52,856 bases of DNA. It comes from Oscillospiraceae bacterium. Lineage in GTDB: Bacteria; Bacillota; Clostridia; Oscillospirales; Oscillospiraceae. Below, piece after piece: positions 1 to 52,856 of this stretch; positions within the stretch are counted from its first letter, which is position 1; every line of letters begins with the position of its first letter. Both the position numbers and the translations under genes were made by a program. The stretch spans positions 1-52,856 of the forward strand of contig JAFSXE010000107.1 of the NCBI GenBank assembly GCA_017444195.1. The letters are read 5' to 3'. Below the pieces are notes generated by a model. That model worked only from the letters and a program-made list of their open reading frames with translations. It ran no database searches and was not told where the DNA came from.

Positions 1-37
1 AATAGATCCGCTTTACGGCTGCTAATCTGCGCCGCCC
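1..37 (+). repeat. Partial 3' end of the ~277-bp TIR element (family A), cut by the window edge. It lacks 8 nt relative to the full copy.
   Basis: gatccgctttacggctgc...taatctgcgccgccc matches 10247-10287 by eye. It ends in the same GGGCGG-type terminus. Confidence 0.75.
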
Positions 38-61
38 AAAAACCGTACCGCCTTTGTTTCT

Positions 62-1273
62 TTACGAGAACCAAATAATAATCAGCTGGGAGATGATCAC
101 GACGGAAATCAGCGCAATGGGATATGTTGCCGCATAAGCGTTGGCAACGTCGTCCGTGCCGCTGACGCCGATCAGCGTGCCGAGCGCCGGCGTACTCGTC
201 ATGCCGCCGGTGATCGAGCCGAGGTTGTTGAGTAGGCTGAGTTTCATCACTTTCTTTGCCAGGAAGAAGCCGGCGATCATCGGCAGAACCGTCATGATGA
301 TGCCGTAAATGAAGTAGACCGCGTTGAAGTATTCCACAAACTTCGCGCCGCCGGAAATACCGGCGCCGATCAAAAACAGCATCAGTCCCAGTTCGCGGAA
401 CACTTTCAGCGTTCCGGCTTCCGGTGTGACGGAGATCTTGCCGAAGCGGCCGAAGTGACCGAACACCAAGCCCATCAGCAGGCAGCCGCCGGTCGTCGTC
501 AGCGAGAAGTTGCCGATCTTGATCGAGCCGAGCAGGATGCCGCAAACCGCGGAAAGCGCAAACGGCATAAAGCCGAATTCATCCATCTTGAGCAGGTTTT
601 CGGGCATTTTACGCGTATGCTGGGTATCCGCCGTCAGCAGTTCACGCTCCTTTGCCATATCCGCCTTCATCAGCTTCGGCACGAGCTGAACGAACAGCAC
701 CACGCCCACAACGCCGAACAGATACGCAATGCCGTGACCAACGGAAACCAGCGCTTCCAATTCTTCGGTAACCGTTGCTTTTGCCGCGGAGAACGCCGGC
801 GTGCTCGTCAGCGATCCGGAGAGGATACCGACCATCATCGCCGTCAGTTCGGGGTTGGTCAAATCGGTATTCGTGCGGCCATAGTAGATGCAGCCGATGC
901 AGCTCAGACCGCCGACGAGGATGATGACCAAGCCAAGCAGCACATAGGACTTAAAGTTCTTTTTGATGTTGCCGACGAAGTTCGGACCGGCAATAAAACC
1001 GACCGACGTGACGAACAGGATCAGTCCCATGTTCTCCACGATTTTCAGCGCGTTCGAAACGAACGTCGCCTCGTTCACCATCAGCTGATCCTGCAGCGGC
1101 AGATAGTAGAAGCAGCCGAAGAGCAGCGCAACGATGAACACACCCGCCGTGCCGAGGGACACGCCCTTGATCGTGATGCGGCCGAGCGAATAGCCGACGA
1201 CCGCGATCGCAAACACCGCGAACATCAAAAACGTGATCGACTTCACAGAGAGATAACCGCCAAGTAAAACCAT
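62..1273 (-). CDS. Putative AAE-family (YidE/YbjL, Asp-Al exchanger type) permease
   Basis: Polytopic hydrophobic protein with a duplicated motif (LSGSLTSTPAFSAA and ITGGMTSTPALGTL). ATG at 1273 lies 7 nt after GGAGGA. The longer ORF start (TTG at 1288) sits inside that SD. Confidence 0.7.
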   Translation of the reverse strand: MVLLGGYLSVKSITFLMFAVFAIAVVGYSLGRITIKGVSLGTAGVFIVALLFGCFYYLPLQDQLMVNEATFVSNALKIVENMGLILFVTSVGFIAGPNFVGNIKKNFKSYVLLGLVIILVGGLSCIGCIYYGRTNTDLTNPELTAMMVGILSGSLTSTPAFSAAKATVTEELEALVSVGHGIAYLFGVVGVVLFVQLVPKLMKADMAKERELLTADTQHTRKMPENLLKMDEFGFMPFALSAVCGILLGSIKIGNFSLTTTGGCLLMGLVFGHFGRFGKISVTPEAGTLKVFRELGLMLFLIGAGISGGAKFVEYFNAVYFIYGIIMTVLPMIAGFFLAKKVMKLSLLNNLGSITGGMTSTPALGTLIGVSGTDDVANAYAATYPIALISVVIISQLIIIWFS

Positions 1274-1449
1274 GGTTTGTTCCTCCAAACTCTGTTTTTA
1301 TGCTCCCTATTATAGTACGTGGCACCAAACGCGTCAATAGTTTTCGGGCAAAAATGCAGGGAAAATTTCAAAAATATTTCATTTTGCAAGTTTTGTTTCA
1401 AGAGTTGCAAACTTGCAAAATGCGGCGCGGTGTGCTATGCTCATAACAA

Positions 1450-1728
1450 AAGGTAAGGGGTGTCGAACCCCTACCGGTTTTCATCGGCGGATTTCCGCCG
1501 ATACTGCGTCAAAGCCCTTGAGAATACATAGTAGTATTCCCTGCGGACTTTTTCTTGTCTCGACGAAAATCCGCTCGCTGAAAACTGCTTTGCACCTGAG
1601 AGCGAGGGATTTTCGAGGGGTTTTCGACACGCGAAATGCAGACGGGCTGACGCCCGTCAAATGACAAGGGGCAAAAAGCACCGAAAAGACCCGCTCTCAG
1701 GCGGCAGGTGTTCGGCTCCCCTTACCTT
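1450..1728 (+). repeat. 279-bp structured intergenic element (family B) bounded by 11-bp perfect terminal inverted repeats AAGGTAAGGGG / CCCCTTACCTT
   Basis: TIRs at 1450-1460 and 1718-1728. Several internal hairpins. The central core is similar to the core of the element at 10011-10287. Confidence 0.65.
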
Positions 1729-1742
1729 AAGGAGGCTCAGCC

Positions 1743-2390
1743 ATGAACGGCATTTTCGATCTCAATTCCAAGTTTATGCAGACGCTCAGCAGTATCGGCG
1801 ACTATATTTTGCTCAACCTCTGCTTTTTTGTCTGCTGCATTCCCGTCGTGACGATCGGCGCGGCAAAAACGGCGCTGTATCGCGCATCGTTTGATATGTT
1901 GGACAACCGCGGCAACCTCTACCGCCGCTTCTTCCAAACGTTTACGCACGAAATCAAGTCCACGCTGCCGACGCTGCTGATCCGCCTTGCGATTCTTGCG
2001 GTTTTCGGCTGGGAACTGTGGCTCGTGGCGAATAACGCCGTTCCGGCGCAGCGGCTCTTTTTGATCGGACTGTTCTTGGCACTTTGGCTCATTTTCGCGC
2101 TGACGTCCAGCATCTACGCGCAGATCTCGCGCTTCGCGGCAACGACGGCGCAGTATTGGAAGAATGCGGTCTATATCGCCATCACGCATCCGCTGCAATC
2201 GCTGGCGATCGGGCTGATCGACCTGTTTCCGCCGCTGATGATCTTCGGTCTGCCGACCTACGCCGCAATGATGGGTCCCGTGTGGCTGTTTCTCTATTTC
2301 TCGGTCACAACAATGTTCGGCGCAAGGATGCTCCGCAAACCGTTCGAGTTTTATATTGAACAATTTGAAGAAGAAAGCACGGATCAATGA
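1743..2390 (+). CDS. DUF624 (YesL-like) membrane protein
   Basis: The N-terminus (NSKFMQTLSSIGDYILLNLCFFVCCIPVVTIGAAKTALY) is typical of the YesL family. AAGGAGG lies 7 nt before the ATG. Confidence 0.75.
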   Translation: MNGIFDLNSKFMQTLSSIGDYILLNLCFFVCCIPVVTIGAAKTALYRASFDMLDNRGNLYRRFFQTFTHEIKSTLPTLLIRLAILAVFGWELWLVANNAVPAQRLFLIGLFLALWLIFALTSSIYAQISRFAATTAQYWKNAVYIAITHPLQSLAIGLIDLFPPLMIFGLPTYAAMMGPVWLFLYFSVTTMFGARMLRKPFEFYIEQFEEESTDQ

Positions 2391-2404
2391 TCCGTGCTTT
2401 CTTC
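2370..2404. terminator. Bidirectional intrinsic terminator hairpin between convergent genes
   Basis: 16-bp perfect stem gaagaaagcacggatc / gatccgtgctttcttc with a 3-nt loop. The stop codon of the + strand gene lies in the loop region. Confidence 0.6.
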
Positions 2405-3103
2405 TCATATCAGCGAAAACAGCCAAACGAATAGTGGGACAAACAGGACTGCCGGCAGGAAGTTGGCGGCCTTGATTTTTGTCACGCCGATCATATTCGT
2501 GCCGATGACGACGATTAGCAGCGAGCCGGCGGCACCGATCTCGGTGATGCAGGCATCGGTAAGTAAGGGACGCAGCAGCCCTGAAAGCAGGACAATCGCG
2601 CCCTGGTAGACGAACACCGAAGCAGACGAAAGCGCGACGCCTGCGCCGAGCGAAACCGCCAGCATAATCGACGAAATACCGTCGAGCATCGACTTGGTAA
2701 AGAGCATCGCATGGTCGCCGATGAGTCCCGAATTGAGACTGCCGACGATTGCCATTGCGCCCACGCAATACAGCAGCGTACCGCCGACAAAGCCCTCGGC
2801 AATGCCGTGCTTGCCCGGCTCGCTTTTGCCGCCGAGCTTGTTCTGCACCCACAGACCGAAGCGCTGCAAAAGCGCGTCAAGATCGAGCGCCGTGCCAACG
2901 ATTGCGCCACAGGTGATCGACAAAATCAAGATCAACGAGTTTTCCGTTTTCAGCGCGCCGTCCAAGCCGATCACCGCAACGCACAAGCCGATGCCCGTCA
3001 TGACGGCAGTCGATAGTTTTTCCGAAACGCCGCGGCGGAGCAGCAGTCCGACAAGACTGCCCACCAAGATTGCGGCGGCATTGACCAAAACACCCAGAAG
3101 CAT
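2405..3103 (-). CDS. DUF554 (YdfK/YqgA-like) membrane protein
   Basis: MLLGVLVNAAAILVGSLVGLLL... followed by a repeated glycine-rich TM pattern characteristic of DUF554. Confidence 0.7.
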   Translation of the reverse strand: MLLGVLVNAAAILVGSLVGLLLRRGVSEKLSTAVMTGIGLCVAVIGLDGALKTENSLILILSITCGAIVGTALDLDALLQRFGLWVQNKLGGKSEPGKHGIAEGFVGGTLLYCVGAMAIVGSLNSGLIGDHAMLFTKSMLDGISSIMLAVSLGAGVALSSASVFVYQGAIVLLSGLLRPLLTDACITEIGAAGSLLIVVIGTNMIGVTKIKAANFLPAVLFVPLFVWLFSLI

Positions 3104-3106
3104 GAA

Positions 3107-4195
3107 TTATTCCTCGATTCTCACCGGGATCTCGCGCAGGCGCGTGGGGTTGAGTTCCAGCTCCGCCATCGTGTCGGGCGAAAGATGCACGCGCGTAATA
3201 TCAATCGTCGTGTGGCACATACCGACGTGGCCGAGTACGCGGCATTTCTGCTTGCCGACCGTAACGGTCAGCCGCCGCGGAAACAGCAGCGATTTCAGCG
3301 CGCCGAACGCGCGGCGCAAACAGTCGCGGATGCGGAACGTATCGGCGCCGATCTCGGTTGCATAGCCGTTATACCAGCCGACCGGCAGCACGGCGATGCG
3401 GATCGGCTTCGATGCGCGAAATGCGCAGCCGTAGCCGCAGGTTGCGCCCTTCGGCAGCCAGCGCGGCTCGGTCAGTTCGGCGCGGCAGACGCCGACCTTT
3501 TCCAAATCCGTCCGGAACGGCAGCCGACCGAGCAGCGCCGAGCCGACGCGCACACCGTCCTGGCAGTCGTCAAGATGGCGGAACAGCGCAGCGGAATTGC
3601 CGGCGTGGACGTGTCCCACGTCGTAGCCGGCGGCGCGGATCGCGTCGCAGACCATCGTGAAGCGCTCGGCTTGCAATTTGGTGAACGACTTGGAGCAAAA
3701 CGCAGAAGCAAAATGCGTATAGACGCCGCAGAAGTCAATATGCGCAAGATACTCATAGCACGACAGAATCTCGTCGAGCTGATCGGGCAAAAAGCCGTAG
3801 CGTCCCATGCCGGTATCGATTTTCAGATGAGCGCGGGCGCGCATCGTTTCGGCACGCGCCGCGTCGGCAAGCGCCATCGCATCCTGCTGCGACGCCACGG
3901 TGCAGATCACGTCGTGGCGGCAGAGATTGCGGAGCGTTTCGGCGTTCTGTTCGGGACGCAGCAGCAGGACCTCCTCCTGTGCGCTGCCGCTTTCGCGCAG
4001 CGTGATTGCGTCCTCCGGCTCGGTAACGGCAAAATGCGTCAAGCCGGCAGCACGGCAAATCGCCGCCAAATTGAGCAGTCCGATACCGTAGCCGTTGCCC
4101 TTCAGCACCGCCCAGACGGTCTTTTCCCCTGCCCGTGCTTGGATTTTCTCAATATTGCGGCGGATCGCCGCGGCGGATACGGAATAGTATGCCAT
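3107..4195 (-). CDS. alr: Alanine racemase
   Basis: N-terminal AVLKGNGYGIG (PLP-lysine motif), length 362 aa, AGGAGG SD upstream. Confidence 0.85.
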   Translation of the reverse strand: MAYYSVSAAAIRRNIEKIQARAGEKTVWAVLKGNGYGIGLLNLAAICRAAGLTHFAVTEPEDAITLRESGSAQEEVLLLRPEQNAETLRNLCRHDVICTVASQQDAMALADAARAETMRARAHLKIDTGMGRYGFLPDQLDEILSCYEYLAHIDFCGVYTHFASAFCSKSFTKLQAERFTMVCDAIRAAGYDVGHVHAGNSAALFRHLDDCQDGVRVGSALLGRLPFRTDLEKVGVCRAELTEPRWLPKGATCGYGCAFRASKPIRIAVLPVGWYNGYATEIGADTFRIRDCLRRAFGALKSLLFPRRLTVTVGKQKCRVLGHVGMCHTTIDITRVHLSPDTMAELELNPTRLREIPVRIEE

Positions 4196-4205
4196 AACGC
4201 GCCTC

Positions 4206-5270
4206 CTATTTTCTGTCTCTGTGGCGCAGCAGATAGACCTGCTTGCGCAGTTCCTTGAAAACGCTCGTTCCCTTTTCGATCAGCGTGTAGAACGTCGGCG
4301 CAAGCACGAGATCCATCTCGCCGATAAACTCGGTAAAGTCGCCGCCGAAGCCCTGCTTGAAGCGGTATAGACCGTAGAGCGGATTATCCTCGCTGACGAT
4401 GCCGCTGACGCCGCGGAAGTCGTAGATGCGGCAGCCGGTTTCAATCGCCCATTGGATCATCGACCACTGCAGAAGGTAGTTCGGCATCAGGTTGCGATGC
4501 TCGTTGGCGCTTGCGCCGTAGAGGTACCACACCTTGTCGCCGTAATGGATCGCCAGCGTACCGGCAATCGGCTTGTCCTCAAAAAACGCCATATACAGTC
4601 TTGCATGCTCGCCGAGGTTATCGAGCATTGCGGAAAAGTATTCGGGATTGCGCGTGACAAAGCCGTCACGCACACCGGTCGTCAGCATCAGATCGGCGAA
4701 CGCCGGCACCATTTCCTTTCCGCAGATGCGTACCTCGACGCCCTTTTTCTGCGCGACGCGGATGTTATAGCGCCACTTCTGATGGAAACCCGCCATGACT
4801 TCTTCTTCCGTCTTACCCTCGACGTTCAGACGGAAGACGTACTTCGGCTGGATTGCTTCGAAGTTCGCGCCGCCCGATTTCAGTTTGAAACCGTAGTCAG
4901 TCAAAAACTTGGTAAAGCGCTCATTTGACGAAGGCACGTCGGGATCGATTTTCACGCAGTAGGCATGGTGTTCCTTGGCGATTTCCTTCACGCCGTCAAG
5001 CAGGTCGTAGAGCGTTTCGCGGTCGTCCAAATCGCAGACGGGCGCACGGTTGCCGTAGACAAGCGTGCGGTGCGTGCGCGGAACGGGACGGATCAGCACG
5101 CTCATCGCGCCTTTGATCTCGCCGTCCTCGCCGCGCGAAACGACGGCTTCCCACTTCCACATCGGTTTCTGCTTGCCCCAAAGCACGCTTTGGGCAAAGT
5201 TTCCCTTCGGGTGGCGCTGTAAAAACGCTTCAAATTCGGGGATCAGTTCGGGTGTTACACGCTGTGCCAT
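4206..5270 (-). CDS. FemAB-family peptidoglycan interpeptide-bridge aminoacyltransferase
   Basis: FemAB-like sequence over the full length (QSxLWGKxK, WYLYGAS, FKxGFGG). Start chosen at MAQRV (5270) because the longer ORF would overlap the end of uvrB. Confidence 0.75.
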   Translation of the reverse strand: MAQRVTPELIPEFEAFLQRHPKGNFAQSVLWGKQKPMWKWEAVVSRGEDGEIKGAMSVLIRPVPRTHRTLVYGNRAPVCDLDDRETLYDLLDGVKEIAKEHHAYCVKIDPDVPSSNERFTKFLTDYGFKLKSGGANFEAIQPKYVFRLNVEGKTEEEVMAGFHQKWRYNIRVAQKKGVEVRICGKEMVPAFADLMLTTGVRDGFVTRNPEYFSAMLDNLGEHARLYMAFFEDKPIAGTLAIHYGDKVWYLYGASANEHRNLMPNYLLQWSMIQWAIETGCRIYDFRGVSGIVSEDNPLYGLYRFKQGFGGDFTEFIGEMDLVLAPTFYTLIEKGTSVFKELRKQVYLLRHRDRK

Positions 5271-5274
5271 CGTA

Positions 5275-7239
5275 TCAGTCCTTTTCTCCGCGCAGGGCGA
5301 TGATCTGATCGCGCAGCACGGCGGCATATTCGTATTCCATCATCTTGGCGGCTTCCTTCATCTGCTTTTCCAGCTTGGCAATCGCCTCGTCGCGTTCGCG
5401 GCGCGTCATCTTCACGCCGCCGCGCTTGGCGGATTTGGAAACGTCGCGCGAGATTTCCAAAAGTTCGTGGATCGGCTTGACGATCGTCTTCGGCACGATG
5501 CCGTGCACCTTGTTATAAGCGTCCTGCAATTCGCGCCGACGTGCCGTTTCGTCCATCGCCGCCGCCATGGCAGGCGTGACGGTATCGGCATAGAGAATGA
5601 CCGTGCCGTCGGCGTTTCGCGCGGCGCGTCCCATCGTCTGAATGAGTGACGTTTCGCTGCGCAAAAAGCCCTCTTTGTCCGCGTCGAGAATGGCGATCAA
5701 ACTGACTTCGGGTAAATCCAAGCCCTCACGCAGCAGGTTGATGCCAACCAAAACGTCAAACTTCTCCATTCTAAGATCGCGAATGATCTCCATGCGCTCC
5801 ATCGCGCCGATATCCGAGTGCATATAGCGCACGCGAATACCGTTTTTTGTCAGGTATTCGGTCAAGTCCTCCGCCATTTTCTTCGTCAGCGTCGTAACCA
5901 GCACGCGCTCATGGCGTTCCGTTCGCTCGTTGATCTCGCCGATCAAATCGTCGATCTGCCCTTCAATGGGACGGACGAACACCTTCGGATCGAGCAGTCC
6001 CGTCGGGCGGATGAGCTGCTCGGCAATTTGTCCGGCGCGCTCACGCTCGTATTCGGCAGGCGTTGCGGAAACGTAGATCGTCTGCCCGATGCGCGCCTGA
6101 AACTCCTCAAATCGCAGGGGGCGGTTATCGAACGCCGACGGCAGACGGAAGCCGTAATCGACAAGACTTTCCTTGCGGCTGCGGTCACCGTTATACATGG
6201 CGCGAATCTGCGGAACGGTAACGTGGCTTTCGTCGATAAACAGCAGAAAATCCTTGGGAAAATAGTCGATCAACGTCATCGGCGGCGAGCCGGGCTCGCG
6301 CCCCGAAATCACGCGCGAATAGTTTTCGATGCCGGTGCAGTAACCCAGCTCCTGCATCATTTCCATATCGTACTGCGTGCGCTGCGAAATACGCTGCGCT
6401 TCCAGCAGTTTGTTATGCTCGGTAAACCACTTGACACGCTCGTCCATCTCGCGGCGGATCTCCGTCAGGGCGCGCGCCATCTTTTCGGGCGTGGCAACGT
6501 AGTGGCTCGCCGGATAGATCGCAACGTGATCGAGCAGGCGCGTCGGCGTGCCGGTCACGGCGTTGATCTCCGAAATACGATCAATTTCATCGCCGAAGAA
6601 CTCCACGCGGATCGCGCGTCCCGCCCAGTAGGCAGGATAGATCTCCACCGTATCGCCGCGGACGCGGAAGGTATTGCGCTTGAAGTCGATATCGTTGCGC
6701 TCGTAGCGGATCGAAGTCAGCGTGGCAAGCAGCTCGTCACGGTCGCGCGTCTGTCCCGTGCGCAGGGATATGACCATATTTTTGTAGTCGATCGGATCGC
6801 CCAAGCCGTAGATGCAGCTGACCGACGCGACGACGATCACGTCCCGCCGTTCAAAGAGCGACGACGTCGCCGAATGGCGCAGACGTTCGATCTCGTCATT
6901 GATCGACGAATCTTTTTCAATATAGGTATCCGTATGGGCGATATACGCCTCCGGCTGATAGTAATCGTAATACGAAACGAAATATTCCACCGCGTTTTCG
7001 GGGAAAAGGTCGCGGAACTCCGAACAGAGCTGCGCCGCCAGCGTTTTGTTGTGCGCCAGCACAAGCGTGGGACGGTTCATCTTTGCAATGACGTTCGCCA
7101 TGGTGAACGTCTTGCCCGAACCGGTCACGCCGAGCAAAATCTGCTCGTCGATGCCGTTTTGCAGTCCGGAAACCAGTTTTTCCACGGCTTGCGGCTGATC
7201 GCCCGTAGCAGAAAACGGCGCATGCAGCACAAAGTCCAT
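5275..7239 (-). CDS. uvrB: Excinuclease ABC subunit B
   Basis: [10 protein letters not shown] Walker A, helicase motifs, and a C-terminal UVR motif ([17 protein letters not shown]). Start at MDFVLHAPF. Confidence 0.95.
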
Positions 7240-7259
7240 TTTCAGCCTTCTTTCCTCTT

Positions 7260-7952
7260 TTACAACGGTTTTTGCTTGATTTTGGCAAATGCGCGCGGAT
7301 AGTCCGTCGGCGTCGGGCGCGTTTTGCGAATGCAAAGCACGTAATGCACCGCATCGCCGCAGGGGTAGTCATAGACTTCCTCCACCGTTCCGCCGAGCAC
7401 GGCGATTGCATGTTCCGCCTCGCGCAGTTCTTCTTCCGCCTGCGCGCCCTTCATTGCAAGAAACATGCCGCCTTTTTTCACCAGCGGCAGGCACAGCTCC
7501 GCCAGCACGTTCAGCCGCGCAACGGCACGGGACGTGCAAATATCAAACTGCTCCCGGTGGGCGGTTGCATACTCTTCGGCGCGCGCCGTCACAACGTTGG
7601 CCTCCACCGAAAGTTCCGGCAGGATTTCACGCAGCCACGCCATGCGTTTGCCGAGTGAATCGAGCAGCGTAAGGGAAATCGACGGTTCGGCGATCTTCAG
7701 CGGAACGCCGGGAAATCCGGCGCCGCATCCGACGTCCGCCACGGTCTTGTCTTTGAAATCCGCGGCACGCAGCAACGCAATTGAATCAAGAAAATGGAGC
7801 GTGGCGACGCCTGCTTCATCGCGGATCGCGGTCAGGTTCATCACTTTGTTTTTTTCGAGCAGCGCCGTTCCGAAGCGACAGAGCGTATCGATCTGCGCAT
7901 CGGAAAGCGCTGCGCCGATGGCAGGCAATCCATCCGTCAGCGTCTTTTTCAT
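7260..7952 (-). CDS. rsmG: 16S rRNA (guanine527-N7)-methyltransferase
   Basis: GidB-like sequence with SAM motif [13 protein letters not shown]. The start shares 1 nt with the metG stop (TGATG). Confidence 0.9.
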
Positions 7953-9916
7953 CAGCAGAGCTTCGCGCCGGCAGGGATCGCGTCATCTACGATCACAAGG
8001 TTGAGTTTCTCCGCGCCGTTTTCCTGATGCACGGCGGAAAGCAGCATACCGCAGGACTCCATGCCCATCATCTTGCGCGGCGGCAGATTGACGATTGCAA
8101 CGAGCGTCTTGCCGACGAGCTGCTCCGGCTCATAGAACTTATGGATGCCCGACAGGATCTGACGATCCGTGCCGGTGCCGTCGTCGAGCGTGAAGCGGAG
8201 CAGTTTTTCGGACTTTTTGACCGCCTCGCACGCTTTGACCTTCACGGCGCGGAAATCCGATTTGCAGAATGTGTCGAAATCCACGTTTTCGGTCGCAAGC
8301 GGCTCAATTTCCACGGCGTTTTTCGGCTTGTTCGCCGCAGCGTGGATCGCCTCCAACTCCGCAAGTTCCTTTTCCATATCAATGCGCGGGAACAGCGGAT
8401 CGCCGATCTTCACCGTCGCCGTCTTCGGCAGCGCGTCAAACGTCGCCGCGGAATCCCAATCGTACACGTCCGCGCCGATACGGTCGCGGATCGTATCCGC
8501 CGTCGTCGGCATCATCGGCGTAAGCAGGATGCCGCAGATGCGGATCGTGGCGAGCAGATTATACATCACACGCGCAAGACGCGGCAGTTTTGCCTCGTCC
8601 TTGGCAAGCAGCCACGGCGTGGTTTCGTCGATATACTTGTTGGCGCGCGAAATGACCTTCATCACTTCCGCGAGCGCGTTCTGGAACTGATACTTTTCCA
8701 TCTGCGCTTCATAGCGGTCACGCAGTCCGGACGCCAGCTCCACCAGCGGCGCGTCGAGCGTTTCGTCGGCTTCCTGCGCTTCAGGCAGCGTGCCGCCGAA
8801 ATATTTCTGCACCATCGCGCAGGTGCGGCTGACAAGGTTGCCGAGATCGTTGGCGAGATCGGTATTGATCGTGCCGATCAGCAGTTCGTTCGAGAAGTTG
8901 CCGTCCGAGCCGAACGGGAACGTGCGCAACAGGAAGTAGCGCAGCGCGTCCACGCCGTAGCGCTCGGCGAGCAGGTACGGATCGACGACGTTGCCCTTGG
9001 ACTTGGACATTTTGCCGCCGTCGAGCAGCAGCCAGCCGTGCCCGTAGACCTTCGTCGGCAGCGGCATGGCAACGCTCATCAGCATCGCCGGCCAAATGAT
9101 CGAATGGAAGCGGACGATCTCCTTGCCCACGAAATGCACGGCAGGCCAATACTTGTCCACGTCGTTGTAGCGGTCATTTTCGTAGCCGAGCGCGGTCAGA
9201 TAGTTGAACAGTGCGTCCACCCAAACGTAGACGACGTGACCCGGATCGAAATCGACGGGGATACCCCAAGTGAAACTCGTGCGGCTGACGCAAAGATCCT
9301 CCAGGCCGGGGTCGATGAAGTTGGCAACCATCTCGTTGACGCGGCTCTTCGGCTCCAAAAAGTCGGTTTCCGTCAGCAGTTTGCGGACGGGCTGGGCATA
9401 CTTTGACAGACGGAAGAAATACGCCTCTTCCTCCGCGTCCACCACTTCCCTGCCGCAGTCAGGGCATTTGCCGTCCACGAGCTGGCTCTCCGTCCAGAAC
9501 GATTCGCAGGGCGTGCAGTATTTGCCCTTGTACGCGCCTTTATAGATATCGCCGTTATCGTACATTTTCTTGAAAATGCGTTGGATCGCGGCAACGTGAT
9601 AATCATCGGTCGTGCGGATAAAGCGGTCGTTGGAGATGTTCATTAGCTTCCACAGATCCTTGACGCCGCCCTCGCCCTCGACGATCTCATTGACGAACTG
9701 CTGCGGCGTAACGCCCTTTTCTTTTGCTTTGAGTTCAATCTTCTGTCCGTGCTCGTCCGTACCCGTCAAAAACAGCACGTCATAGCCGCACAGACGTTTG
9801 TACCGCGCCATGGCGTCCGTCGCCACGGTGCAGTAGGTGTGACCGATATGCAGCTTGTCCGAAGGGTAGTAAATCGGCGTCGTAATAAAAAACGGTTTTT
9901 TGCAATCCTTGCACAT
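7952..9916 (-). CDS. metG: Methionine--tRNA ligase with C-terminal tRNA-binding (Trbp111/EMAP-like) domain
   Basis: HIGH (LHIGHTY) and KMSKS motifs. AAGGAGG lies 8 nt before the ATG at 9916. Confidence 0.95.
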   Translation of the reverse strand: MCKDCKKPFFITTPIYYPSDKLHIGHTYCTVATDAMARYKRLCGYDVLFLTGTDEHGQKIELKAKEKGVTPQQFVNEIVEGEGGVKDLWKLMNISNDRFIRTTDDYHVAAIQRIFKKMYDNGDIYKGAYKGKYCTPCESFWTESQLVDGKCPDCGREVVDAEEEAYFFRLSKYAQPVRKLLTETDFLEPKSRVNEMVANFIDPGLEDLCVSRTSFTWGIPVDFDPGHVVYVWVDALFNYLTALGYENDRYNDVDKYWPAVHFVGKEIVRFHSIIWPAMLMSVAMPLPTKVYGHGWLLLDGGKMSKSKGNVVDPYLLAERYGVDALRYFLLRTFPFGSDGNFSNELLIGTINTDLANDLGNLVSRTCAMVQKYFGGTLPEAQEADETLDAPLVELASGLRDRYEAQMEKYQFQNALAEVMKVISRANKYIDETTPWLLAKDEAKLPRLARVMYNLLATIRICGILLTPMMPTTADTIRDRIGADVYDWDSAATFDALPKTATVKIGDPLFPRIDMEKELAELEAIHAAANKPKNAVEIEPLATENVDFDTFCKSDFRAVKVKACEAVKKSEKLLRFTLDDGTGTDRQILSGIHKFYEPEQLVGKTLVAIVNLPPRKMMGMESCGMLLSAVHQENGAEKLNLVIVDDAIPAGAKLC

Positions 9917-9956
9917 AAGTTTTTCCTCCTTGGGCATATCATTCCAAATTAATTGT

Positions 9957-9985
9957 ATTCTATCACATTTCCCGGAGAAAGACAA
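9957..9985 (-). promoter_or_regulatory. Candidate sigma-A promoter of metG (TTGTCT, 17 nt, TG-n-TAGAAT)
   Basis: Read on the minus strand: ttgtct ttctccgggaaatgtga tagaat. It lies about 40 nt upstream of the metG ATG. Confidence 0.4.
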
Positions 9986-10010
9986 GCAAAACAAAACCGT
10001 CCGTTCATAG

Positions 10011-10287
10011 GGGCGGCGCAGATTAGGGAGTATGTAGGTTTTGAACCGCCCTTTTCCGCCCGTACTGCATTAAAAAATGAGGTCATCCTGTCGGATGACC
10101 TCATTTTTGTGCTTTGTCCGGACGAAAAATTGCAGCTTCAAAACTGCGCAGCACCGTAAAGCGAGAGATTTTTGTGCAAGACAAGGCAGAGAAAGAGGGA
10201 ATCCTTTGTGGATTCCCTCTTTTGATAACGCAGGTTTGCGCAAAAAGATCCGCTTTACGGCTGCATAATCCCTAATCTGCACCGCCC
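10011..10287 (+). repeat. Complete 277-bp non-coding element (family A) with 19-bp terminal inverted repeats and two strong internal hairpins (MITE-like)
   Basis: TIRs GGGCGGCGCAGATTAGGGA and TCCCTAATCTGCACCGCCC match at 18 of 19 positions. Its reverse complement recurs at 52594-52856. Hairpins at 10073-10108 and 10194-10220. Confidence 0.85.
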
Positions 10288-10310
10288 AAAGGACGGTTTT
10301 GCTTTTTAAC

Positions 10311-11087
10311 TTACGCAATCGGCTGATTGGCCGCTTCGATGATCTTGACAAACTTCTCGGAGACGAGCGACGCGCCGCCGATGAGTCCGCCGTCGATATC
10401 CGGCTGCGCCAGCAGTTCCTCGGCGTTCTTCTCGTTCATCGAGCCGCCGTAGAGGATGGACACGCCGCGAGCGATTGCCGCGCCGTACATCTTGCGGATG
10501 ACCGTGCGGATCATCTGGCAGACCTGCTCCGCCTGATCCGGCGTAGCAGTCTTGCCCGTGCCGATTGCCCAGATCGGCTCGTAGGCAACGACGATCTTCT
10601 TGATCTTCTCCACGGCAACGCCGGCAAGCGCCGCCTTGATCTGCATGGTGATCCACTCGTCGGTGATGCCCGCCTCACGCTGCTCCAGGCTCTCGCCCAC
10701 GCAGACGATGGGGATCAGGTTCGCGCCGAGGGCGGCGTGGATCTTCGCATTCACGTCCGCGTCGGTTTCGCCCATGGCGCGGCGCTCGGAGTGACCGATA
10801 ATGACGTATTTGCAGCCGGCATCCACGAGCATATTCACGGCGATTTCGCCGGTATAGGCGCCGGAAGCGTTGGCGTTGCAGTTTTCAGCGCCCACGCCCA
10901 CACGTGTATCGCGCAGCGCACGAACGGCAGCCGGGATATCCACGGCAGGCACGCAGACCACGATGTCGCACCAGCGGCCCTTGGGCATCTGATTCTTAAA
11001 CTCGGTGAAAAACGCCTTGGTTTCGGACGGCGTCTTGTTCATTTTCCAGTTGGCGGCGATGACCGTCTTGCGGTATTTTCTGTTCAT
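10311..11087 (-). CDS. tpiA: Triosephosphate isomerase (bacterial type)
   Basis: AANWKMN, IIGHSERR and YEPIWAIGTG motifs. Confidence 0.95.
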   Translation of the reverse strand: MNRKYRKTVIAANWKMNKTPSETKAFFTEFKNQMPKGRWCDIVVCVPAVDIPAAVRALRDTRVGVGAENCNANASGAYTGEIAVNMLVDAGCKYVIIGHSERRAMGETDADVNAKIHAALGANLIPIVCVGESLEQREAGITDEWITMQIKAALAGVAVEKIKKIVVAYEPIWAIGTGKTATPDQAEQVCQMIRTVIRKMYGAAIARGVSILYGGSMNEKNAEELLAQPDIDGGLIGGASLVSEKFVKIIEAANQPIA

Positions 11088-11108
11088 CTTGGGTTGCTCC
11101 TTACTTGA

Positions 11109-12323
11109 TTATTTATCCTGCAGGCAGGCGATGCCCGGAAGTTCGCGGCCTTCCAGGAACTCCAGCGAAGCGCCGCCGCCGGTGGAGATGTGGGTGATCT
11201 TCTCGGCAAAGCCGAGCTGCTCGCAGGCAGCCGCGCTGTCGCCGCCGCCGACAATCGTCACCGCGCCGGACTCGGCAAGACCCTTCGCCACGGCGATGGT
11301 ACCCTGCGCCAGCGTCGGGTTTTCAAACACGCCCATCGGTCCGTTCCACACGACGGTCTTGGCGCTCTTGGCAGCCGCCGCAAACAGTTCGCGCGTCTTT
11401 TCGCCGATGTCGAGACCCTGCATATCCGCCGGAATCGCGTCGGCCGCAACGGTCTTGACTTCAATCGGTCCGTCGATCGGATCGGGGAATGCCTTGGCAA
11501 CGACGGTATCGACCGGCAGCAGGAGCTGCACGCCCTTCGCCGCCGCCTTGTCCATCATTTCCTTGCAGTAGCCGATCTTCTCGCTGTCGAGCAGGCTGCC
11601 GCCGACGCCGTAGCCCTTGGCGGCAAGGAACGTATACGCCATGCCGCCGCCGATGATCAGGGTATCGACCTTTTCCAGCAGGTTGGCGATAACGTTGAGC
11701 TTATCGGAAACCTTCGCGCCGCCGAGGATGGCGACGAACGGGCGGTCGGGATCGGCAAGCGCCTTGCCCATCACGCCGAGTTCCTTTTCGATCAGGAAGC
11801 CGCAGACGGCTGGCAGATAGTCGGCAACGCTGGCGGTGGAAGCGTGGGCGCGGTGCACCGTGCCGAACGCATCGGAAACGTACAGATTGGCGAGCGACGC
11901 CAGCTTCTGCGCGAACGCAGGATCGTTCTTCTCCTCGCCCTTTTCAAAGCGCAGGTTCTCCAGCAGCATGACTTCGCCCGGTCGGATGGCTTTCGCCAGC
12001 TCGATAGCCTCGTCGGACAGCGGCTCCAGCGCCTCGGCGATCTTGACTTCCTTGCCGAGCAGTTCGCTGATGCGCTTGGCAACGATCTTCAGCGAAAGTT
12101 CCGGCTTGATTTCGCCCTTGGGCTTGCCGAGGTGCGAGCAGAGGATGACCGCCGCACCGTTTTCAAGCAGGTACTTGACCGTCGGCAGCGCCGCCTTGAT
12201 GCGGACGTCGGAGGTAATGACGCCGTTTTTGATCGGCACGTTGAAATCGCAGCGGCAGAGGACTTTTTTGCCCTGCAGTTCGGCCGGAGCAAGATCGCGC
12301 ACGGATTTCTTGTTATAGTTCAT
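11109..12323 (-). CDS. pgk: Phosphoglycerate kinase
   Basis: Pgk sequence throughout ([15 protein letters not shown]). GGAAGGA SD before the ATG at 12323. Confidence 0.95.
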
Positions 12324-12339
12324 CGTATTCCTTCCTTTC

Positions 12340-12831
12340 TTATGTTTCCCATTCAATCATTCGCCCCTGCCCGATCAGGTAGGGGAAGTTTTGCTGCCGC
12401 AGCGCCTCGTAAGTTACGAGCGCCACGGAGTTGCCGAGATTCAGGCTGCGCGCTTCGGCGCGCATGGGGATGCGCAGACAATGCGACGCATGCGCACGGA
12501 GAAAATCCTCCGGCAGTCCCTTTGTTTCTTTGCCGAAGAACAGCCAAGCATCCTCCGAATAGGAAACTTCGGTATAGATGCGCGGCGCTTTCGTGGAAAA
12601 AAGCCAATAGGACTGCGGCTTTTCCTGCGCAAAAAGGTCTTGCAGGCTGTCGTGGATCGTCAGATGGACCAGCGGCCAGTAATCCAGCCCTGCGCGGCGC
12701 ACGGCGGCGTCGGAAACGTCAAAGCCGAGCGGCCGGATCAGGTGCAGATGCGCGCCGGTAGCCGCGCAGGTACGCGCGACGTTGCCGGTGTTCGCAGGAA
12801 TTTCCGGCTCTACCAAAACGATATGCAGCAT
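12340..12831 (-). CDS. trmL: tRNA (cytidine34/uridine34-2'-O)-methyltransferase, SpoU/TrmL type
   Basis: [22 protein letters not shown]... and C-terminal [11 protein letters not shown], typical of TrmL. Confidence 0.85.
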
Positions 12832-12950
12832 GCTTGATCCTTCCCTTTCCGGGACCTGTGAGTCCAAACGCTATTTTATGATATTCTCGGTAAAAAATCA
12901 ACAGTTTTTTCTTAAAAAAATAAAAAAGTTCAATCTTTTTTGCTCGCGCG

Positions 12951-12979
12951 TCATATTGTAAAAGAAATGGGAATAGATT
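12951..12979 (+). promoter_or_regulatory. Weak candidate sigma-E-type promoter for yabP-yabQ
   Basis: TCATATT, 14 nt, AATAGATT roughly resembles the sigma-E consensus. The B. subtilis yabPQ operon is sigma-E dependent. This is inference only. Confidence 0.2.
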
Positions 12980-13009
12980 GCCAACAGAATCATGCAAGAG
13001 GTGACTACC

Positions 13010-13294
13010 ATGGGAAGTATCAACGAACTGCCTGCCGCCGAACTGCCGCACAAACTGATGCTGGACGGCAGAAGTCGGCTGAACGTCAGCGGCGTGAAGG
13101 ACGTGGAGAGTTTTGACGAAGCGATGATCGTGCTGATCACCGTGCGCGGAACGCTGGTCGTTCGCGGACAGGGGCTGCATCTGAAAGCGTTGTCGCTTGA
13201 AGGCGGCGAGGTCGCCGTGGACGGCGTGATCGACGCGCTGACCTACGAAGACGATACGCCGCCGCGGCGCGGTCTGTTCGGGCGGATCTGGTAA
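13010..13294 (+). CDS. yabP: Sporulation protein YabP
   Basis: HKLMLDGRSRLNVSGVKDVESFDE...LVVRGQGLHLKALSLEGGEVAVDG matches the YabP family. AGAGGTG SD before the ATG at 13010. Confidence 0.85.
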   Translation: MGSINELPAAELPHKLMLDGRSRLNVSGVKDVESFDEAMIVLITVRGTLVVRGQGLHLKALSLEGGEVAVDGVIDALTYEDDTPPRRGLFGRIW

Positions 13295-13923
13295 TGGCGC
13301 TGAATTTACCCGTTGCCGAACAGGCGGTACAATTTCTGCTCTCCGGTCTGCTCGGCGCGTTGCTCGGCGTCGTCTATGACGTTTTCCGCCGATTGCGCCG
13401 CCACGCGCCGCACTTGACCGTGCCGCTGGATATTCTTTACGGCTGCATAACGTTTACTGCGCTCGTGCTGTTCGGACTAAGCGCAGGAAACGGGCTGCTG
13501 CGGCTGTATTCGCTTTTCGGTGCGGCACTTGGCGCGGCCGTCTATTTCGGCGCAGTCAGTCCGCTCGTTTTGGCGCTTTTGTGCCGATTGGAGCGCGTTT
13601 TGTCATTTTTGCTGCGAACACTCCTTCATCCGCTTCAAAAATTTTTCGTTTTTTTTGAAAAAATCGGAAGAAAAATCTTTTCTTTTTTCAAAAAATGGTT
13701 TACTATTATGGTGCAACAGTGGAAAAGCGGTCTAACGTTCGGAGGGGTGCGCAATGAAAACCTGGCTTCTTCGTCTGGCAGTACTGGCGTTCGTCGCATA
13801 CGGTACGGTAACGCTGCTGAATCTTCACGCGGAAATTCGCGAAAAAGAAACGCAGGCGGCGGAACTGTCCGAAAAAGTCGCAGCCGCAGAGCAGGAAAAC
13901 CAGCGTCTGCAAGAGGATATTGA
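13294..13923 (+). CDS. yabQ: Spore cortex biosynthesis protein YabQ (membrane)
   Basis: It follows yabP with a TAATG overlap. The N-terminal half holds hydrophobic helices. The 3' 170 nt overlap the next gene in another frame. Confidence 0.65.
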   Translation: MALNLPVAEQAVQFLLSGLLGALLGVVYDVFRRLRRHAPHLTVPLDILYGCITFTALVLFGLSAGNGLLRLYSLFGAALGAAVYFGAVSPLVLALLCRLERVLSFLLRTLLHPLQKFFVFFEKIGRKIFSFFKKWFTIMVQQWKSGLTFGGVRNENLASSSGSTGVRRIRYGNAAESSRGNSRKRNAGGGTVRKSRSRRAGKPASARGY

Positions 13924-14020
13924 CGCGCTGGATACCGATGAAGGTATCCAAGATACCGCGCGCAAAAAACTCGGCATGATCGCCTCGGGCGAAATCGTAT
14001 TCCACGATGTCGGCAACTGA
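13754..14020 (+). CDS. divIC: Septum formation initiator (DivIC/FtsB family)
   Basis: An N-terminal TM helix, then a coiled coil (EIREKETQAAELSEKVAAAEQENQRLQEDIDAL), then a C-terminal KLGMIASGEIVF motif. Confidence 0.8.
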   Translation: MKTWLLRLAVLAFVAYGTVTLLNLHAEIREKETQAAELSEKVAAAEQENQRLQEDIDALDTDEGIQDTARKKLGMIASGEIVFHDVGN

Positions 14021-14045
14021 AAACTTGGAGGATACAGATACATTT

Positions 14046-14438
14046 ATGGAGTTAACTGTCGGAACGATTTTGGAAGGAAAAGTTAAAACGATTACCAACT
14101 TCGGCGCAGTTGTTGCCCTGCCGGACGGCACAACGGGGTTGGTGCATATCTCGGAGGTTGCACGGACGTTTGTTAACGATATCCATGAGCATCTGACCGA
14201 GGGGCAGGACGTAAAGGTCATGGTCATCGGCACGGAAAACGGCAAGATCAACCTTTCGATCAAGCGCGCGCTTGCGCCTGCGCCTGCCGCGCCGCGTCGG
14301 GACGCGCCGAAAGCGCAAAAAGCGCCGTCGGGCCCGCCGACGTTCGATGATATGGTCAAGCGATTCCTTGCGGACTCCGACAGCAAGATTTCCGGTGTTC
14401 GCCAATACGAGCACAAGACCAAGACACGCCGACGCTAA
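14046..14438 (+). CDS. S1 RNA-binding domain protein (YabR-like)
   Basis: GTILEGKVKTITNFGAVVALPDGTTGLVHISEV...KVMVIGTENGKINLSIK is an S1 domain. The start is ambiguous between 14007 and 14046. Confidence 0.8.
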   Translation: MELTVGTILEGKVKTITNFGAVVALPDGTTGLVHISEVARTFVNDIHEHLTEGQDVKVMVIGTENGKINLSIKRALAPAPAAPRRDAPKAQKAPSGPPTFDDMVKRFLADSDSKISGVRQYEHKTKTRRR

Positions 14439-14448
14439 AGGTAAGAAA

Positions 14449-14481
14449 AGACGGGAGAGCGCCGCTCTCCCGTCTTTTTTT
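14449..14481 (+). terminator. Intrinsic terminator
   Basis: 12-bp stem agacgggagagc / gctctcccgtct followed by a T run. Confidence 0.75.
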
Positions 14482-14492
14482 GGAGGATTGCT

Positions 14493-15188
14493 ATGTTTGT
14501 TACCGTCACCGGCGGCAGCCGCGGCATCGGCGCGGAGGTCGTCCGCCGCTTTACCGCGCGCGGCGATGCCGTTACGTTTTTCTATCACCGGCACGAAGCG
14601 GAAGCGCTCGCGCTTGCAAAAGAAACCGGCGCAAAGGCTGTCTGCTGCGACGTAGCGGACAGCGCCGCAGTCGCGGCGGCGTTTTCTTCGATTCCGCGCA
14701 CCGACGTCTTAGTCTGCTGCGCCGGCATCAGTCATATGGGTCTGATCTCCGAGATTTCGGAAGCGGAGTGGCGGCGGCTCTTCGCCGTCAACGTGGACGG
14801 CGTTTTTCACGCCGTTCGCGCCGCGCTGCCCTCGATGCTCCATGAGCAGTGCGGCAGCATCGTCACCGTCAGTTCCATGTGGGGCGAGGTCGGCGCATCG
14901 TGCGAAGCGGCGTATTCGGCAACGAAAGGCGCGGTCATCGCGCTGACCAAGGCGCTTGCAAAGGAACTCGGTCCGAGCAACATTCGCGTCAACTGCGTTT
15001 CGCCCGGTGTGATTTTGACCGATATGTGCAAAAACCTGGACAGCGCGGTGCTTGACGAATTGAAGGATGCAACGCCGCTCGGTCGGAACGGCACGGCCGA
15101 CGACGTGGCGGACGCCATCGTCAAGCTTGCCGATCTGCCGTTTGTCACGGGGCAAATTCTGTCCGTCAACGGCGGTTTTGTGATGTAG
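14493..15188 (+). CDS. SDR-family oxidoreductase (FabG-like)
   Basis: TGGSRGIG cofactor motif and YSATKGAV catalytic motif. Confidence 0.85.
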   Translation: MFVTVTGGSRGIGAEVVRRFTARGDAVTFFYHRHEAEALALAKETGAKAVCCDVADSAAVAAAFSSIPRTDVLVCCAGISHMGLISEISEAEWRRLFAVNVDGVFHAVRAALPSMLHEQCGSIVTVSSMWGEVGASCEAAYSATKGAVIALTKALAKELGPSNIRVNCVSPGVILTDMCKNLDSAVLDELKDATPLGRNGTADDVADAIVKLADLPFVTGQILSVNGGFVM

Positions 15189-15247
15189 TTGCACTTTTCG
15201 ACCTTTTTTGATACAATAACGCTATCCGAACAAAGGAGTTTCCGTTT

Positions 15248-16090
15248 ATGAAAATTCTCATCAGCGCCGACAGCACCTGTGATCTCGGTCCGGTACTGAC
15301 GCGCCGCTATGACGTCCGCATTATGCCGCTCTACGTCAATAAAGGCGGCAAAATGTTCCGCGACGGCGTGGATATCCAGCCGAACGACCTTTATGCGCAC
15401 GTAGCGAACGGCGGCGACCTCTGCTCCACGGCGGCGGCAAACGTGGCGGATTATCTGGATTTCTTCACCGAACTTCGCAAAGAAGCAGATGCGGTCATTC
15501 ATCTTTGCATTTCCGCGCACTTTTCCTCAACGTATCAAAACGCCTGCATTGCCGCGCAAGAGGTTGACGGCGTCTACGTTGTGGACTCGCGCAACCTCTC
15601 CACGGGGCACGGACACTTGGTGCTGATGGCGGCGGACGCGGTGAAAGCCGGCGGCGAGCCGGAAGCCATTGCCGCGCAGCTCCGCAAGGATACGGATAAG
15701 GTGCGCGCCAGTTTCGTCCTTGAACAGCTTGCCTATATGCGCAAAGGCGGCAGATGCTCTACCGTTGCCGCGCTCGGCGCCAATCTGTTGAATCTGAAGC
15801 CCTCGATCCGCGTGACGGACGGCGCGATGGCAGTCGCGAAAAAGTATCGCGGCAATATGGAAAAGTGCATCCGCCAGTACGTGAACGACGAGCTTGCCGA
15901 TCTGGAAGCGATCCGTCCCGACCGCGTATTCATCACCCATTCGGGCGTGACGGATATGATCCTTCAGGCGGCGCAGCAGGAAGTGGAAAAACGGCATTAT
16001 TTCAAAGAGATTTTGATCACTCACGCCGGCTGCACGGTTTGCAGCCATTGCGGTCCCGGCACCCTCGGCGTGCTGTACGTGATGAAATAA
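15248..16090 (+). CDS. DegV-family fatty-acid-binding protein
   Basis: MKILISADSTCDL start, 280 aa, DegV-like throughout. Confidence 0.85.
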   Translation: MKILISADSTCDLGPVLTRRYDVRIMPLYVNKGGKMFRDGVDIQPNDLYAHVANGGDLCSTAAANVADYLDFFTELRKEADAVIHLCISAHFSSTYQNACIAAQEVDGVYVVDSRNLSTGHGHLVLMAADAVKAGGEPEAIAAQLRKDTDKVRASFVLEQLAYMRKGGRCSTVAALGANLLNLKPSIRVTDGAMAVAKKYRGNMEKCIRQYVNDELADLEAIRPDRVFITHSGVTDMILQAAQQEVEKRHYFKEILITHAGCTVCSHCGPGTLGVLYVMK

Positions 16091-16095
16091 AAACG

Positions 16096-16138
16096 AAAAA
16101 ACAGGCAATCCGATTTGCGTCGGATTGCCTGTTTTTTT
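16096..16138. terminator. Bidirectional intrinsic terminator
   Basis: 13-bp stem acaggcaatccga / tcggattgcctgt flanked by an A run and a T run, between convergent genes. Confidence 0.75.
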
Positions 16139-16150
16139 GCTGTAATAGGC

Positions 16151-17773
16151 TTATTTAACGGTAAAAGTAGTCGTCCACGTCTTCGTGGTTTTTATATCTG
16201 TCGCCACGACTTTCATCGTGTACGTTCCCCTGCTCAATCTGTTGAACACAAGATTGTTATTCAGATTTGCATACCGAACGTCCATCGACGTAGCATTCGG
16301 CGTATCCGTCGTGGACATCACCGTCTGTCCGGACGCATTGATGATTGCGCCGGTAACTTTGGTGATGTTGTAATTCGACGTCACCGAGCCGCGCAGACCG
16401 TAACTGCTGCCATAGTTGATCGAAGTGGGATAACTGGTCATGTTGATCGACAGCGTAGATGCCGCAGATGCAGGAGCAGGCGTCGGAGCAGGCGCAGCAG
16501 AAGCGGACGGATTGCCAACGGTAAAACTCGCCGTCCACGTTTTGCTGGCTTTGGTGTCCGTCGCTACGATCTTCAGCGTGTACGTGCCTGCCTTCAAATT
16601 GCCAAACACGAGATTGTTATTCAGATTTGCATACCGAACGTCCATCGACGTAGCATTCGGCGTATCTGTCGTTGACATCACCGTCTGACCCGATGCGTTA
16701 ATGATTGCGCCGGTGACTTTGGTGATATTATAGTTCGAAGTCACCGAGCCGCGCAAGCCGTAGCTGCCGCCGACGTTGAGCGAGGTCGGATAGCTGGTTA
16801 TATTAATCGTCAGCGTGGAGTCAATATTCTTAACCAGCGACAAACGATCTGCGGAAATATAACCCGATACGCCGTTGTAGGTCACGTGATAGAACGTGTT
16901 GCCCAAGCCGTTCACAACCGCACCGGCCACGGAGACCTGCGTTCCTTTCGGTAGCGTTCCCGACGTCATATTCCCAGCCGCAGCATACGGCGCGGCTTTG
17001 ATGTTGGACGCTGCCGTGGTCTGATAGACGCCCGGCTTATCCAGCGGCGCATTGTCGTTCTGATTCGGTTTGAACTCGCCGCAATTCGTGCACAGACCGG
17101 AAGCGTTATAGGTGTGGGTATGTGAATTCAGTGCATAATCGCCATTGATTATTGTCGAATTATTTACAATCCAACTCCAATATTGGCTGTTTTTTGCTCC
17201 CTTACTACCTGTCCATGCACTACTAAAACGTACATTTTTTAACGCCGCGGGGTTGTCCATGTAATACTCGAAGGTCTTTCCGCGAATTGCCGAAAGATAT
17301 CCCGTATTTGTGTTTGCAATATCAAAGTGCAAATGAGCGCCATAAGACTCACCCGTGTTGCCCATTTCGCCAATTTGGGTATTGGTATCAATATACTTAC
17401 CAATCAATGAGCTTCCTATTGTACCATTACGAAAGTGCATATATCGAGAATAGTATTTTGTTCCTTCGATATTATGCTCCATTTTTACGTAATAACCCAT
17501 TGATTTTTCATAGCCAGCATCGGTAACCGTACCTGCGGCAACAGGGTAAACTGCTTCACCCTCCCATCCGGGATTGCCAATATCAATGCCGTTGTGCGTT
17601 GACCCACTCCTGTAATAATCAATAGATGTAATGTAATAGATGCGGTCGGAATGAATTGGCCATGCCGGTTTAAAGGTTTCTGAGGCACTGGTAAACACAG
17701 TAATTCCCACCAAAAGTTGCATAGATAACACAACGGTCAAAATGGCAGAAAGAACTTTTTTAATTCTTAACAT
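16151..17773 (-). CDS. Secreted M23-family (LytM-type) metallopeptidase with an SH3-like region and two tandem ~100-aa C-terminal domains
   Basis: HNGIDIG and GAHLHFDI M23 motifs. Signal peptide MLRIKKVLSAILTVVLSMQLLVG. GGAGG 5 nt before the ATG at 17773. Confidence 0.85.
   Translation of the reverse strand: MLRIKKVLSAILTVVLSMQLLVGITVFTSASETFKPAWPIHSDRIYYITSIDYYRSGSTHNGIDIGNPGWEGEAVYPVAAGTVTDAGYEKSMGYYVKMEHNIEGTKYYSRYMHFRNGTIGSSLIGKYIDTNTQIGEMGNTGESYGAHLHFDIANTNTGYLSAIRGKTFEYYMDNPAALKNVRFSSAWTGSKGAKNSQYWSWIVNNSTIINGDYALNSHTHTYNASGLCTNCGEFKPNQNDNAPLDKPGVYQTTAASNIKAAPYAAAGNMTSGTLPKGTQVSVAGAVVNGLGNTFYHVTYNGVSGYISADRLSLVKNIDSTLTINITSYPTSLNVGGSYGLRGSVTSNYNITKVTGAIINASGQTVMSTTDTPNATSMDVRYANLNNNLVFGNLKAGTYTLKIVATDTKASKTWTASFTVGNPSASAAPAPTPAPASAASTLSINMTSYPTSINYGSSYGLRGSVTSNYNITKVTGAIINASGQTVMSTTDTPNATSMDVRYANLNNNLVFNRLSRGTYTMKVVATDIKTTKTWTTTFTVK
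16157..16815 (-). repeat. Tandem duplication with an exact 360-bp period inside the M23 peptidase gene
   Basis: 16254-16316 and 16614-16676 are identical by eye. The flanking parts differ mainly at synonymous positions. An Ala/Pro linker separates the copies. Confidence 0.85.
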
Positions 17774-17845
17774 AACAACCTCCGATAGAGCGAGTCTCAG
17801 TTCTATTTGGCTTGCTTGCGGCAATTATGATCTGCATGGCACCAA

Positions 17846-18646
17846 TCAATAGCGCACAAGTTTGCCCTGATCACATGTGCCCTCAAAAACATCCGAACCA
17901 TCAACAGCAACAACAAACCGCGTCAAAGTAGTTGTATGATCACCCATATTGTCAATGTAACGGAATTGATAATATGTCTTTCCATCAACTGTATATTTGC
18001 CATCACAAATCAGGTTGTTCGTGTTAACACCCGAAAACTCACCGATTGCTTCCTTGGCTTTATCCTCACTTATTTCAACGTTGGATGTCGCACCTTGACT
18101 CTGGACGCTGCTATACGCTTGCGCCCAAACTTCGCCTTCATCTTCCTTGCTGACCGTCACGCTGACAGTTCTGCTTGCAGCATCCCAATTGACTTTGCCG
18201 CCATAGCATTTTTCAATGAAAGCACGAAGCGGAAGATATGTCGTTCCGTTGTAGGTTGTTGCCGGAACATCGATCGTACCCGCATCAATGGTCTTGCCAT
18301 CCGACCAACCAGCATGAATCTTCGTATCATTAAGATAGAGCCAAACGGAAAAATCGCCACCTTGCGCAGCAAAGAATTCCTTATAAGGCGCCACGCCTTC
18401 TTTCGCAAAGCCCACTTCCGGGAACTCCTGAATGCTGCTCAGTTTTGAAAAAAGCGGCTGCTCGGGGACCATGCAGCGGTTGTTGATAATGACCGGTTTT
18501 GCAGTACTGCCCGCAAACAAATCCGTTCCATTCAGCAAAACCTTAACATTCTCGGAGTAATTCTTGACCTCCACCGCGGAGACTGAAACGCCGACAAGCA
18601 GCGCGACAGCCAAAAGAAATGCCGAAATTTTTGTAATGTGTTTCAT
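17846..18646 (-). CDS. Secreted copper-amine-oxidase N-terminal (stalk) domain protein with a PepSY-like C-terminus
   Basis: Signal peptide MKHITKISAFLLAVALLVGVSVSA. VKVLLNG...PVIINNRCMVP...GTTYLPLRAFIE...KVNWDAASRTVSV pattern. Confidence 0.7.
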   Translation of the reverse strand: MKHITKISAFLLAVALLVGVSVSAVEVKNYSENVKVLLNGTDLFAGSTAKPVIINNRCMVPEQPLFSKLSSIQEFPEVGFAKEGVAPYKEFFAAQGGDFSVWLYLNDTKIHAGWSDGKTIDAGTIDVPATTYNGTTYLPLRAFIEKCYGGKVNWDAASRTVSVTVSKEDEGEVWAQAYSSVQSQGATSNVEISEDKAKEAIGEFSGVNTNNLICDGKYTVDGKTYYQFRYIDNMGDHTTTLTRFVVAVDGSDVFEGTCDQGKLVRY

Positions 18647-18714
18647 TTTTTCGATTCCTTTCTGTTTTTGTTTGCTTGATAAAAGCACAACCACTATAAC
18701 AAACTGCAATTATT

Positions 18715-18744
18715 TTGTCAATTATTTTTTATTCATTTTAGAAT
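18715..18744 (+). promoter_or_regulatory. Candidate promoter (TTGTCA, 18 nt, TAGAAT) for the RHH gene
   Basis: Read directly in the AT-rich divergent intergenic region. Confidence 0.4.
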
Positions 18745-18807
18745 ACAAATTGTGTTCTTATGGCAAAATAGATTAAGCAGTAAAATAGTATTAGTGAGGT
18801 AATGAAA

Positions 18808-19011
18808 ATGAAAGAAAAATCGAACAAGTTCATCATCACCCCAAAAACAGAGCGTTCCGTTACGCTGACCGTGCGGCTTGATGCGGAGTTGAACGATTAC
18901 ATCGAAGAAATCGCACGAAAAAGCGGCCGGTCGCGAAATGAGCTGATCAACAAGGCATTGCAATTCGCGTTTGACAACCTTGAATTAAGCACGGATGAAG
19001 CCGAACAGTAA
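18808..19011 (+). CDS. Ribbon-helix-helix (CopG/Arc-like) DNA-binding protein
   Basis: VTLTVRLDAELNDYIEEIARKSGRSRNELINKALQFAF is a classic RHH fold signature. GAGGT 7 nt before the ATG at 18808. Confidence 0.7.
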   Translation: MKEKSNKFIITPKTERSVTLTVRLDAELNDYIEEIARKSGRSRNELINKALQFAFDNLELSTDEAEQ

Positions 19012-19045
19012 ACCCACCGACAGAACGTATGTCGGTGGGTTTATT
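19010..19045. terminator. Hairpin terminator between convergent genes
   Basis: 11-bp stem aacccaccgac / gtcggtgggtt followed by T-rich sequence. Confidence 0.6.
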
Positions 19046-19420
19046 TCAATTTTTGAATTGCGTATAGTTTCGTTGATTGGGCTTTGATGATAAAAGGGAG
19101 AGAATCTGCTTTTTTCTGCGTCTTGCATAGTCCAGCATTTGCGCTGCGCCGCCCCAATCATGTTCTACGCATGCAACTACAATGTCCGCAAGATCGACCA
19201 TATACTCGTTTCGCTTTAAAATGGCAAACCGCCGCGGGACGCTTTCCAATGGCGGATATAGTGTATAATCATAGAGTTTCACATCATATCTTCGGTCAAG
19301 ATACGGCACGACCAACACCGCTTCAATATCCGAATAGCGTTGCTTCATTTTATGAACACTTTTCGCCGCCAAGATATCAAACCGCCCATAACCACCCAGT
19401 AAAAAAGCGGTTTGCTCCAT
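19046..19420 (-). CDS. SLOG-fold DUF1273 (YoqJ-like) protein, N-terminally short
   Basis: FLLGGYGRFDILAA glycine loop, RNEYMVDLADIVVA and WGGAAQMLDYARRRKKQI resemble DUF1273/SLOG. The usual N-terminal extension is absent. Confidence 0.55.
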   Translation of the reverse strand: MEQTAFLLGGYGRFDILAAKSVHKMKQRYSDIEAVLVVPYLDRRYDVKLYDYTLYPPLESVPRRFAILKRNEYMVDLADIVVACVEHDWGGAAQMLDYARRRKKQILSLLSSKPNQRNYTQFKN

Positions 19421-19485
19421 TTTGAATTAGAGTTTCAATTCTGGCGGTGAAGCGTATGGAACAAAAGATACAGCGTGATCGAAAC

Positions 19486-19863
19486 ATGGGCAGCAATTTG
19501 CGTAGACTGCGAAAAGAAGCCCATCTTTCCCAAGAGAAGATTTGCGCGGAACTGCAACGCCGTGGATGCGATATCGGGCGCACGACGTATGAAAAATATG
19601 AATCCGATGAACTGAATATACGTGCGAGCGTACTGATCGCCCTGCGAAAGATTTATAACTGTACCTATGATGACTTTTTCCAGGGTTTGGATCAGATACA
19701 CAGCATAAAAGAACGGAGCAATCCAAAAGGATTGCTCCGTTCTTTTATGCTGTGTATGAATCACTATGTGTTTGCTTTTGCCGTGTTGATCGACGCAATC
19801 AGCAGTTTTTTAATCTCAAGGCAGTCTGAAAGAAGCGATTTTCCCTCTGCTTCCGTAAGGTAG
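19486..19863 (+). CDS. XRE-family helix-turn-helix regulator. Alternative starts are 19447 (GTG) and 19456 (ATG).
   Basis: LRRLRKEAHLSQEKICAEL...TTYEKYESD is an HTH_XRE pattern. The ORF runs through a 29-bp hairpin and overlaps the convergent gene by 100 nt. Confidence 0.6.
   Translation: MGSNLRRLRKEAHLSQEKICAELQRRGCDIGRTTYEKYESDELNIRASVLIALRKIYNCTYDDFFQGLDQIHSIKERSNPKGLLRSFMLCMNHYVFAFAVLIDAISSFLISRQSERSDFPSASVR
19696..19757. other. 29-bp perfect-stem hairpin with a 4-nt loop, between or overlapping convergent genes
   Basis: atacacagcataaaagaacggagcaatcc aaaa ggattgctccgttcttttatgctgtgtat. Confidence 0.8.
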
Positions 19864-20120
19864 TCCGACATCTGCAACAAACGCAGCCAGTATTCCGTTT
19901 CGGCTGTCTCTTTTAACGATATTTGCAACTTGGCGAGAAAATCCGCCTTGCTGCTCCCATAGATTGCTTCATTCGCATTGGCACCAATGGATGTCGCGCT
20001 GCGGATGATTTGTTTGGATATGATCGTCTCATGTTTTTCTTTTGTGAGATAGCGATGCAATTTAATAATCCTTGCGGCAAAACGGAGCGATTTCTCTAGT
20101 AGTATGCTATCCTGTGCCAT
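19764..20120 (-). CDS. Four-helix-bundle protein (23S rRNA intervening-sequence protein / Avd-like family)
   Basis: IRSATSIGANANEA...KADFLAKLQISLKETAETEYWLRLL is the family signature. GGAGAAGG SD upstream. Confidence 0.8.
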   Translation of the reverse strand: MAQDSILLEKSLRFAARIIKLHRYLTKEKHETIISKQIIRSATSIGANANEAIYGSSKADFLAKLQISLKETAETEYWLRLLQMSDYLTEAEGKSLLSDCLEIKKLLIASINTAKANT

Positions 20121-20264
20121 ATCCTTCTCCTCTCATCAGATAATAGATAAGAGATAACAGAGAATAGTGAATAGTACAAAAGCGCCGATGCGGTGCGTTT
20201 CGTATCTATTCTCTATTATCTATTCTCCATTATCTCTTATCTTAGCCGCGTTAGCGGCGCTTTT

Positions 20265-20351
20265 TGGTGCCGGTGGCCGGACTCGAACCGGCACGCCATC
20301 GCTGGCGGTGGATTTTGAGTCCACTACGTCTACCAATTCCATCACACCGGC
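20265..20351 (-). tRNA. tRNA-Leu (anticodon CAA), class II with a long variable arm and encoded CCA
   Basis: Hand-folded. Acceptor GCCGGTG/CACCGGC. Anticodon stem GTGGA/TCCAC with loop CTCAAAA. T arm GCCGG TTCGAGT CCGGC. Confidence 0.9.
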
Positions 20352-20356
20352 ATAAT

Positions 20357-20654
20357 TCCGATCCGCGGCAAGACTGCACACCCGTATTCGAATGAGACAA
20401 CAGCCCGTTACCGAAGCGCTCGGCTCGGAGACGGCTTGCTCACGGCACACGAAAAGGGTCGCTTAATGCTGCTCGGTTCCCCGCCTGACATGGTTCGCGG
20501 TTTCTCGTTGCGTAAGACCGGCTCCTCAACGCTTCGCACTTCGGGCAGACGACCACGGTCGCACCCTCCTGCGGGAATTCATCCCTGCTAAGCGGATTGC
20601 AGGTCACAAGGCACCGCTGGCTCCCCGACTAGTGCAGCCTTGCCGCGGATCGGA
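20357..20654 (-). ncRNA. ffs: Signal recognition particle RNA, long Bacillus type with Alu domain
   Basis: The minus strand reads GGGGAGCCAGCGGUGCCUUGUGACCUGCAAUCCGCUUAGCAGGG and GAACCAUGUCAGGCGGGGAACCGAGCAGCAUUAAG, closely matching remembered B. subtilis scRNA blocks. The terminal helix is ccgatccgcggcaag / cttgccgcggatcgg. Ends are approximate. Confidence 0.85.
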
Positions 20655-20663
20655 ACAAAAAAC

Positions 20664-20882
20664 TCAATCGAGTTTCTTTTCTACAAACTGAACCAACTCG
20701 CCGACAGTCGTGATCTTCTCATCCAGCTCCAGTTCCACGCCGAGATCGGCTTCCAGATCCATGACCATTTCCATCGTATCGAGCGAATCAACGCCGAGCG
20801 ATTCAAACGTCGTATCGCGCGTGATCTCCTCCTGCGGAATATCAAGCTGCTCCGCTAAATAGGCAGTGATTCTTTCAAACAT
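20664..20882 (-). CDS. acpP: Acyl carrier protein
   Basis: 72 aa, LGVDSLDTMEMVMDLE phosphopantetheine-serine motif, GGAGGG SD. Confidence 0.9.
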   Translation of the reverse strand: MFERITAYLAEQLDIPQEEITRDTTFESLGVDSLDTMEMVMDLEADLGVELELDEKITTVGELVQFVEKKLD

Positions 20883-20968
20883 ACGTTTCCCTCCAAAACG
20901 GCTCCGCCGTTGTACTGTGCTTTTTTATGATACGGATTTTTCGCCCGTTGTCAAGTCCTATTTTGTAA

Positions 20969-22117
20969 TTAGTTGTTGAAGCCCTCCAACTTTTTGCGGC
21001 GGCTCGGATGACGGAGTTTCCGCAGCGCCTTTGCTTCGATCTGACGGATACGCTCGCGCGTGACGCCGAGCGCATCGCCGACCTCTTCGAGCGTATGCAC
21101 CCTGCCGTCCTCCAGACCGAAGCGCAGCCGAAGCACGCGGCTTTCGCGCTCCGTCAGCGTTTCCATGACCTCTTCGAGCTGCTCATGGAGCATCGTCTGC
21201 GTGGTGCGCGCAACGGGGCTGGCGTCTTCGCCGCTGGGGACGAAATCGCCCAGATGGCTATCGTCTTCCTCGCCGATCGGCGTTTCCAGCGAAACCGGCT
21301 CCTGTGCGATTTTGATCAGTTCTTCGACCTTGGAATGGGTCAGTCCCAGTCGCTGTGCGATTTCCTCCGACGTGGGATCGCGCCCCAGCTCCTGCGCCAT
21401 CTCGTGCGAGGTGCGCGTAATGCGGTTCATCGTTTCAACCATATGCACAGGGATGCGGATCGTGCGTCCCTGATCGGCGATAGCGCGGGTGATCGACTGA
21501 CGGATCCACCACGTGGCATAGGTGGAGAACTTATAGCCCTTTTCGTAATCAAACTTCTCAACGGCTTTGAGCAAGCCGAGGTTGCCCTCCTGCACGAGAT
21601 CGAGCAGGAACATGCCGCGCCCGACGTACCGCTTGGCAATCGACACGACAAGACGCAGGTTCGCTTCGATCATCTTGCGCTTGGCGTCCTCATCGCCGGC
21701 GGCAATCTGCTTGGCAATTTCAAGTTCCTCATCGCCGCTGAGCAGACCGACCTTGCCGATCTCTTTCAAATACATCCGAACGGGGTCGTCCGTAGAAAGC
21801 CCGTCGGAGAGGGTATCTTCATCCTCTGCAGCGCTTTCCTCCGTGGCCTCGATCTCGGCAAGATCGCCCGCCGTCGGATCGTCGTCCGCCTGCGATTCTT
21901 CTGCAGGGAGCATATCGGCAACGTCAATTTCGATGCCGGCACGCTCCAAAATATCGTAGAATTGTTCGGTGATCTCCTCGGTCGCGTCCGCCTCGTCCAG
22001 CGTGTCAATCAGTTTCTTTGATAAAACCTTTTTGGTCTTGGCGCTTTCCGTCAGCAGCGCCTTGAGCAATTCCTTCCCTGCCGGTGCAAGATCGAGTTTT
22101 TCAATTTCGTTTACCAT
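20969..22117 (-). CDS. rpoD: Primary RNA polymerase sigma factor
   Basis: Regions 1.2 to 4 are present ([30 protein letters not shown]...TLEEVG). Confidence 0.95.
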
Positions 22118-22132
22118 ACGCTCACCGCTTTC

Positions 22133-23869
22133 TTATATTTCTTTCCTTCGTTTCCGCGCCAATGCCGCGCGAAGCCGCGCTTCGCCGCTCTCCTCTGCGC
22201 CGGCGGATTCCTCCGCGATGATGGCGATATAATCGCGCAGCGCATTATCCGAGATCGGCTCGGCGGACTTTTGCAGCACATAGGTCACGTGCTGAATTTC
22301 CTCTTTACTGAATTCGTCGCCGAGGTTGGCGATACCCACCGCAAGATCGTTTTCCTGCTGCGTCCGCAGCGCGGCATACAGTTTGCCGAGCAGCGGCGAG
22401 GAAAACTGCTCCGGCGTGAGACTGATTTCCCGAAGCAGCGCCGGCTCACGGCAGACGGCGCGCAAAAGCGCCTCCTCCGCCATTGCCGAACGGACGTTGT
22501 CATAGCGGATGCCGCGAACGACCGGCTGGCGGCTCTGCGCCGCCGCAAGATCCTGCGCATTCTGTTTTTTCTTTCGCGCCGCCTCTTTTCGGCGATAGGC
22601 GTAATCCACCTCGGTCTTCATTGCAGCGGCAGTCACGCCGGCGATCTCCGCCGCACGCGTGCCGTAGACTTCGCGCTCCACCGCGGAAGGCAGTCCCGCA
22701 ATATACGACGCCGCCTCGCGCAAAAACGCAACGCGCTGCTCGTCGTCCTTGACGTTGTATTTCACTTGAAGCGACTGCAGACGGTACTGCGCCGGATTTT
22801 CCGACTTTTGCAGAAGCGCACGGAAAGCGTCCGCGCCGTAAGTACGCAAGAATTCATCCGGGTCTTTCGCGCCCTCCATCCGCAGGATCTTCACGCTCAA
22901 GCCCGCCTTTTCCAGCATCGGCGCGGCGCGCGAGGTCGCGTTCTGTCCGGCGGCGTCGCCGTCGTAGATCAGTACGACCTTCTGCGTATACTTGGCAAGC
23001 AGCGTTGCATGCTCCTCGGTCAGTGCCGTACCGAGCGAGGCAACGGCGCTGTCAAAACCGTATTGATGCAGCGCAATCGCATCCATATAGCCCTCGGTAA
23101 GAATGATCGCATCCGACTTGCTCTTTTTGGCGATATTCAGTCCGAACAGGTTGCGCCGCTTGTTGAAGATCACCGTTTCCGGCGAATTGAGGTATTTCGG
23201 CGTGCTGTTGTCCATCACCCTGCCGCCGAAGCCGATCACGTTGTCGCGCACGTCGAAGATCGGAAACATCACGCGGTTGCGGAAACGGTCGTAGATCGTG
23301 CCCTTGCTTTGATTGCGCGACGCAAGACCTGCCGCCAAAATCTCTTCTTTCGTATAACCCTTTGCCGTCAGCGTGTCGATCAGCCCCGACCAGCCGTCCG
23401 GCGCAAAGCCGAGTCCAAACCGCGTCACCGTGGAAGCGGAGAGCGCACGCTTTAAGAAATAAGCGCGCGCAGGTTCGCCGGCATCGCCCTTCATCTGCGC
23501 ATGAAAATACCGCGCGGCGTCCTTGCAGAGCAGCCACAGCCGTTCCTTTTGGCGATACGTGGACTCATACTGCCGATCGTCCGGCACCTCCATGCCGGCG
23601 CGTTTGGCAAGAAACCGCACCGCATCGGGATAATCGAGGTTTTCGATATCCATAATAAACTGGATCGCGCCGCCGCCTTTATGGCAGCCGAAGCAATAGT
23701 AGATGCCTTTTTCCGGCGAAACGGAAAACGACGCGGTCTTTTCGGAATGGAACGGGCAGAGTCCGAATAGATTTCCGCCCTTGCGCGTAAGCGCGACGTA
23801 CTGCCCGACGACGTCGTCAATCGGGTTGCGTGCGGCAAGCTCGTCCAAAAACGCTGCCGGAAATGCCAT
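22133..23869 (-). CDS. dnaG: DNA primase
   Basis: CPFHSEKTASFSV...CFGCHKGG zinc finger and a TOPRIM region (ILTEGYMDAIAL). Confidence 0.95.
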   Translation of the reverse strand: MAFPAAFLDELAARNPIDDVVGQYVALTRKGGNLFGLCPFHSEKTASFSVSPEKGIYYCFGCHKGGGAIQFIMDIENLDYPDAVRFLAKRAGMEVPDDRQYESTYRQKERLWLLCKDAARYFHAQMKGDAGEPARAYFLKRALSASTVTRFGLGFAPDGWSGLIDTLTAKGYTKEEILAAGLASRNQSKGTIYDRFRNRVMFPIFDVRDNVIGFGGRVMDNSTPKYLNSPETVIFNKRRNLFGLNIAKKSKSDAIILTEGYMDAIALHQYGFDSAVASLGTALTEEHATLLAKYTQKVVLIYDGDAAGQNATSRAAPMLEKAGLSVKILRMEGAKDPDEFLRTYGADAFRALLQKSENPAQYRLQSLQVKYNVKDDEQRVAFLREAASYIAGLPSAVEREVYGTRAAEIAGVTAAAMKTEVDYAYRRKEAARKKKQNAQDLAAAQSRQPVVRGIRYDNVRSAMAEEALLRAVCREPALLREISLTPEQFSSPLLGKLYAALRTQQENDLAVGIANLGDEFSKEEIQHVTYVLQKSAEPISDNALRDYIAIIAEESAGAEESGEARLRAALARKRRKEI

Positions 23870-23904
23870 ACGGTCTGCCCCCTCTCCTTGTTTTTATCGA
23901 TGTT

Positions 23905-24909
23905 TTATCGGAGCTGCCACCCCATCGGGACGAAAATCTCCGAGAACTGATCGACGGCAAATCGGTCGGACATACCTGCGATATAATCACAGACCACGCG
24001 TTCGATGCCGTCAAAATCCAATTGCGGACGATAATCCTTCGGCAGCCGATCGGGGTTGCCGGAATAGTATTCGTAAAGTCGTTTGAGAATATCCCTCGCC
24101 TTGGCTTCTTCGCCCTTGGCAACGGGATTGCGGTAGACGCGCTCGAACATAAACTGCCGCAGCGCATCCATTGCCTCGGCAACGTCGGTATGCAGACCGA
24201 GTTTGCCGCTCTCCATCGTCTGATAGATCATATCCTCGACCAAGGTATTGATCCGCTCGCGGTGCGTTTTGCCGAGCACCAGCGCAATCTCGTGCGGAAT
24301 ATCCTCCTCGCAGAGGATGCCGGCGCGCATGGCGTCGTCAATATCGTGATTGAGATAGGCGATGCGGTCGGCTGTGCGGATGATCCGCCCTTCGACCGTT
24401 TCCGGGTCGCGGTCGCCGGTATGCCCGACGATGCCCATTCGCACCTCGTAAGTCAAGTTCAGCCCCTCGCCGTCCTTTTCCAACACATCCACCACGCGAA
24501 GCGACTGCTCGTTGTGGTGGAACGGCTTGCCGGTGATCTCGGTCAGCGCGACCTCGCCGGCGTGGCCGAACGGCGTATGCCCCAAATCGTGTCCGAAGGC
24601 GATCGCCTCCGTCAAATCCTCATTATAACGCAGCGCGCGGGCAATCGTCCTGCCGATCCGCGCAACTTCCAGCGTATGCGTCATGCGCGTGCGGTAGTGG
24701 TCGCCCTCCGGCTGCAAAAAAACCTGCGTCTTGTGCATCAGCCGCCGAAACGACTTGCTGTGCAGGATGCGGTCAGAATCGCGCTGAAAGCAGGTGCGAA
24801 CTTCGTTTTCCACTTCTTCACGCGCACGGCCGCGCGACAGCGCCGCCTTTGCCGCATCTTCGGCAAGGCGCGTCATCTCCTCGGCTTCCATCCGTTCGCG
24901 AATCGTCAT
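23905..24909 (-). CDS. dGTP triphosphohydrolase-like HD-domain protein
   Basis: RTRMTHTLEVARIG and FGHDLGHTPFGHAGE motifs. Positioned upstream of dnaG-rpoD. Confidence 0.85.
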   Translation of the reverse strand: MTIRERMEAEEMTRLAEDAAKAALSRGRAREEVENEVRTCFQRDSDRILHSKSFRRLMHKTQVFLQPEGDHYRTRMTHTLEVARIGRTIARALRYNEDLTEAIAFGHDLGHTPFGHAGEVALTEITGKPFHHNEQSLRVVDVLEKDGEGLNLTYEVRMGIVGHTGDRDPETVEGRIIRTADRIAYLNHDIDDAMRAGILCEEDIPHEIALVLGKTHRERINTLVEDMIYQTMESGKLGLHTDVAEAMDALRQFMFERVYRNPVAKGEEAKARDILKRLYEYYSGNPDRLPKDYRPQLDFDGIERVVCDYIAGMSDRFAVDQFSEIFVPMGWQLR

Positions 24910-24912
24910 ACG

Positions 24913-25548
24913 TTACGCCTCCTTAGGTAAGGGGATCGCGCGATATTCTTCTCCCAGCACCGAAGCTGTCAGCTTGCCGCCGGAAAGTTCGGTCAATTCT
25001 GCAAAAAAACGCGGTGTGTCACTTTTGGGAAACGCCGCCGTCAGCGCGACGTCTGCACCATATTGCGCATCGAAAATCTGTCCGCCTGTTTGCGTGACCG
25101 TTTGCTTGACGCGCTCCAACAGCGGATACGGGCACGGGACCAACACAGTCTGCCACAGCCGCATCTGTGAAATGCCGGACGCTTCCACGGCAAGATGCGC
25201 CGATTTTGTATAGGCGCGCACCAAGCCGCCTGCGCCGAGCAAAATGCCGCCGAAATAGCGCGTTACGACGCAAAGCACGTTTTCCAGTCCCTCGCGGCGC
25301 AGCACTTCCAAAACCGGCATACCCGCCGTTCCCTGCGGCTCGGCATCGTCGGAATAGCGCATTGCGCCGCCGTGGAGAATGTAGGCGTAGACGTTATGCG
25401 TCGCATCCCAATACTGCTTGCGCATTGCTTCCAACTGCGCAAGCGCCGCCGCTTCCGTTGGCACGGGAAACAGATGCCCAATAAAACGCGAACGCTTCTC
25501 GGTAAACTCGGCGTGCGCCTCCTGCGTCGGGACCAAATACTCGTCCAT
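24913..25548 (-). CDS. yigZ: YigZ/IMPACT-family protein
   Basis: KRSRFIGHLFPV...HNVYAYIL...DDAEPQGTAG pattern. Start at MDEYLV avoids overlap with hflX. Confidence 0.8.
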   Translation of the reverse strand: MDEYLVPTQEAHAEFTEKRSRFIGHLFPVPTEAAALAQLEAMRKQYWDATHNVYAYILHGGAMRYSDDAEPQGTAGMPVLEVLRREGLENVLCVVTRYFGGILLGAGGLVRAYTKSAHLAVEASGISQMRLWQTVLVPCPYPLLERVKQTVTQTGGQIFDAQYGADVALTAAFPKSDTPRFFAELTELSGGKLTASVLGEEYRAIPLPKEA

Positions 25549-25559
25549 AGTCCTCTCCG

Positions 25560-26816
25560 TTACTGCAAATATGCCCGTAATCTGCCGCACGTTTCCTCAT
25601 CGCAGATCGCTTCCACGCGGATGCCGTTTTGCTCATAGTCGCACGAAAGCACCTGCGCCGTATCGTGCAGCGTCTGCACGATGCCGCCCTTCTCATACGG
25701 CAAAAGCAGCGTCACGCGGCGCTTGCCGCGTGACGCGGCGTTTTGCACCGCCGCGGCAAGCTGCTCCATCCCTTCGCCGGTTTTGGCGGAGAGAAACACC
25801 GCATCGGGGTCGTGCGGAAGATCCGCTTTGCTCATGCGGTCGCATTGATTATAGCACAAGATCACCGGCGTGTCTTCCTCCGCCAGTTCTCCGATCAGTT
25901 TCTGCACCACGCGCAGATGCTCTTCGCGGTCGGGATCGGCAACGTCAACGACGTGTACCAGCGCGTCGGCATAGCGCAGTTCTTCGAGCGTCGCCTTAAA
26001 CGCCTCGATCAGATGGTGCGGCAGTTTGGCGATAAAACCGACAGTATCCGAAAGCAGCACCGTCAGCGTATCGGTTACTTCCCATTGACGCGTTGTGGTG
26101 TCCAGCGTGTCAAACAGGCGGTTGTTGGCAGGGATGCCGGCATCGGTCAAAGCGTTCAGCAGCGTGGATTTTCCGGCATTCGTATAGCCGACGAGCGCAA
26201 CGACGGGGATATTGTTCTTCTGCCGGCGGCTGCGCTGCACCGCACGGACGCGGCGCACCTCTTCCAATTCTTCTTCCAGCCGCTGGATCCGCGCACGGAT
26301 ATGGCGGCGGTCGGTTTCCAGTTTCGTTTCGCCGGGGCCGCGCGTGCCGATGCCGCCGCCGAGACGGGACATACTCGTTCCCATACCCGAAAGTTTCGGC
26401 AGAAGATAGCGATACTGCGCCAGCTCCACCTGAAGGCGTCCTTCGCGCGTCTTGGCGCGCTGCGCAAAAATATCCAAAATAAGCGCACTGCGGTCAAGCA
26501 CCGTCACGCCGGTCAGTTCTTCAAGCGCACGGATCTGTGAAGGACCGAGCTCATTATCCACAATCAAAAGCGACGCCTGCTGCGATTCGAGCAGATCGCG
26601 GATCTCCTGCACCTTGCCGTCGCCGAAAAAGCTGTGCGGATCGGGCTTCGGACGGTTTTGCAGCACTTTGCCGACACATTCGCCGCCTGCCGTTTCCAAC
26701 AGCGCTTCCAACTCGTCGAGCGTTGCATCCGTTGCGGTTTCCGCTTCGGTAAACAGATCGCAGTTCAATCCTGCCAGCACGGCGCGTTCGCTTGTTACCT
26801 TTTCCTGAAACTCCAT
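25560..26816 (-). CDS. hflX: GTPase HflX
   Basis: GGGIGTRGPGETKLE, GYTNAGKST (G1), DTVGF (G3). GGAGG SD before the ATG at 26816. Confidence 0.9.
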   Translation of the reverse strand: MEFQEKVTSERAVLAGLNCDLFTEAETATDATLDELEALLETAGGECVGKVLQNRPKPDPHSFFGDGKVQEIRDLLESQQASLLIVDNELGPSQIRALEELTGVTVLDRSALILDIFAQRAKTREGRLQVELAQYRYLLPKLSGMGTSMSRLGGGIGTRGPGETKLETDRRHIRARIQRLEEELEEVRRVRAVQRSRRQKNNIPVVALVGYTNAGKSTLLNALTDAGIPANNRLFDTLDTTTRQWEVTDTLTVLLSDTVGFIAKLPHHLIEAFKATLEELRYADALVHVVDVADPDREEHLRVVQKLIGELAEEDTPVILCYNQCDRMSKADLPHDPDAVFLSAKTGEGMEQLAAAVQNAASRGKRRVTLLLPYEKGGIVQTLHDTAQVLSCDYEQNGIRVEAICDEETCGRLRAYLQ

Positions 26817-26828
26817 AGCGCCTCCGAA

Positions 26829-26858
26829 TAAAAAAGTCCGCACCGATTCGGTGCGGAC
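26829..26858 (-). terminator. Intrinsic terminator after rpmE
   Basis: 9-bp stem gtccgcacc / ggtgcggac followed by a T run on the minus strand. Confidence 0.7.
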
Positions 26859-26867
26859 TCAAGCGGA

Positions 26868-27068
26868 TTACTTCAAACCGTATTTCTTGTTGAAACGGTC
26901 AACACGGCCACCGGTATCGACCAGCTTCTGCTTGCCGGTATAGAAGGGGTGACACTTGGAGCAAATCTCAACCTTGATGTCCTTCTTGGTAGAACCGGTT
27001 TCAATGACTGCGCCGCAGGCACAGCGAATCGTGGTCTGCTCGTAATCGGGATGGATGCCTTCCTTCAC
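26868..27068 (-). CDS. rpmE: 50S ribosomal protein L31 (Cys-containing, zinc type)
   Basis: (M)KEGIHPDY... with CxC and [13 protein letters not shown] start at 27068 lies 6 nt after AAGAGGTG. Confidence 0.9.
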
Positions 27069-27188
27069 TTTGTTCACCTCTTTCTTCGTCTGGAAAAAGG
27101 GCATAAATACCCTTGATTTTTCACGTGCTGTGATATGGTATCATATCTTGCCGCGTTTTGCAAGTCTTTTTTTCAAAGTTTTCGAAAA

Positions 27189-28841
27189 TTATGCCGCGGG
27201 CTGCGCCGAGCCGTCTTCAATTCCGGCGGAAGCTGCAGGCGTTTGCTCGCTTTCAACGTCAAAGCCCATATCGGCAAGTTCATCCTCCGAAACCGTTTCA
27301 ACATACTGCTCCGGCTGCAATTCCGCATCCTGCGGCGCAGTATCCGCATCCTGCGGCTGCTGCGGCTGCTCGTCCGTTTCCTGCGATTGCGACTGTCCGG
27401 CAATCGCTTCCGGCAGCGGAATGGTGATCGCATCCAGATCATAGTTCAGCGCATACTGCGCTTTGAGCTCATCTACCATGTCGTAGACACGCTCAATCTC
27501 CATGTTCTGCCGTACGACGTCACGCCAGTAGATCGTATCGCCTTCGCCGACAAAGTACATGATGTGGAATCCGTATTCCGTCCGCACCACGCCGCTGTCG
27601 CCCGAAACTCTGCCGTCGGCAAAACACCAATCGTTGAACGCCGCGACCATCTGTCCGGGATAAACGCCCTCGTATAAGCCGCCGTTTGCGGCATTGTCCT
27701 CGGAATGCTCCGAAGCAAGCGCGGCGAACGACTGCTCGGTCTTTTCGCCGTTTTGCCACTCTTGATAGATCTCGTTCGCCTTCGTCTGCGCCGCCGTCCA
27801 GCTCGCTTCGTCAGCCGCGTCTTCCGGACGGATCAGGATGTGCCGCACGGAAACGACGTTTTTATCCACGGTCTGCAGACCCATCTGCTCGTATTCTTCC
27901 TTATGCTCGGCGTAGAACACGTCCAGTTCCGCATCCGAAATTTCGATTTTGTCGCGGCACTGATCCAGATAAGCATTGAAGTAGTAGCCGCCCTCAACAT
28001 AGGCAAGATAGTCTTCCAGCGTAATACCGGCGCCGTAAATGTTTTGCAACTGCTGTTCAATGTCTTCCATATTTTCGAGTTCCTCACGCATGGCGGCGAG
28101 GTTTTCCGCATAGTCGCTCGGCAGCGCAAAGCCATCCGACTTTGCCTTAAAACGAACTGCCGTCTGCTCGCGGAAATGATCCAGCGCAATGGACAGGAAG
28201 TATTCCTGCCACGTCTGCCCGCTCTCCGTCTTGGAGTTTTCCATCGCCGCAGGGTCCATGCCCATCAGCGACAGATAATAGGCGTTCTGATTATAGATGC
28301 TGTAAAAACTGTCCCAGTAGAACAGCGCCAGCGTCGCGTTGGTCAGTTTCTCTTTCTTCGCGCCGATGCCGAGTTTATGCAGCCCGTCGATAAACGCATT
28401 GCCGGTCGGGGCTTTTTCGCAAGTTGCTACGACGTCCTCCATGTGTTCGGTGTTTTCCGCCGTGAAGTTTCTTTCGCTGTCCTGGATCGTGACCCATTGG
28501 GTCGCTGCCGGGTCAACGTTCTTCGGCGCGCTCAAAAAGATCAGCGCCGTAAAAACAAGCGCCAGCGCGAAAAGTCCCAGCAGCACCCACGCGCCCACGC
28601 GACGCGCCGGACTGACCTTTTCCGCCGTCGGGGCGGCCGTTTCGGCAGTTTCCTCCTGCGTTACGGCTTCCGCTTCTTCCGTAACCGCTCCCTGCTCCAC
28701 GGCTCCCGCTTCTTCCGTAACTTCTTCCTGCTCTGCTGCTTCCGTTACTTCCGTAACTTCTTCTGTTTCTTCCTTGCCGCAGGCAGGGCAAACGGTCTGT
28801 TCGTCCTCCATCTCGGCGTTGCAGAACTTGCAATTTTTCAT
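27189..28841 (-). CDS. Membrane-anchored PpiC/parvulin-type peptidyl-prolyl isomerase (PrsA-like) with an N-terminal zinc ribbon and acidic tails
   Basis: CKFCNAEMEDEQTVCPACG, one TM helix, and a rotamase core (VRHILIRPE...GVVRTEYGFHIMYF). Confidence 0.8.
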   Translation of the reverse strand: MKNCKFCNAEMEDEQTVCPACGKEETEEVTEVTEAAEQEEVTEEAGAVEQGAVTEEAEAVTQEETAETAAPTAEKVSPARRVGAWVLLGLFALALVFTALIFLSAPKNVDPAATQWVTIQDSERNFTAENTEHMEDVVATCEKAPTGNAFIDGLHKLGIGAKKEKLTNATLALFYWDSFYSIYNQNAYYLSLMGMDPAAMENSKTESGQTWQEYFLSIALDHFREQTAVRFKAKSDGFALPSDYAENLAAMREELENMEDIEQQLQNIYGAGITLEDYLAYVEGGYYFNAYLDQCRDKIEISDAELDVFYAEHKEEYEQMGLQTVDKNVVSVRHILIRPEDAADEASWTAAQTKANEIYQEWQNGEKTEQSFAALASEHSEDNAANGGLYEGVYPGQMVAAFNDWCFADGRVSGDSGVVRTEYGFHIMYFVGEGDTIYWRDVVRQNMEIERVYDMVDELKAQYALNYDLDAITIPLPEAIAGQSQSQETDEQPQQPQDADTAPQDAELQPEQYVETVSEDELADMGFDVESEQTPAASAGIEDGSAQPAA

Positions 28842-28855
28842 ATCGTTACCTTCCT

Positions 28856-30058
28856 TTATTTCCCGGACGTTTCCCGGTTATACGCTTCCAAACCGAGCGC
28901 CAAAAGATCCATGGCGCGCTCCAAATCGTTCTGATTGAGCACGTACGCGATACGGACTTCGCTCTTGCCGAGTCCCTCGGTTGCATAGAAGCACTGACCG
29001 GGCGCAAACATCACGGTATCGCCGTGATCGTCGAAATGCTCCAGCAGCCAGATTTGGAATTTTTCCGCATCATCCACGGGCAGTTTCGCCATTAAGTAGA
29101 ACGCACCGCCCGGACATTCGCAGACAACACCGGGAATTTCCTTTAACTTGCGCACGACGGTGTCGCGGCGGCGGTGATACTCTTCGCGCACCGACGCAAA
29201 GTAGTCCGCCTCGGTTGAATACAGCGCGGTCGCCGCAATCTGATCGAGCGTAGCAACGCTGAGCCGCGACTGGCAGAACTTCAGCGCATTGGCAATCACG
29301 TCGGCGTTTTTGGAAATCAAGCAGCCGATGCGTGCGCCGCAGGCGGAAAAGCGTTTGGAAACGGAATCGATCAAAATCAGTCGGTCGGCAATATCGTCAA
29401 ACGTACCGAAGGACGAAAGCGGCTCGCCGCCGTAGACGAACTCGCGATAGACCTCATCGGCGATCAGCCAAAGATCGTGTTTTTTGACAAAATCCGCGAT
29501 CAGACGGCGTTCCTCCGCCGTGAGTACCGTTCCGCTGGGATTGCCGGGGTTGGTTAAAAGCAGCGCGCGCGTTTTCGGCGTGAGCGCCGATTCCAAAAGC
29601 GCGGTATCCGCATAGTGATAGCCGCTCTCCGGCGTTGTGGCAACCGGGTGAAGCACGCCGCCGATCTGCGTGGCAAACGTGTGATAGTTGGGATAGAACG
29701 GCTCCGGCACGATGATTTCGTCGTCTCTGCCGAGTACGCAGACCATGGAAATCAGCAGCGCCTCGCTGCCACCGGTTGTGACCAGCACGTCCGACGGCTG
29801 ATAGTTCACGCCGACTTTGGCATAATAATCGCAGACCGCCTTCTGCAGTTCGGGAATGCCGGGCGACGGCGCATAGGCGACAGTCGCTTCGTGAAAGTTT
29901 CGGATCGCCTCAAAAAACGCCGACGGCGTCGGAATATCCGGCTGCCCGATATTCAGATGATAGACCTTTTTGCCCTTTGCCTCCGCCTGAACGGCATAAG
30001 GATGATACTTACGCATCGGCGACTGGGTACAGGTCAATGCCGTCTGAGAAATTTGCAT
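28856..30058 (-). CDS. Class I/II PLP-dependent aminotransferase (aspartate aminotransferase-like)
   Basis: LNIGQPD, NPGNPSG and SVSKRFSACGARIG (PLP lysine). Confidence 0.85.
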   Translation of the reverse strand: MQISQTALTCTQSPMRKYHPYAVQAEAKGKKVYHLNIGQPDIPTPSAFFEAIRNFHEATVAYAPSPGIPELQKAVCDYYAKVGVNYQPSDVLVTTGGSEALLISMVCVLGRDDEIIVPEPFYPNYHTFATQIGGVLHPVATTPESGYHYADTALLESALTPKTRALLLTNPGNPSGTVLTAEERRLIADFVKKHDLWLIADEVYREFVYGGEPLSSFGTFDDIADRLILIDSVSKRFSACGARIGCLISKNADVIANALKFCQSRLSVATLDQIAATALYSTEADYFASVREEYHRRRDTVVRKLKEIPGVVCECPGGAFYLMAKLPVDDAEKFQIWLLEHFDDHGDTVMFAPGQCFYATEGLGKSEVRIAYVLNQNDLERAMDLLALGLEAYNRETSGK

Positions 30059-31206
30059 CAGACGCCCTCCTTCGGTTTGTTTCCTTCTCCGCCGCGGTGT
30101 CCGCGGTGACGGCGGCGGCGCGGTTTCTCATTTTTCTTTTCTTCCGGCTCGGAAGGCGCGCCTTCCATCGGCGCGTCGCTCTTCTTGCTGCGGAAACGGA
30201 GTTCCGGCATCGGCGCATCCTTCGGCACGGCGGCTTTCTTGGGTGCGCCGGAAATCGGCGCAAAATCCGCCGGAATCGGCTCGTCCGTCTTTTTCGCCTT
30301 GCCGTTGCGAATAACGTAAATATCGGCAACCTTGCAAGTCACAAACGTGTCCGGCGACTTTTCCAGCTGCACGCGAACGCTCTGCCGCAGCAGGTTGATA
30401 TCCGTCACCGTGCCGCGCCCCGACGGCGTATCCACGAACGAATCGGGCTTCGGCACAGTCTTGATCAGATCCTCATAGGCGTCCTGCTCGTACTTCAGAC
30501 AGCACATCAGTCTGCCGCAGGTGCCGGAAATCTTTGTGGGATTGAGGCTGAGGTTTTGCGTCTTTGCCATTTTGATCGACACCGGCTGGAAATCGTCCAA
30601 AAACGCCTTGCAGCAGAACGGTCTGCCGCAGATGCCGAGTCCGCCGACCATTTTCGCCTTGTCGCGCACGCCGATCTGACGCAGTTCAATGCGCATGTGG
30701 AACGAGGACGCCAAACTCTTGACCAGTTCACGGAAATCCACGCGCTCGTCCGCCGTGAAGAAGAACAGCAGTTTGCTGCCGTCAAAAACGCACTCTGTGG
30801 AAACGAGCTGCATATCGAGTTTCATTTCCTCGATCTTCTTTTGGCAGACGCCGAACGCCTCTTTTTCCAGCGCGATATTCTCCTCGCGGCGGCGGCGGTC
30901 TTTATCCGTCGCCAGGCGAAGCACCTTCCGCAGCGGCTGCACGATCTCCGATTCGGGTACGTCGTGCTTTCCCGCCGAGCAGACGCCGAAATCTTCGCCG
31001 CGCGCCGTATCCACGATCACCGCGTCGCCGACGTTGATCTGCAGTTTGTCCGGCGAGAACGAATAATCCTTGCCGTCCTCGCGAAAGCGCACGCTGACAA
31101 CCGTGACCGGCACGGCATTCGTTTTCTTCTCTTCAGGCGCACACCCGCCGCACGCTTCGCACGCGCCTTCGCACGGGCAGGGCTGCGCTTTGTTCAGTTC
31201 TTCCAT
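30058..31206 (-). CDS. ricT: PSP1-domain protein RicT (YaaT) with a basic C-terminal extension
   Basis: GTCGRLMCCLKYE and CGRPFCCKAFL cysteine motifs. Positioned after holB, as in Bacillus. Confidence 0.85.
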   Translation of the reverse strand: MEELNKAQPCPCEGACEACGGCAPEEKKTNAVPVTVVSVRFREDGKDYSFSPDKLQINVGDAVIVDTARGEDFGVCSAGKHDVPESEIVQPLRKVLRLATDKDRRRREENIALEKEAFGVCQKKIEEMKLDMQLVSTECVFDGSKLLFFFTADERVDFRELVKSLASSFHMRIELRQIGVRDKAKMVGGLGICGRPFCCKAFLDDFQPVSIKMAKTQNLSLNPTKISGTCGRLMCCLKYEQDAYEDLIKTVPKPDSFVDTPSGRGTVTDINLLRQSVRVQLEKSPDTFVTCKVADIYVIRNGKAKKTDEPIPADFAPISGAPKKAAVPKDAPMPELRFRSKKSDAPMEGAPSEPEEKKNEKPRRRRHRGHRGGEGNKPKEGV

Positions 31207-31218
31207 AATGGCTCCCTT

Positions 31219-32166
31219 CTATCGCATCTGCGTGGCAAGCCAGCCGCAGATGTGTCCGACGCCGACGTTGGCATCCGCCGCAGCAAGCGCCTGTTCCACG
31301 ATTCGGCAGGCGCTGAGCAGTTCCGCCGCCGTGCGCGTTTCGGAGAGTTTCTCCCCCGACGCCACGGCGCGTCTGCCGTACTTTGCGGCAAGTCCGTCGG
31401 CAAGCATCTTCCGCAGCGCGTCCAGCGTCGCGATAAGCTGCTCCCGTTTCAGTTTTTCCATGCGGAACAGTCGTTCCGTCAGCGCGTAGCGATCCCGGTC
31501 GGCATACGCCGCCGCGAGTACGCGCGCATTTTCATCCGTTTCTCCGTGCAGCAGCTGCGCCGCCGCGCCGAGATAGCCGCCGGCGCGGGCATACGCGCCG
31601 CTGAGCATGGCGTCATCCGCGCCCTTTGCGTTTTGGCGAAGCCAGTCCATCGCCTCCGCTTCCGGCACGGGCAGAAGCGTCAACTCCGACGAACGGGAAC
31701 GGATCGTCGGCAGCAGCTGCTCCGCCTGCGCGGTCAGCATCAGAAACACGCCGTATTCCGGCGGCTCCTCGATAACCTTCAAGAGCGCGTTCTGCGCTTC
31801 CCTGCCGAGCAGGTGCGTCGGCGGAAAGACGTAGATTTTCTTTTTCCCCTCGTTGGGACGAACATAGAGGTCGTTTTTTACCCAGCGCGCCTCGTCCACG
31901 GAGATCCGCTTCTTATCGCGCTTTCCCAGCCAAACGACGTCCGGATGCGTACCGGCAAGCACTTTTTTGCATTGGCGGCAGGCAAGGCACGGCTTGTCGC
32001 CGTCCGCCGTGCATTCCAGCGCGGCGGCAAGCAGCGTGGCGAGCGTGCGTCTGCCGGAGCCCTCCGGACCGACGAGCAGATAACTCTGCGCGGTCTTGCC
32101 GGACGCCAGCGCGGCGGTCAAACGGCGTTTGAGTTCCTCGTTGCCGCGCAGCGATTTTAGCCCCAT
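31219..32166 (-). CDS. holB: DNA polymerase III subunit delta prime
   Basis: SYLLVGPEGSGRRTLA, CxxCxxC (CLACRQCKK), and ALLKVIEEPP. Start at MGLKSL is preferred over the upstream ATG at 32196. Confidence 0.85.
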   Translation of the reverse strand: MGLKSLRGNEELKRRLTAALASGKTAQSYLLVGPEGSGRRTLATLLAAALECTADGDKPCLACRQCKKVLAGTHPDVVWLGKRDKKRISVDEARWVKNDLYVRPNEGKKKIYVFPPTHLLGREAQNALLKVIEEPPEYGVFLMLTAQAEQLLPTIRSRSSELTLLPVPEAEAMDWLRQNAKGADDAMLSGAYARAGGYLGAAAQLLHGETDENARVLAAAYADRDRYALTERLFRMEKLKREQLIATLDALRKMLADGLAAKYGRRAVASGEKLSETRTAAELLSACRIVEQALAAADANVGVGHICGWLATQMR

Positions 32167-32253
32167 ACCGTCGCCCCCAATCAAACACTCACCCATTTTT
32201 TCGTATTATTATAGCAAATTTTAATCGGTAAATCTACCCTTTTTTCAAAATAG

Positions 32254-32279
32254 AAAAAAGGAGGCGTTTGCCTCCTTTT
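32254..32279 (-). terminator. Intrinsic terminator after spoVT
   Basis: aggaggc / gcctcct stem followed by a T run on the minus strand. Confidence 0.6.
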
Positions 32280-32822
32280 TTAAGACTCCATCTGCCGACC
32301 GAGAAAGCCGGCAACCGTCTGCGTCAGTTTCTGTTCCGCCTCGCCGAGCGGCGCGTCGTTTTCCGTCAAAAGCAGCATCACGCTGCCCATCAGATCGCCC
32401 TCGGAGAGGATCGGCGACGCCGCGCCGATATAGTATTTCTCCACGCCCTCCGCCGCCGGGATCTTCGTCGTGCCCTCGCGGTAGAGATAGTGCTTGCGCT
32501 GCTCCATCATTTCGTCGAGCGCTTTCGTATTGCCCTTTTCAAACAGTTCCTTTTTCGGCGCGCCGGAAACGGCGATAATGCAGTCCCGATCGGCAACCGC
32601 CGCAATGTGTCCGGCGTTGCGCCCAATGGACTCGCACATCTGTGCCGCAAAAGAAGAAAGTTCTCCCATCGGCGAATACTTTTTGAAGATGACCTCGCCG
32701 TCGCTCTCGGTGTAGATTTCCAATGGGTCGCCTTCGCGGATGCGGAGGGTGCGGCGGATCTCTTTCGGGATGACGACTCTGCCCAGATCGTCGATCCGGC
32801 GGACGATTCCTGTTGCTTTCAT
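32280..32822 (-). CDS. spoVT: Stage V sporulation protein T (AbrB-type N-terminal domain plus GAF-like domain)
   Basis: MKATGIVRRIDDLGRVVIPKEIRRTLRIREGDPLEIY. Confidence 0.9.
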   Translation of the reverse strand: MKATGIVRRIDDLGRVVIPKEIRRTLRIREGDPLEIYTESDGEVIFKKYSPMGELSSFAAQMCESIGRNAGHIAAVADRDCIIAVSGAPKKELFEKGNTKALDEMMEQRKHYLYREGTTKIPAAEGVEKYYIGAASPILSEGDLMGSVMLLLTENDAPLGEAEQKLTQTVAGFLGRQMES

Positions 32823-32892
32823 GTGCCAAATACTCCCTTTGCTTCTGATTTTGCATCGGTAGTATCTGCGATATTTGGGAGATTATGCAACG

Positions 32893-32931
32893 AAAAAGCG
32901 GTCATCCTCAAAAAGAAGATGACCGCTTTTG
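32893..32931 (-). terminator. Intrinsic terminator after the SLH-domain ORF
   Basis: 13-bp stem aaaagcggtcatc / gatgaccgctttt. Confidence 0.65.
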
Positions 32932-33058
32932 TTATATGTTATTTTTTGTTATATGCGCGATAGAGGAACGTGACGATCTGCGCACGCGTGACTGTTGCAT
33001 TCGCAATGGGCGTAAATCCAAATGGGATTTCCGCCCTTTTGCTAAAACGGTTTTTTGG

Positions 33059-35131
33059 TCAGTTCCACGTCTCCGCGCCGTCTTCTTTGGTGAAGTCGTG
33101 CGCGTTGCTTGCCTCGACCACGTCGAAGTAGTACCACTTCGACGCATCCTGCAAATCGGTGAACTGCTCGATCTTATCGGGGTTGGCATGGACATGCGCT
33201 TCATCGGCGGTGCGGCCGATCATGCGGTTCACGATAGCCGCAACTTCCGCACGCGTGATGTTGCCCGTCGGGACAAACGTTCCGTCCGCGTAGCCATCGA
33301 CCCAGCCGTATGCCGCAGCCGTTGCGATATTGCCGTATGCCCAGTAGGTTTCGGGCACGTCGGTGAATTCCGCTTTGCCCTCAGCCGTGTTTGCCAGGCG
33401 CGTTGCAATCGTAGCAAACTCCGCACGGGTGATGCTGCGCGCCGGCTCGAAGGTATCGCCGTCAACGCCCTTGATCACGCCGATGTTCGCCAGCGCATTG
33501 ACCGCCTCGGCATACCATGCGCCGTTCGGCACGTCCGCAAACGATGCGGTGATCGTCACGTCCTTGTTCTTCAGCAGACGGTAGAAGATCATTGCAACTT
33601 CCGCGCGCGTGATATTGCCCTGCGGCTTCACGGTGCCGTCCGTATAACCGGAAATATAGGCGCCGTGCACGTCGCAGATCAGCCAATCCGCAACGCCGGT
33701 TTCTTCCGCCGACAGGCGCACCTTGCTGAACGTTGCCTTGACCGTTACCGCGCTGTTGGGCATGGTGATCGTGCGGCTGCTGCCCGATTTGGACACGCTG
33801 ATTTCCTTGCCGTTTGCATCGGTTACGACGATGTTCTTCAACTGATAGCCGTCCTCCGGCGTGACCGTGAAGGTGACCGTTGCGCCGGCGAACGCCGTGC
33901 TCTTATCCGCCTTCACGCTGCCGTGTGCGGCGCTCGATACCGTAACGGGATACTGCGCTGCGACGCTGCCGCCGCCACCGCCGCCGGTGTGGGAAGCCGC
34001 TTTCAGGCAGAAGCCGTCGCCTGCCGCGGCAGAAACAGCCGTCTTGGTATCCACCGTTTCGCCGGCGAGATCATGCCACGTGCCGGCATACGCTTTCAAA
34101 ACGTTGAATTCGTTTTTCACGGACCATGCCGCATCCGCTTTCGTTGTGCTTGCGGCATGATTCGTGTAGAACGTCACGTTGGCAAAGTCGATCGTTCCGG
34201 GCAGCGCATAGCCCAGGACGTTGGTATGATCCTCGGCTGCGTCGCTTGAACGGAACACAACCGTGTCATCCAGGAAGAGTTTGTAGTAGTCTTCTTCGCT
34301 GACCGTCCAAGTGAAGCTCACGCTGTCAAACACGTCGGGGTCATCCGCGTCCGCATTTTGGACGCCTGCCGCAGCGCCGTCGCGCCACAGGTTGATGCTG
34401 ACCGTGACCGCCGTGCCGGGCAGCAGTTTCGCAGGATCAAAGAACGCCGCGTCCGCTTCGGTATCGACAGCAACGCTGTTGAACTGCGCCATGCTGTTCG
34501 CGCCGAGTTTCACCTGCTTGCTCACCGCCGCGCCGTTGTTGATTGCGCCGTCCGCATCGGGCGCCTGATACTTCAGGGTGATGTCACCGGCAGTATCCGC
34601 ACCGTAGGCAGCGGTGTCAAACAGCGTCTTGTAGTTGACATAGACGGTATCTTCCGCGCCGTCGATCAGGGTGCTGTCGGTCGCGCTCGTGATCGTCTTT
34701 TCAACGGAGAGATTCGAGGCATACGCCGTTTCGGGCGCGACGACCGTCTCATGATCGCCCAGCAGCTTGCCGCCGAAGGGCTCGATGACCGGCACGACCG
34801 CGATGGCGAAGTTCTCGCCCAGCGTGCATTCGCCGGTGCGCAGCTCAGAGCGGAAGGTGCTGCCGCCGACCTGATCGTTCGCCGCAGCAAGCGTGCCGGC
34901 GTCTTCGCCGTTCACCTTGTGCAGGCTCAGCCACAGCGGATTTTCGATGTGATTCATACCGGTTTCGGCATCGGTCTGCGTGTTAAACGAGCCGATGACG
35001 TTCTCGGTATCCGCGAGCAGCGCCGCAAGCGTCGGCACCGCCGCCGTCGCGTTATCGGTCGTCTTGTAGTCCGCGCCGCCGACCTTGACGGCAACGATCT
35101 TCACGTCCGCCAAATAACTGTTCTGCGGCAC
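33059..35131 (-). CDS. C-terminal segment of the giant surface protein: Ig-like and InlB-B-type repeats plus three SLH cell-wall-anchor repeats. No signal peptide or SD of its own.
   Basis: SLH repeats (FADVPNGAWYAEAVNAL..., FTDVPETYWAYGNIATA...). The ORF is in the same frame as 35144-40795, separated from it only by TAG at 35144-35146. Confidence 0.8.
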   Translation of the reverse strand: MPQNSYLADVKIVAVKVGGADYKTTDNATAAVPTLAALLADTENVIGSFNTQTDAETGMNHIENPLWLSLHKVNGEDAGTLAAANDQVGGSTFRSELRTGECTLGENFAIAVVPVIEPFGGKLLGDHETVVAPETAYASNLSVEKTITSATDSTLIDGAEDTVYVNYKTLFDTAAYGADTAGDITLKYQAPDADGAINNGAAVSKQVKLGANSMAQFNSVAVDTEADAAFFDPAKLLPGTAVTVSINLWRDGAAAGVQNADADDPDVFDSVSFTWTVSEEDYYKLFLDDTVVFRSSDAAEDHTNVLGYALPGTIDFANVTFYTNHAASTTKADAAWSVKNEFNVLKAYAGTWHDLAGETVDTKTAVSAAAGDGFCLKAASHTGGGGGGSVAAQYPVTVSSAAHGSVKADKSTAFAGATVTFTVTPEDGYQLKNIVVTDANGKEISVSKSGSSRTITMPNSAVTVKATFSKVRLSAEETGVADWLICDVHGAYISGYTDGTVKPQGNITRAEVAMIFYRLLKNKDVTITASFADVPNGAWYAEAVNALANIGVIKGVDGDTFEPARSITRAEFATIATRLANTAEGKAEFTDVPETYWAYGNIATAAAYGWVDGYADGTFVPTGNITRAEVAAIVNRMIGRTADEAHVHANPDKIEQFTDLQDASKWYYFDVVEASNAHDFTKEDGAETWN

Positions 35132-35143
35132 CGTGAACTCAAA

Positions 35144-38100
35144 CTATGCGCTGTCGCCGTTGGGATAGACGGCAATATACTGATAGCTTTCCGCTTCGTC
35201 CGCCGTCTTGACAACGCCGCCGGAACGGTTGACAAACACAGAAGGAGCAGGACGGGCGTTGAGCTGATCGAGCGGCAGGAGCAGATCGTAGTTGTTGCCG
35301 TTGCCCTTGACGCGGAAGCGCATCACGTGCTGCCAGCTTTCGGCGCTCGTGGTCTTGGTGTTCTGCGCGCCGCCCTGCACGCAGACGTTGAGGTTTGCAT
35401 CGGCAGTATCCTCGGAAACCAGTTTGAAGTTCGGGAAGCTGCCGATCGAAACGTTCATCGCCGGGAAGTTCGCCGGGTTCGTGCTGCCGATCGAACGCTG
35501 GGCAACGTGCGTTACCGCGCCGGTCGTGCCGTCGATCTCCAGCGTCTTGTCGGTCATATACTGATCGTACTTGATCGAGGTGTTGATCGCATAGGTCACC
35601 GCGTAGTCGTATTCCTCCAGAGACTTCGCGTAGCTATCCGTGCCGGCGTCGTCCGCCTCAACCAGTTCGGTCAGCGCCATATCGAGCGCGGTATAGAAGC
35701 CGTTCTCGGCTTTTGCCGTCAGCAGATAGGCTTTTGCATGGATGCCGAATGCCTCGTGCATCGAGGTCAGATCATAGACCGTGAGCACGCCGAACGGAGC
35801 GTGCGTGAAGTGCATCTGCGCCACGTCCACGCTGCCGGTCGCCGAAGCGATACCGTCCGCTTCGCCGTTGCCGTCCACAATTTTGTAGTTCAGCGCGGCA
35901 ACCTTGTCGCCTGCGGCTGCAATGGTGTCGTCCGTCTTCAGCAGACGCGCCGCCGCAACGGCAATGCTCTTGTTCTCGCCCTTGTTCTTATCGGCATAAT
36001 CGCCCGCAAGTTCCAGATGCATGGCGTTCTCGCCGGTCGGATCAAGATAGTTATACAGCGCCGTGCCCGCTTTCTTCGTGAACTGGTCGGGCGTTGCCGG
36101 CGCAGCCGTCGTCAGCGCGGTAATGTACTTCGCAGCGGCAGTCACGTCGCCGCTTTCAACCGTCTGGGCAACGAGCGCGGTCGTGCCGTCGTAAATCTTA
36201 TCGAAGTCGCCGGTGTCTTTCAGCGTCACTTCGCGCGGCTCCACGTCGAGATAGAAGCGCACGCCGGTAACGACCCACTGGAATTCTTCTTCGCCGCTCC
36301 ACGCAGATGCGCGTCCTGCAACGCTGGTCTCGGTGGTGTAGTACAGACCGTAGTAATCCACCGTCACCGTGTAGTAATCCACGCCGTAGAATTCACAGGC
36401 GGGCAGGACGTCGTAAATCCGCTCCGTGAGTTCGGAGATCTTGTTGGCAACCGTGTTCTTCGCCGTCGTATCCGTAAACTTGACGGCAGCAACTTCGGTA
36501 TCGCCCGCCATGACGGTAATCACGTAGAGGTCGCCCTTATAGGCGTCGCCGTCAATGAGGTCCGCCGTATACGCGCTGTTCGGCGCAGCCGTTACTTTGT
36601 TGCCGTAAGGTGTATCGCCGGAGATCTTATCGCCCTTCACCACGCGCCAGCCGAGGTCGTTGCGCGTCAGTTTGCCGCTGATCTTGAGATCCTCGGCATA
36701 GACGGAACGGATGGTGTTTTCCTCGCTCTTTTTCGCGTAGTTCGGACCGGGGTAGCCGGAGGTGACCGGCTCGCTCGCGAAGGCTGCCGACGCAAAGGTT
36801 GCAGACTTGCCGGCGTCGGTATTGACGTCCGCCTGCGTGCCCACGTACTTCACCGTGATATCCATTGCGCCGGGGATCACGTTGACGCCGCTCGGAGCAG
36901 GATCGGGATCGACTTCCTGATTGCGGTAGGCAATCGCGCCGTTTGCGCCTTTATAATAGGTATTCTGCACGTCGCCGTCCGACGTCTTCTGGTCCACCGC
37001 GCTCTGTCCGTCGTTCTGGCAGAGGTAGTTGTTCATGTTCTTCGAGCCGTAAGCAACGGTCGCACGGTCGAAGTCCGTATACTGATCCTGCGCGCCCGTG
37101 AGATCGCCGAAGAGGTTGAACTCCCACTGCAGATCGCGCTGCAGCGGCGTGGCGGCATTGATCATCAGGTGTTCATCGTTGCCCCACTTCTCGCCGTGTC
37201 CGGCGTCGAAGGAGAACGCGCCGTAGACCTGTTCGTCATTCTGACCTTCCACAAAACGGGTGAACTTGTGGTCCTGCACCTTGGTCGGCTCATAGACCGT
37301 GTCCGTCGCCTGGTCGATGGCGAGATCCGCCTGCTCGATCAAAACGTAATAGGTATTGTACTTGTAGGCAGCGGTATACTTGCCGTCCGCGCCGTACTGC
37401 CAATCCAAAACGCGCTCGTAGACCGTATAGAGACCGGCGTTCTTGACCTGGATCTTGTCAAAGTCGGCGTAGTTGCCGAGCCATGCGCTGTACGCAGTCG
37501 CGTCCGCATATGCCGCACCGCCGAAAACCTTGCCGGCATCGGCAAAATAGGTCGTGCGATCCGCGCTGTCCGCACCGCCGAGCAGCCAGTTGTTGGCGTT
37601 GGCGTACGGCGTGGTCAGCGCAAACTCCGCCGGGGCGGCGGAGCCGTCCTTGTTCGTGACCTTGTTATCCTTGAAGGTATGATACGGCGTGTAAAGCACC
37701 GCATAGGTGGCGTTCCAATCGTCGTTGAAATCAAAAAGCGCCGTCAGTTTATGGGTCTTATTATCGTAGGTGGTAAACTTGACGGTCTTGACGTCCTTAT
37801 AGTCGCCTGCCGCGCCGACAAACTGCGTGTTCTTCTGTTCGCCGGCAACGTTCAGCTCCGTGGTGATCGGATCGGAAACCGAGCCCGGATCATAGGAAAC
37901 CAGAACGTTGTTGCCGCCGGCAACGATTGCGCCGTCCGCATTGGTCTGATTCGTGAGCGAAACGGTATTGATCTTGTCCTGCGGAACGTCGATCGCCGCC
38001 CAGTCGGTATCCGTATCGCCGCCGTAATTCGTCATCTTATCGGAGGCAGTCTTCGTATAGTACGCTTTGAGCGTCAGCGTGTTGAGAACGTCGCCTTCCG

Positions 38101-40795
38101 CGCCGGTCAGCGTCGTGCCGACGGCAAAGACGTTATCCGAAACCGTCGTATCGGCATTGACGCCGCGCAGGTAATACTGCACCACGCTCTTTGCCGTGCT
38201 CACGCTGCTTGCGCCGTTCGTGCCGGCTGCGGTGGCAGCCGATGCGGAAGCGTTGTGGTTCTTGCTGGTCGTTGCCGAGTTGCCGTTGCCGCCCTTGGCG
38301 CCGCCGTTGCCGCCCTTGCCGCCTGCACCGACGATCGCGCCGCCGAAGCCGCCCTGGCCGCCGGAGCCGCCTGCGCCGCCGCCGCCGAACGCGGAGCATT
38401 TCTTCGTCTTGAAGGGCCAGCGCTTAAACGAGTCCGTTTTCTTCTGATTCGCGCCGTTCGCGCCGTTTTCGCCGTTCGCGCCGTTTTCGCCGCCCTTGCT
38501 GCCGTCCAGCGAGACGTTGCCGAGCAGGTTCACCGTGCCGGCTTCTGCCGGCGTGTTGTTGTTCGTCTTAACCGTTGTGGTATTGGAGGCCGTAACGCCG
38601 TTCGTGCCGTTGGTGCCGATACCGGCGCCTGCACCGCCGCCGCCGTTGCCGCCTGCTCCGCCCTTGCCGCCGCGCGCACTGGTATGCGTGCCGCCGAGGT
38701 AGCCGGCAAGACCGCTGCTGCAGGAGGCATAGGCATAGCCGTCCGTGCCCTTCTGACCGTCCGTGCCTGCCGCCGCATTGCCGCCAACGGCGTTGACCGC
38801 GCCGTCACCGACAAAGTAGATCGTAGCGTCCTTCGGCAGATAAATGCCCGCAAAGCCGCCGGTCATGCCGTTTGCCGCCTTGCCGGTCGCGCTGAGCGTA
38901 TGATCGTTGAGGTAGATATAGACCGTTGCGCCGTTTGCAATTCTCAAGCCGTTGCCGACGGCGCTGCCGTCAAACGCCGCATCGTCGGTCAGATAATACC
39001 GACCGGTGTACAGCGTGGAGCCGGCAGGATAATTCTCCGTATTGAGCAGCCGCCATGCCGTTGCCGTATCGGTCGGAATCTGCTCAAAGTCGGCGCTGAC
39101 CGTAACCGGGTAGTCCGGCATCACGAAGCCAGTGCCGAAATCATCGACGTATTCGACCGGATCGCTGCCGGTCTTGGTGACCGTAATGCCTTTAAGACCA
39201 TATCCTTCCGCCGGTGTCGGGTTGATCATCACGACGCTGCCCGGAGTCGCTTTTTCCGCTTCCGCACTATTGACGGTCACCGTGAACGTGCCGTTTTCGG
39301 CAGCCGATGCGGTGATTGCATATTGATCTTCGTTATACGTAACCGTGATCTTCACGTCGCCTGCCGGCATCGTAAAGGTGCGGGTATTGCCGGTGCCTTC
39401 CAGCGCAATGCCGGTGTCGCCGCATTTCGCGGTGATATCCGTCACCGTGTAGCCGTTATCCGGAAGAACTTCCACGGTGATCGGCGTCTGTCCTTCGTAT
39501 GCGCCGTCCGTTTCCGCCTCACCGACGGTGAAAATCACTTCGCCGTTCGGCGAATCCGCCGTCAGCTTATAGGGAGAAAGCGGAATCGTGACCGTTTCCG
39601 CCGGAGCCGTGCTGTATGTTACGATGAAACTGCGGTTGGATATGCCGATCGTTTCATTTTTTGGCGCATTGCCGTTGACTTTGAACGGCGTGACGCCCGA
39701 TTCAACGTGCCAGTTCGGGTCTGCCGCAAAGTTATATTCTTCGTCGGTATCGTTTTCAGCAGGAAGCGCGGTATCCTTCGCCGCATAATACGCCGTTACC
39801 GTCCACCCGGCAGTATTCACGACCGTGCCGGACGGCAGGGAGTCTTCCGTGATATGCGTATCCACCGAAATCAGTTTCGGCTCCCACACGTTCAGCGTAT
39901 AGGACGCGGTCTTGGTGGCATAGGCGTAGTTCGCGCCGTCCGTGACCGTTGCGGTGATGGTTGCGCTGCCCGCGCCCACGATCGTCACCTTGCCGTCGGA
40001 TGCAACCGTTGCAACGGCGGTGTCGGACGAGCCGTAGCTCACCGTGCCGTCGCTGCCGGCGGTTTTGGTCAGCGTGTTGGTGAACGCGCCGTCTTTGCCG
40101 AGGTACTTCTTCAAAGTTCCGGTTGCATAGCTGATGCTGCCGGCGGCTTTGTTGATCGTATAGGTCTTTGTCGTCGAACCGGAATAACCGCCCATACCTG
40201 CGACCGTAACGGTCTTGACGCCGGAATTGGTGCAATCCTCCGGATAGGTCAGCGTATAATCTGTATTCTCGGTAAGCGTATTGCTGCCGTCCGTGACCGT
40301 AACCGTCTGCTTATGCTCCGCGCCGTCGTAAGTCACGTCGGAAACGGAAATCGTGCAGTCCGTAATCGCCTTGGAAGCGCTTTCGACCTTAATATTGAAC
40401 GCATAGGTGGCTTTGTTGCTCGTGAACGCAGGCGCACCTGTGTAGGTGATTGTCGTGGTGCCCACGCCTTTGATGCACATGTGATGCCGAAATTCGCCGC
40501 TTCCCAACTCGACAACCGAGGTATTGGATGACGACGTATCGGTTCCGTCAACATAAGAAATCCCCTCATCAGCATAGGGACTTACAATGTTGATGCCATA
40601 ATCACTGCTTTCGCCCGTGCTGCCGAGCGGCAGCGTTACGCCCTCATAGAGCATCTTGTAGGTTGTCTCGGTGCTCTTTTTCACCTTGACGTTGTAGGTT
40701 GCCGCCGCCGCTGCCGGCGTTGCCACAGCGGGCAACAATCCGACGAGCATCGTCAACGCCAACAAAGTGCTGATGAGTCTCTTCATTTGTTTCAT
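35144..40795 (-). CDS. N-terminal 1,883-aa segment of the giant secreted surface protein (signal peptide, Big_2-like and InlB-B-type repeats, Gly-rich blocks)
   Basis: AGAGGAGGA SD 6 nt before the ATG at 40795. Signal peptide MKQMKRLISTLLALTMLVGLLPAVATPAAAA. TAVATVASDGKVTIVGAGSATITATV is Big_2-like. Confidence 0.85.
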   Translation of the reverse strand: MKQMKRLISTLLALTMLVGLLPAVATPAAAAATYNVKVKKSTETTYKMLYEGVTLPLGSTGESSDYGINIVSPYADEGISYVDGTDTSSSNTSVVELGSGEFRHHMCIKGVGTTTITYTGAPAFTSNKATYAFNIKVESASKAITDCTISVSDVTYDGAEHKQTVTVTDGSNTLTENTDYTLTYPEDCTNSGVKTVTVAGMGGYSGSTTKTYTINKAAGSISYATGTLKKYLGKDGAFTNTLTKTAGSDGTVSYGSSDTAVATVASDGKVTIVGAGSATITATVTDGANYAYATKTASYTLNVWEPKLISVDTHITEDSLPSGTVVNTAGWTVTAYYAAKDTALPAENDTDEEYNFAADPNWHVESGVTPFKVNGNAPKNETIGISNRSFIVTYSTAPAETVTIPLSPYKLTADSPNGEVIFTVGEAETDGAYEGQTPITVEVLPDNGYTVTDITAKCGDTGIALEGTGNTRTFTMPAGDVKITVTYNEDQYAITASAAENGTFTVTVNSAEAEKATPGSVVMINPTPAEGYGLKGITVTKTGSDPVEYVDDFGTGFVMPDYPVTVSADFEQIPTDTATAWRLLNTENYPAGSTLYTGRYYLTDDAAFDGSAVGNGLRIANGATVYIYLNDHTLSATGKAANGMTGGFAGIYLPKDATIYFVGDGAVNAVGGNAAAGTDGQKGTDGYAYASCSSGLAGYLGGTHTSARGGKGGAGGNGGGGAGAGIGTNGTNGVTASNTTTVKTNNNTPAEAGTVNLLGNVSLDGSKGGENGANGENGANGANQKKTDSFKRWPFKTKKCSAFGGGGAGGSGGQGGFGGAIVGAGGKGGNGGAKGGNGNSATTSKNHNASASAATAAGTNGASSVSTAKSVVQYYLRGVNADTTVSDNVFAVGTTLTGAEGDVLNTLTLKAYYTKTASDKMTNYGGDTDTDWAAIDVPQDKINTVSLTNQTNADGAIVAGGNNVLVSYDPGSVSDPITTELNVAGEQKNTQFVGAAGDYKDVKTVKFTTYDNKTHKLTALFDFNDDWNATYAVLYTPYHTFKDNKVTNKDGSAAPAEFALTTPYANANNWLLGGADSADRTTYFADAGKVFGGAAYADATAYSAWLGNYADFDKIQVKNAGLYTVYERVLDWQYGADGKYTAAYKYNTYYVLIEQADLAIDQATDTVYEPTKVQDHKFTRFVEGQNDEQVYGAFSFDAGHGEKWGNDEHLMINAATPLQRDLQWEFNLFGDLTGAQDQYTDFDRATVAYGSKNMNNYLCQNDGQSAVDQKTSDGDVQNTYYKGANGAIAYRNQEVDPDPAPSGVNVIPGAMDITVKYVGTQADVNTDAGKSATFASAAFASEPVTSGYPGPNYAKKSEENTIRSVYAEDLKISGKLTRNDLGWRVVKGDKISGDTPYGNKVTAAPNSAYTADLIDGDAYKGDLYVITVMAGDTEVAAVKFTDTTAKNTVANKISELTERIYDVLPACEFYGVDYYTVTVDYYGLYYTTETSVAGRASAWSGEEEFQWVVTGVRFYLDVEPREVTLKDTGDFDKIYDGTTALVAQTVESGDVTAAAKYITALTTAAPATPDQFTKKAGTALYNYLDPTGENAMHLELAGDYADKNKGENKSIAVAAARLLKTDDTIAAAGDKVAALNYKIVDGNGEADGIASATGSVDVAQMHFTHAPFGVLTVYDLTSMHEAFGIHAKAYLLTAKAENGFYTALDMALTELVEADDAGTDSYAKSLEEYDYAVTYAINTSIKYDQYMTDKTLEIDGTTGAVTHVAQRSIGSTNPANFPAMNVSIGSFPNFKLVSEDTADANLNVCVQGGAQNTKTTSAESWQHVMRFRVKGNGNNYDLLLPLDQLNARPAPSVFVNRSGGVVKTADEAESYQYIAVYPNGDSA

Positions 40796-40853
40796 AATTT
40801 GTCCTCCTCTGTTTTTAAGGTCGCCGCTTGGATACCGATAAACTTCCAATTAC

Positions 40854-40862
40854 ACTATAGCA
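40854..40862 (-). promoter_or_regulatory. Candidate extended -10 (TGCTATAGT) for the giant surface-protein gene
   Basis: Read on the minus strand about 55 nt upstream of the ATG. No good -35 element. Confidence 0.3.
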
Positions 40863-40886
40863 AGCCGAGCGCCACAAAAGTGCCAC

Positions 40887-40930
40887 AAAAAAGTCGAAAC
40901 ATGGGGAAAATCCCGTGTTTCGACTTTTTT
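40887..40930. terminator. Hairpin terminator between the response-regulator gene and the giant gene
   Basis: gtcgaaacatggg / cccgtgtttcgac stem (one G-U pair on the minus strand, a mismatch on the plus strand), flanked by an A run and a T run. Confidence 0.6.
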
Positions 40931-40932
40931 AT

Positions 40933-41697
40933 TCAGCCCTCTGTTCGGAACGTCAGCCAGGAATACTGCGCCATGTATTCGGCTCGGTATGCGCGGATCG
41001 CATCGGGGTTGTTGCGCTTGTATTCGTAGGCGTCGCAATCCACCTTGGCTACATCGATAAAACATTCGTTTCGGCGCTTGACGAACACGCCGCCTGCGCC
41101 AACCGCCTCCAGCGTGGTTTGAATATCGGCAATCAGGTTTCGCAGATAGGATTTATGATCCTCCGACCACAAAACGGCATTGAGTTCCCCTATGCTGATC
41201 GCCGCCCCTTCCCGATCAACAAGATAGGCAAACAATTCTTTCGATTTGCTGTATTGAAATTTCACCGGTACGCCGTTTGCAAAGACCTCGAAATTGCCGA
41301 AGCATTTGATTTGCAGCGGCTTGCCCGTTTTGATCTCAATGGGGTAACGCAGGTTTTCGATCTCCTCGCGTACTTTTTCCTCGCTGACCGGCTTGGTCAG
41401 ATAGCCGGAAGCGTGGATCGCATAGGCGCTTTGCGCGTAATGCTCGTAGGCGGTGATGAAAATGATATTGACCTTCGGGTTGCTCTCCTTCAGTTTTTTC
41501 GCCAACTGAATGCCGCCGATCACCGGCATCTCAATATCCAAAAAAGCAAGATCGACCTGCTCCCCGGCAGTTTCGGCAAGCGCCTGCACCGGATTGACAA
41601 AGCAGCGCAAAACAGCGTCCGCCGGCAGCACCTTTTGCACCGCGCTTTTTAAGCGGATCAGCTGCAATTCCTCATCATCGACCAATAATGCTCTCAT
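40933..41697 (-). CDS. Response regulator: REC domain fused to a SARP/BTAD-type winged-helix activator domain
   Basis: LLVDDE...DLAFLDIEMP REC motifs. C-terminal IKCFGNFEVFANGVPVKF...KELFAYLVDREG...LWSED pattern. Confidence 0.8.
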   Translation of the reverse strand: MRALLVDDEELQLIRLKSAVQKVLPADAVLRCFVNPVQALAETAGEQVDLAFLDIEMPVIGGIQLAKKLKESNPKVNIIFITAYEHYAQSAYAIHASGYLTKPVSEEKVREEIENLRYPIEIKTGKPLQIKCFGNFEVFANGVPVKFQYSKSKELFAYLVDREGAAISIGELNAVLWSEDHKSYLRNLIADIQTTLEAVGAGGVFVKRRNECFIDVAKVDCDAYEYKRNNPDAIRAYRAEYMAQYSWLTFRTEG

Positions 41698-42968
41698 ACG
41701 CTTCCCTCACGATGAAACAAAACCGTAACGTGCGTGCCTTTGCCGGGCTCGCTGCGGACGGTCATCTCTCCGCCGCAGATTTTTTCCACGCGGTATTTGA
41801 TATTGTTTATGCCGAAATGCCTGTTGGCGTCAAAATCGACGTCTTCCATGCGGAAGCCCACGCCGTCGTCCAAAACTTCCACAACATAGGCGTCCTCGGT
41901 TTGACGGGTTGTAAGCACAAGCCGTCCGCCTTCCAGTTTTTTCAAAATCCCATGCTTGATCGCATTTTCCACGATGGGCTGAATGCTGAGCGGCGGAACA
42001 TAAAAATCCGTCGTCTGAATATCATACACGACGTCCACGCGGTTGCCAAACCGCAATTTTTCCAAAGCGACAAAAGACTTGACGTGCTTTAATTCATCCT
42101 CGAACGGAATGAGTCTTGTTTCCGTTAAGGCAGAAAGGTTATGCCGCAAGAATTCGGTGAAATAATCCAGCGCCGTCTGCGCTTTTTCCGCGTCAATCGG
42201 AATCAGCGTGGAAATGGAGGACAGCACGTTATAAACAAAGTGCGGCTGAATTTGCGAAAGCATGATCCGAAGTTGGGCTTCTCTGTTCTTTTCCTCCTCC
42301 TGCTCAAGGACGATATTTTTCTGCACGTTCAAAAACAGGAAGAGGATCTCGATTGCGAGAATAATGGACGCGTAGGCGATGGCATATCCTTTGTAATGAT
42401 TCTGAAGCAGGATCGCAATCAGCGGCAAAAAGCAATAAATGCCAAACGCCGTCTTTTCCCTCGCAGTCAGTTTTTTATCGGTGACGGCGACAAGGAAAAC
42501 AGCGGCAAGCATCAAAAAATGATACCCCTGTGACAGGATCATCATCTTGCTGCGATGGTACGCGCCGCCGCTTGCCGTAAAGAACATCCCCGTAAAAATA
42601 TTGAGAATGTCTAACGCAACAAAAAACGAAAGCAGCACAAGCGCAAACGCAGACAGCGCCTTTGCCTTTTTACCCTCGATCTTCATATATTTGCACGCAT
42701 AACGAAACAGGAAGAACGCTTCCAGATTATTCATTATGTAGAAAGCCGTATAAAAACCCAGAATAAAGGCGTCGCCGGTGTAGTGTAGTTTGATAAGCGA
42801 AAACGTCAGATAGATCGCAAAATGCACGGCGGTAAAAAGAACGAACTGCAACAGCGCCGTTTCGTCGTTTCTTCTTTTCTTTTTCAGGAGAATATTCACG
42901 CAGTGGATCGCAAGTATCAGAATTCCGATGATGCAGACCGTGATATTAAAAACAACGTTTTCACTCAT
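41694..42968 (-). CDS. LytS/YehU-type sensor histidine kinase (multi-TM sensor, His_kinase PF06580-like, HATPase)
   Basis: QIQPHFVYNVLSSI H-box and IVENAIKHG N-box. 4-nt overlap with the regulator gene. Confidence 0.85.
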   Translation of the reverse strand: MSENVVFNITVCIIGILILAIHCVNILLKKKRRNDETALLQFVLFTAVHFAIYLTFSLIKLHYTGDAFILGFYTAFYIMNNLEAFFLFRYACKYMKIEGKKAKALSAFALVLLSFFVALDILNIFTGMFFTASGGAYHRSKMMILSQGYHFLMLAAVFLVAVTDKKLTAREKTAFGIYCFLPLIAILLQNHYKGYAIAYASIILAIEILFLFLNVQKNIVLEQEEEKNREAQLRIMLSQIQPHFVYNVLSSISTLIPIDAEKAQTALDYFTEFLRHNLSALTETRLIPFEDELKHVKSFVALEKLRFGNRVDVVYDIQTTDFYVPPLSIQPIVENAIKHGILKKLEGGRLVLTTRQTEDAYVVEVLDDGVGFRMEDVDFDANRHFGINNIKYRVEKICGGEMTVRSEPGKGTHVTVLFHREGSV

Positions 42969-43105
42969 GCCCGTTCCATCCTGTGATCGATGATTTTGAT
43001 GCGATTTTTGCCGTTCGGCGCAAAAATCCTCTTATTGAGAAGTATACCATCTCAATTCCGGTTTCGCAAGACGAAAAGCCGTCTTCGAAAGTACGGCACC
43101 AAAAG

Positions 43106-43143
43106 ATAAAAAGGAACCTGTCGTAACACGACAGGTTCCTTTT
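43106..43143 (-). terminator. Intrinsic terminator after the NUDIX gene
   Basis: 11-bp stem ggaacctgtcg / cgacaggttcc with flanking A and T runs. Confidence 0.7.
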
Positions 43144-43614
43144 TTATCGAATGACCTTGCCGTCCAATTCGGCAAACTTCAAGCGATCTTCTTTGTCATA
43201 AGAAAGCGTCATGCGAAAAAACGGCGCGTCCGTTTCCAAAAGGGAGAGAAACAGTTTGTCCCCTTCCCACAGCGCCAGTTCCGTCACCTTCGGAATCGGC
43301 ACCCATTCAAGCGTGCCTTCGTCGCAGTCGGCAAGTGCGCCTTCAAATCCGTCGGCGGTATAAAGGTACATTTCCTCGTCGTCCCACCGATCCGAAAGAA
43401 ACGTGACGATTCCGCGCAGCGCGTAGTCCGTCAGGCGCAGTCCCGTTTCCTCGCGCACCTCGCGCAGCAGACAGTCCTCCGCCGTTTCGTTCGGCTCAAA
43501 CTTGCCGCCGACGCCGATCCACTTGTCGTGGTTGAGATCTTTCTCTTTTTTTACGCGGTGGAGCATCAGATAGCAGCCATCCCTGCGGATATAGCAAAGC
43601 GTCGTCTTTTTCAT
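43144..43614 (-). CDS. NUDIX hydrolase (MutT-like)
   Basis: Nudix box GGKFEPNETAEDCLLREVREETGL. ATGA overlap with the upstream gene. Confidence 0.85.
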   Translation of the reverse strand: MKKTTLCYIRRDGCYLMLHRVKKEKDLNHDKWIGVGGKFEPNETAEDCLLREVREETGLRLTDYALRGIVTFLSDRWDDEEMYLYTADGFEGALADCDEGTLEWVPIPKVTELALWEGDKLFLSLLETDAPFFRMTLSYDKEDRLKFAELDGKVIR

Positions 43615-44591
43615 TTTACGGAGAAGCGATAGATCGTGGTTGACTTCCACGGTCTTTCCGGCTCAACCGTATAAAGATCGCGCAGCGCGTCGCACTCTTT
43701 GCGGTTGGGCGCGTTGGGCGGCACCTGCGTTTCCAGCGCCAAGCCGGCGCCGAGTCCGTGGCGCGCACCGTGCTTGCCCTTTTGCTCCGGCAGCATGCCG
43801 GATGCATAGACCTGTATGCCGGGGCGGTCGGTAAAGACCTCCATGAACACGCCGGTCGTCTTCTCATAGAGCGTTGCCTGCGCGCCGTCGCCGCCGCGCA
43901 GATTGAAGTTGTTATCGTAGATCGTATCGGCAATCGGACGCGCCGTGCGGAAGTCGAACGCCGTATCCGCAACGGGAACGTCGGCAGTCGGAATCAATTC
44001 CGCATCCGTCGCGGTATACGTGTCCGCATTGATGAAAAGTTCATGCGCCAGCACGTCCTCGCGGTTTTCCGTGAAGTTGAAATAGACGTGGTTCGTCAGA
44101 TTGCAGAGCGTCGTTCGGTCTGCCGTCGCCGTATAGTCGATATGCAGTCCGTTTTGCGCGTCAAGCAAAAAGACGACCTGCATCGTCATCGCACCGGGAA
44201 AACCGAAATCGCCGTCCGGCGAATGCATGGTCAAAACGAGCGACTCCCCGCGGATCTCCGCCTGCCACAGCCGCACGTGATAGTCGCTGCCGCCGTGCAG
44301 GCAGTTTTCCCCGTCGTTCTTCGGCACGTGATACGTCTTGCCGTCCAGCGTAAACTGCGCGCCGCCGAGGCGGTTGCCGTAGCGGCTGACCGTTGCGCCG
44401 AGATAGTTGCCGCCGTCGCGGTAGCCCTCCGCCGATTCATAGCCGAGCGCAGCATCCGTTGTGCCGTTTTTCGACGGCACGCGCAGCGCGACGATCGTTG
44501 CGCCGAAATCCGTAATATCCGCCTGCATGCCGTTTCCGTTATCCAAAGTAAACAGCGTTGCGCCCAAACCGAACGGCCGCGTAGTAATCAT
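43611..44591 (-). CDS. galM: Aldose 1-epimerase (galactose mutarotase family)
   Basis: LHGG, NLTNHVYFNF, and C-terminal carbohydrate-binding residues typical of mutarotases. Confidence 0.8.
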   Translation of the reverse strand: MITTRPFGLGATLFTLDNGNGMQADITDFGATIVALRVPSKNGTTDAALGYESAEGYRDGGNYLGATVSRYGNRLGGAQFTLDGKTYHVPKNDGENCLHGGSDYHVRLWQAEIRGESLVLTMHSPDGDFGFPGAMTMQVVFLLDAQNGLHIDYTATADRTTLCNLTNHVYFNFTENREDVLAHELFINADTYTATDAELIPTADVPVADTAFDFRTARPIADTIYDNNFNLRGGDGAQATLYEKTTGVFMEVFTDRPGIQVYASGMLPEQKGKHGARHGLGAGLALETQVPPNAPNRKECDALRDLYTVEPERPWKSTTIYRFSVK

Positions 44592-44756
44592 GGCAGCATC
44601 CCTCCGTTTTTTTCTTTATTTTACCGCTTCCATGCCAAAATGTAAAGGGCGATCATGCAAGTCTGCTTGCAAATCTTGCGAATTATTGCACAAAAAGATG
44701 CCATGTTTTTTGTGATGAATCACCGTTGTTCTGATCGGCATAGAAAGATTTTGGAA

Positions 44757-44785
44757 TTGCAAAATGCGTGAAGTCGTGCTATCAT
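44757..44785 (+). promoter_or_regulatory. Candidate sigma-A promoter (TTGCAA, 17 nt, TATCAT with upstream TG)
   Basis: Read directly. It lies about 65 nt upstream of the lipoprotein ATG. Confidence 0.45.
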
Positions 44786-44849
44786 ACTGGTATCAAATCG
44801 TTCGCGTCCGTCATGGACGCAAAAAACGATACTATGGAGGGGAACAAAA

Positions 44850-45749
44850 ATGAAAAAAATCCTTGCAATCATGCTTGCCGCGCTGATGCTCGTCGGCATG
44901 CTGACCGCCTGCGGCGAAACGAAGCCGACGGAAACCACCGAGCCGGTCGAAACGACCGAAACCACCGAACCCACCGAAACCACGCCGGAAGCCACCGCGC
45001 CGGAAGTCACCGAGCCGACGACTCCGCGCGTAGCCGAAAATCTGCGCGACGGTGAAACCGTCGTCGTCGCCGATCAGAAAGAGTTTTTCGCGGCGTATGC
45101 GGCGCTCTATGCCCCCGACAGCAACGTCAACTGCATCCAGCTGGACGCTGACATGAACATCGCCAAATTCGGCGAGTTCAGCGGCAAAGTGAACTGCCTG
45201 CCCGAAGGTACCGACGAATCGCTGATCCCCCATCTGTCCGATGTCGGCTATGTTGTCGTTCGTATGCCGGAAGGTACGGCGCTCGACCTCAATGGCTATA
45301 AACTGACGCTCCGCGCACTGCAGGGCTTGGACGATGAAAAGGGCGAGCCCTCCGGTCTTACCACACTGGGTCAGGTCATCGACTCCTTCGAAGAGCAGGG
45401 CGGCGCCCTGGTTCTTTGGGCATGGAAAGATAACGGACATCTTGACGCTGCGCTGAAAGTCGCCGAGGAGAATCCGGGTCTTGTGAAAAGCATCACCATT
45501 ACGACCAGCATCGGCGATGCGGAAGGTCACGACTATGTGATCCCCGAAGGCGTGGCGCTGACGTTCATGAACAACAACTGCGAAATCGCCGCAAACAGCA
45601 TTACCTTTAAGTCCGGTGCCAGCTGCATCGTCGGCAAGGAAGCCATCGGTGTCAAAAAGACGCCGACCGTCATCTTCGAATGCAAGACAGAAGAAGATCA
45701 CAATCGTCCCGGCATCGAGTTCGCCACGGAAGTTATCGACGTCGAGTAA
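44850..45749 (+). CDS. Lipoprotein of unknown function with a Thr/Glu/Pro-rich linker
   Basis: Lipobox MLTAC after a signal peptide. GGAGGGG SD. No recognisable catalytic motif. Confidence 0.75.
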   Translation: MKKILAIMLAALMLVGMLTACGETKPTETTEPVETTETTEPTETTPEATAPEVTEPTTPRVAENLRDGETVVVADQKEFFAAYAALYAPDSNVNCIQLDADMNIAKFGEFSGKVNCLPEGTDESLIPHLSDVGYVVVRMPEGTALDLNGYKLTLRALQGLDDEKGEPSGLTTLGQVIDSFEEQGGALVLWAWKDNGHLDAALKVAEENPGLVKSITITTSIGDAEGHDYVIPEGVALTFMNNNCEIAANSITFKSGASCIVGKEAIGVKKTPTVIFECKTEEDHNRPGIEFATEVIDVE

Positions 45750-45762
45750 TCCCGATCATCAA

Positions 45763-45800
45763 GAGAGCCATCCCAATAACGGGATGGCTCTCCTTCTGTT
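45763..45800 (+). terminator. Intrinsic terminator
   Basis: 12-bp stem gagagccatccc / gggatggctctc followed by T-rich sequence. Confidence 0.6.
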
Positions 45801-45872
45801 TTGCACAAAAAGCGGTTCACTTTTTTATCGCTTTTGACGGTGCTTTTCCGCGCCTCGTCCATGATTTTTTTA

Positions 45873-45901
45873 TTGTGTAATCCGCTTTGTTATGGTAGAA
45901 T
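45873..45901 (+). promoter_or_regulatory. Candidate promoter (TTGTGT, 17 nt, TG-n-TAGAAT) preceding a ~180-nt leader
   Basis: Read directly from the sequence. Confidence 0.4.
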
Positions 45902-46084
45902 GTTTACAAGTATACCTGTGCCCTGTCTACTCCACCTTCATAGCCGGGCACGGTAAACAAAAAGGAGGATAAACCGCCGACTTGCGGTGCGGCATTGTGG
46001 AGACATGCCGTATTCGGACGCGACAAAGCCGCGCGTTCGGGAGCCGTGTTTTTGCGGAGGCAGACACGGCAGAGTCAGAGCATT

Positions 46085-46996
46085 ATGGCAAGAGTATTCT
46101 TAAACAACATCAAGAAGGTCTATCCGTATTCGGACAGCGAGCAGAAAAAGCGTGCCAAGAAGGCCAAAAAGGATGGCATGCCGGTCAAGAAGACCAATCT
46201 GCAGATCACCGAGGAAGGCGTCGTCGCCGTCCAGCAGTTCAGCCTGGAGATCAAGGACAAAGAGTTCATCGTTCTCGTCGGACCGTCCGGCTGCGGCAAG
46301 TCCACGACGCTGCGCATGATCGCCGGTCTGGAAGAGATTTCCGACGGCGAACTGTGGATCGGCGACAAACTCTGCAACGACATTCCCCCGAAGGATCGCG
46401 ACATTGCGATGGTCTTCCAGAACTACGCGCTGTATCCCCATATGACCGTTTATGATAACCTCGCGTTCTCGCTGAAGCTGCGCAAGGCGCCGAAGGACGA
46501 GATCGACCGCCGCGTCAAGGAAGCCGCGCAGATCCTCGACATCACCGAGTTCCTCGACCGTAAGCCGAAGGCGCTTTCCGGCGGTCAGCGTCAGCGTGTT
46601 GCCATCGGCCGTGCGATCGTCCGCGATCCGCAGGTCTTCCTGATGGACGAACCACTTTCCAACCTGGACGCCAAGCTCCGCAACCAGATGCGCGCCGAGC
46701 TGATCAAACTCCGCAAAAAGATCGACACCACGTTTATCTACGTTACGCATGACCAGGTCGAAGCCATGACGCTCGGTGACCGCATCGTTATCATGCGCGA
46801 CGGCTTCATCCAGCAGGTCGGCACGCCGCAGGAAGTTTTCTCGCATCCTGCCAACCTGTTCGTCGCCGGCTTTATCGGCACGCCGCAGATGAACTTCTTC
46901 GAGGACAGCAAACTCGTCTGCGAAAACGGCACGTACTACGTCGAGATCTGCGGCGTCAAGTTTGAACTGGACGCCGACCGTCAGACAATTCTCTAA
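46085..46996 (+). pseudogene. MsmX/MalK/UgpC-type sugar ABC transporter ATPase, N-terminal part, ending at an in-frame TAA
   Basis: GPSGCGKST Walker A, LSGGQRQR signature, and [10 protein letters not shown] Walker B. The regulatory C-terminal domain is missing from this ORF. Confidence 0.85.
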
Positions 46997-47020
46997 GCAG
47001 CCGGAACGCCGGATCAGACC

Positions 47021-47275
47021 GTGACCGCAGGCATCCGCCCCGTCCATATCGATCTTGCACAGCAGGGTATCCCCGCCGAGATCGAAGTCTGCGAGATGAT
47101 GGGCTCCGAAATGCATCTGCACGCCACCGTGAACGGCAAGGACATCATCATCGTCGTGCCGACGACGGACTACAAGCCCGATCAGTTCGCCGGCGGCAAC
47201 GTCCCCGTCAACTTCACGTTCGACACGAGCCTGCTGCATCTGTTCAATCCGGAAACCGGCAAGAACCTGTTCTGA
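47021..47275 (+). pseudogene. C-terminal (TOBE/MalK regulatory domain) part of the same ABC ATPase, in the same frame
   Basis: GIRPVHI...EVCEMMGSEMHLH...HLFNPETGKNL is the usual MsmX C-terminus. 46997-47020 is open in the same frame. Confidence 0.8.
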
Positions 47276-47285
47276 TACCGATTAT

Positions 47286-47321
47286 AAAAAAGAACCGCAA
47301 CACATGTTGCGGTTCTTTTTT
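47286..47321. terminator. Bidirectional intrinsic terminator
   Basis: agaaccgcaac / gttgcggttct stem flanked by an A run and a T run, between convergent genes. Confidence 0.75.
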
Positions 47322-47327
47322 ATGCTT

Positions 47328-48833
47328 TTACTTGATCGGCTCTGCCGCGTTTTTCTGGATCACGTCGTGCGCGCCGCCCTCTTTGATGCTGACTGCGGAA
47401 ACGAGCGTCAGCACCGCGTTTTTCTGCAATTCGGGAATCGACAGCGCGCCACAGTTGCACATCGTCGAGCGCACCTTGCTCATCGTTGTCGCCACGTTGT
47501 CCTTGAGCTTGCCGGCGTAAGGTACGTAGGAATCCACGCCCTCCTCAAACGAGAGTTTTTTATCGCCGCCGAGGTCGTATCGCTGCCAGTTGCGCGCACG
47601 CGCCGAGCCCTCGCCCCAGTACTCTTTATAGTACGTGCCGCCGATGTTGATTTTCTGCGTCGGGCTTTCATCAAAGCGCGCAAAATATCTGCCCAGCATG
47701 ATAAAATCCGCACCCATCGCCAGCGCAAGCGTCACGTGATGATCGTAGACGATGCCGCCGTCGGAGCAAACGGGAACATAGACGCCGGTTTCCTCGAAAT
47801 AGCGGTCGCGTTCGTGGCAGACTTCGATCAGCGCCGTCGCCTGTCCCCTGCCGATGCCCTTGGTTTCGCGCGTGATGCAGATCGAGCCGCCGCCGATGCC
47901 GACCTTGACAAAGTCCGCACCGCAGTCGGCAAGGAAGCGGAAGCCCTCCGCGCTGACAACGTTGCCTGCGCCAACCTTGACCGTATCGCCGTATTGGGCG
48001 CGAATCCATTGGATCGTTCGCTTCTGCCATTCGGAAAAGCCCTCGGAGGAGTCGATGCAAAGCACGTCTGCGCCGGCAGCCAAGAGCGCCGGTACGCGCG
48101 TTTCATAGTCGCGCGTGTTGATGCCTGCGCCCACAACGTACCGCTTGTCCGCATCGAGCAGTTCATCGGGGTTTTCCTTGTGGCTTTCATAGTCCTTGCG
48201 GAACACGAAGTGCAGCAGCCGCCCGTTCTTATCCACGATCGGCAGCGAATTGAGTTTGTGATCCCAAATAATGTCGTTTGCATCCTTGAGCGTCGTGCCT
48301 TCCGGCGCACAGATCAGTTTTTCCAGCGGCGTCATGAATTCAGACACCTTCAGATCCGGCGCCATGCGGCTGACGCGATAATCCCGACTCGTAACGATGC
48401 CGAGCAGTTTGCCGTTTGCCGTGCCGTCATCCGTGACGGCGGCGGTGGAATGCCCCGTGCGCTCCTTGAGCGCGACCACGTCCGCCAGCGTATCATCGGG
48501 GCGGAGGTTGGAATCGCTGGTGACGAAACCCGCCTTGTGATTCTTGGCGCGCGCGACCATTGCCGCCTCGTTTTCCACGGACTGCGAGCCGTAGATAAAC
48601 GAAATGCCGCCCTCTTTTGCCAAGGCAACTGCAAGACGGTCGCCGGACACGGACTGCATAATTGCGGAAACAAGCGGAATATTCATTGTGATCGCCGAAG
48701 TTTCGCCCTTTCGGAACTTGACCAGCGGCGTTTTCAGCGACACGTTGGCAGGTACGCATTCCGACGAGGAATACCTCGGAATGAGCAGGTATTCATTAAA
48801 CGTGCGTGACGGCTCGGGAATAACAACCGACAT
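47328..48833 (-). CDS. guaB: IMP dehydrogenase (with CBS pair)
   Basis: [12 protein letters not shown] catalytic-Cys loop and GGIVYDHH. Start at MSVVIPEPS. Confidence 0.9.
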
Positions 48834-48906
48834 TGACAAACACTCCTTCTTTCGTTCTTTTTCTTGTTTTTCATCATACAGGATTTTGCCTGCCTTGTCA
48901 ATGAAG

Positions 48907-48941
48907 AAACGGTCTTTTGCATAATGCAAAAGACCGTTTTT
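48907..48941 (-). terminator. Hairpin terminator after the DeoR-family gene
   Basis: Near-perfect palindrome aaacggtcttttgcat a atgcaaaagaccgttt. Confidence 0.55.
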
Positions 48942-48942
48942 C

Positions 48943-49716
48943 TCACTTATACAAGACGCTCACGCCCTGCCGCCGCAGGTCGGCAATTGCCTGCCGATCG
49001 GCGGACGGATCGGTGACAAGCCGCGTTGCCGCGCCGATATCGGCAACGAAGGAAAAACCTTCAATGCCGATCTTGCCGCCGGCGGCGGCAATGATCGTCT
49101 CCGACGCGCGTTCCATCATCAGCCGTTCCTTGACCGCCTCTTCGGCGTGGTACGTGGAAAGCCCGTTTTTCGAGCAGACGCCGTCCATGCCCAAAATGGC
49201 AAAATCCGCGCGATAGGTACGCAGCTGCTCCTGCGCGTTGGTGCCGTAGGTGAACGCGTATTGTGCATTGACCTCACCGCCGAGCAGGATTACGCGGAAC
49301 GTCGGCAGCGCGCCGAGTTCCTGCGCAATCGACAGCGAATTGGTCACGATATTCAAGTTCTTATATCGCTTGAGTTCCACCGCAACGTAATACGTCGTCG
49401 TGCCGGAATTGAGAAACAGCGTGTTGCCGTCGCGGATCAGCGACGCCGTGAGCGCCGCGATATGCTTCTTCGCCGCGCGATCAAGCTGCTTCCGACGCTG
49501 AAACTCCAAACTGTAATAGCCGCTGACAGTCTGCACCGCGCCGCCCTGTACGCGCTCCAAATGCCCCTCGATTGCCAGCGCGTCGAGGTCGGAGCGGATC
49601 GTCACCGTCGTCGCGCCGAGCATCTGCGCAAGCTGCGATACGCGCACCTGTCCGTCCCGATGCAGCATTTCCAAAATCTTGCTGCGGCGGACGTCGATTT
49701 TCAGCCCCGACGCCAT
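48943..49716 (-). CDS. DeoR-family transcriptional regulator
   Basis: N-terminal HTH ([38 protein letters not shown]) plus a sugar-phosphate-binding C-terminal domain. Confidence 0.85.
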
Positions 49717-50312
49717 TACTTCTTATTGAGACGCTCGCCGACCGCACCGCCCGGATGAATGAGCGCAAACTGCTCATTGCGGTAGCCGGTCTGCTCGATC
49801 AGCGCCGCCTGAAGCGCGTGGAAGATCACGCACAGCGCCGTCGTGGACGTCGTACCCTGCGAATTCCATTTATCGGTTTCGCGGTTGACGTGCTGTTTCA
49901 GCACGATATCCGCCTGCTGCGCCAGCGGCGATTCGAGATTCTCCGTCACGGTGATGATCGTCACGCCCTTCGCCTTGCAGATATCCACGATCGGCAGCAG
50001 TTCCTTCGTCTTGCCGCCGCGCGACGCGAACACCATCACGTCACCCTTCTGCAAAAAGCCCGTTGCGCCGTGCACCGCCTCCGCTGGCGAGATAAACCGC
50101 GCCGGACGCTCGATGCAGCACATCAGATGCGCAAAGTGCTGGCAGATGATTCCGGAATGTCCGCAGCCCGCCGCGCCGATGCGCGGCGCTTTTGCCAGCA
50201 CGTCCACCGCCGCGCCAAACGCCGCGTCGTCAAAATATGCCAGTTCCTCGCGGATGCACTCCGCCTCGATCTCGTACGCTTCCCGCGCCGCCTTCAATGC
50301 CGCTTCCTTCAT
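49716..50312 (-). CDS. SIS-domain sugar-phosphate isomerase/binding protein
   Basis: GAAGCGHSG...VMVFASRGGKTKEL...GVTIITVTEN is an SIS pattern. GAGGAG SD before the ATG at 50312. TAATG overlap with the DeoR gene. Confidence 0.8.
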   Translation of the reverse strand: MKEAALKAAREAYEIEAECIREELAYFDDAAFGAAVDVLAKAPRIGAAGCGHSGIICQHFAHLMCCIERPARFISPAEAVHGATGFLQKGDVMVFASRGGKTKELLPIVDICKAKGVTIITVTENLESPLAQQADIVLKQHVNRETDKWNSQGTTSTTALCVIFHALQAALIEQTGYRNEQFALIHPGGAVGERLNKK

Positions 50313-50416
50313 AAAAAAGACTCCTCTCTCGTAAACGAAAATATTATTTTCTTTTTCGTTTTGTTTTTCGCTTTTTTCTTGTCTATGGTAGCACAATCGG
50401 AAAAAATTTGCAATCC

Positions 50417-50430
50417 CGTTTTGCAAAACG
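50417..50430. promoter_or_regulatory. 14-bp perfect palindrome CGTTTTGCAAAACG, a candidate operator in the divergent control region
   Basis: Read directly. A TTTGCAA half-site recurs 13 nt upstream, and AAACGAAA-type repeats lie nearby. Confidence 0.4.
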
Positions 50431-50452
50431 AAAGCATCATTTTCTTCTTCGG

Positions 50453-50481
50453 TTGACATCATCCGCGCTTTTTCCTATAAT
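50453..50481 (+). promoter_or_regulatory. Consensus sigma-A promoter (TTGACA, 17 nt, TATAAT)
   Basis: Exact consensus hexamers with a 17-nt spacer, about 30 nt upstream of the ATG at 50511. Confidence 0.65.
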
Positions 50482-50510
50482 GAAAAAAACAAAAACGGAG
50501 GGAAACTGCC

Positions 50511-51224
50511 ATGTTCCAAGGCTGCAAAATCAAGGCGCCGTTCTTTGAGATCGGTCCGAAATCCTATCTGTACGGCGACGATATTCTCGATCTCGCCAAG
50601 GCGGCGGACGCCGCAAGCGAAAAGTACAAGGTCGATATCATCTTCACCTGCCCGCTCGTCGAGCTGCGCCGCGTGAAGGAAGCGACGAAGTTCATCCATG
50701 TCTTCGCGCCGCACATGGATCCGCTGAAGCCGGGCCGCGGCCTTGCCGATACGCTGCCGGAGTCGCTCGTTGCCGCCGGTGCGGAGGGCGTCATGCTCAA
50801 CCACTGCGAAAAGCAGATCTCCACGGCAACGCTCCGCGAAACGATCCTGCGCGCCGATGAAGTCGGTCTGACCACGATCGTCTGCGCCGACTCGATCGCC
50901 GAAGCGTCCGCAATCGCGCATCTTGCGCCGAATATCATCGTTGCCGAGCCGTCCGAGCTGATCGGCACGGGCAAAGCAAGCGACATCGAATACGTCGAAG
51001 CGTCCACGCGCAGCGTCAAGGAAGTCAACCCCGATATTCTCGTTTTGCAGGGCGCGGGCATCAAGTGCTATGACGACGTCTACCGCAATATCTTCGCCGG
51101 CGCCGACGCCACGGGCTCGTCCAGCGGCATCGTCGCGCTGCCCACGCGTGAAGCGCGCAATCAAATGGTCGACGATATGATCCGCGCCGTCCGCGAAGCG
51201 TGGGACGCGCGCCACAACAAGTAA
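50511..51224 (+). CDS. Archaeal-type triosephosphate isomerase family paralog
   Basis: MLNHCEKQ, VAEPSELIGTG and VLQGAGI line up with remembered archaeal TIM blocks (INHSEKR, VEPPELIGTG, VLCGAGI). GGAGGG SD. Confidence 0.7.
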   Translation: MFQGCKIKAPFFEIGPKSYLYGDDILDLAKAADAASEKYKVDIIFTCPLVELRRVKEATKFIHVFAPHMDPLKPGRGLADTLPESLVAAGAEGVMLNHCEKQISTATLRETILRADEVGLTTIVCADSIAEASAIAHLAPNIIVAEPSELIGTGKASDIEYVEASTRSVKEVNPDILVLQGAGIKCYDDVYRNIFAGADATGSSSGIVALPTREARNQMVDDMIRAVREAWDARHNK

Positions 51225-51256
51225 GCAAACAATTTATATAAACGGAGGAAGAAAAA

Positions 51257-51877
51257 ATGGAATTCAAAGTTGTTCAGAAAGAACTCGAGCTCCAGTCCCG
51301 CGGCTGGATCCCCACCTTCCACGACGTCACGACCGATATCGTGAAGATCGTTGAAGAATCCGGCGTGAAGAACGGCACCTGCTGCATCGCGTCCCACCAC
51401 ACGACCTGCTCGGTCATGGTGCAGGAATGCTCCCACGACTTCGACACGTTCGATCTCGAGTACCTGCAGCACGACCTGCTCGACATCATGCGCAAACTGA
51501 TCCCCGACTTTGCCGAGGAGCATCAGTATCGCCATCCCGGTCCCATCCACGCGCAGTTCGGCCGCTACGTTGACGAGCCGGGCAACTACACCTCGATGAA
51601 CACCGACGGCCATCTGCGCAGCGTGTTCTTCGGCAGAAGCGAAACCATGACCATCAAGGACGGCAAACTCGACGGCGGCGAATTCGCCCACGTCTACTTC
51701 ATCGACTGGGATCACGTCCGCGCCCGTCATCGTCAGCTGAACGTGACCGTCATGGGCACGACCGACGAAGTCGAGAGCCGCAAGTACAACGACGGCAAAG
51801 TCATCAACACCCTCCGCAAGTTCCCCGCCGAAGAAAAGGCCTATATGGCGCAGTTCGACGAGTGGAAGAAGAGATAA
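51257..51877 (+). CDS. YjbQ/UPF0047-family protein, longer than the usual family size
   Basis: NGTCCIASHHTTCSV...NTDGHLRS...TIKDGKLDGGEFAHVYFIDWD pattern. Confidence 0.7.
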   Translation: MEFKVVQKELELQSRGWIPTFHDVTTDIVKIVEESGVKNGTCCIASHHTTCSVMVQECSHDFDTFDLEYLQHDLLDIMRKLIPDFAEEHQYRHPGPIHAQFGRYVDEPGNYTSMNTDGHLRSVFFGRSETMTIKDGKLDGGEFAHVYFIDWDHVRARHRQLNVTVMGTTDEVESRKYNDGKVINTLRKFPAEEKAYMAQFDEWKKR

Positions 51878-51886
51878 GTTTTTCCG

Positions 51887-51915
51887 AAAAAACGGCGCGT
51901 GAGCGCCGTTTTTTC
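51887..51915 (+). terminator. Intrinsic terminator
   Basis: aacggcgc / gcgccgtt stem followed by a T run. Confidence 0.7.
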
Positions 51916-51974
51916 TTGCATTTTTGAACTTCTCTTTTTATAATGAAAATAGAACGATGCGGGAGGGCTGCGCT

Positions 51975-52571
51975 ATGACGAACAAGATTTTCACGATCAG
52001 CCGCGAGTATTGCAGCGGCGGCAGAACGGTCGGCGAAATGCTGGCGAAAAAACTCGGTATTCCCCTCTATGACAAGGAATTCGTGGACGCGATGGCGCAG
52101 GAATGCGGCTTTTCGCATGAATTTATCGAGGAGATCGGCGAATACGCCACCGTGACGAACAGTTTTCTGTTCTCGATTGCCGTCAGCACGCACATGGACG
52201 GCAGCACGAATATGATCACCGCCGCCGACCGCCTTTACGCCTGCCAGGCGAATTACATTCAGGAACTCGCCGAAAAAGGGCCGTGCGTTATTGTCGGTCG
52301 CTGCGCGGACTATATCCTGCGCGATGATCCGAACGCCGTCCACGCGTTCCTCTATGCCGACTTCAAGCAGCGCATCTCGCATATGAATGCGAACGGACTT
52401 TCCGAAAAGGAGGCGGCAAAGCTGCTCAAAGAAAAGGACGGCAGACGGCGCGTCTACTATAAGCACTATACGGGACGCAACTGGGGCGAGCCGCAGAATT
52501 ACGACATCTGCCTCAACACCGCCCGCCTGGGTCTGGAAAAGACAACCGATATTTTGGCAAGTATGGCATAA
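51975..52571 (+). CDS. Cytidylate kinase-like family protein
   Basis: FTISREYCSGGRTVGEMLAKKLGIPLYDKEF is typical of this family. GGGAGGG SD before the ATG at 51975. Confidence 0.75.
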   Translation: MTNKIFTISREYCSGGRTVGEMLAKKLGIPLYDKEFVDAMAQECGFSHEFIEEIGEYATVTNSFLFSIAVSTHMDGSTNMITAADRLYACQANYIQELAEKGPCVIVGRCADYILRDDPNAVHAFLYADFKQRISHMNANGLSEKEAAKLLKEKDGRRRVYYKHYTGRNWGEPQNYDICLNTARLGLEKTTDILASMA

Positions 52572-52593
52572 GAAAAACCGCGTCGGAATGATT

Positions 52594-52856
52594 GGGCGGC
52601 GCAGATTAGGGATTATGCAGCCGTAAAGCGGATCTTTTTGCGCAAACCTGCGTTATCACAAGAGGGAATCCACAAAGGATTCCCTCTTTCTCTGCCTTGT
52701 CTTGCACAAAAATCTCTCGCTTTACGGTGCTGCGCAGTTTTGAAGCTGCAATTTTTCGTCCGGACAAAGCACAAAAATGAGGTCATCCTGTCGGATGACC
52801 TCATTTTTTAATGCAGTACGGGCGGAAAAGGGCGGTTCAAAACCTACATACTCCCT
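52594..52856 (-). repeat. Inverted copy of the family A element, cut by the window end inside its terminal repeat
   Basis: The reverse complement aligns base for base with 10025-10287. There are two single-base differences and one flipped 4-nt hairpin loop. Confidence 0.9.

Follow-up and report, generated by a model that had tools for sequence, protein, structure and literature searches.

A repeated 277-bp element in the window

The stretch of DNA analysed here (52,856 nt, hereafter the window; ∼56% G+C, with its closest TpiA homologues in Oscillospiraceae) begins and ends inside copies of one short repeat, a complete copy of which separates tpiA from metG. Is this repeat a mobile DNA element, a structured RNA module or a product of the assembly? 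An earlier note on the sequence had described a 277-bp non-coding element in at least three copies, present at both window ends, and the sequence coordinates bear this out. The complete copy (E1 copy 1) occupies positions 10011–10287 of the plus strand, in A-end to B-end orientation, with the termini GGGCGGCGCAGATTAGGGA (10011–10029) and TCCCTAATCTGCACCGCCC (10269–10287). These are the termini that the note had given for its 19-bp terminal inverted repeats, but the repeat reaches 27 nt, at 89% complementarity. Copy 2 (52594–52856, minus strand) is inverted, matches element positions 15–277 and is cut by the window end 14 nt before its A end. It differs from copy 1 by the two single substitutions and the one 4-nt loop that the note had listed, that is, by six mismatches in 263 nt (97.7% identity). 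The loop belongs to hairpin 1 and is reverse-complemented between perfect 16-bp arms (tgtc at 10089–10092 versus gaca at 52789–52792), a flip that is typical of palindromic DNA. Copy 3 (1–37, plus strand), also as described before, is a B-end fragment that matches element positions 233–277, with one 8-nt deletion between TAATC repeats, and is cut by the window start. Homology among the three copies ends at GGGCGG...CCGCCC, plus 2 nt.

A generalised terminus pattern gave three matches, compared with 0.37 expected. The window also holds a diverged family member that was absent from the earlier note, E2, of type II (1450–1728, plus strand; 279 nt), so that family members in the window amount to four copies or fragments. 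Its termini (AAGGTAAGGGG.../...CCCCTTACCTT) are unlike those of E1, its arms are 71–74% like those of E1, and its predicted fold and size are the same (fold z = −8.6; nhmmer E = 1.5e-51).

The copies lack coding capacity. Open reading frames (ORFs) overlapping E1 are at most 93 aa long, the GC3 of the longest is flat at 0.49 as opposed to 0.66–0.85 in typical genes of the window, and the frames are not kept across insertions and deletions that distinguish the copies. When 36 window ORFs were scanned with Pfam, no transposase or recombinase domain was returned, in agreement with the earlier statement that no copy encodes a transposase.

Predicted fold and anatomy

Folded as one strand, E1 is predicted to form a Y, with a terminal stem, two arms of ∼110 nt and a short junction. 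The 27-bp terminal stem, P1, pairs the A-end terminal inverted repeat (10011–10037, the 5′ half) with the B-end repeat (10261–10287, the 3′ half). Between them lie two imperfect 107-nt hairpins, arm 1 (10038–10144) and arm 2 (10154–10260), on either side of a three-way junction (10145–10153, the CTGCGCAG region) that is the site of nesting in a related copy. The two arms are paralogous, and the family HMM also matches each copy reversed, more weakly. As DNA, the element folds with −84.4 kcal/mol (z = −12.7), a value reached by none of 200 shuffled sequences; with its flanks and as RNA it gives z = −17.7.

The two long hairpins flanked by A and T runs that the earlier note had pointed out are found at the arm tips. 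At the tip of arm 1 (10073–10108), a 4-nt loop closes a perfect stem of 16 bp, and that of arm 2 (10192–10222) is a perfect 13-bp stem with the apex AATCC-N5-GGATT; each lies between an A run and a T run. By their sequence, both tips look like intrinsic terminators on either strand, and the first was also called terminator-like in a terminator prediction. A terminator-like arm 1, in which a G+C-rich hairpin is followed by a T run, is also present in the related copies L047, L125 and L126 described below. Such runs occur in about half of the members, and since they are missing around the hairpin tips of L117, L124 and E2, terminator character is not a family trait.

The fold is conserved beyond the window. 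When the Y structure was placed on nine type I sequences, 93.8% of cells were paired, as opposed to 41–46% with slid partners. Moreover, 43 of the 94 pairs were changed on both sides in a compensatory manner among these nine copies, and none of 500 shuffles reached that number. The arm tips of type I members keep an ATCC-N4-5-GGAT apex.

Gene context and empty sites

All three E1 copies lie just downstream of gene 3′ ends, as had been stated, with their B ends 22–24 nt past stop codons: 23 nt past that of tpiA (10311) for copy 1, 22 nt past that of a cytidylate-kinase-like gene (52571) for copy 2 and 24 nt past that of an Asp-Al_Ex permease gene (62) for copy 3. Copy 1 is situated on the minus-strand transcription path from pgk-tpiA through the element to metG, whose start (9916) is 94 nt downstream. 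A metG promoter-like site (TTGTCT-17-TGnTAGAAT, 9985–9957, minus strand) lies outside the element and was left intact by the insertion. E2 has a different position, between the predicted promoter region and the ribosome-binding site of a DUF624 gene (ATG at 1743), and its hairpin tips without A and T runs are consistent with survival in a 5′ leader. As for tpiA itself (canonical gene at 10311–11087), we note that the window contains a second, weak triosephosphate-isomerase-like ORF at 50511–51224 (PF00121, E = 1e-16, partial profile coverage).

The bases flanking copy 1 are mutually complementary (AAAACCGTCC... and ...GGACGGTTTT). The left flank, AAAACAAAACCGTCCGTTC + atag (9988–10010), pairs with the right flank, aaaGGACGGTTTTGCTTT (10288–10305), which adjoins the tpiA stop codon (10311–10313), and together they resemble the two halves of a split host terminator. 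A related species provides the corresponding empty site. The 170-kb ENA contig L122, which carries the closest TpiA homologue (96% amino acid identity), is collinear with window positions 62–16099 at about 85% nucleotide identity. Its alignment breaks at window 10006/10288, where E1 is missing, and the tpiA–metG spacer is 119 nt long in L122 as opposed to 394 nt in the window. In its place, L122:10788–10824 forms an intact, terminator-like hairpin of 17 pairs (AAAAACCGTCCGTTCtgttgcaGAACGGACGGTTTTT), followed by the same metG promoter-like site. Judged from these sequences, copy 1 sits in the apical part of a predicted terminator whose halves now flank it, and its presence between tpiA and metG is an insertion polymorphism into a putative terminator loop. 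As L122 represents a different species, a few junction bases at this empty site cannot be reconstructed. A second break in the alignment, at window 1448/1730, shows that E2 is also missing from its orthologous site in L122.

Exact matches to the TpiA and MetG of the window were not on record, and there is hence no empty site from the same strain. Three further contigs whose TpiA is 87% identical (L131–L133) end just past tpiA without a family member and were set aside as uninformative. They differ in an unrelated polymorphism in the pgk–tpiA spacer, where one of the three otherwise identical assemblies has ∼128 extra nt (L131:2330–2470, compared with L132:2458–2500), at whose borders 28 nt of the pgk 3′ end (GGCATCGC.TGCCTGCAGGAT.AGTAAG) are directly repeated.

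Related copies in other assemblies

In total, at least 13 related copies were present in other assemblies. Two come from goat-rumen Oscillospiraceae MAGs (L047, 84% identity; L068, 91%; both at contig ends) and two from contigs of a metagenome collection (L117, complete, 68%; L120). Searching protein catalogues with a six-frame translation of the element recovered L124, L125, L126 and L127–L130, in which the copies had been mis-annotated as ORFs. The repeat thus generates spurious 'hypothetical proteins' of 107–189 aa in such catalogues (P0121–P0124, P0127–P0129); three other candidates (P0125, P0126, P0130) were unrelated repetitive proteins and were discarded. A six-frame search with a 1523-aa chimeric query gave no match, with a candidate list that was probably swamped.

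Among the matches listed in a 16-mer terminus scan of genome contigs, most were due to chance, L047 and L068 being the real ones. In the metagenomes, the 19-mer terminus matched five contigs, of which L117 and L120 were real loci and three, unrelated contigs, were due to chance; scanning them for complete copies with both termini yielded no match. Viral contigs, plasmids and phages gave no match to the element either. Applied to 0.97 Mb of fetched DNA, the family HMM found all known copies and nothing else. Complete members measure 275–281 nt, and every one of them has terminal inverted repeats.

Six contig ends fall inside copies, namely both window ends and those of L047, L068, L120 and L124. 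This supports the suggestion of the earlier note that the element breaks the assembly, and indicates that short-read assemblies of Oscillospiraceae from rumen and gut are fragmented by the repeat, so that its description is of use in assembling and annotating such genomes. Complete copies are internal to contigs of seven independent assemblies (L117, L125–L130). Near some of the copies we also observed G+C-rich palindromes (L123:440–540, L124:230–320, L127:30–90 and 1200–1290) made up of GTAGGGGCG...CGCCCCTAC and GCGGCGGATTGGATACGCCTGCGG-like units, which could represent further, REP-like repeat families in these bacteria.

Insertion sites and nesting

One copy is inserted into another. E3, which is of type II, measures exactly 277 nt and is closest to E2, lies at L125:550–826 inside the three-way junction of a host element of type I. 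Once E3 is taken out, the host sequence is whole again, with CACCGC followed by ACAGCGAGAG compared with the consensus CACCGCAAAGCGAGAG and without any duplicated bases. A 7-nt remnant of a nested copy is present at the same junction in L047 (about 121–134).

We then excised the other copies in silico. Upon removal of E1 copy 1, the flanks refolded into a strong terminator hairpin (−14.8 kcal/mol). The same was true for L128, where joining AAAAAAGTGCCGCCCgtaa to taaaGGGCGGCACTTTGCTTT gave a strong terminator hairpin of −16.1 kcal/mol; here, the flanks form a perfect 9-bp split terminator, AAAAAAGTGCCGCCCgTAA on one side of the element and TAAaGGGCGGCACTTTGCTTT on the other. Excision at L130 and L125 produced weak terminator hairpins, and at L126, L127, L117 and E2 no terminator hairpin reformed. 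The one-sided flanks of the truncated copies (E1 copies 2 and 3, L047, L068) resemble terminator halves, consisting of an A run with a G+C-rich arm or of a G+C-rich arm with a T run. In at least two cases, the element thus occupies the apical loop of a predicted intrinsic terminator.

Direct repeats of 2–3 nt flank six of the ten complete copies: TTA on both sides of L128 and L130, AA on both sides of L125, L126 and E2, and TT on both sides of L117. L129 has TTA and TTT, which is not a perfect repeat, E1 copy 1 has TAG and AAA, and L127 and E3 have no direct repeat. Permutation gave a mean of 2.6 copies with such repeats (p about 0.009), and target duplication is thus suggested on statistical grounds only.

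Termini and sequence conservation

Family members fall into three types by their termini. Type I reads GGGCG-N7-WTAGGGA, where the middle 7 nt are GCGCAGA, GCGCAAG, CACTCAC or CGCTCAC and change together at both ends. Type III reads GGCGG-N6-7-TTAGGGATTTACACG, and type II, to which E2 and E3 belong, RAGGTAARGG. Across subfamilies, A-end positions 1–5 (GGGCG) and 13–19 (TTAGGGA) are conserved, whereas positions 6–12 are variable yet still complementary to the opposite end.

We quantified conservation as the mean pairwise identity among type I and III members. It was 0.91 for terminus positions 1–5, 0.36 for positions 6–12 and 0.87 for positions 13–19. Inside the element, it was 0.75 at the junction, 0.80 in the 5′ lower stem of arm 2, the highest value of any internal part, and 0.45–0.60 at the arm tips. 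In their conservation, parts of the interior accordingly equal the terminal blocks and far exceed the middle of the terminal repeat. Such a combination of constant length and conserved interior is atypical for decaying MITEs and hints at a constraint on structure. Together with the self-nesting, the fixed length and the conserved Y fold suggest a structural requirement for mobilisation.

Nature of the element and alternative explanations

Nesting, presence or absence between species, the breaking of contigs, the mixed orientation of copies and the lack of an Rfam match or an internal promoter favour a mobile element that acts at the DNA level over a dedicated RNA gene. We consider it probable that the element is a non-autonomous, MITE-like transposon of an undescribed family in Oscillospiraceae. 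The literature that could be searched contained reviews of comparable elements and no description of the 277-bp repeat family. The earlier note had likewise proposed a recently mobile MITE-like element, with a structured RNA module as the alternative. The former gains support from the empty sites in L122, from the 97.7% identity of copies compared with ∼85% in flanking genes, and from the nesting, whereas no observation speaks for the latter in particular. Looking for further copies and empty sites in related genomes, as the note had recommended, was productive in both respects, with copies in other assemblies and empty sites in L122. The other search it had recommended, for an autonomous partner with the same terminal inverted repeats, found none in the window or in ∼0.97 Mb of fetched loci; nor did viral contigs, plasmids and phages contain an insertion sequence with matching termini. 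An IS30-like element at L127:92–1190, about 100 bp from an E1-type copy and with HTH_38 as the N-terminal domain of its 328-aa ORF, was considered as a partner and rejected, its termini (GGTGTTGCACTT) being unrelated.

For the MITE-like transposon, we propose that a transposase encoded elsewhere would recognise the two-block termini (GG(G)CG at the very end and, 12 nt inward, TTAGGGA). This enzyme would probably be of the DDE type, and its staggered cuts of 2–3 bp would place the element in A/T-rich targets (TAA or AA), with 2–3-bp target duplications left behind. Terminator loops, being extruded or single-stranded, could be favoured as targets, or they could simply be places where insertion is tolerated. 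As the two terminator-like hairpins of the subfamily in the window would act in both orientations, a split host terminator need not abolish termination, and insertions directly after stop codons would survive. By landing in terminator hairpins and bringing terminator-like replacements, a mobile element of this kind may have found a route to near-neutral selfish DNA in compact genomes. Both the compensatory changes and the flipped loop could arise by intrastrand template switching or by repair of palindromic DNA, in which case no RNA function is needed to explain them. Several points argue against a MITE: the loci searched contain no autonomous partner with matching termini, a clean duplication is lacking at copy 1, L127 and the nested copy, the empty site belongs to another species, and the length is unusually constant and the interior in part unusually well conserved.

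Alternatively, a folded single strand could be the mobile form, mobilised by an HUH-type enzyme (IS200/IS605 TnpA or RAYT-like) or by another structure-recognising enzyme that homes into single-stranded loops, in the manner of PATEs or REPINs. The enzyme would then read the Y shape and not the terminal sequence. The clearest targets are indeed hairpin loops, the nested copy entered a junction loop without duplication, and the fixed size, the kept fold and the freely variable middle of the terminal stem all fit, as does the loop flipped between two near-identical copies; the ATCC-N4-GGAT tips could be protein-binding sites. Nevertheless, we regard this explanation as unlikely. Long terminal inverted repeats with two conserved blocks are lacking in IS200/IS605 elements and REPINs, direct repeats of 2–3 nt are found at six of the ten copies, no tetra- or pentanucleotide is conserved beside one end alone, the GTAG tag is not conserved, and no HUH gene was seen among the window ORFs scanned.

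A form of this model in which the folded single strand of ∼277 nt would home into terminator and junction loops by means of an enzyme that reads its shape and the two terminal blocks, and would replace the terminators it splits (a 'mobile terminator'), seems to us quite improbable.

Could the repeat instead be a selected RNA or transcription module, such as a bidirectional terminator, a 3′-UTR stabiliser or an sRNA, spread by recombination with no selfish transposon involved? The strong covariation, the two terminator-like hairpins and the constant length would all be expected of it, and in the closest subfamily the B end points toward the 3′ end of the upstream gene in all five copies with a visible flanking gene, an orientation bias of 5 to 1. 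This orientation bias vanishes across the whole family, however, where the A end faces the gene in L125, L126, L127 and L130 and both orientations relative to the neighbouring gene occur, and E2 resides in a 5′ leader. The A and T runs that would make the hairpins terminators are absent from L117, L124 and E2. No promoter-like site was found inside the element, and a scan against Rfam 15, also suggested by the earlier note, returned no match on it at the gathering threshold and none even at E = 10; the best sub-threshold scores (≤18 bits) covered simple hairpins only. Mismatches comprised 14 G:T and 7 A:C columns on the A-to-B strand, an asymmetry that is biased, and hence not decisive, because the structure was derived from that same strand; the read-through transcript at copy 1 would be the opposite one. 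In addition, long near-perfect helices, presence or absence between species, nesting and contig breaking are traits of transposons. Taken together, we find such a module distinctly improbable. Finally, an assembly or scaffolding artefact with a chimeric repeat at contig ends, as might be suspected from the ends of the window and of several other contigs inside copies, is scarcely credible, given that copy 1 and E2 lie well within the window, each between two unique flanks, and that complete copies lie inside contigs of seven independent assemblies.

Comparison with known repeats

The MITE-like transposon that we favour would belong to a well-known kind of element and not to a novel class. MITEs are usually under 200 bp and up to about 400 bp long and have no transposase gene (PMC3184786), and the bacterial examples reviewed so far include Correia/nemis in Neisseria, RUP in S. 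pneumoniae and bcr1 in the B. cereus group (PMC3184786, PMC2229807). At 277 bp, without a transposase gene, and with terminal inverted repeats, dispersed copies at filled and empty sites and a long stable stem-loop, E1 shares these features with the class; the target duplication typical of MITEs is only statistically suggested, and no partner insertion sequence was found in the loci and collections searched. Like the bacterial MITEs, the family is small, intergenic and multi-copy, and shows insertion polymorphism. Correia and RUP are flanked by 2-bp TA repeats, which the short flanking direct repeats described above resemble. The present element differs from Correia, RUP and bcr1 in having a Y-shaped double hairpin of ∼277 nt and not a single one, in showing no established sequence relationship to them and in its hosts, which are uncultured Oscillospiraceae. 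It differs from known MITEs also in that the middle of its terminal repeat varies between subfamilies and its interior is in part as conserved as the terminal blocks.

Among repeats with terminator-like structures, SPRITE is a dispersed repeat of about 105 nt with one terminator-like hairpin, located near gene ends (PMC3184786). The element shares its dispersal, its terminator-mimicking structure and its location, but it is 277 nt long as opposed to ∼105 nt, encloses two hairpins in a closing stem in place of a single one, and has terminator character in one subfamily only. The EFAR repeats of E. faecalis reportedly measure roughly 170 bp and consist of two contiguous stem-loops without a long closing terminal stem; many are said to lie 0–20 bp from stop codons, and they have reportedly been proposed as terminators. 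The two stem-loops near stop codons are alike in both, the size and the host are different, and this comparison is one of descriptions and not of sequences.

REP sequences are palindromes of 20–40 bp that are mobilised by RAYTs and bear a conserved terminal tetranucleotide, GTAG or CGTC, as a tag on one side (PMC3733652). Like these and the REPINs, the element is an extragenic palindrome, often at gene 3′ ends, whose hairpins are kept by compensatory change. It differs from them by its 27-nt terminal repeats, where REPs and REPINs have no long ones, by its 110-nt arms and by the lack of a GTAG or CGTC tag. GTAG does occur at element positions 24–27 in E1, L124, L126 and L127, but it is replaced in L117, L125 and type III. 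We thus rejected an identity with REPs or REPINs on account of the ∼110-nt arms and the unconserved tag, and an identity with PATEs derived from IS200/IS605 on account of the long terminal repeats and of the lack of a fixed motif beside one end alone. PATEs have neither terminal inverted repeats nor target duplications and insert 3′ of a fixed tetra- or pentanucleotide. IS1397 and ISKpn1 insert into the loops of palindromic units, and the insertion of IS200/IS605 elements is guided by hairpins. These elements are a precedent for landing in extragenic hairpin loops, although they are autonomous and have other ends (IS3 and HUH families).

Other features of the window

Several features of the window that are separate from the repeat deserve mention. 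The block at 16151–20120, with genes for an M23 peptidase/SH3 protein, a Cu_amine_oxidN1-domain protein and a '23S rRNA-intervening sequence protein', has a low GC3 (0.45–0.54, compared with about 0.7 elsewhere) and lacks collinearity with L122. It adjoins a tRNA gene (20268–20351) and the SRP RNA gene (20374–20637) and, given this position, may be an island that was acquired horizontally; no integrase was seen. On the minus strand, positions 33059–40849 hold two adjacent, very large genes for surface proteins, one of 690 aa with SLH domains and one of 1901 aa; divergent InlB B-repeat (Flg_new_2) domains occur in each of the two. A malK-I RNA motif (RF03069, 132 bits) precedes an ABC-transporter ATPase gene at 45911–46090; the start of the ATPase ORF (45995) overlaps this motif and has probably been placed too far upstream.

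Follow-up and report, generated by a model that had tools for sequence, protein, structure and literature searches.

Organization of the locus

The window, that is the whole 52,856-bp stretch of DNA analysed here, is a chromosomal contig of 45-61% G+C from a spore-forming member of the Clostridia, and the genes it carries include spoVT, yabP, yabQ, holB, dnaG, sigA, uvrB, metG, pgk and tpiA. On its minus strand, between a histidine kinase/response regulator pair on the upstream side and spoVT on the downstream side, lie two long ORFs. The first (35144-40849) encodes 1,901 aa when counted from its first TTG (40849) and 1,883 aa when counted from the ATG at 40795, and its stop is a TAG at 35146-35144. 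The second (33059-35131) encodes 690 aa from a GTG and ends with a TGA at 33061-33059. Beyond the TAG the frame of the first ORF continues for 694 further codons into three SLH repeats, so that the junction can be read in a single frame as GGC GAC AGC GCA TAG TTT GAG TTC ACG GTG, and the codons sum to 1,883 + 1 + 694 = 2,578 with one internal stop (Table 1). The preliminary description of this DNA had placed the two ORFs in one frame, at these positions and separated by this TAG, and both the ORF listing and the junction codons agree with it; its other statements on the sequence were likewise confirmed. The sequence context of the TAG is GGCGACAGCGCATAGTTTGAGTTC, the junction motif with the stop-position codon written as NNN is TAYCCNAAYGGNGAYAGCGCANNNTTTGAGTTCACGGTG, and a readthrough peptide across the junction would read ...NGDSA-x-FEFTVPQ... 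Signs of recombination were also seen at this surface-protein locus, together with modular indels.

Table 1. Features of the interrupted surface-protein gene and their positions in the window
Feature	Position	Strand	Description	Basis
Whole interrupted gene, giant SLH-anchored surface protein	33059..40795	-	2,578 codons, one internal TAG	Full-length colinearity with the single ORFs of L001 (5516-14005) and L002 (2515-10989), ~77% aa identity
Shine-Dalgarno AGAGGAGG	40803..40810	-	7 nt before ATG 40795	Read from sequence
Signal-peptide-like N-terminus MKQMKRLISTLLALTMLVGLLPAVATPAAAAA	40700..40795	-	Codons 1-32	Judged by eye
Part 5' of the stop	35147..40795	-	1,883 codons	Pfam, NCBIfam, PDB, motif reading
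In-frame TAG	35144..35146	-	Codon 1,884	Sense codon in homologues
Part 3' of the stop	33062..35143	-	694 codons, intact, probably untranslated; remainder of conserved beta-rich domain, further conserved sequence, one Flg_new_2, SLH anchor	
GTG opening the 690-aa ORF	35129..35131	-	Without Shine-Dalgarno	Aligned to ATC/ATT
Site of absent in-frame 212-codon module	34069..34070	-		Alignment with homologues
Three SLH repeats, wall anchor	33232..33694	-	Codons ~2,368-2,530, approximate boundaries	Pfam, PDB, motifs

Homologues are open across the stop position

Ten homologues with 31-77% identity were assembled (L001, L002, L003, L004, L005/P0002 and P0003-P0007), five of which have DNA loci (L001-L005), three of these having gene order in common with the window. 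A scan with one genome per species gave two loci from goat-rumen MAGs, L001 from Clostridia bacterium RGIG3492 and L002 from Oscillospiraceae bacterium RGIG3479. Each is a single ORF (2,829 and 2,824 aa, respectively; Table 1) that matches the window protein over its full length and equally well on both sides of the TAG. P0002 to P0007, of 1,252-3,261 aa, came from 1.84 billion representative proteins searched exhaustively with HMMER, and their identity to the window over the junction segment is 31-65% (31-47% for P0003-P0007). Each of these proteins aligned across the junction; the best-scoring stretch itself spans it in P0004-P0007, and P0003, which aligned in two stretches, spans it within 360-1173. 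The metagenome contig L003, the sole locus obtained from a profile-based metagenome scan, is open across the TAG site, as are L004 and L005, the contig of P0002. In all, the reading frame runs uninterrupted across the region in 10/10 homologues. The gene order histidine kinase-response regulator-gene-spoVT-holB-PSP1-aminotransferase is common to the window, L002 and L005, with synteny between the window and L005 extending over 19 kb, and L001 is syntenic on the histidine kinase-response regulator side only.

The preliminary description had proposed to look in orthologous loci for a sense codon where the window has TAG, and all ten homologues have one. At the DNA level the codon is GAA in L001, GAG in L002 and L004, and CTG in L003 and L005. 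Of the ten residues at this position six are E, two L, one S and one V; no homologue has a stop. The adjacent residue is an invariant F, within the motif G-D-x-A-E-F-x-F-T-[IV]-P-Q. Since the GAG found at the homologous site in L002 and L004 is one base from TAG, the simplest and most parsimonious origin of the stop would be a change from GAG to TAG, in which the coding-strand G at window position 35146 became T. Since the homologues are colinear with the window across the stop over the whole length, the in-frame arrangement of the two ORFs is more than chance, and on the strength of these alignments the two ORFs are one gene, not two.

The JGI metagenomes contained no match to a degenerate DNA pattern built around the junction. 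Word-indexed protein searches returned either the 690-aa ORF of the window itself or nothing; since the same searches missed P0002, which is 69% identical, their negative on conspecific alleles carries no information. The 690-aa ORF is listed in NCBI nr as protein P0001, where it is alone in its 90% cluster, and the N-terminal ORF was not found in the protein collection under either start.

The part downstream of the stop lacks a usable start

The two parts differ in their start signals in the way that had been described before. The 1,883-aa ORF has a strong Shine-Dalgarno and, as judged by eye, a signal peptide (Table 1), and by the same judgement a leader-like N-terminus is also kept in L001, L002 and P0002. 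On the other side of the TAG, none of the nine in-frame start codons within 211 codons has a Shine-Dalgarno-like motif, and a leader-like N-terminus was looked for in the translation of this part and none was seen. The GTG at 35131 aligns with Ile codons (ATC or ATT) in all five DNA loci, L001, L002, L003, L004 and L005, at a position that is Ile/Val inside a conserved motif. Because the relatives have Ile at this position and no Shine-Dalgarno precedes it, the GTG is, by sequence comparison, no real start, and the part 3' of the TAG has no usable start codon.

Domain architecture and the position of the stop

Pfam places a Big_2 domain at aa 237-292 of the N-terminal part, together with two Flg_new_2 (divergent InlB B-repeat) stretches, the best at aa 425-490. 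A PDB match to the intimin Ig was also obtained for the part 5' of the TAG, and a Gly-rich segment (aa ~640-880) was recognized there by motif reading. In the C-terminal part a further Flg_new_2 was found (E 9e-14, position 33952-33719), and repeats of the InlB-B type are therefore present in both halves, as had been noted in the preliminary description. The C-terminal part also holds three stretches of SLH (PF00395, E 4e-32), for which a PDB match to the SLH domain of Bacillus anthracis Sap was obtained (E 5e-15). SLH repeats are the usual non-covalent tie of a protein to the cell wall, and the three tandem repeats that characterize an SLH protein are present. No csaB-like gene was seen within the 52.9-kb window. 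The NCBIfam search of the protein added nothing specific beyond Pfam, and ~1,000 aa of the passenger had no match in the Pfam, NCBIfam or PDB sequence searches.

As the gene is written, the leader and the SLH repeats lie on opposite sides of the TAG and do not belong to one polypeptide. In the intact L001, L002 and P0002 they do, with the leader again judged by eye. The 216 aa around the TAG were modelled with AlphaFold2 from an 8-row alignment (mean pLDDT 69.8, pTM 0.70), and the model has one beta-rich domain at residues 18-190. The stop corresponds to model residue 66, between the strands at 52-58 and 68-84, where pLDDT is ~83-85. The TAG is thus predicted to lie inside a folded domain and not in a linker, and a break at such a place speaks against two functional genes. 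When the model of the junction domain was compared with the PDB by Foldseek, nothing better than E 0.05 was returned, with TM below 0.3.

The window also lacks an in-frame module of 212 codons that is present in L001, L002, L003, P0003 and P0005. This gap was considered as a second lesion, or a sign of decay, and was rejected as such, since the same module is missing from P0002, which is intact and syntenic. From the comparison with P0002, the gap is best described as modular length variation, not decay.

These results bear on whether the locus has undergone a true gene fission, such that the N-terminal protein is secreted and the SLH protein is translated on its own. The public annotation of the 690-aa ORF as a protein (P0001) would be expected under such a model. 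However, the downstream ORF has neither a Shine-Dalgarno nor a signal peptide, its GTG is an Ile codon in the relatives, the split is predicted to fall within a folded domain, and all homologues are fused. An SLH protein without a leader would moreover stay in the cytoplasm. The sole apparent precedent was P0008 (693 aa), which seemed to be a separate gene for the C-terminal part, with its start 15 aa before the junction. It was rejected as a gene-calling artefact, since its contig is L004, in which a 230-base run of N lies inside a continuous ORF (100-4962). Orthologues with two genes, in which the SLH part had a start and a leader of its own, would have spoken for fission, and the outcome was the opposite. 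We regard fission as having almost no probability.

TAG is an ordinary stop in the window

TAG terminates 7 of 44 ORFs that were selected in the window with a composition heuristic, the interrupted gene itself being one of the 7. One of the TAG-ending ORFs (20220-20450) overlaps a tRNA-Leu and is probably not a gene. TAG also ends holB, femAB and the SDR (short-chain dehydrogenase) gene, in the last of which the Pfam match reaches position 235 of 236. From its use in these genes, TAG is a genuine normal terminator within the window, and reassignment of TAG in the genetic code was rejected on this ground. The only tRNA in the 52.9-kb window is tRNA-Leu(CAA), and neither a suppressor tRNA nor pylTSBCD was found in it.

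It could be argued that the stop is programmed to be recoded, by UAG readthrough, a suppressor tRNA or pyrrolysine, such that the cell makes the protein in two forms, one short and soluble and the other long and anchored. The frame is indeed preserved across the TAG, and the part 3' of it, itself intact, still seems to be under selection. However, the homologues have E, L, S or V in place of the stop, so that there is nothing conserved to program, TAG ends other ORFs of the window, some of them at natural family ends, and no suppressor tRNA or pyl gene occurs within the window. In addition, the site is predicted to be in the middle of a domain. Programmed readthrough, which had been raised before, does not fit a TAG that is not conserved and that serves elsewhere as a normal stop, and we consider it very improbable. 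A low level of natural UAG readthrough is possible.

A reversible on/off switch of surface display has also been suggested for this locus. This is a gene for a variable surface protein and shows modular indels and signs of recombination, and phase variation is frequent in genes of its kind. However, by sequence reading there is no homopolymer, short tandem repeat or inverted repeat around the TAG, and thus neither a repeat tract nor an invertible element at the site, and a point nonsense change would revert only at the rate of base substitution. When the gene was scanned for promoters and terminators, nothing exceeded the shuffled controls, and the outcome was at chance level. It is therefore highly doubtful that the TAG represents a phase-variable switch.

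Age and reality of the nonsense change

The branch dN/dS of the window was estimated by a three-taxon Nei-Gojobori comparison with L001 and L002, with bootstrap 95% confidence intervals. It was 0.19 (CI 0.15-0.26) 5' of the TAG and 0.31-0.34 (CI 0.21-0.54) 3' of it; the 3' value falls within the range that is reached by some segments 5' of the TAG (0.33-0.37). The codons 3' of the TAG still carry the signature of purifying selection. The higher dN/dS on this side could reflect a short period of relaxed selection or mere regional variation and does not allow precise dating. The 694 codons downstream of the TAG contain no further stop or frameshift. Since ~2.4% of random substitutions would create a stop in these codons, the neutral time since the lesion would be less than ~0.06 substitutions per site (95%), and the dS of the window branch is ~0.27. 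The undamaged state of the 694 codons, together with the purifying selection on them, means that the change is recent, polymorphic, or not real.

The last two of these would apply if the TAG were absent from the DNA or a minority allele, that is, a consensus, base-call or assembly error or the variant of one strain, with the real gene carrying GAG and being intact. An undamaged and selected downstream part is what would be expected if there were no lesion. The window is the complete contig of a draft assembly, and since the two closest genome matches are goat-rumen MAGs, its source may be a MAG too. G-to-T is also a known class of oxidative-damage artefact in Illumina libraries. Against an error, substitution errors are rare in short-read consensus sequences, and none of the other genes examined in the window seems to be broken. 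In the Pfam scan of the 41 other ORFs of the window, 38 had a family match, nearly all over the full profile length, and no split or truncated gene was seen among the 41, which suggests that the assembly is not full of errors. A gene of 7.7 kb is also a large mutational target, and young nonsense alleles are common in the long surface-protein genes of real genomes, such as inlA (PMC5131979). An artefactual or minority TAG thus seems unlikely, but deserves to be taken seriously.

Discussion

We propose that the two ORFs represent one surface-protein gene in which a single change, GAG to TAG, is a recent nonsense mutation that removes the SLH anchor. We consider this explanation, which is ordinary and involves no new mechanism, to be likely. 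The preliminary description had put forward one gene cut by a single TAG, with its anchor lost and its anchor part not made, and the continuity of all ten homologues supports this at the level of sequence. Among the four causes that it listed, a recent nonsense mutation fits best.

The intact product would be a protein of ~2,580 aa with a signal peptide, Ig-like and InlB-B-type repeats, a large conserved region and three SLH repeats at the C-terminus. In the window, translation would start at 40795 and the leader would direct export, but ribosomes would be expected to halt at the UAG. After removal of the leader, an SLH-free protein of ~1,850 aa and roughly 195 kDa, ending in half a domain, would be released, and this truncated product would probably not be displayed on the cell but shed or degraded. 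The last 2.1 kb of the gene would be transcribed yet untranslated, and any product restarted downstream would be leaderless and so kept in the cytoplasm. The allele may then be of the loss-of-display type, or a young pseudogene, at a fast-evolving and recombining surface-protein locus.

It is also conceivable, though rather improbable in our view, that the shed allele is kept in the population. The ~195 kDa soluble giant adhesin would then serve in escape from phage or host binding, or as a decoy, beside intact alleles, at a locus whose 5' half is also exchanged between species by recombination. In a rarer version of this model, low-level readthrough of the UAG may set a fixed ratio of shed to anchored protein.

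The nonsense mutation that we propose has a close parallel in the premature-stop (PMSC) alleles of inlA in Listeria monocytogenes, in which the wall anchor is lost and the truncated internalin is secreted (PMC5131979; see also its reference 8, Nightingale et al. 2005). In both cases a point nonsense change lies upstream of a C-terminal anchoring module in a large, repeat-rich surface protein, with secretion in place of display, which for the protein described here would follow from its sequence. The protein described here also has InlB-B-type (Flg_new_2) repeats. Unlike in inlA, the anchor here is of the non-covalent SLH type and not sortase/LPXTG, the protein is ~3x larger, and the allele is a single observation known from the sequence of one genome. 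The combination of a signal peptide and a triple SLH module is shared with SLH proteins of the Firmicutes such as Sap and EA1 of Bacillus anthracis. However, the SLH module is N-terminal in Sap and here C-terminal, after a passenger of ~2,400 aa, and unlike that of Sap/EA1 it is, as written, cut off from the exported part.

The locus likewise resembles young bacterial pseudogenes in having one lesion with the rest intact, a dN/dS far below 1, and orthologues that are intact and syntenic. Unlike in such pseudogenes, the upstream 73% may still be made and exported, and the locus may therefore represent a truncation allele and not a dead gene. In terms of annotation, the public 690-aa "SLH domain protein" P0001 is a fragment and not an independent gene, and a single merged gene, with its internal stop flagged, should replace the two ORFs.

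The gene belongs to an uncharacterised family of giant Clostridia proteins of 2,200-3,300 aa, most of which end in SLH repeats and whose conserved core of ~1,000 aa has no sequence match to known families. The phenomenon itself is ordinary and opens no new mechanism. Young nonsense alleles that cost the protein its wall anchor are familiar, and frequent, in genes for large surface adhesins, and the present case would be one more of them.

Results and Discussion

The giant gene of the window (33059-40795, minus strand) encodes an SLH-anchored surface protein and is interrupted by a single in-frame TAG at 35144-35146. The stretch encoded upstream of the TAG (the N part) contains a low-complexity segment rich in glycine, which follows the conserved block 'YYLTDD...GNGLRIANGATVYIYLNDHTLSATG'. 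The segment is seen again in P0003-P0005, which are distant homologues, close to their N-terminal ends. The segment had no match among Pfam families or PDB sequences.

Public annotation of this locus looks inconsistent, since NCBI nr lists as a protein the 690-aa ORF 3' of the TAG (P0001, 33059-35131) but the upstream ORF of 1,883 or 1,901 aa was not found in the protein collection with either start. A gene-calling artefact concerns the contig L004 (GCA_963626895.1, CAVFZG010000015.1), in which a scaffold gap (run of N) at 2541-2770 lies within a homologous giant gene and caused the gene caller to output a 693-aa 'protein', P0008. As a candidate for an independent gene encoding the SLH part, P0008 was rejected as a mimic produced by the gap, and it is a trap for comparative annotation.

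Features located in the window
Feature	Position	Strand	Remarks
tRNA-Leu(CAA)	20265-20351		adjoins low-G+C stretch
SRP RNA	20374-20637		adjoins low-G+C stretch
Absent 212-codon in-frame module, gap site	34069/34070, codon ~2,242	-	comparison with homologues
Glycine-rich low-complexity segment, GGKGGAGGNGGGGAGAGIGTNG...	~38150-38880; aa ~640-880 of N part	-
malK-I RNA motif	45911-46090	+	full-length Rfam match, 132 bits

Elsewhere in the window, the ORF provisionally picked at 46100-47239, on the strand opposite the malK-I motif, has a GC1 of 0.81 and no match in Pfam. It is probably spurious, and the true gene probably lies on the plus strand downstream of the motif. The stretch at 16000-20000 has a G+C content of 0.45-0.47, compared with 0.50-0.61 elsewhere in the window, and encodes an M23 peptidase/SH3 protein, a Cu_amine_oxidN1-domain protein and a 23S-rRNA-IVS-family protein; the stretch is possibly an island with tRNA-Leu(CAA) as its insertion site.

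The 212-codon module lacking from the giant gene was found in the loci L001 and L002 (goat-rumen MAGs) and L003 (a metagenome contig) and in the proteins P0003 and P0005, and the edges of the gap show TGGTAT / TGGCAT microhomology. Decay was rejected as the cause, since the intact homologue P0002 lacks the same module; judged by this comparison, its absence is modular length variation within the giant-protein family.

Nucleotide comparison with L005, the syntenic contig encoding P0002, revealed mosaic identity (window ~37250-43400, L005 ~2700-9300). The housekeeping flanks are 71-88% identical. Identity is mostly 94-100% across the histidine kinase, the response regulator and the giant gene's 5' ~3.5 kb, with a local decrease to 85-92% around the N-terminal indel, and then falls to 52-77% over the 3' 4 kb of the gene. 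This pattern suggests that ~6 kb was recently exchanged by recombination between two species-level lineages.
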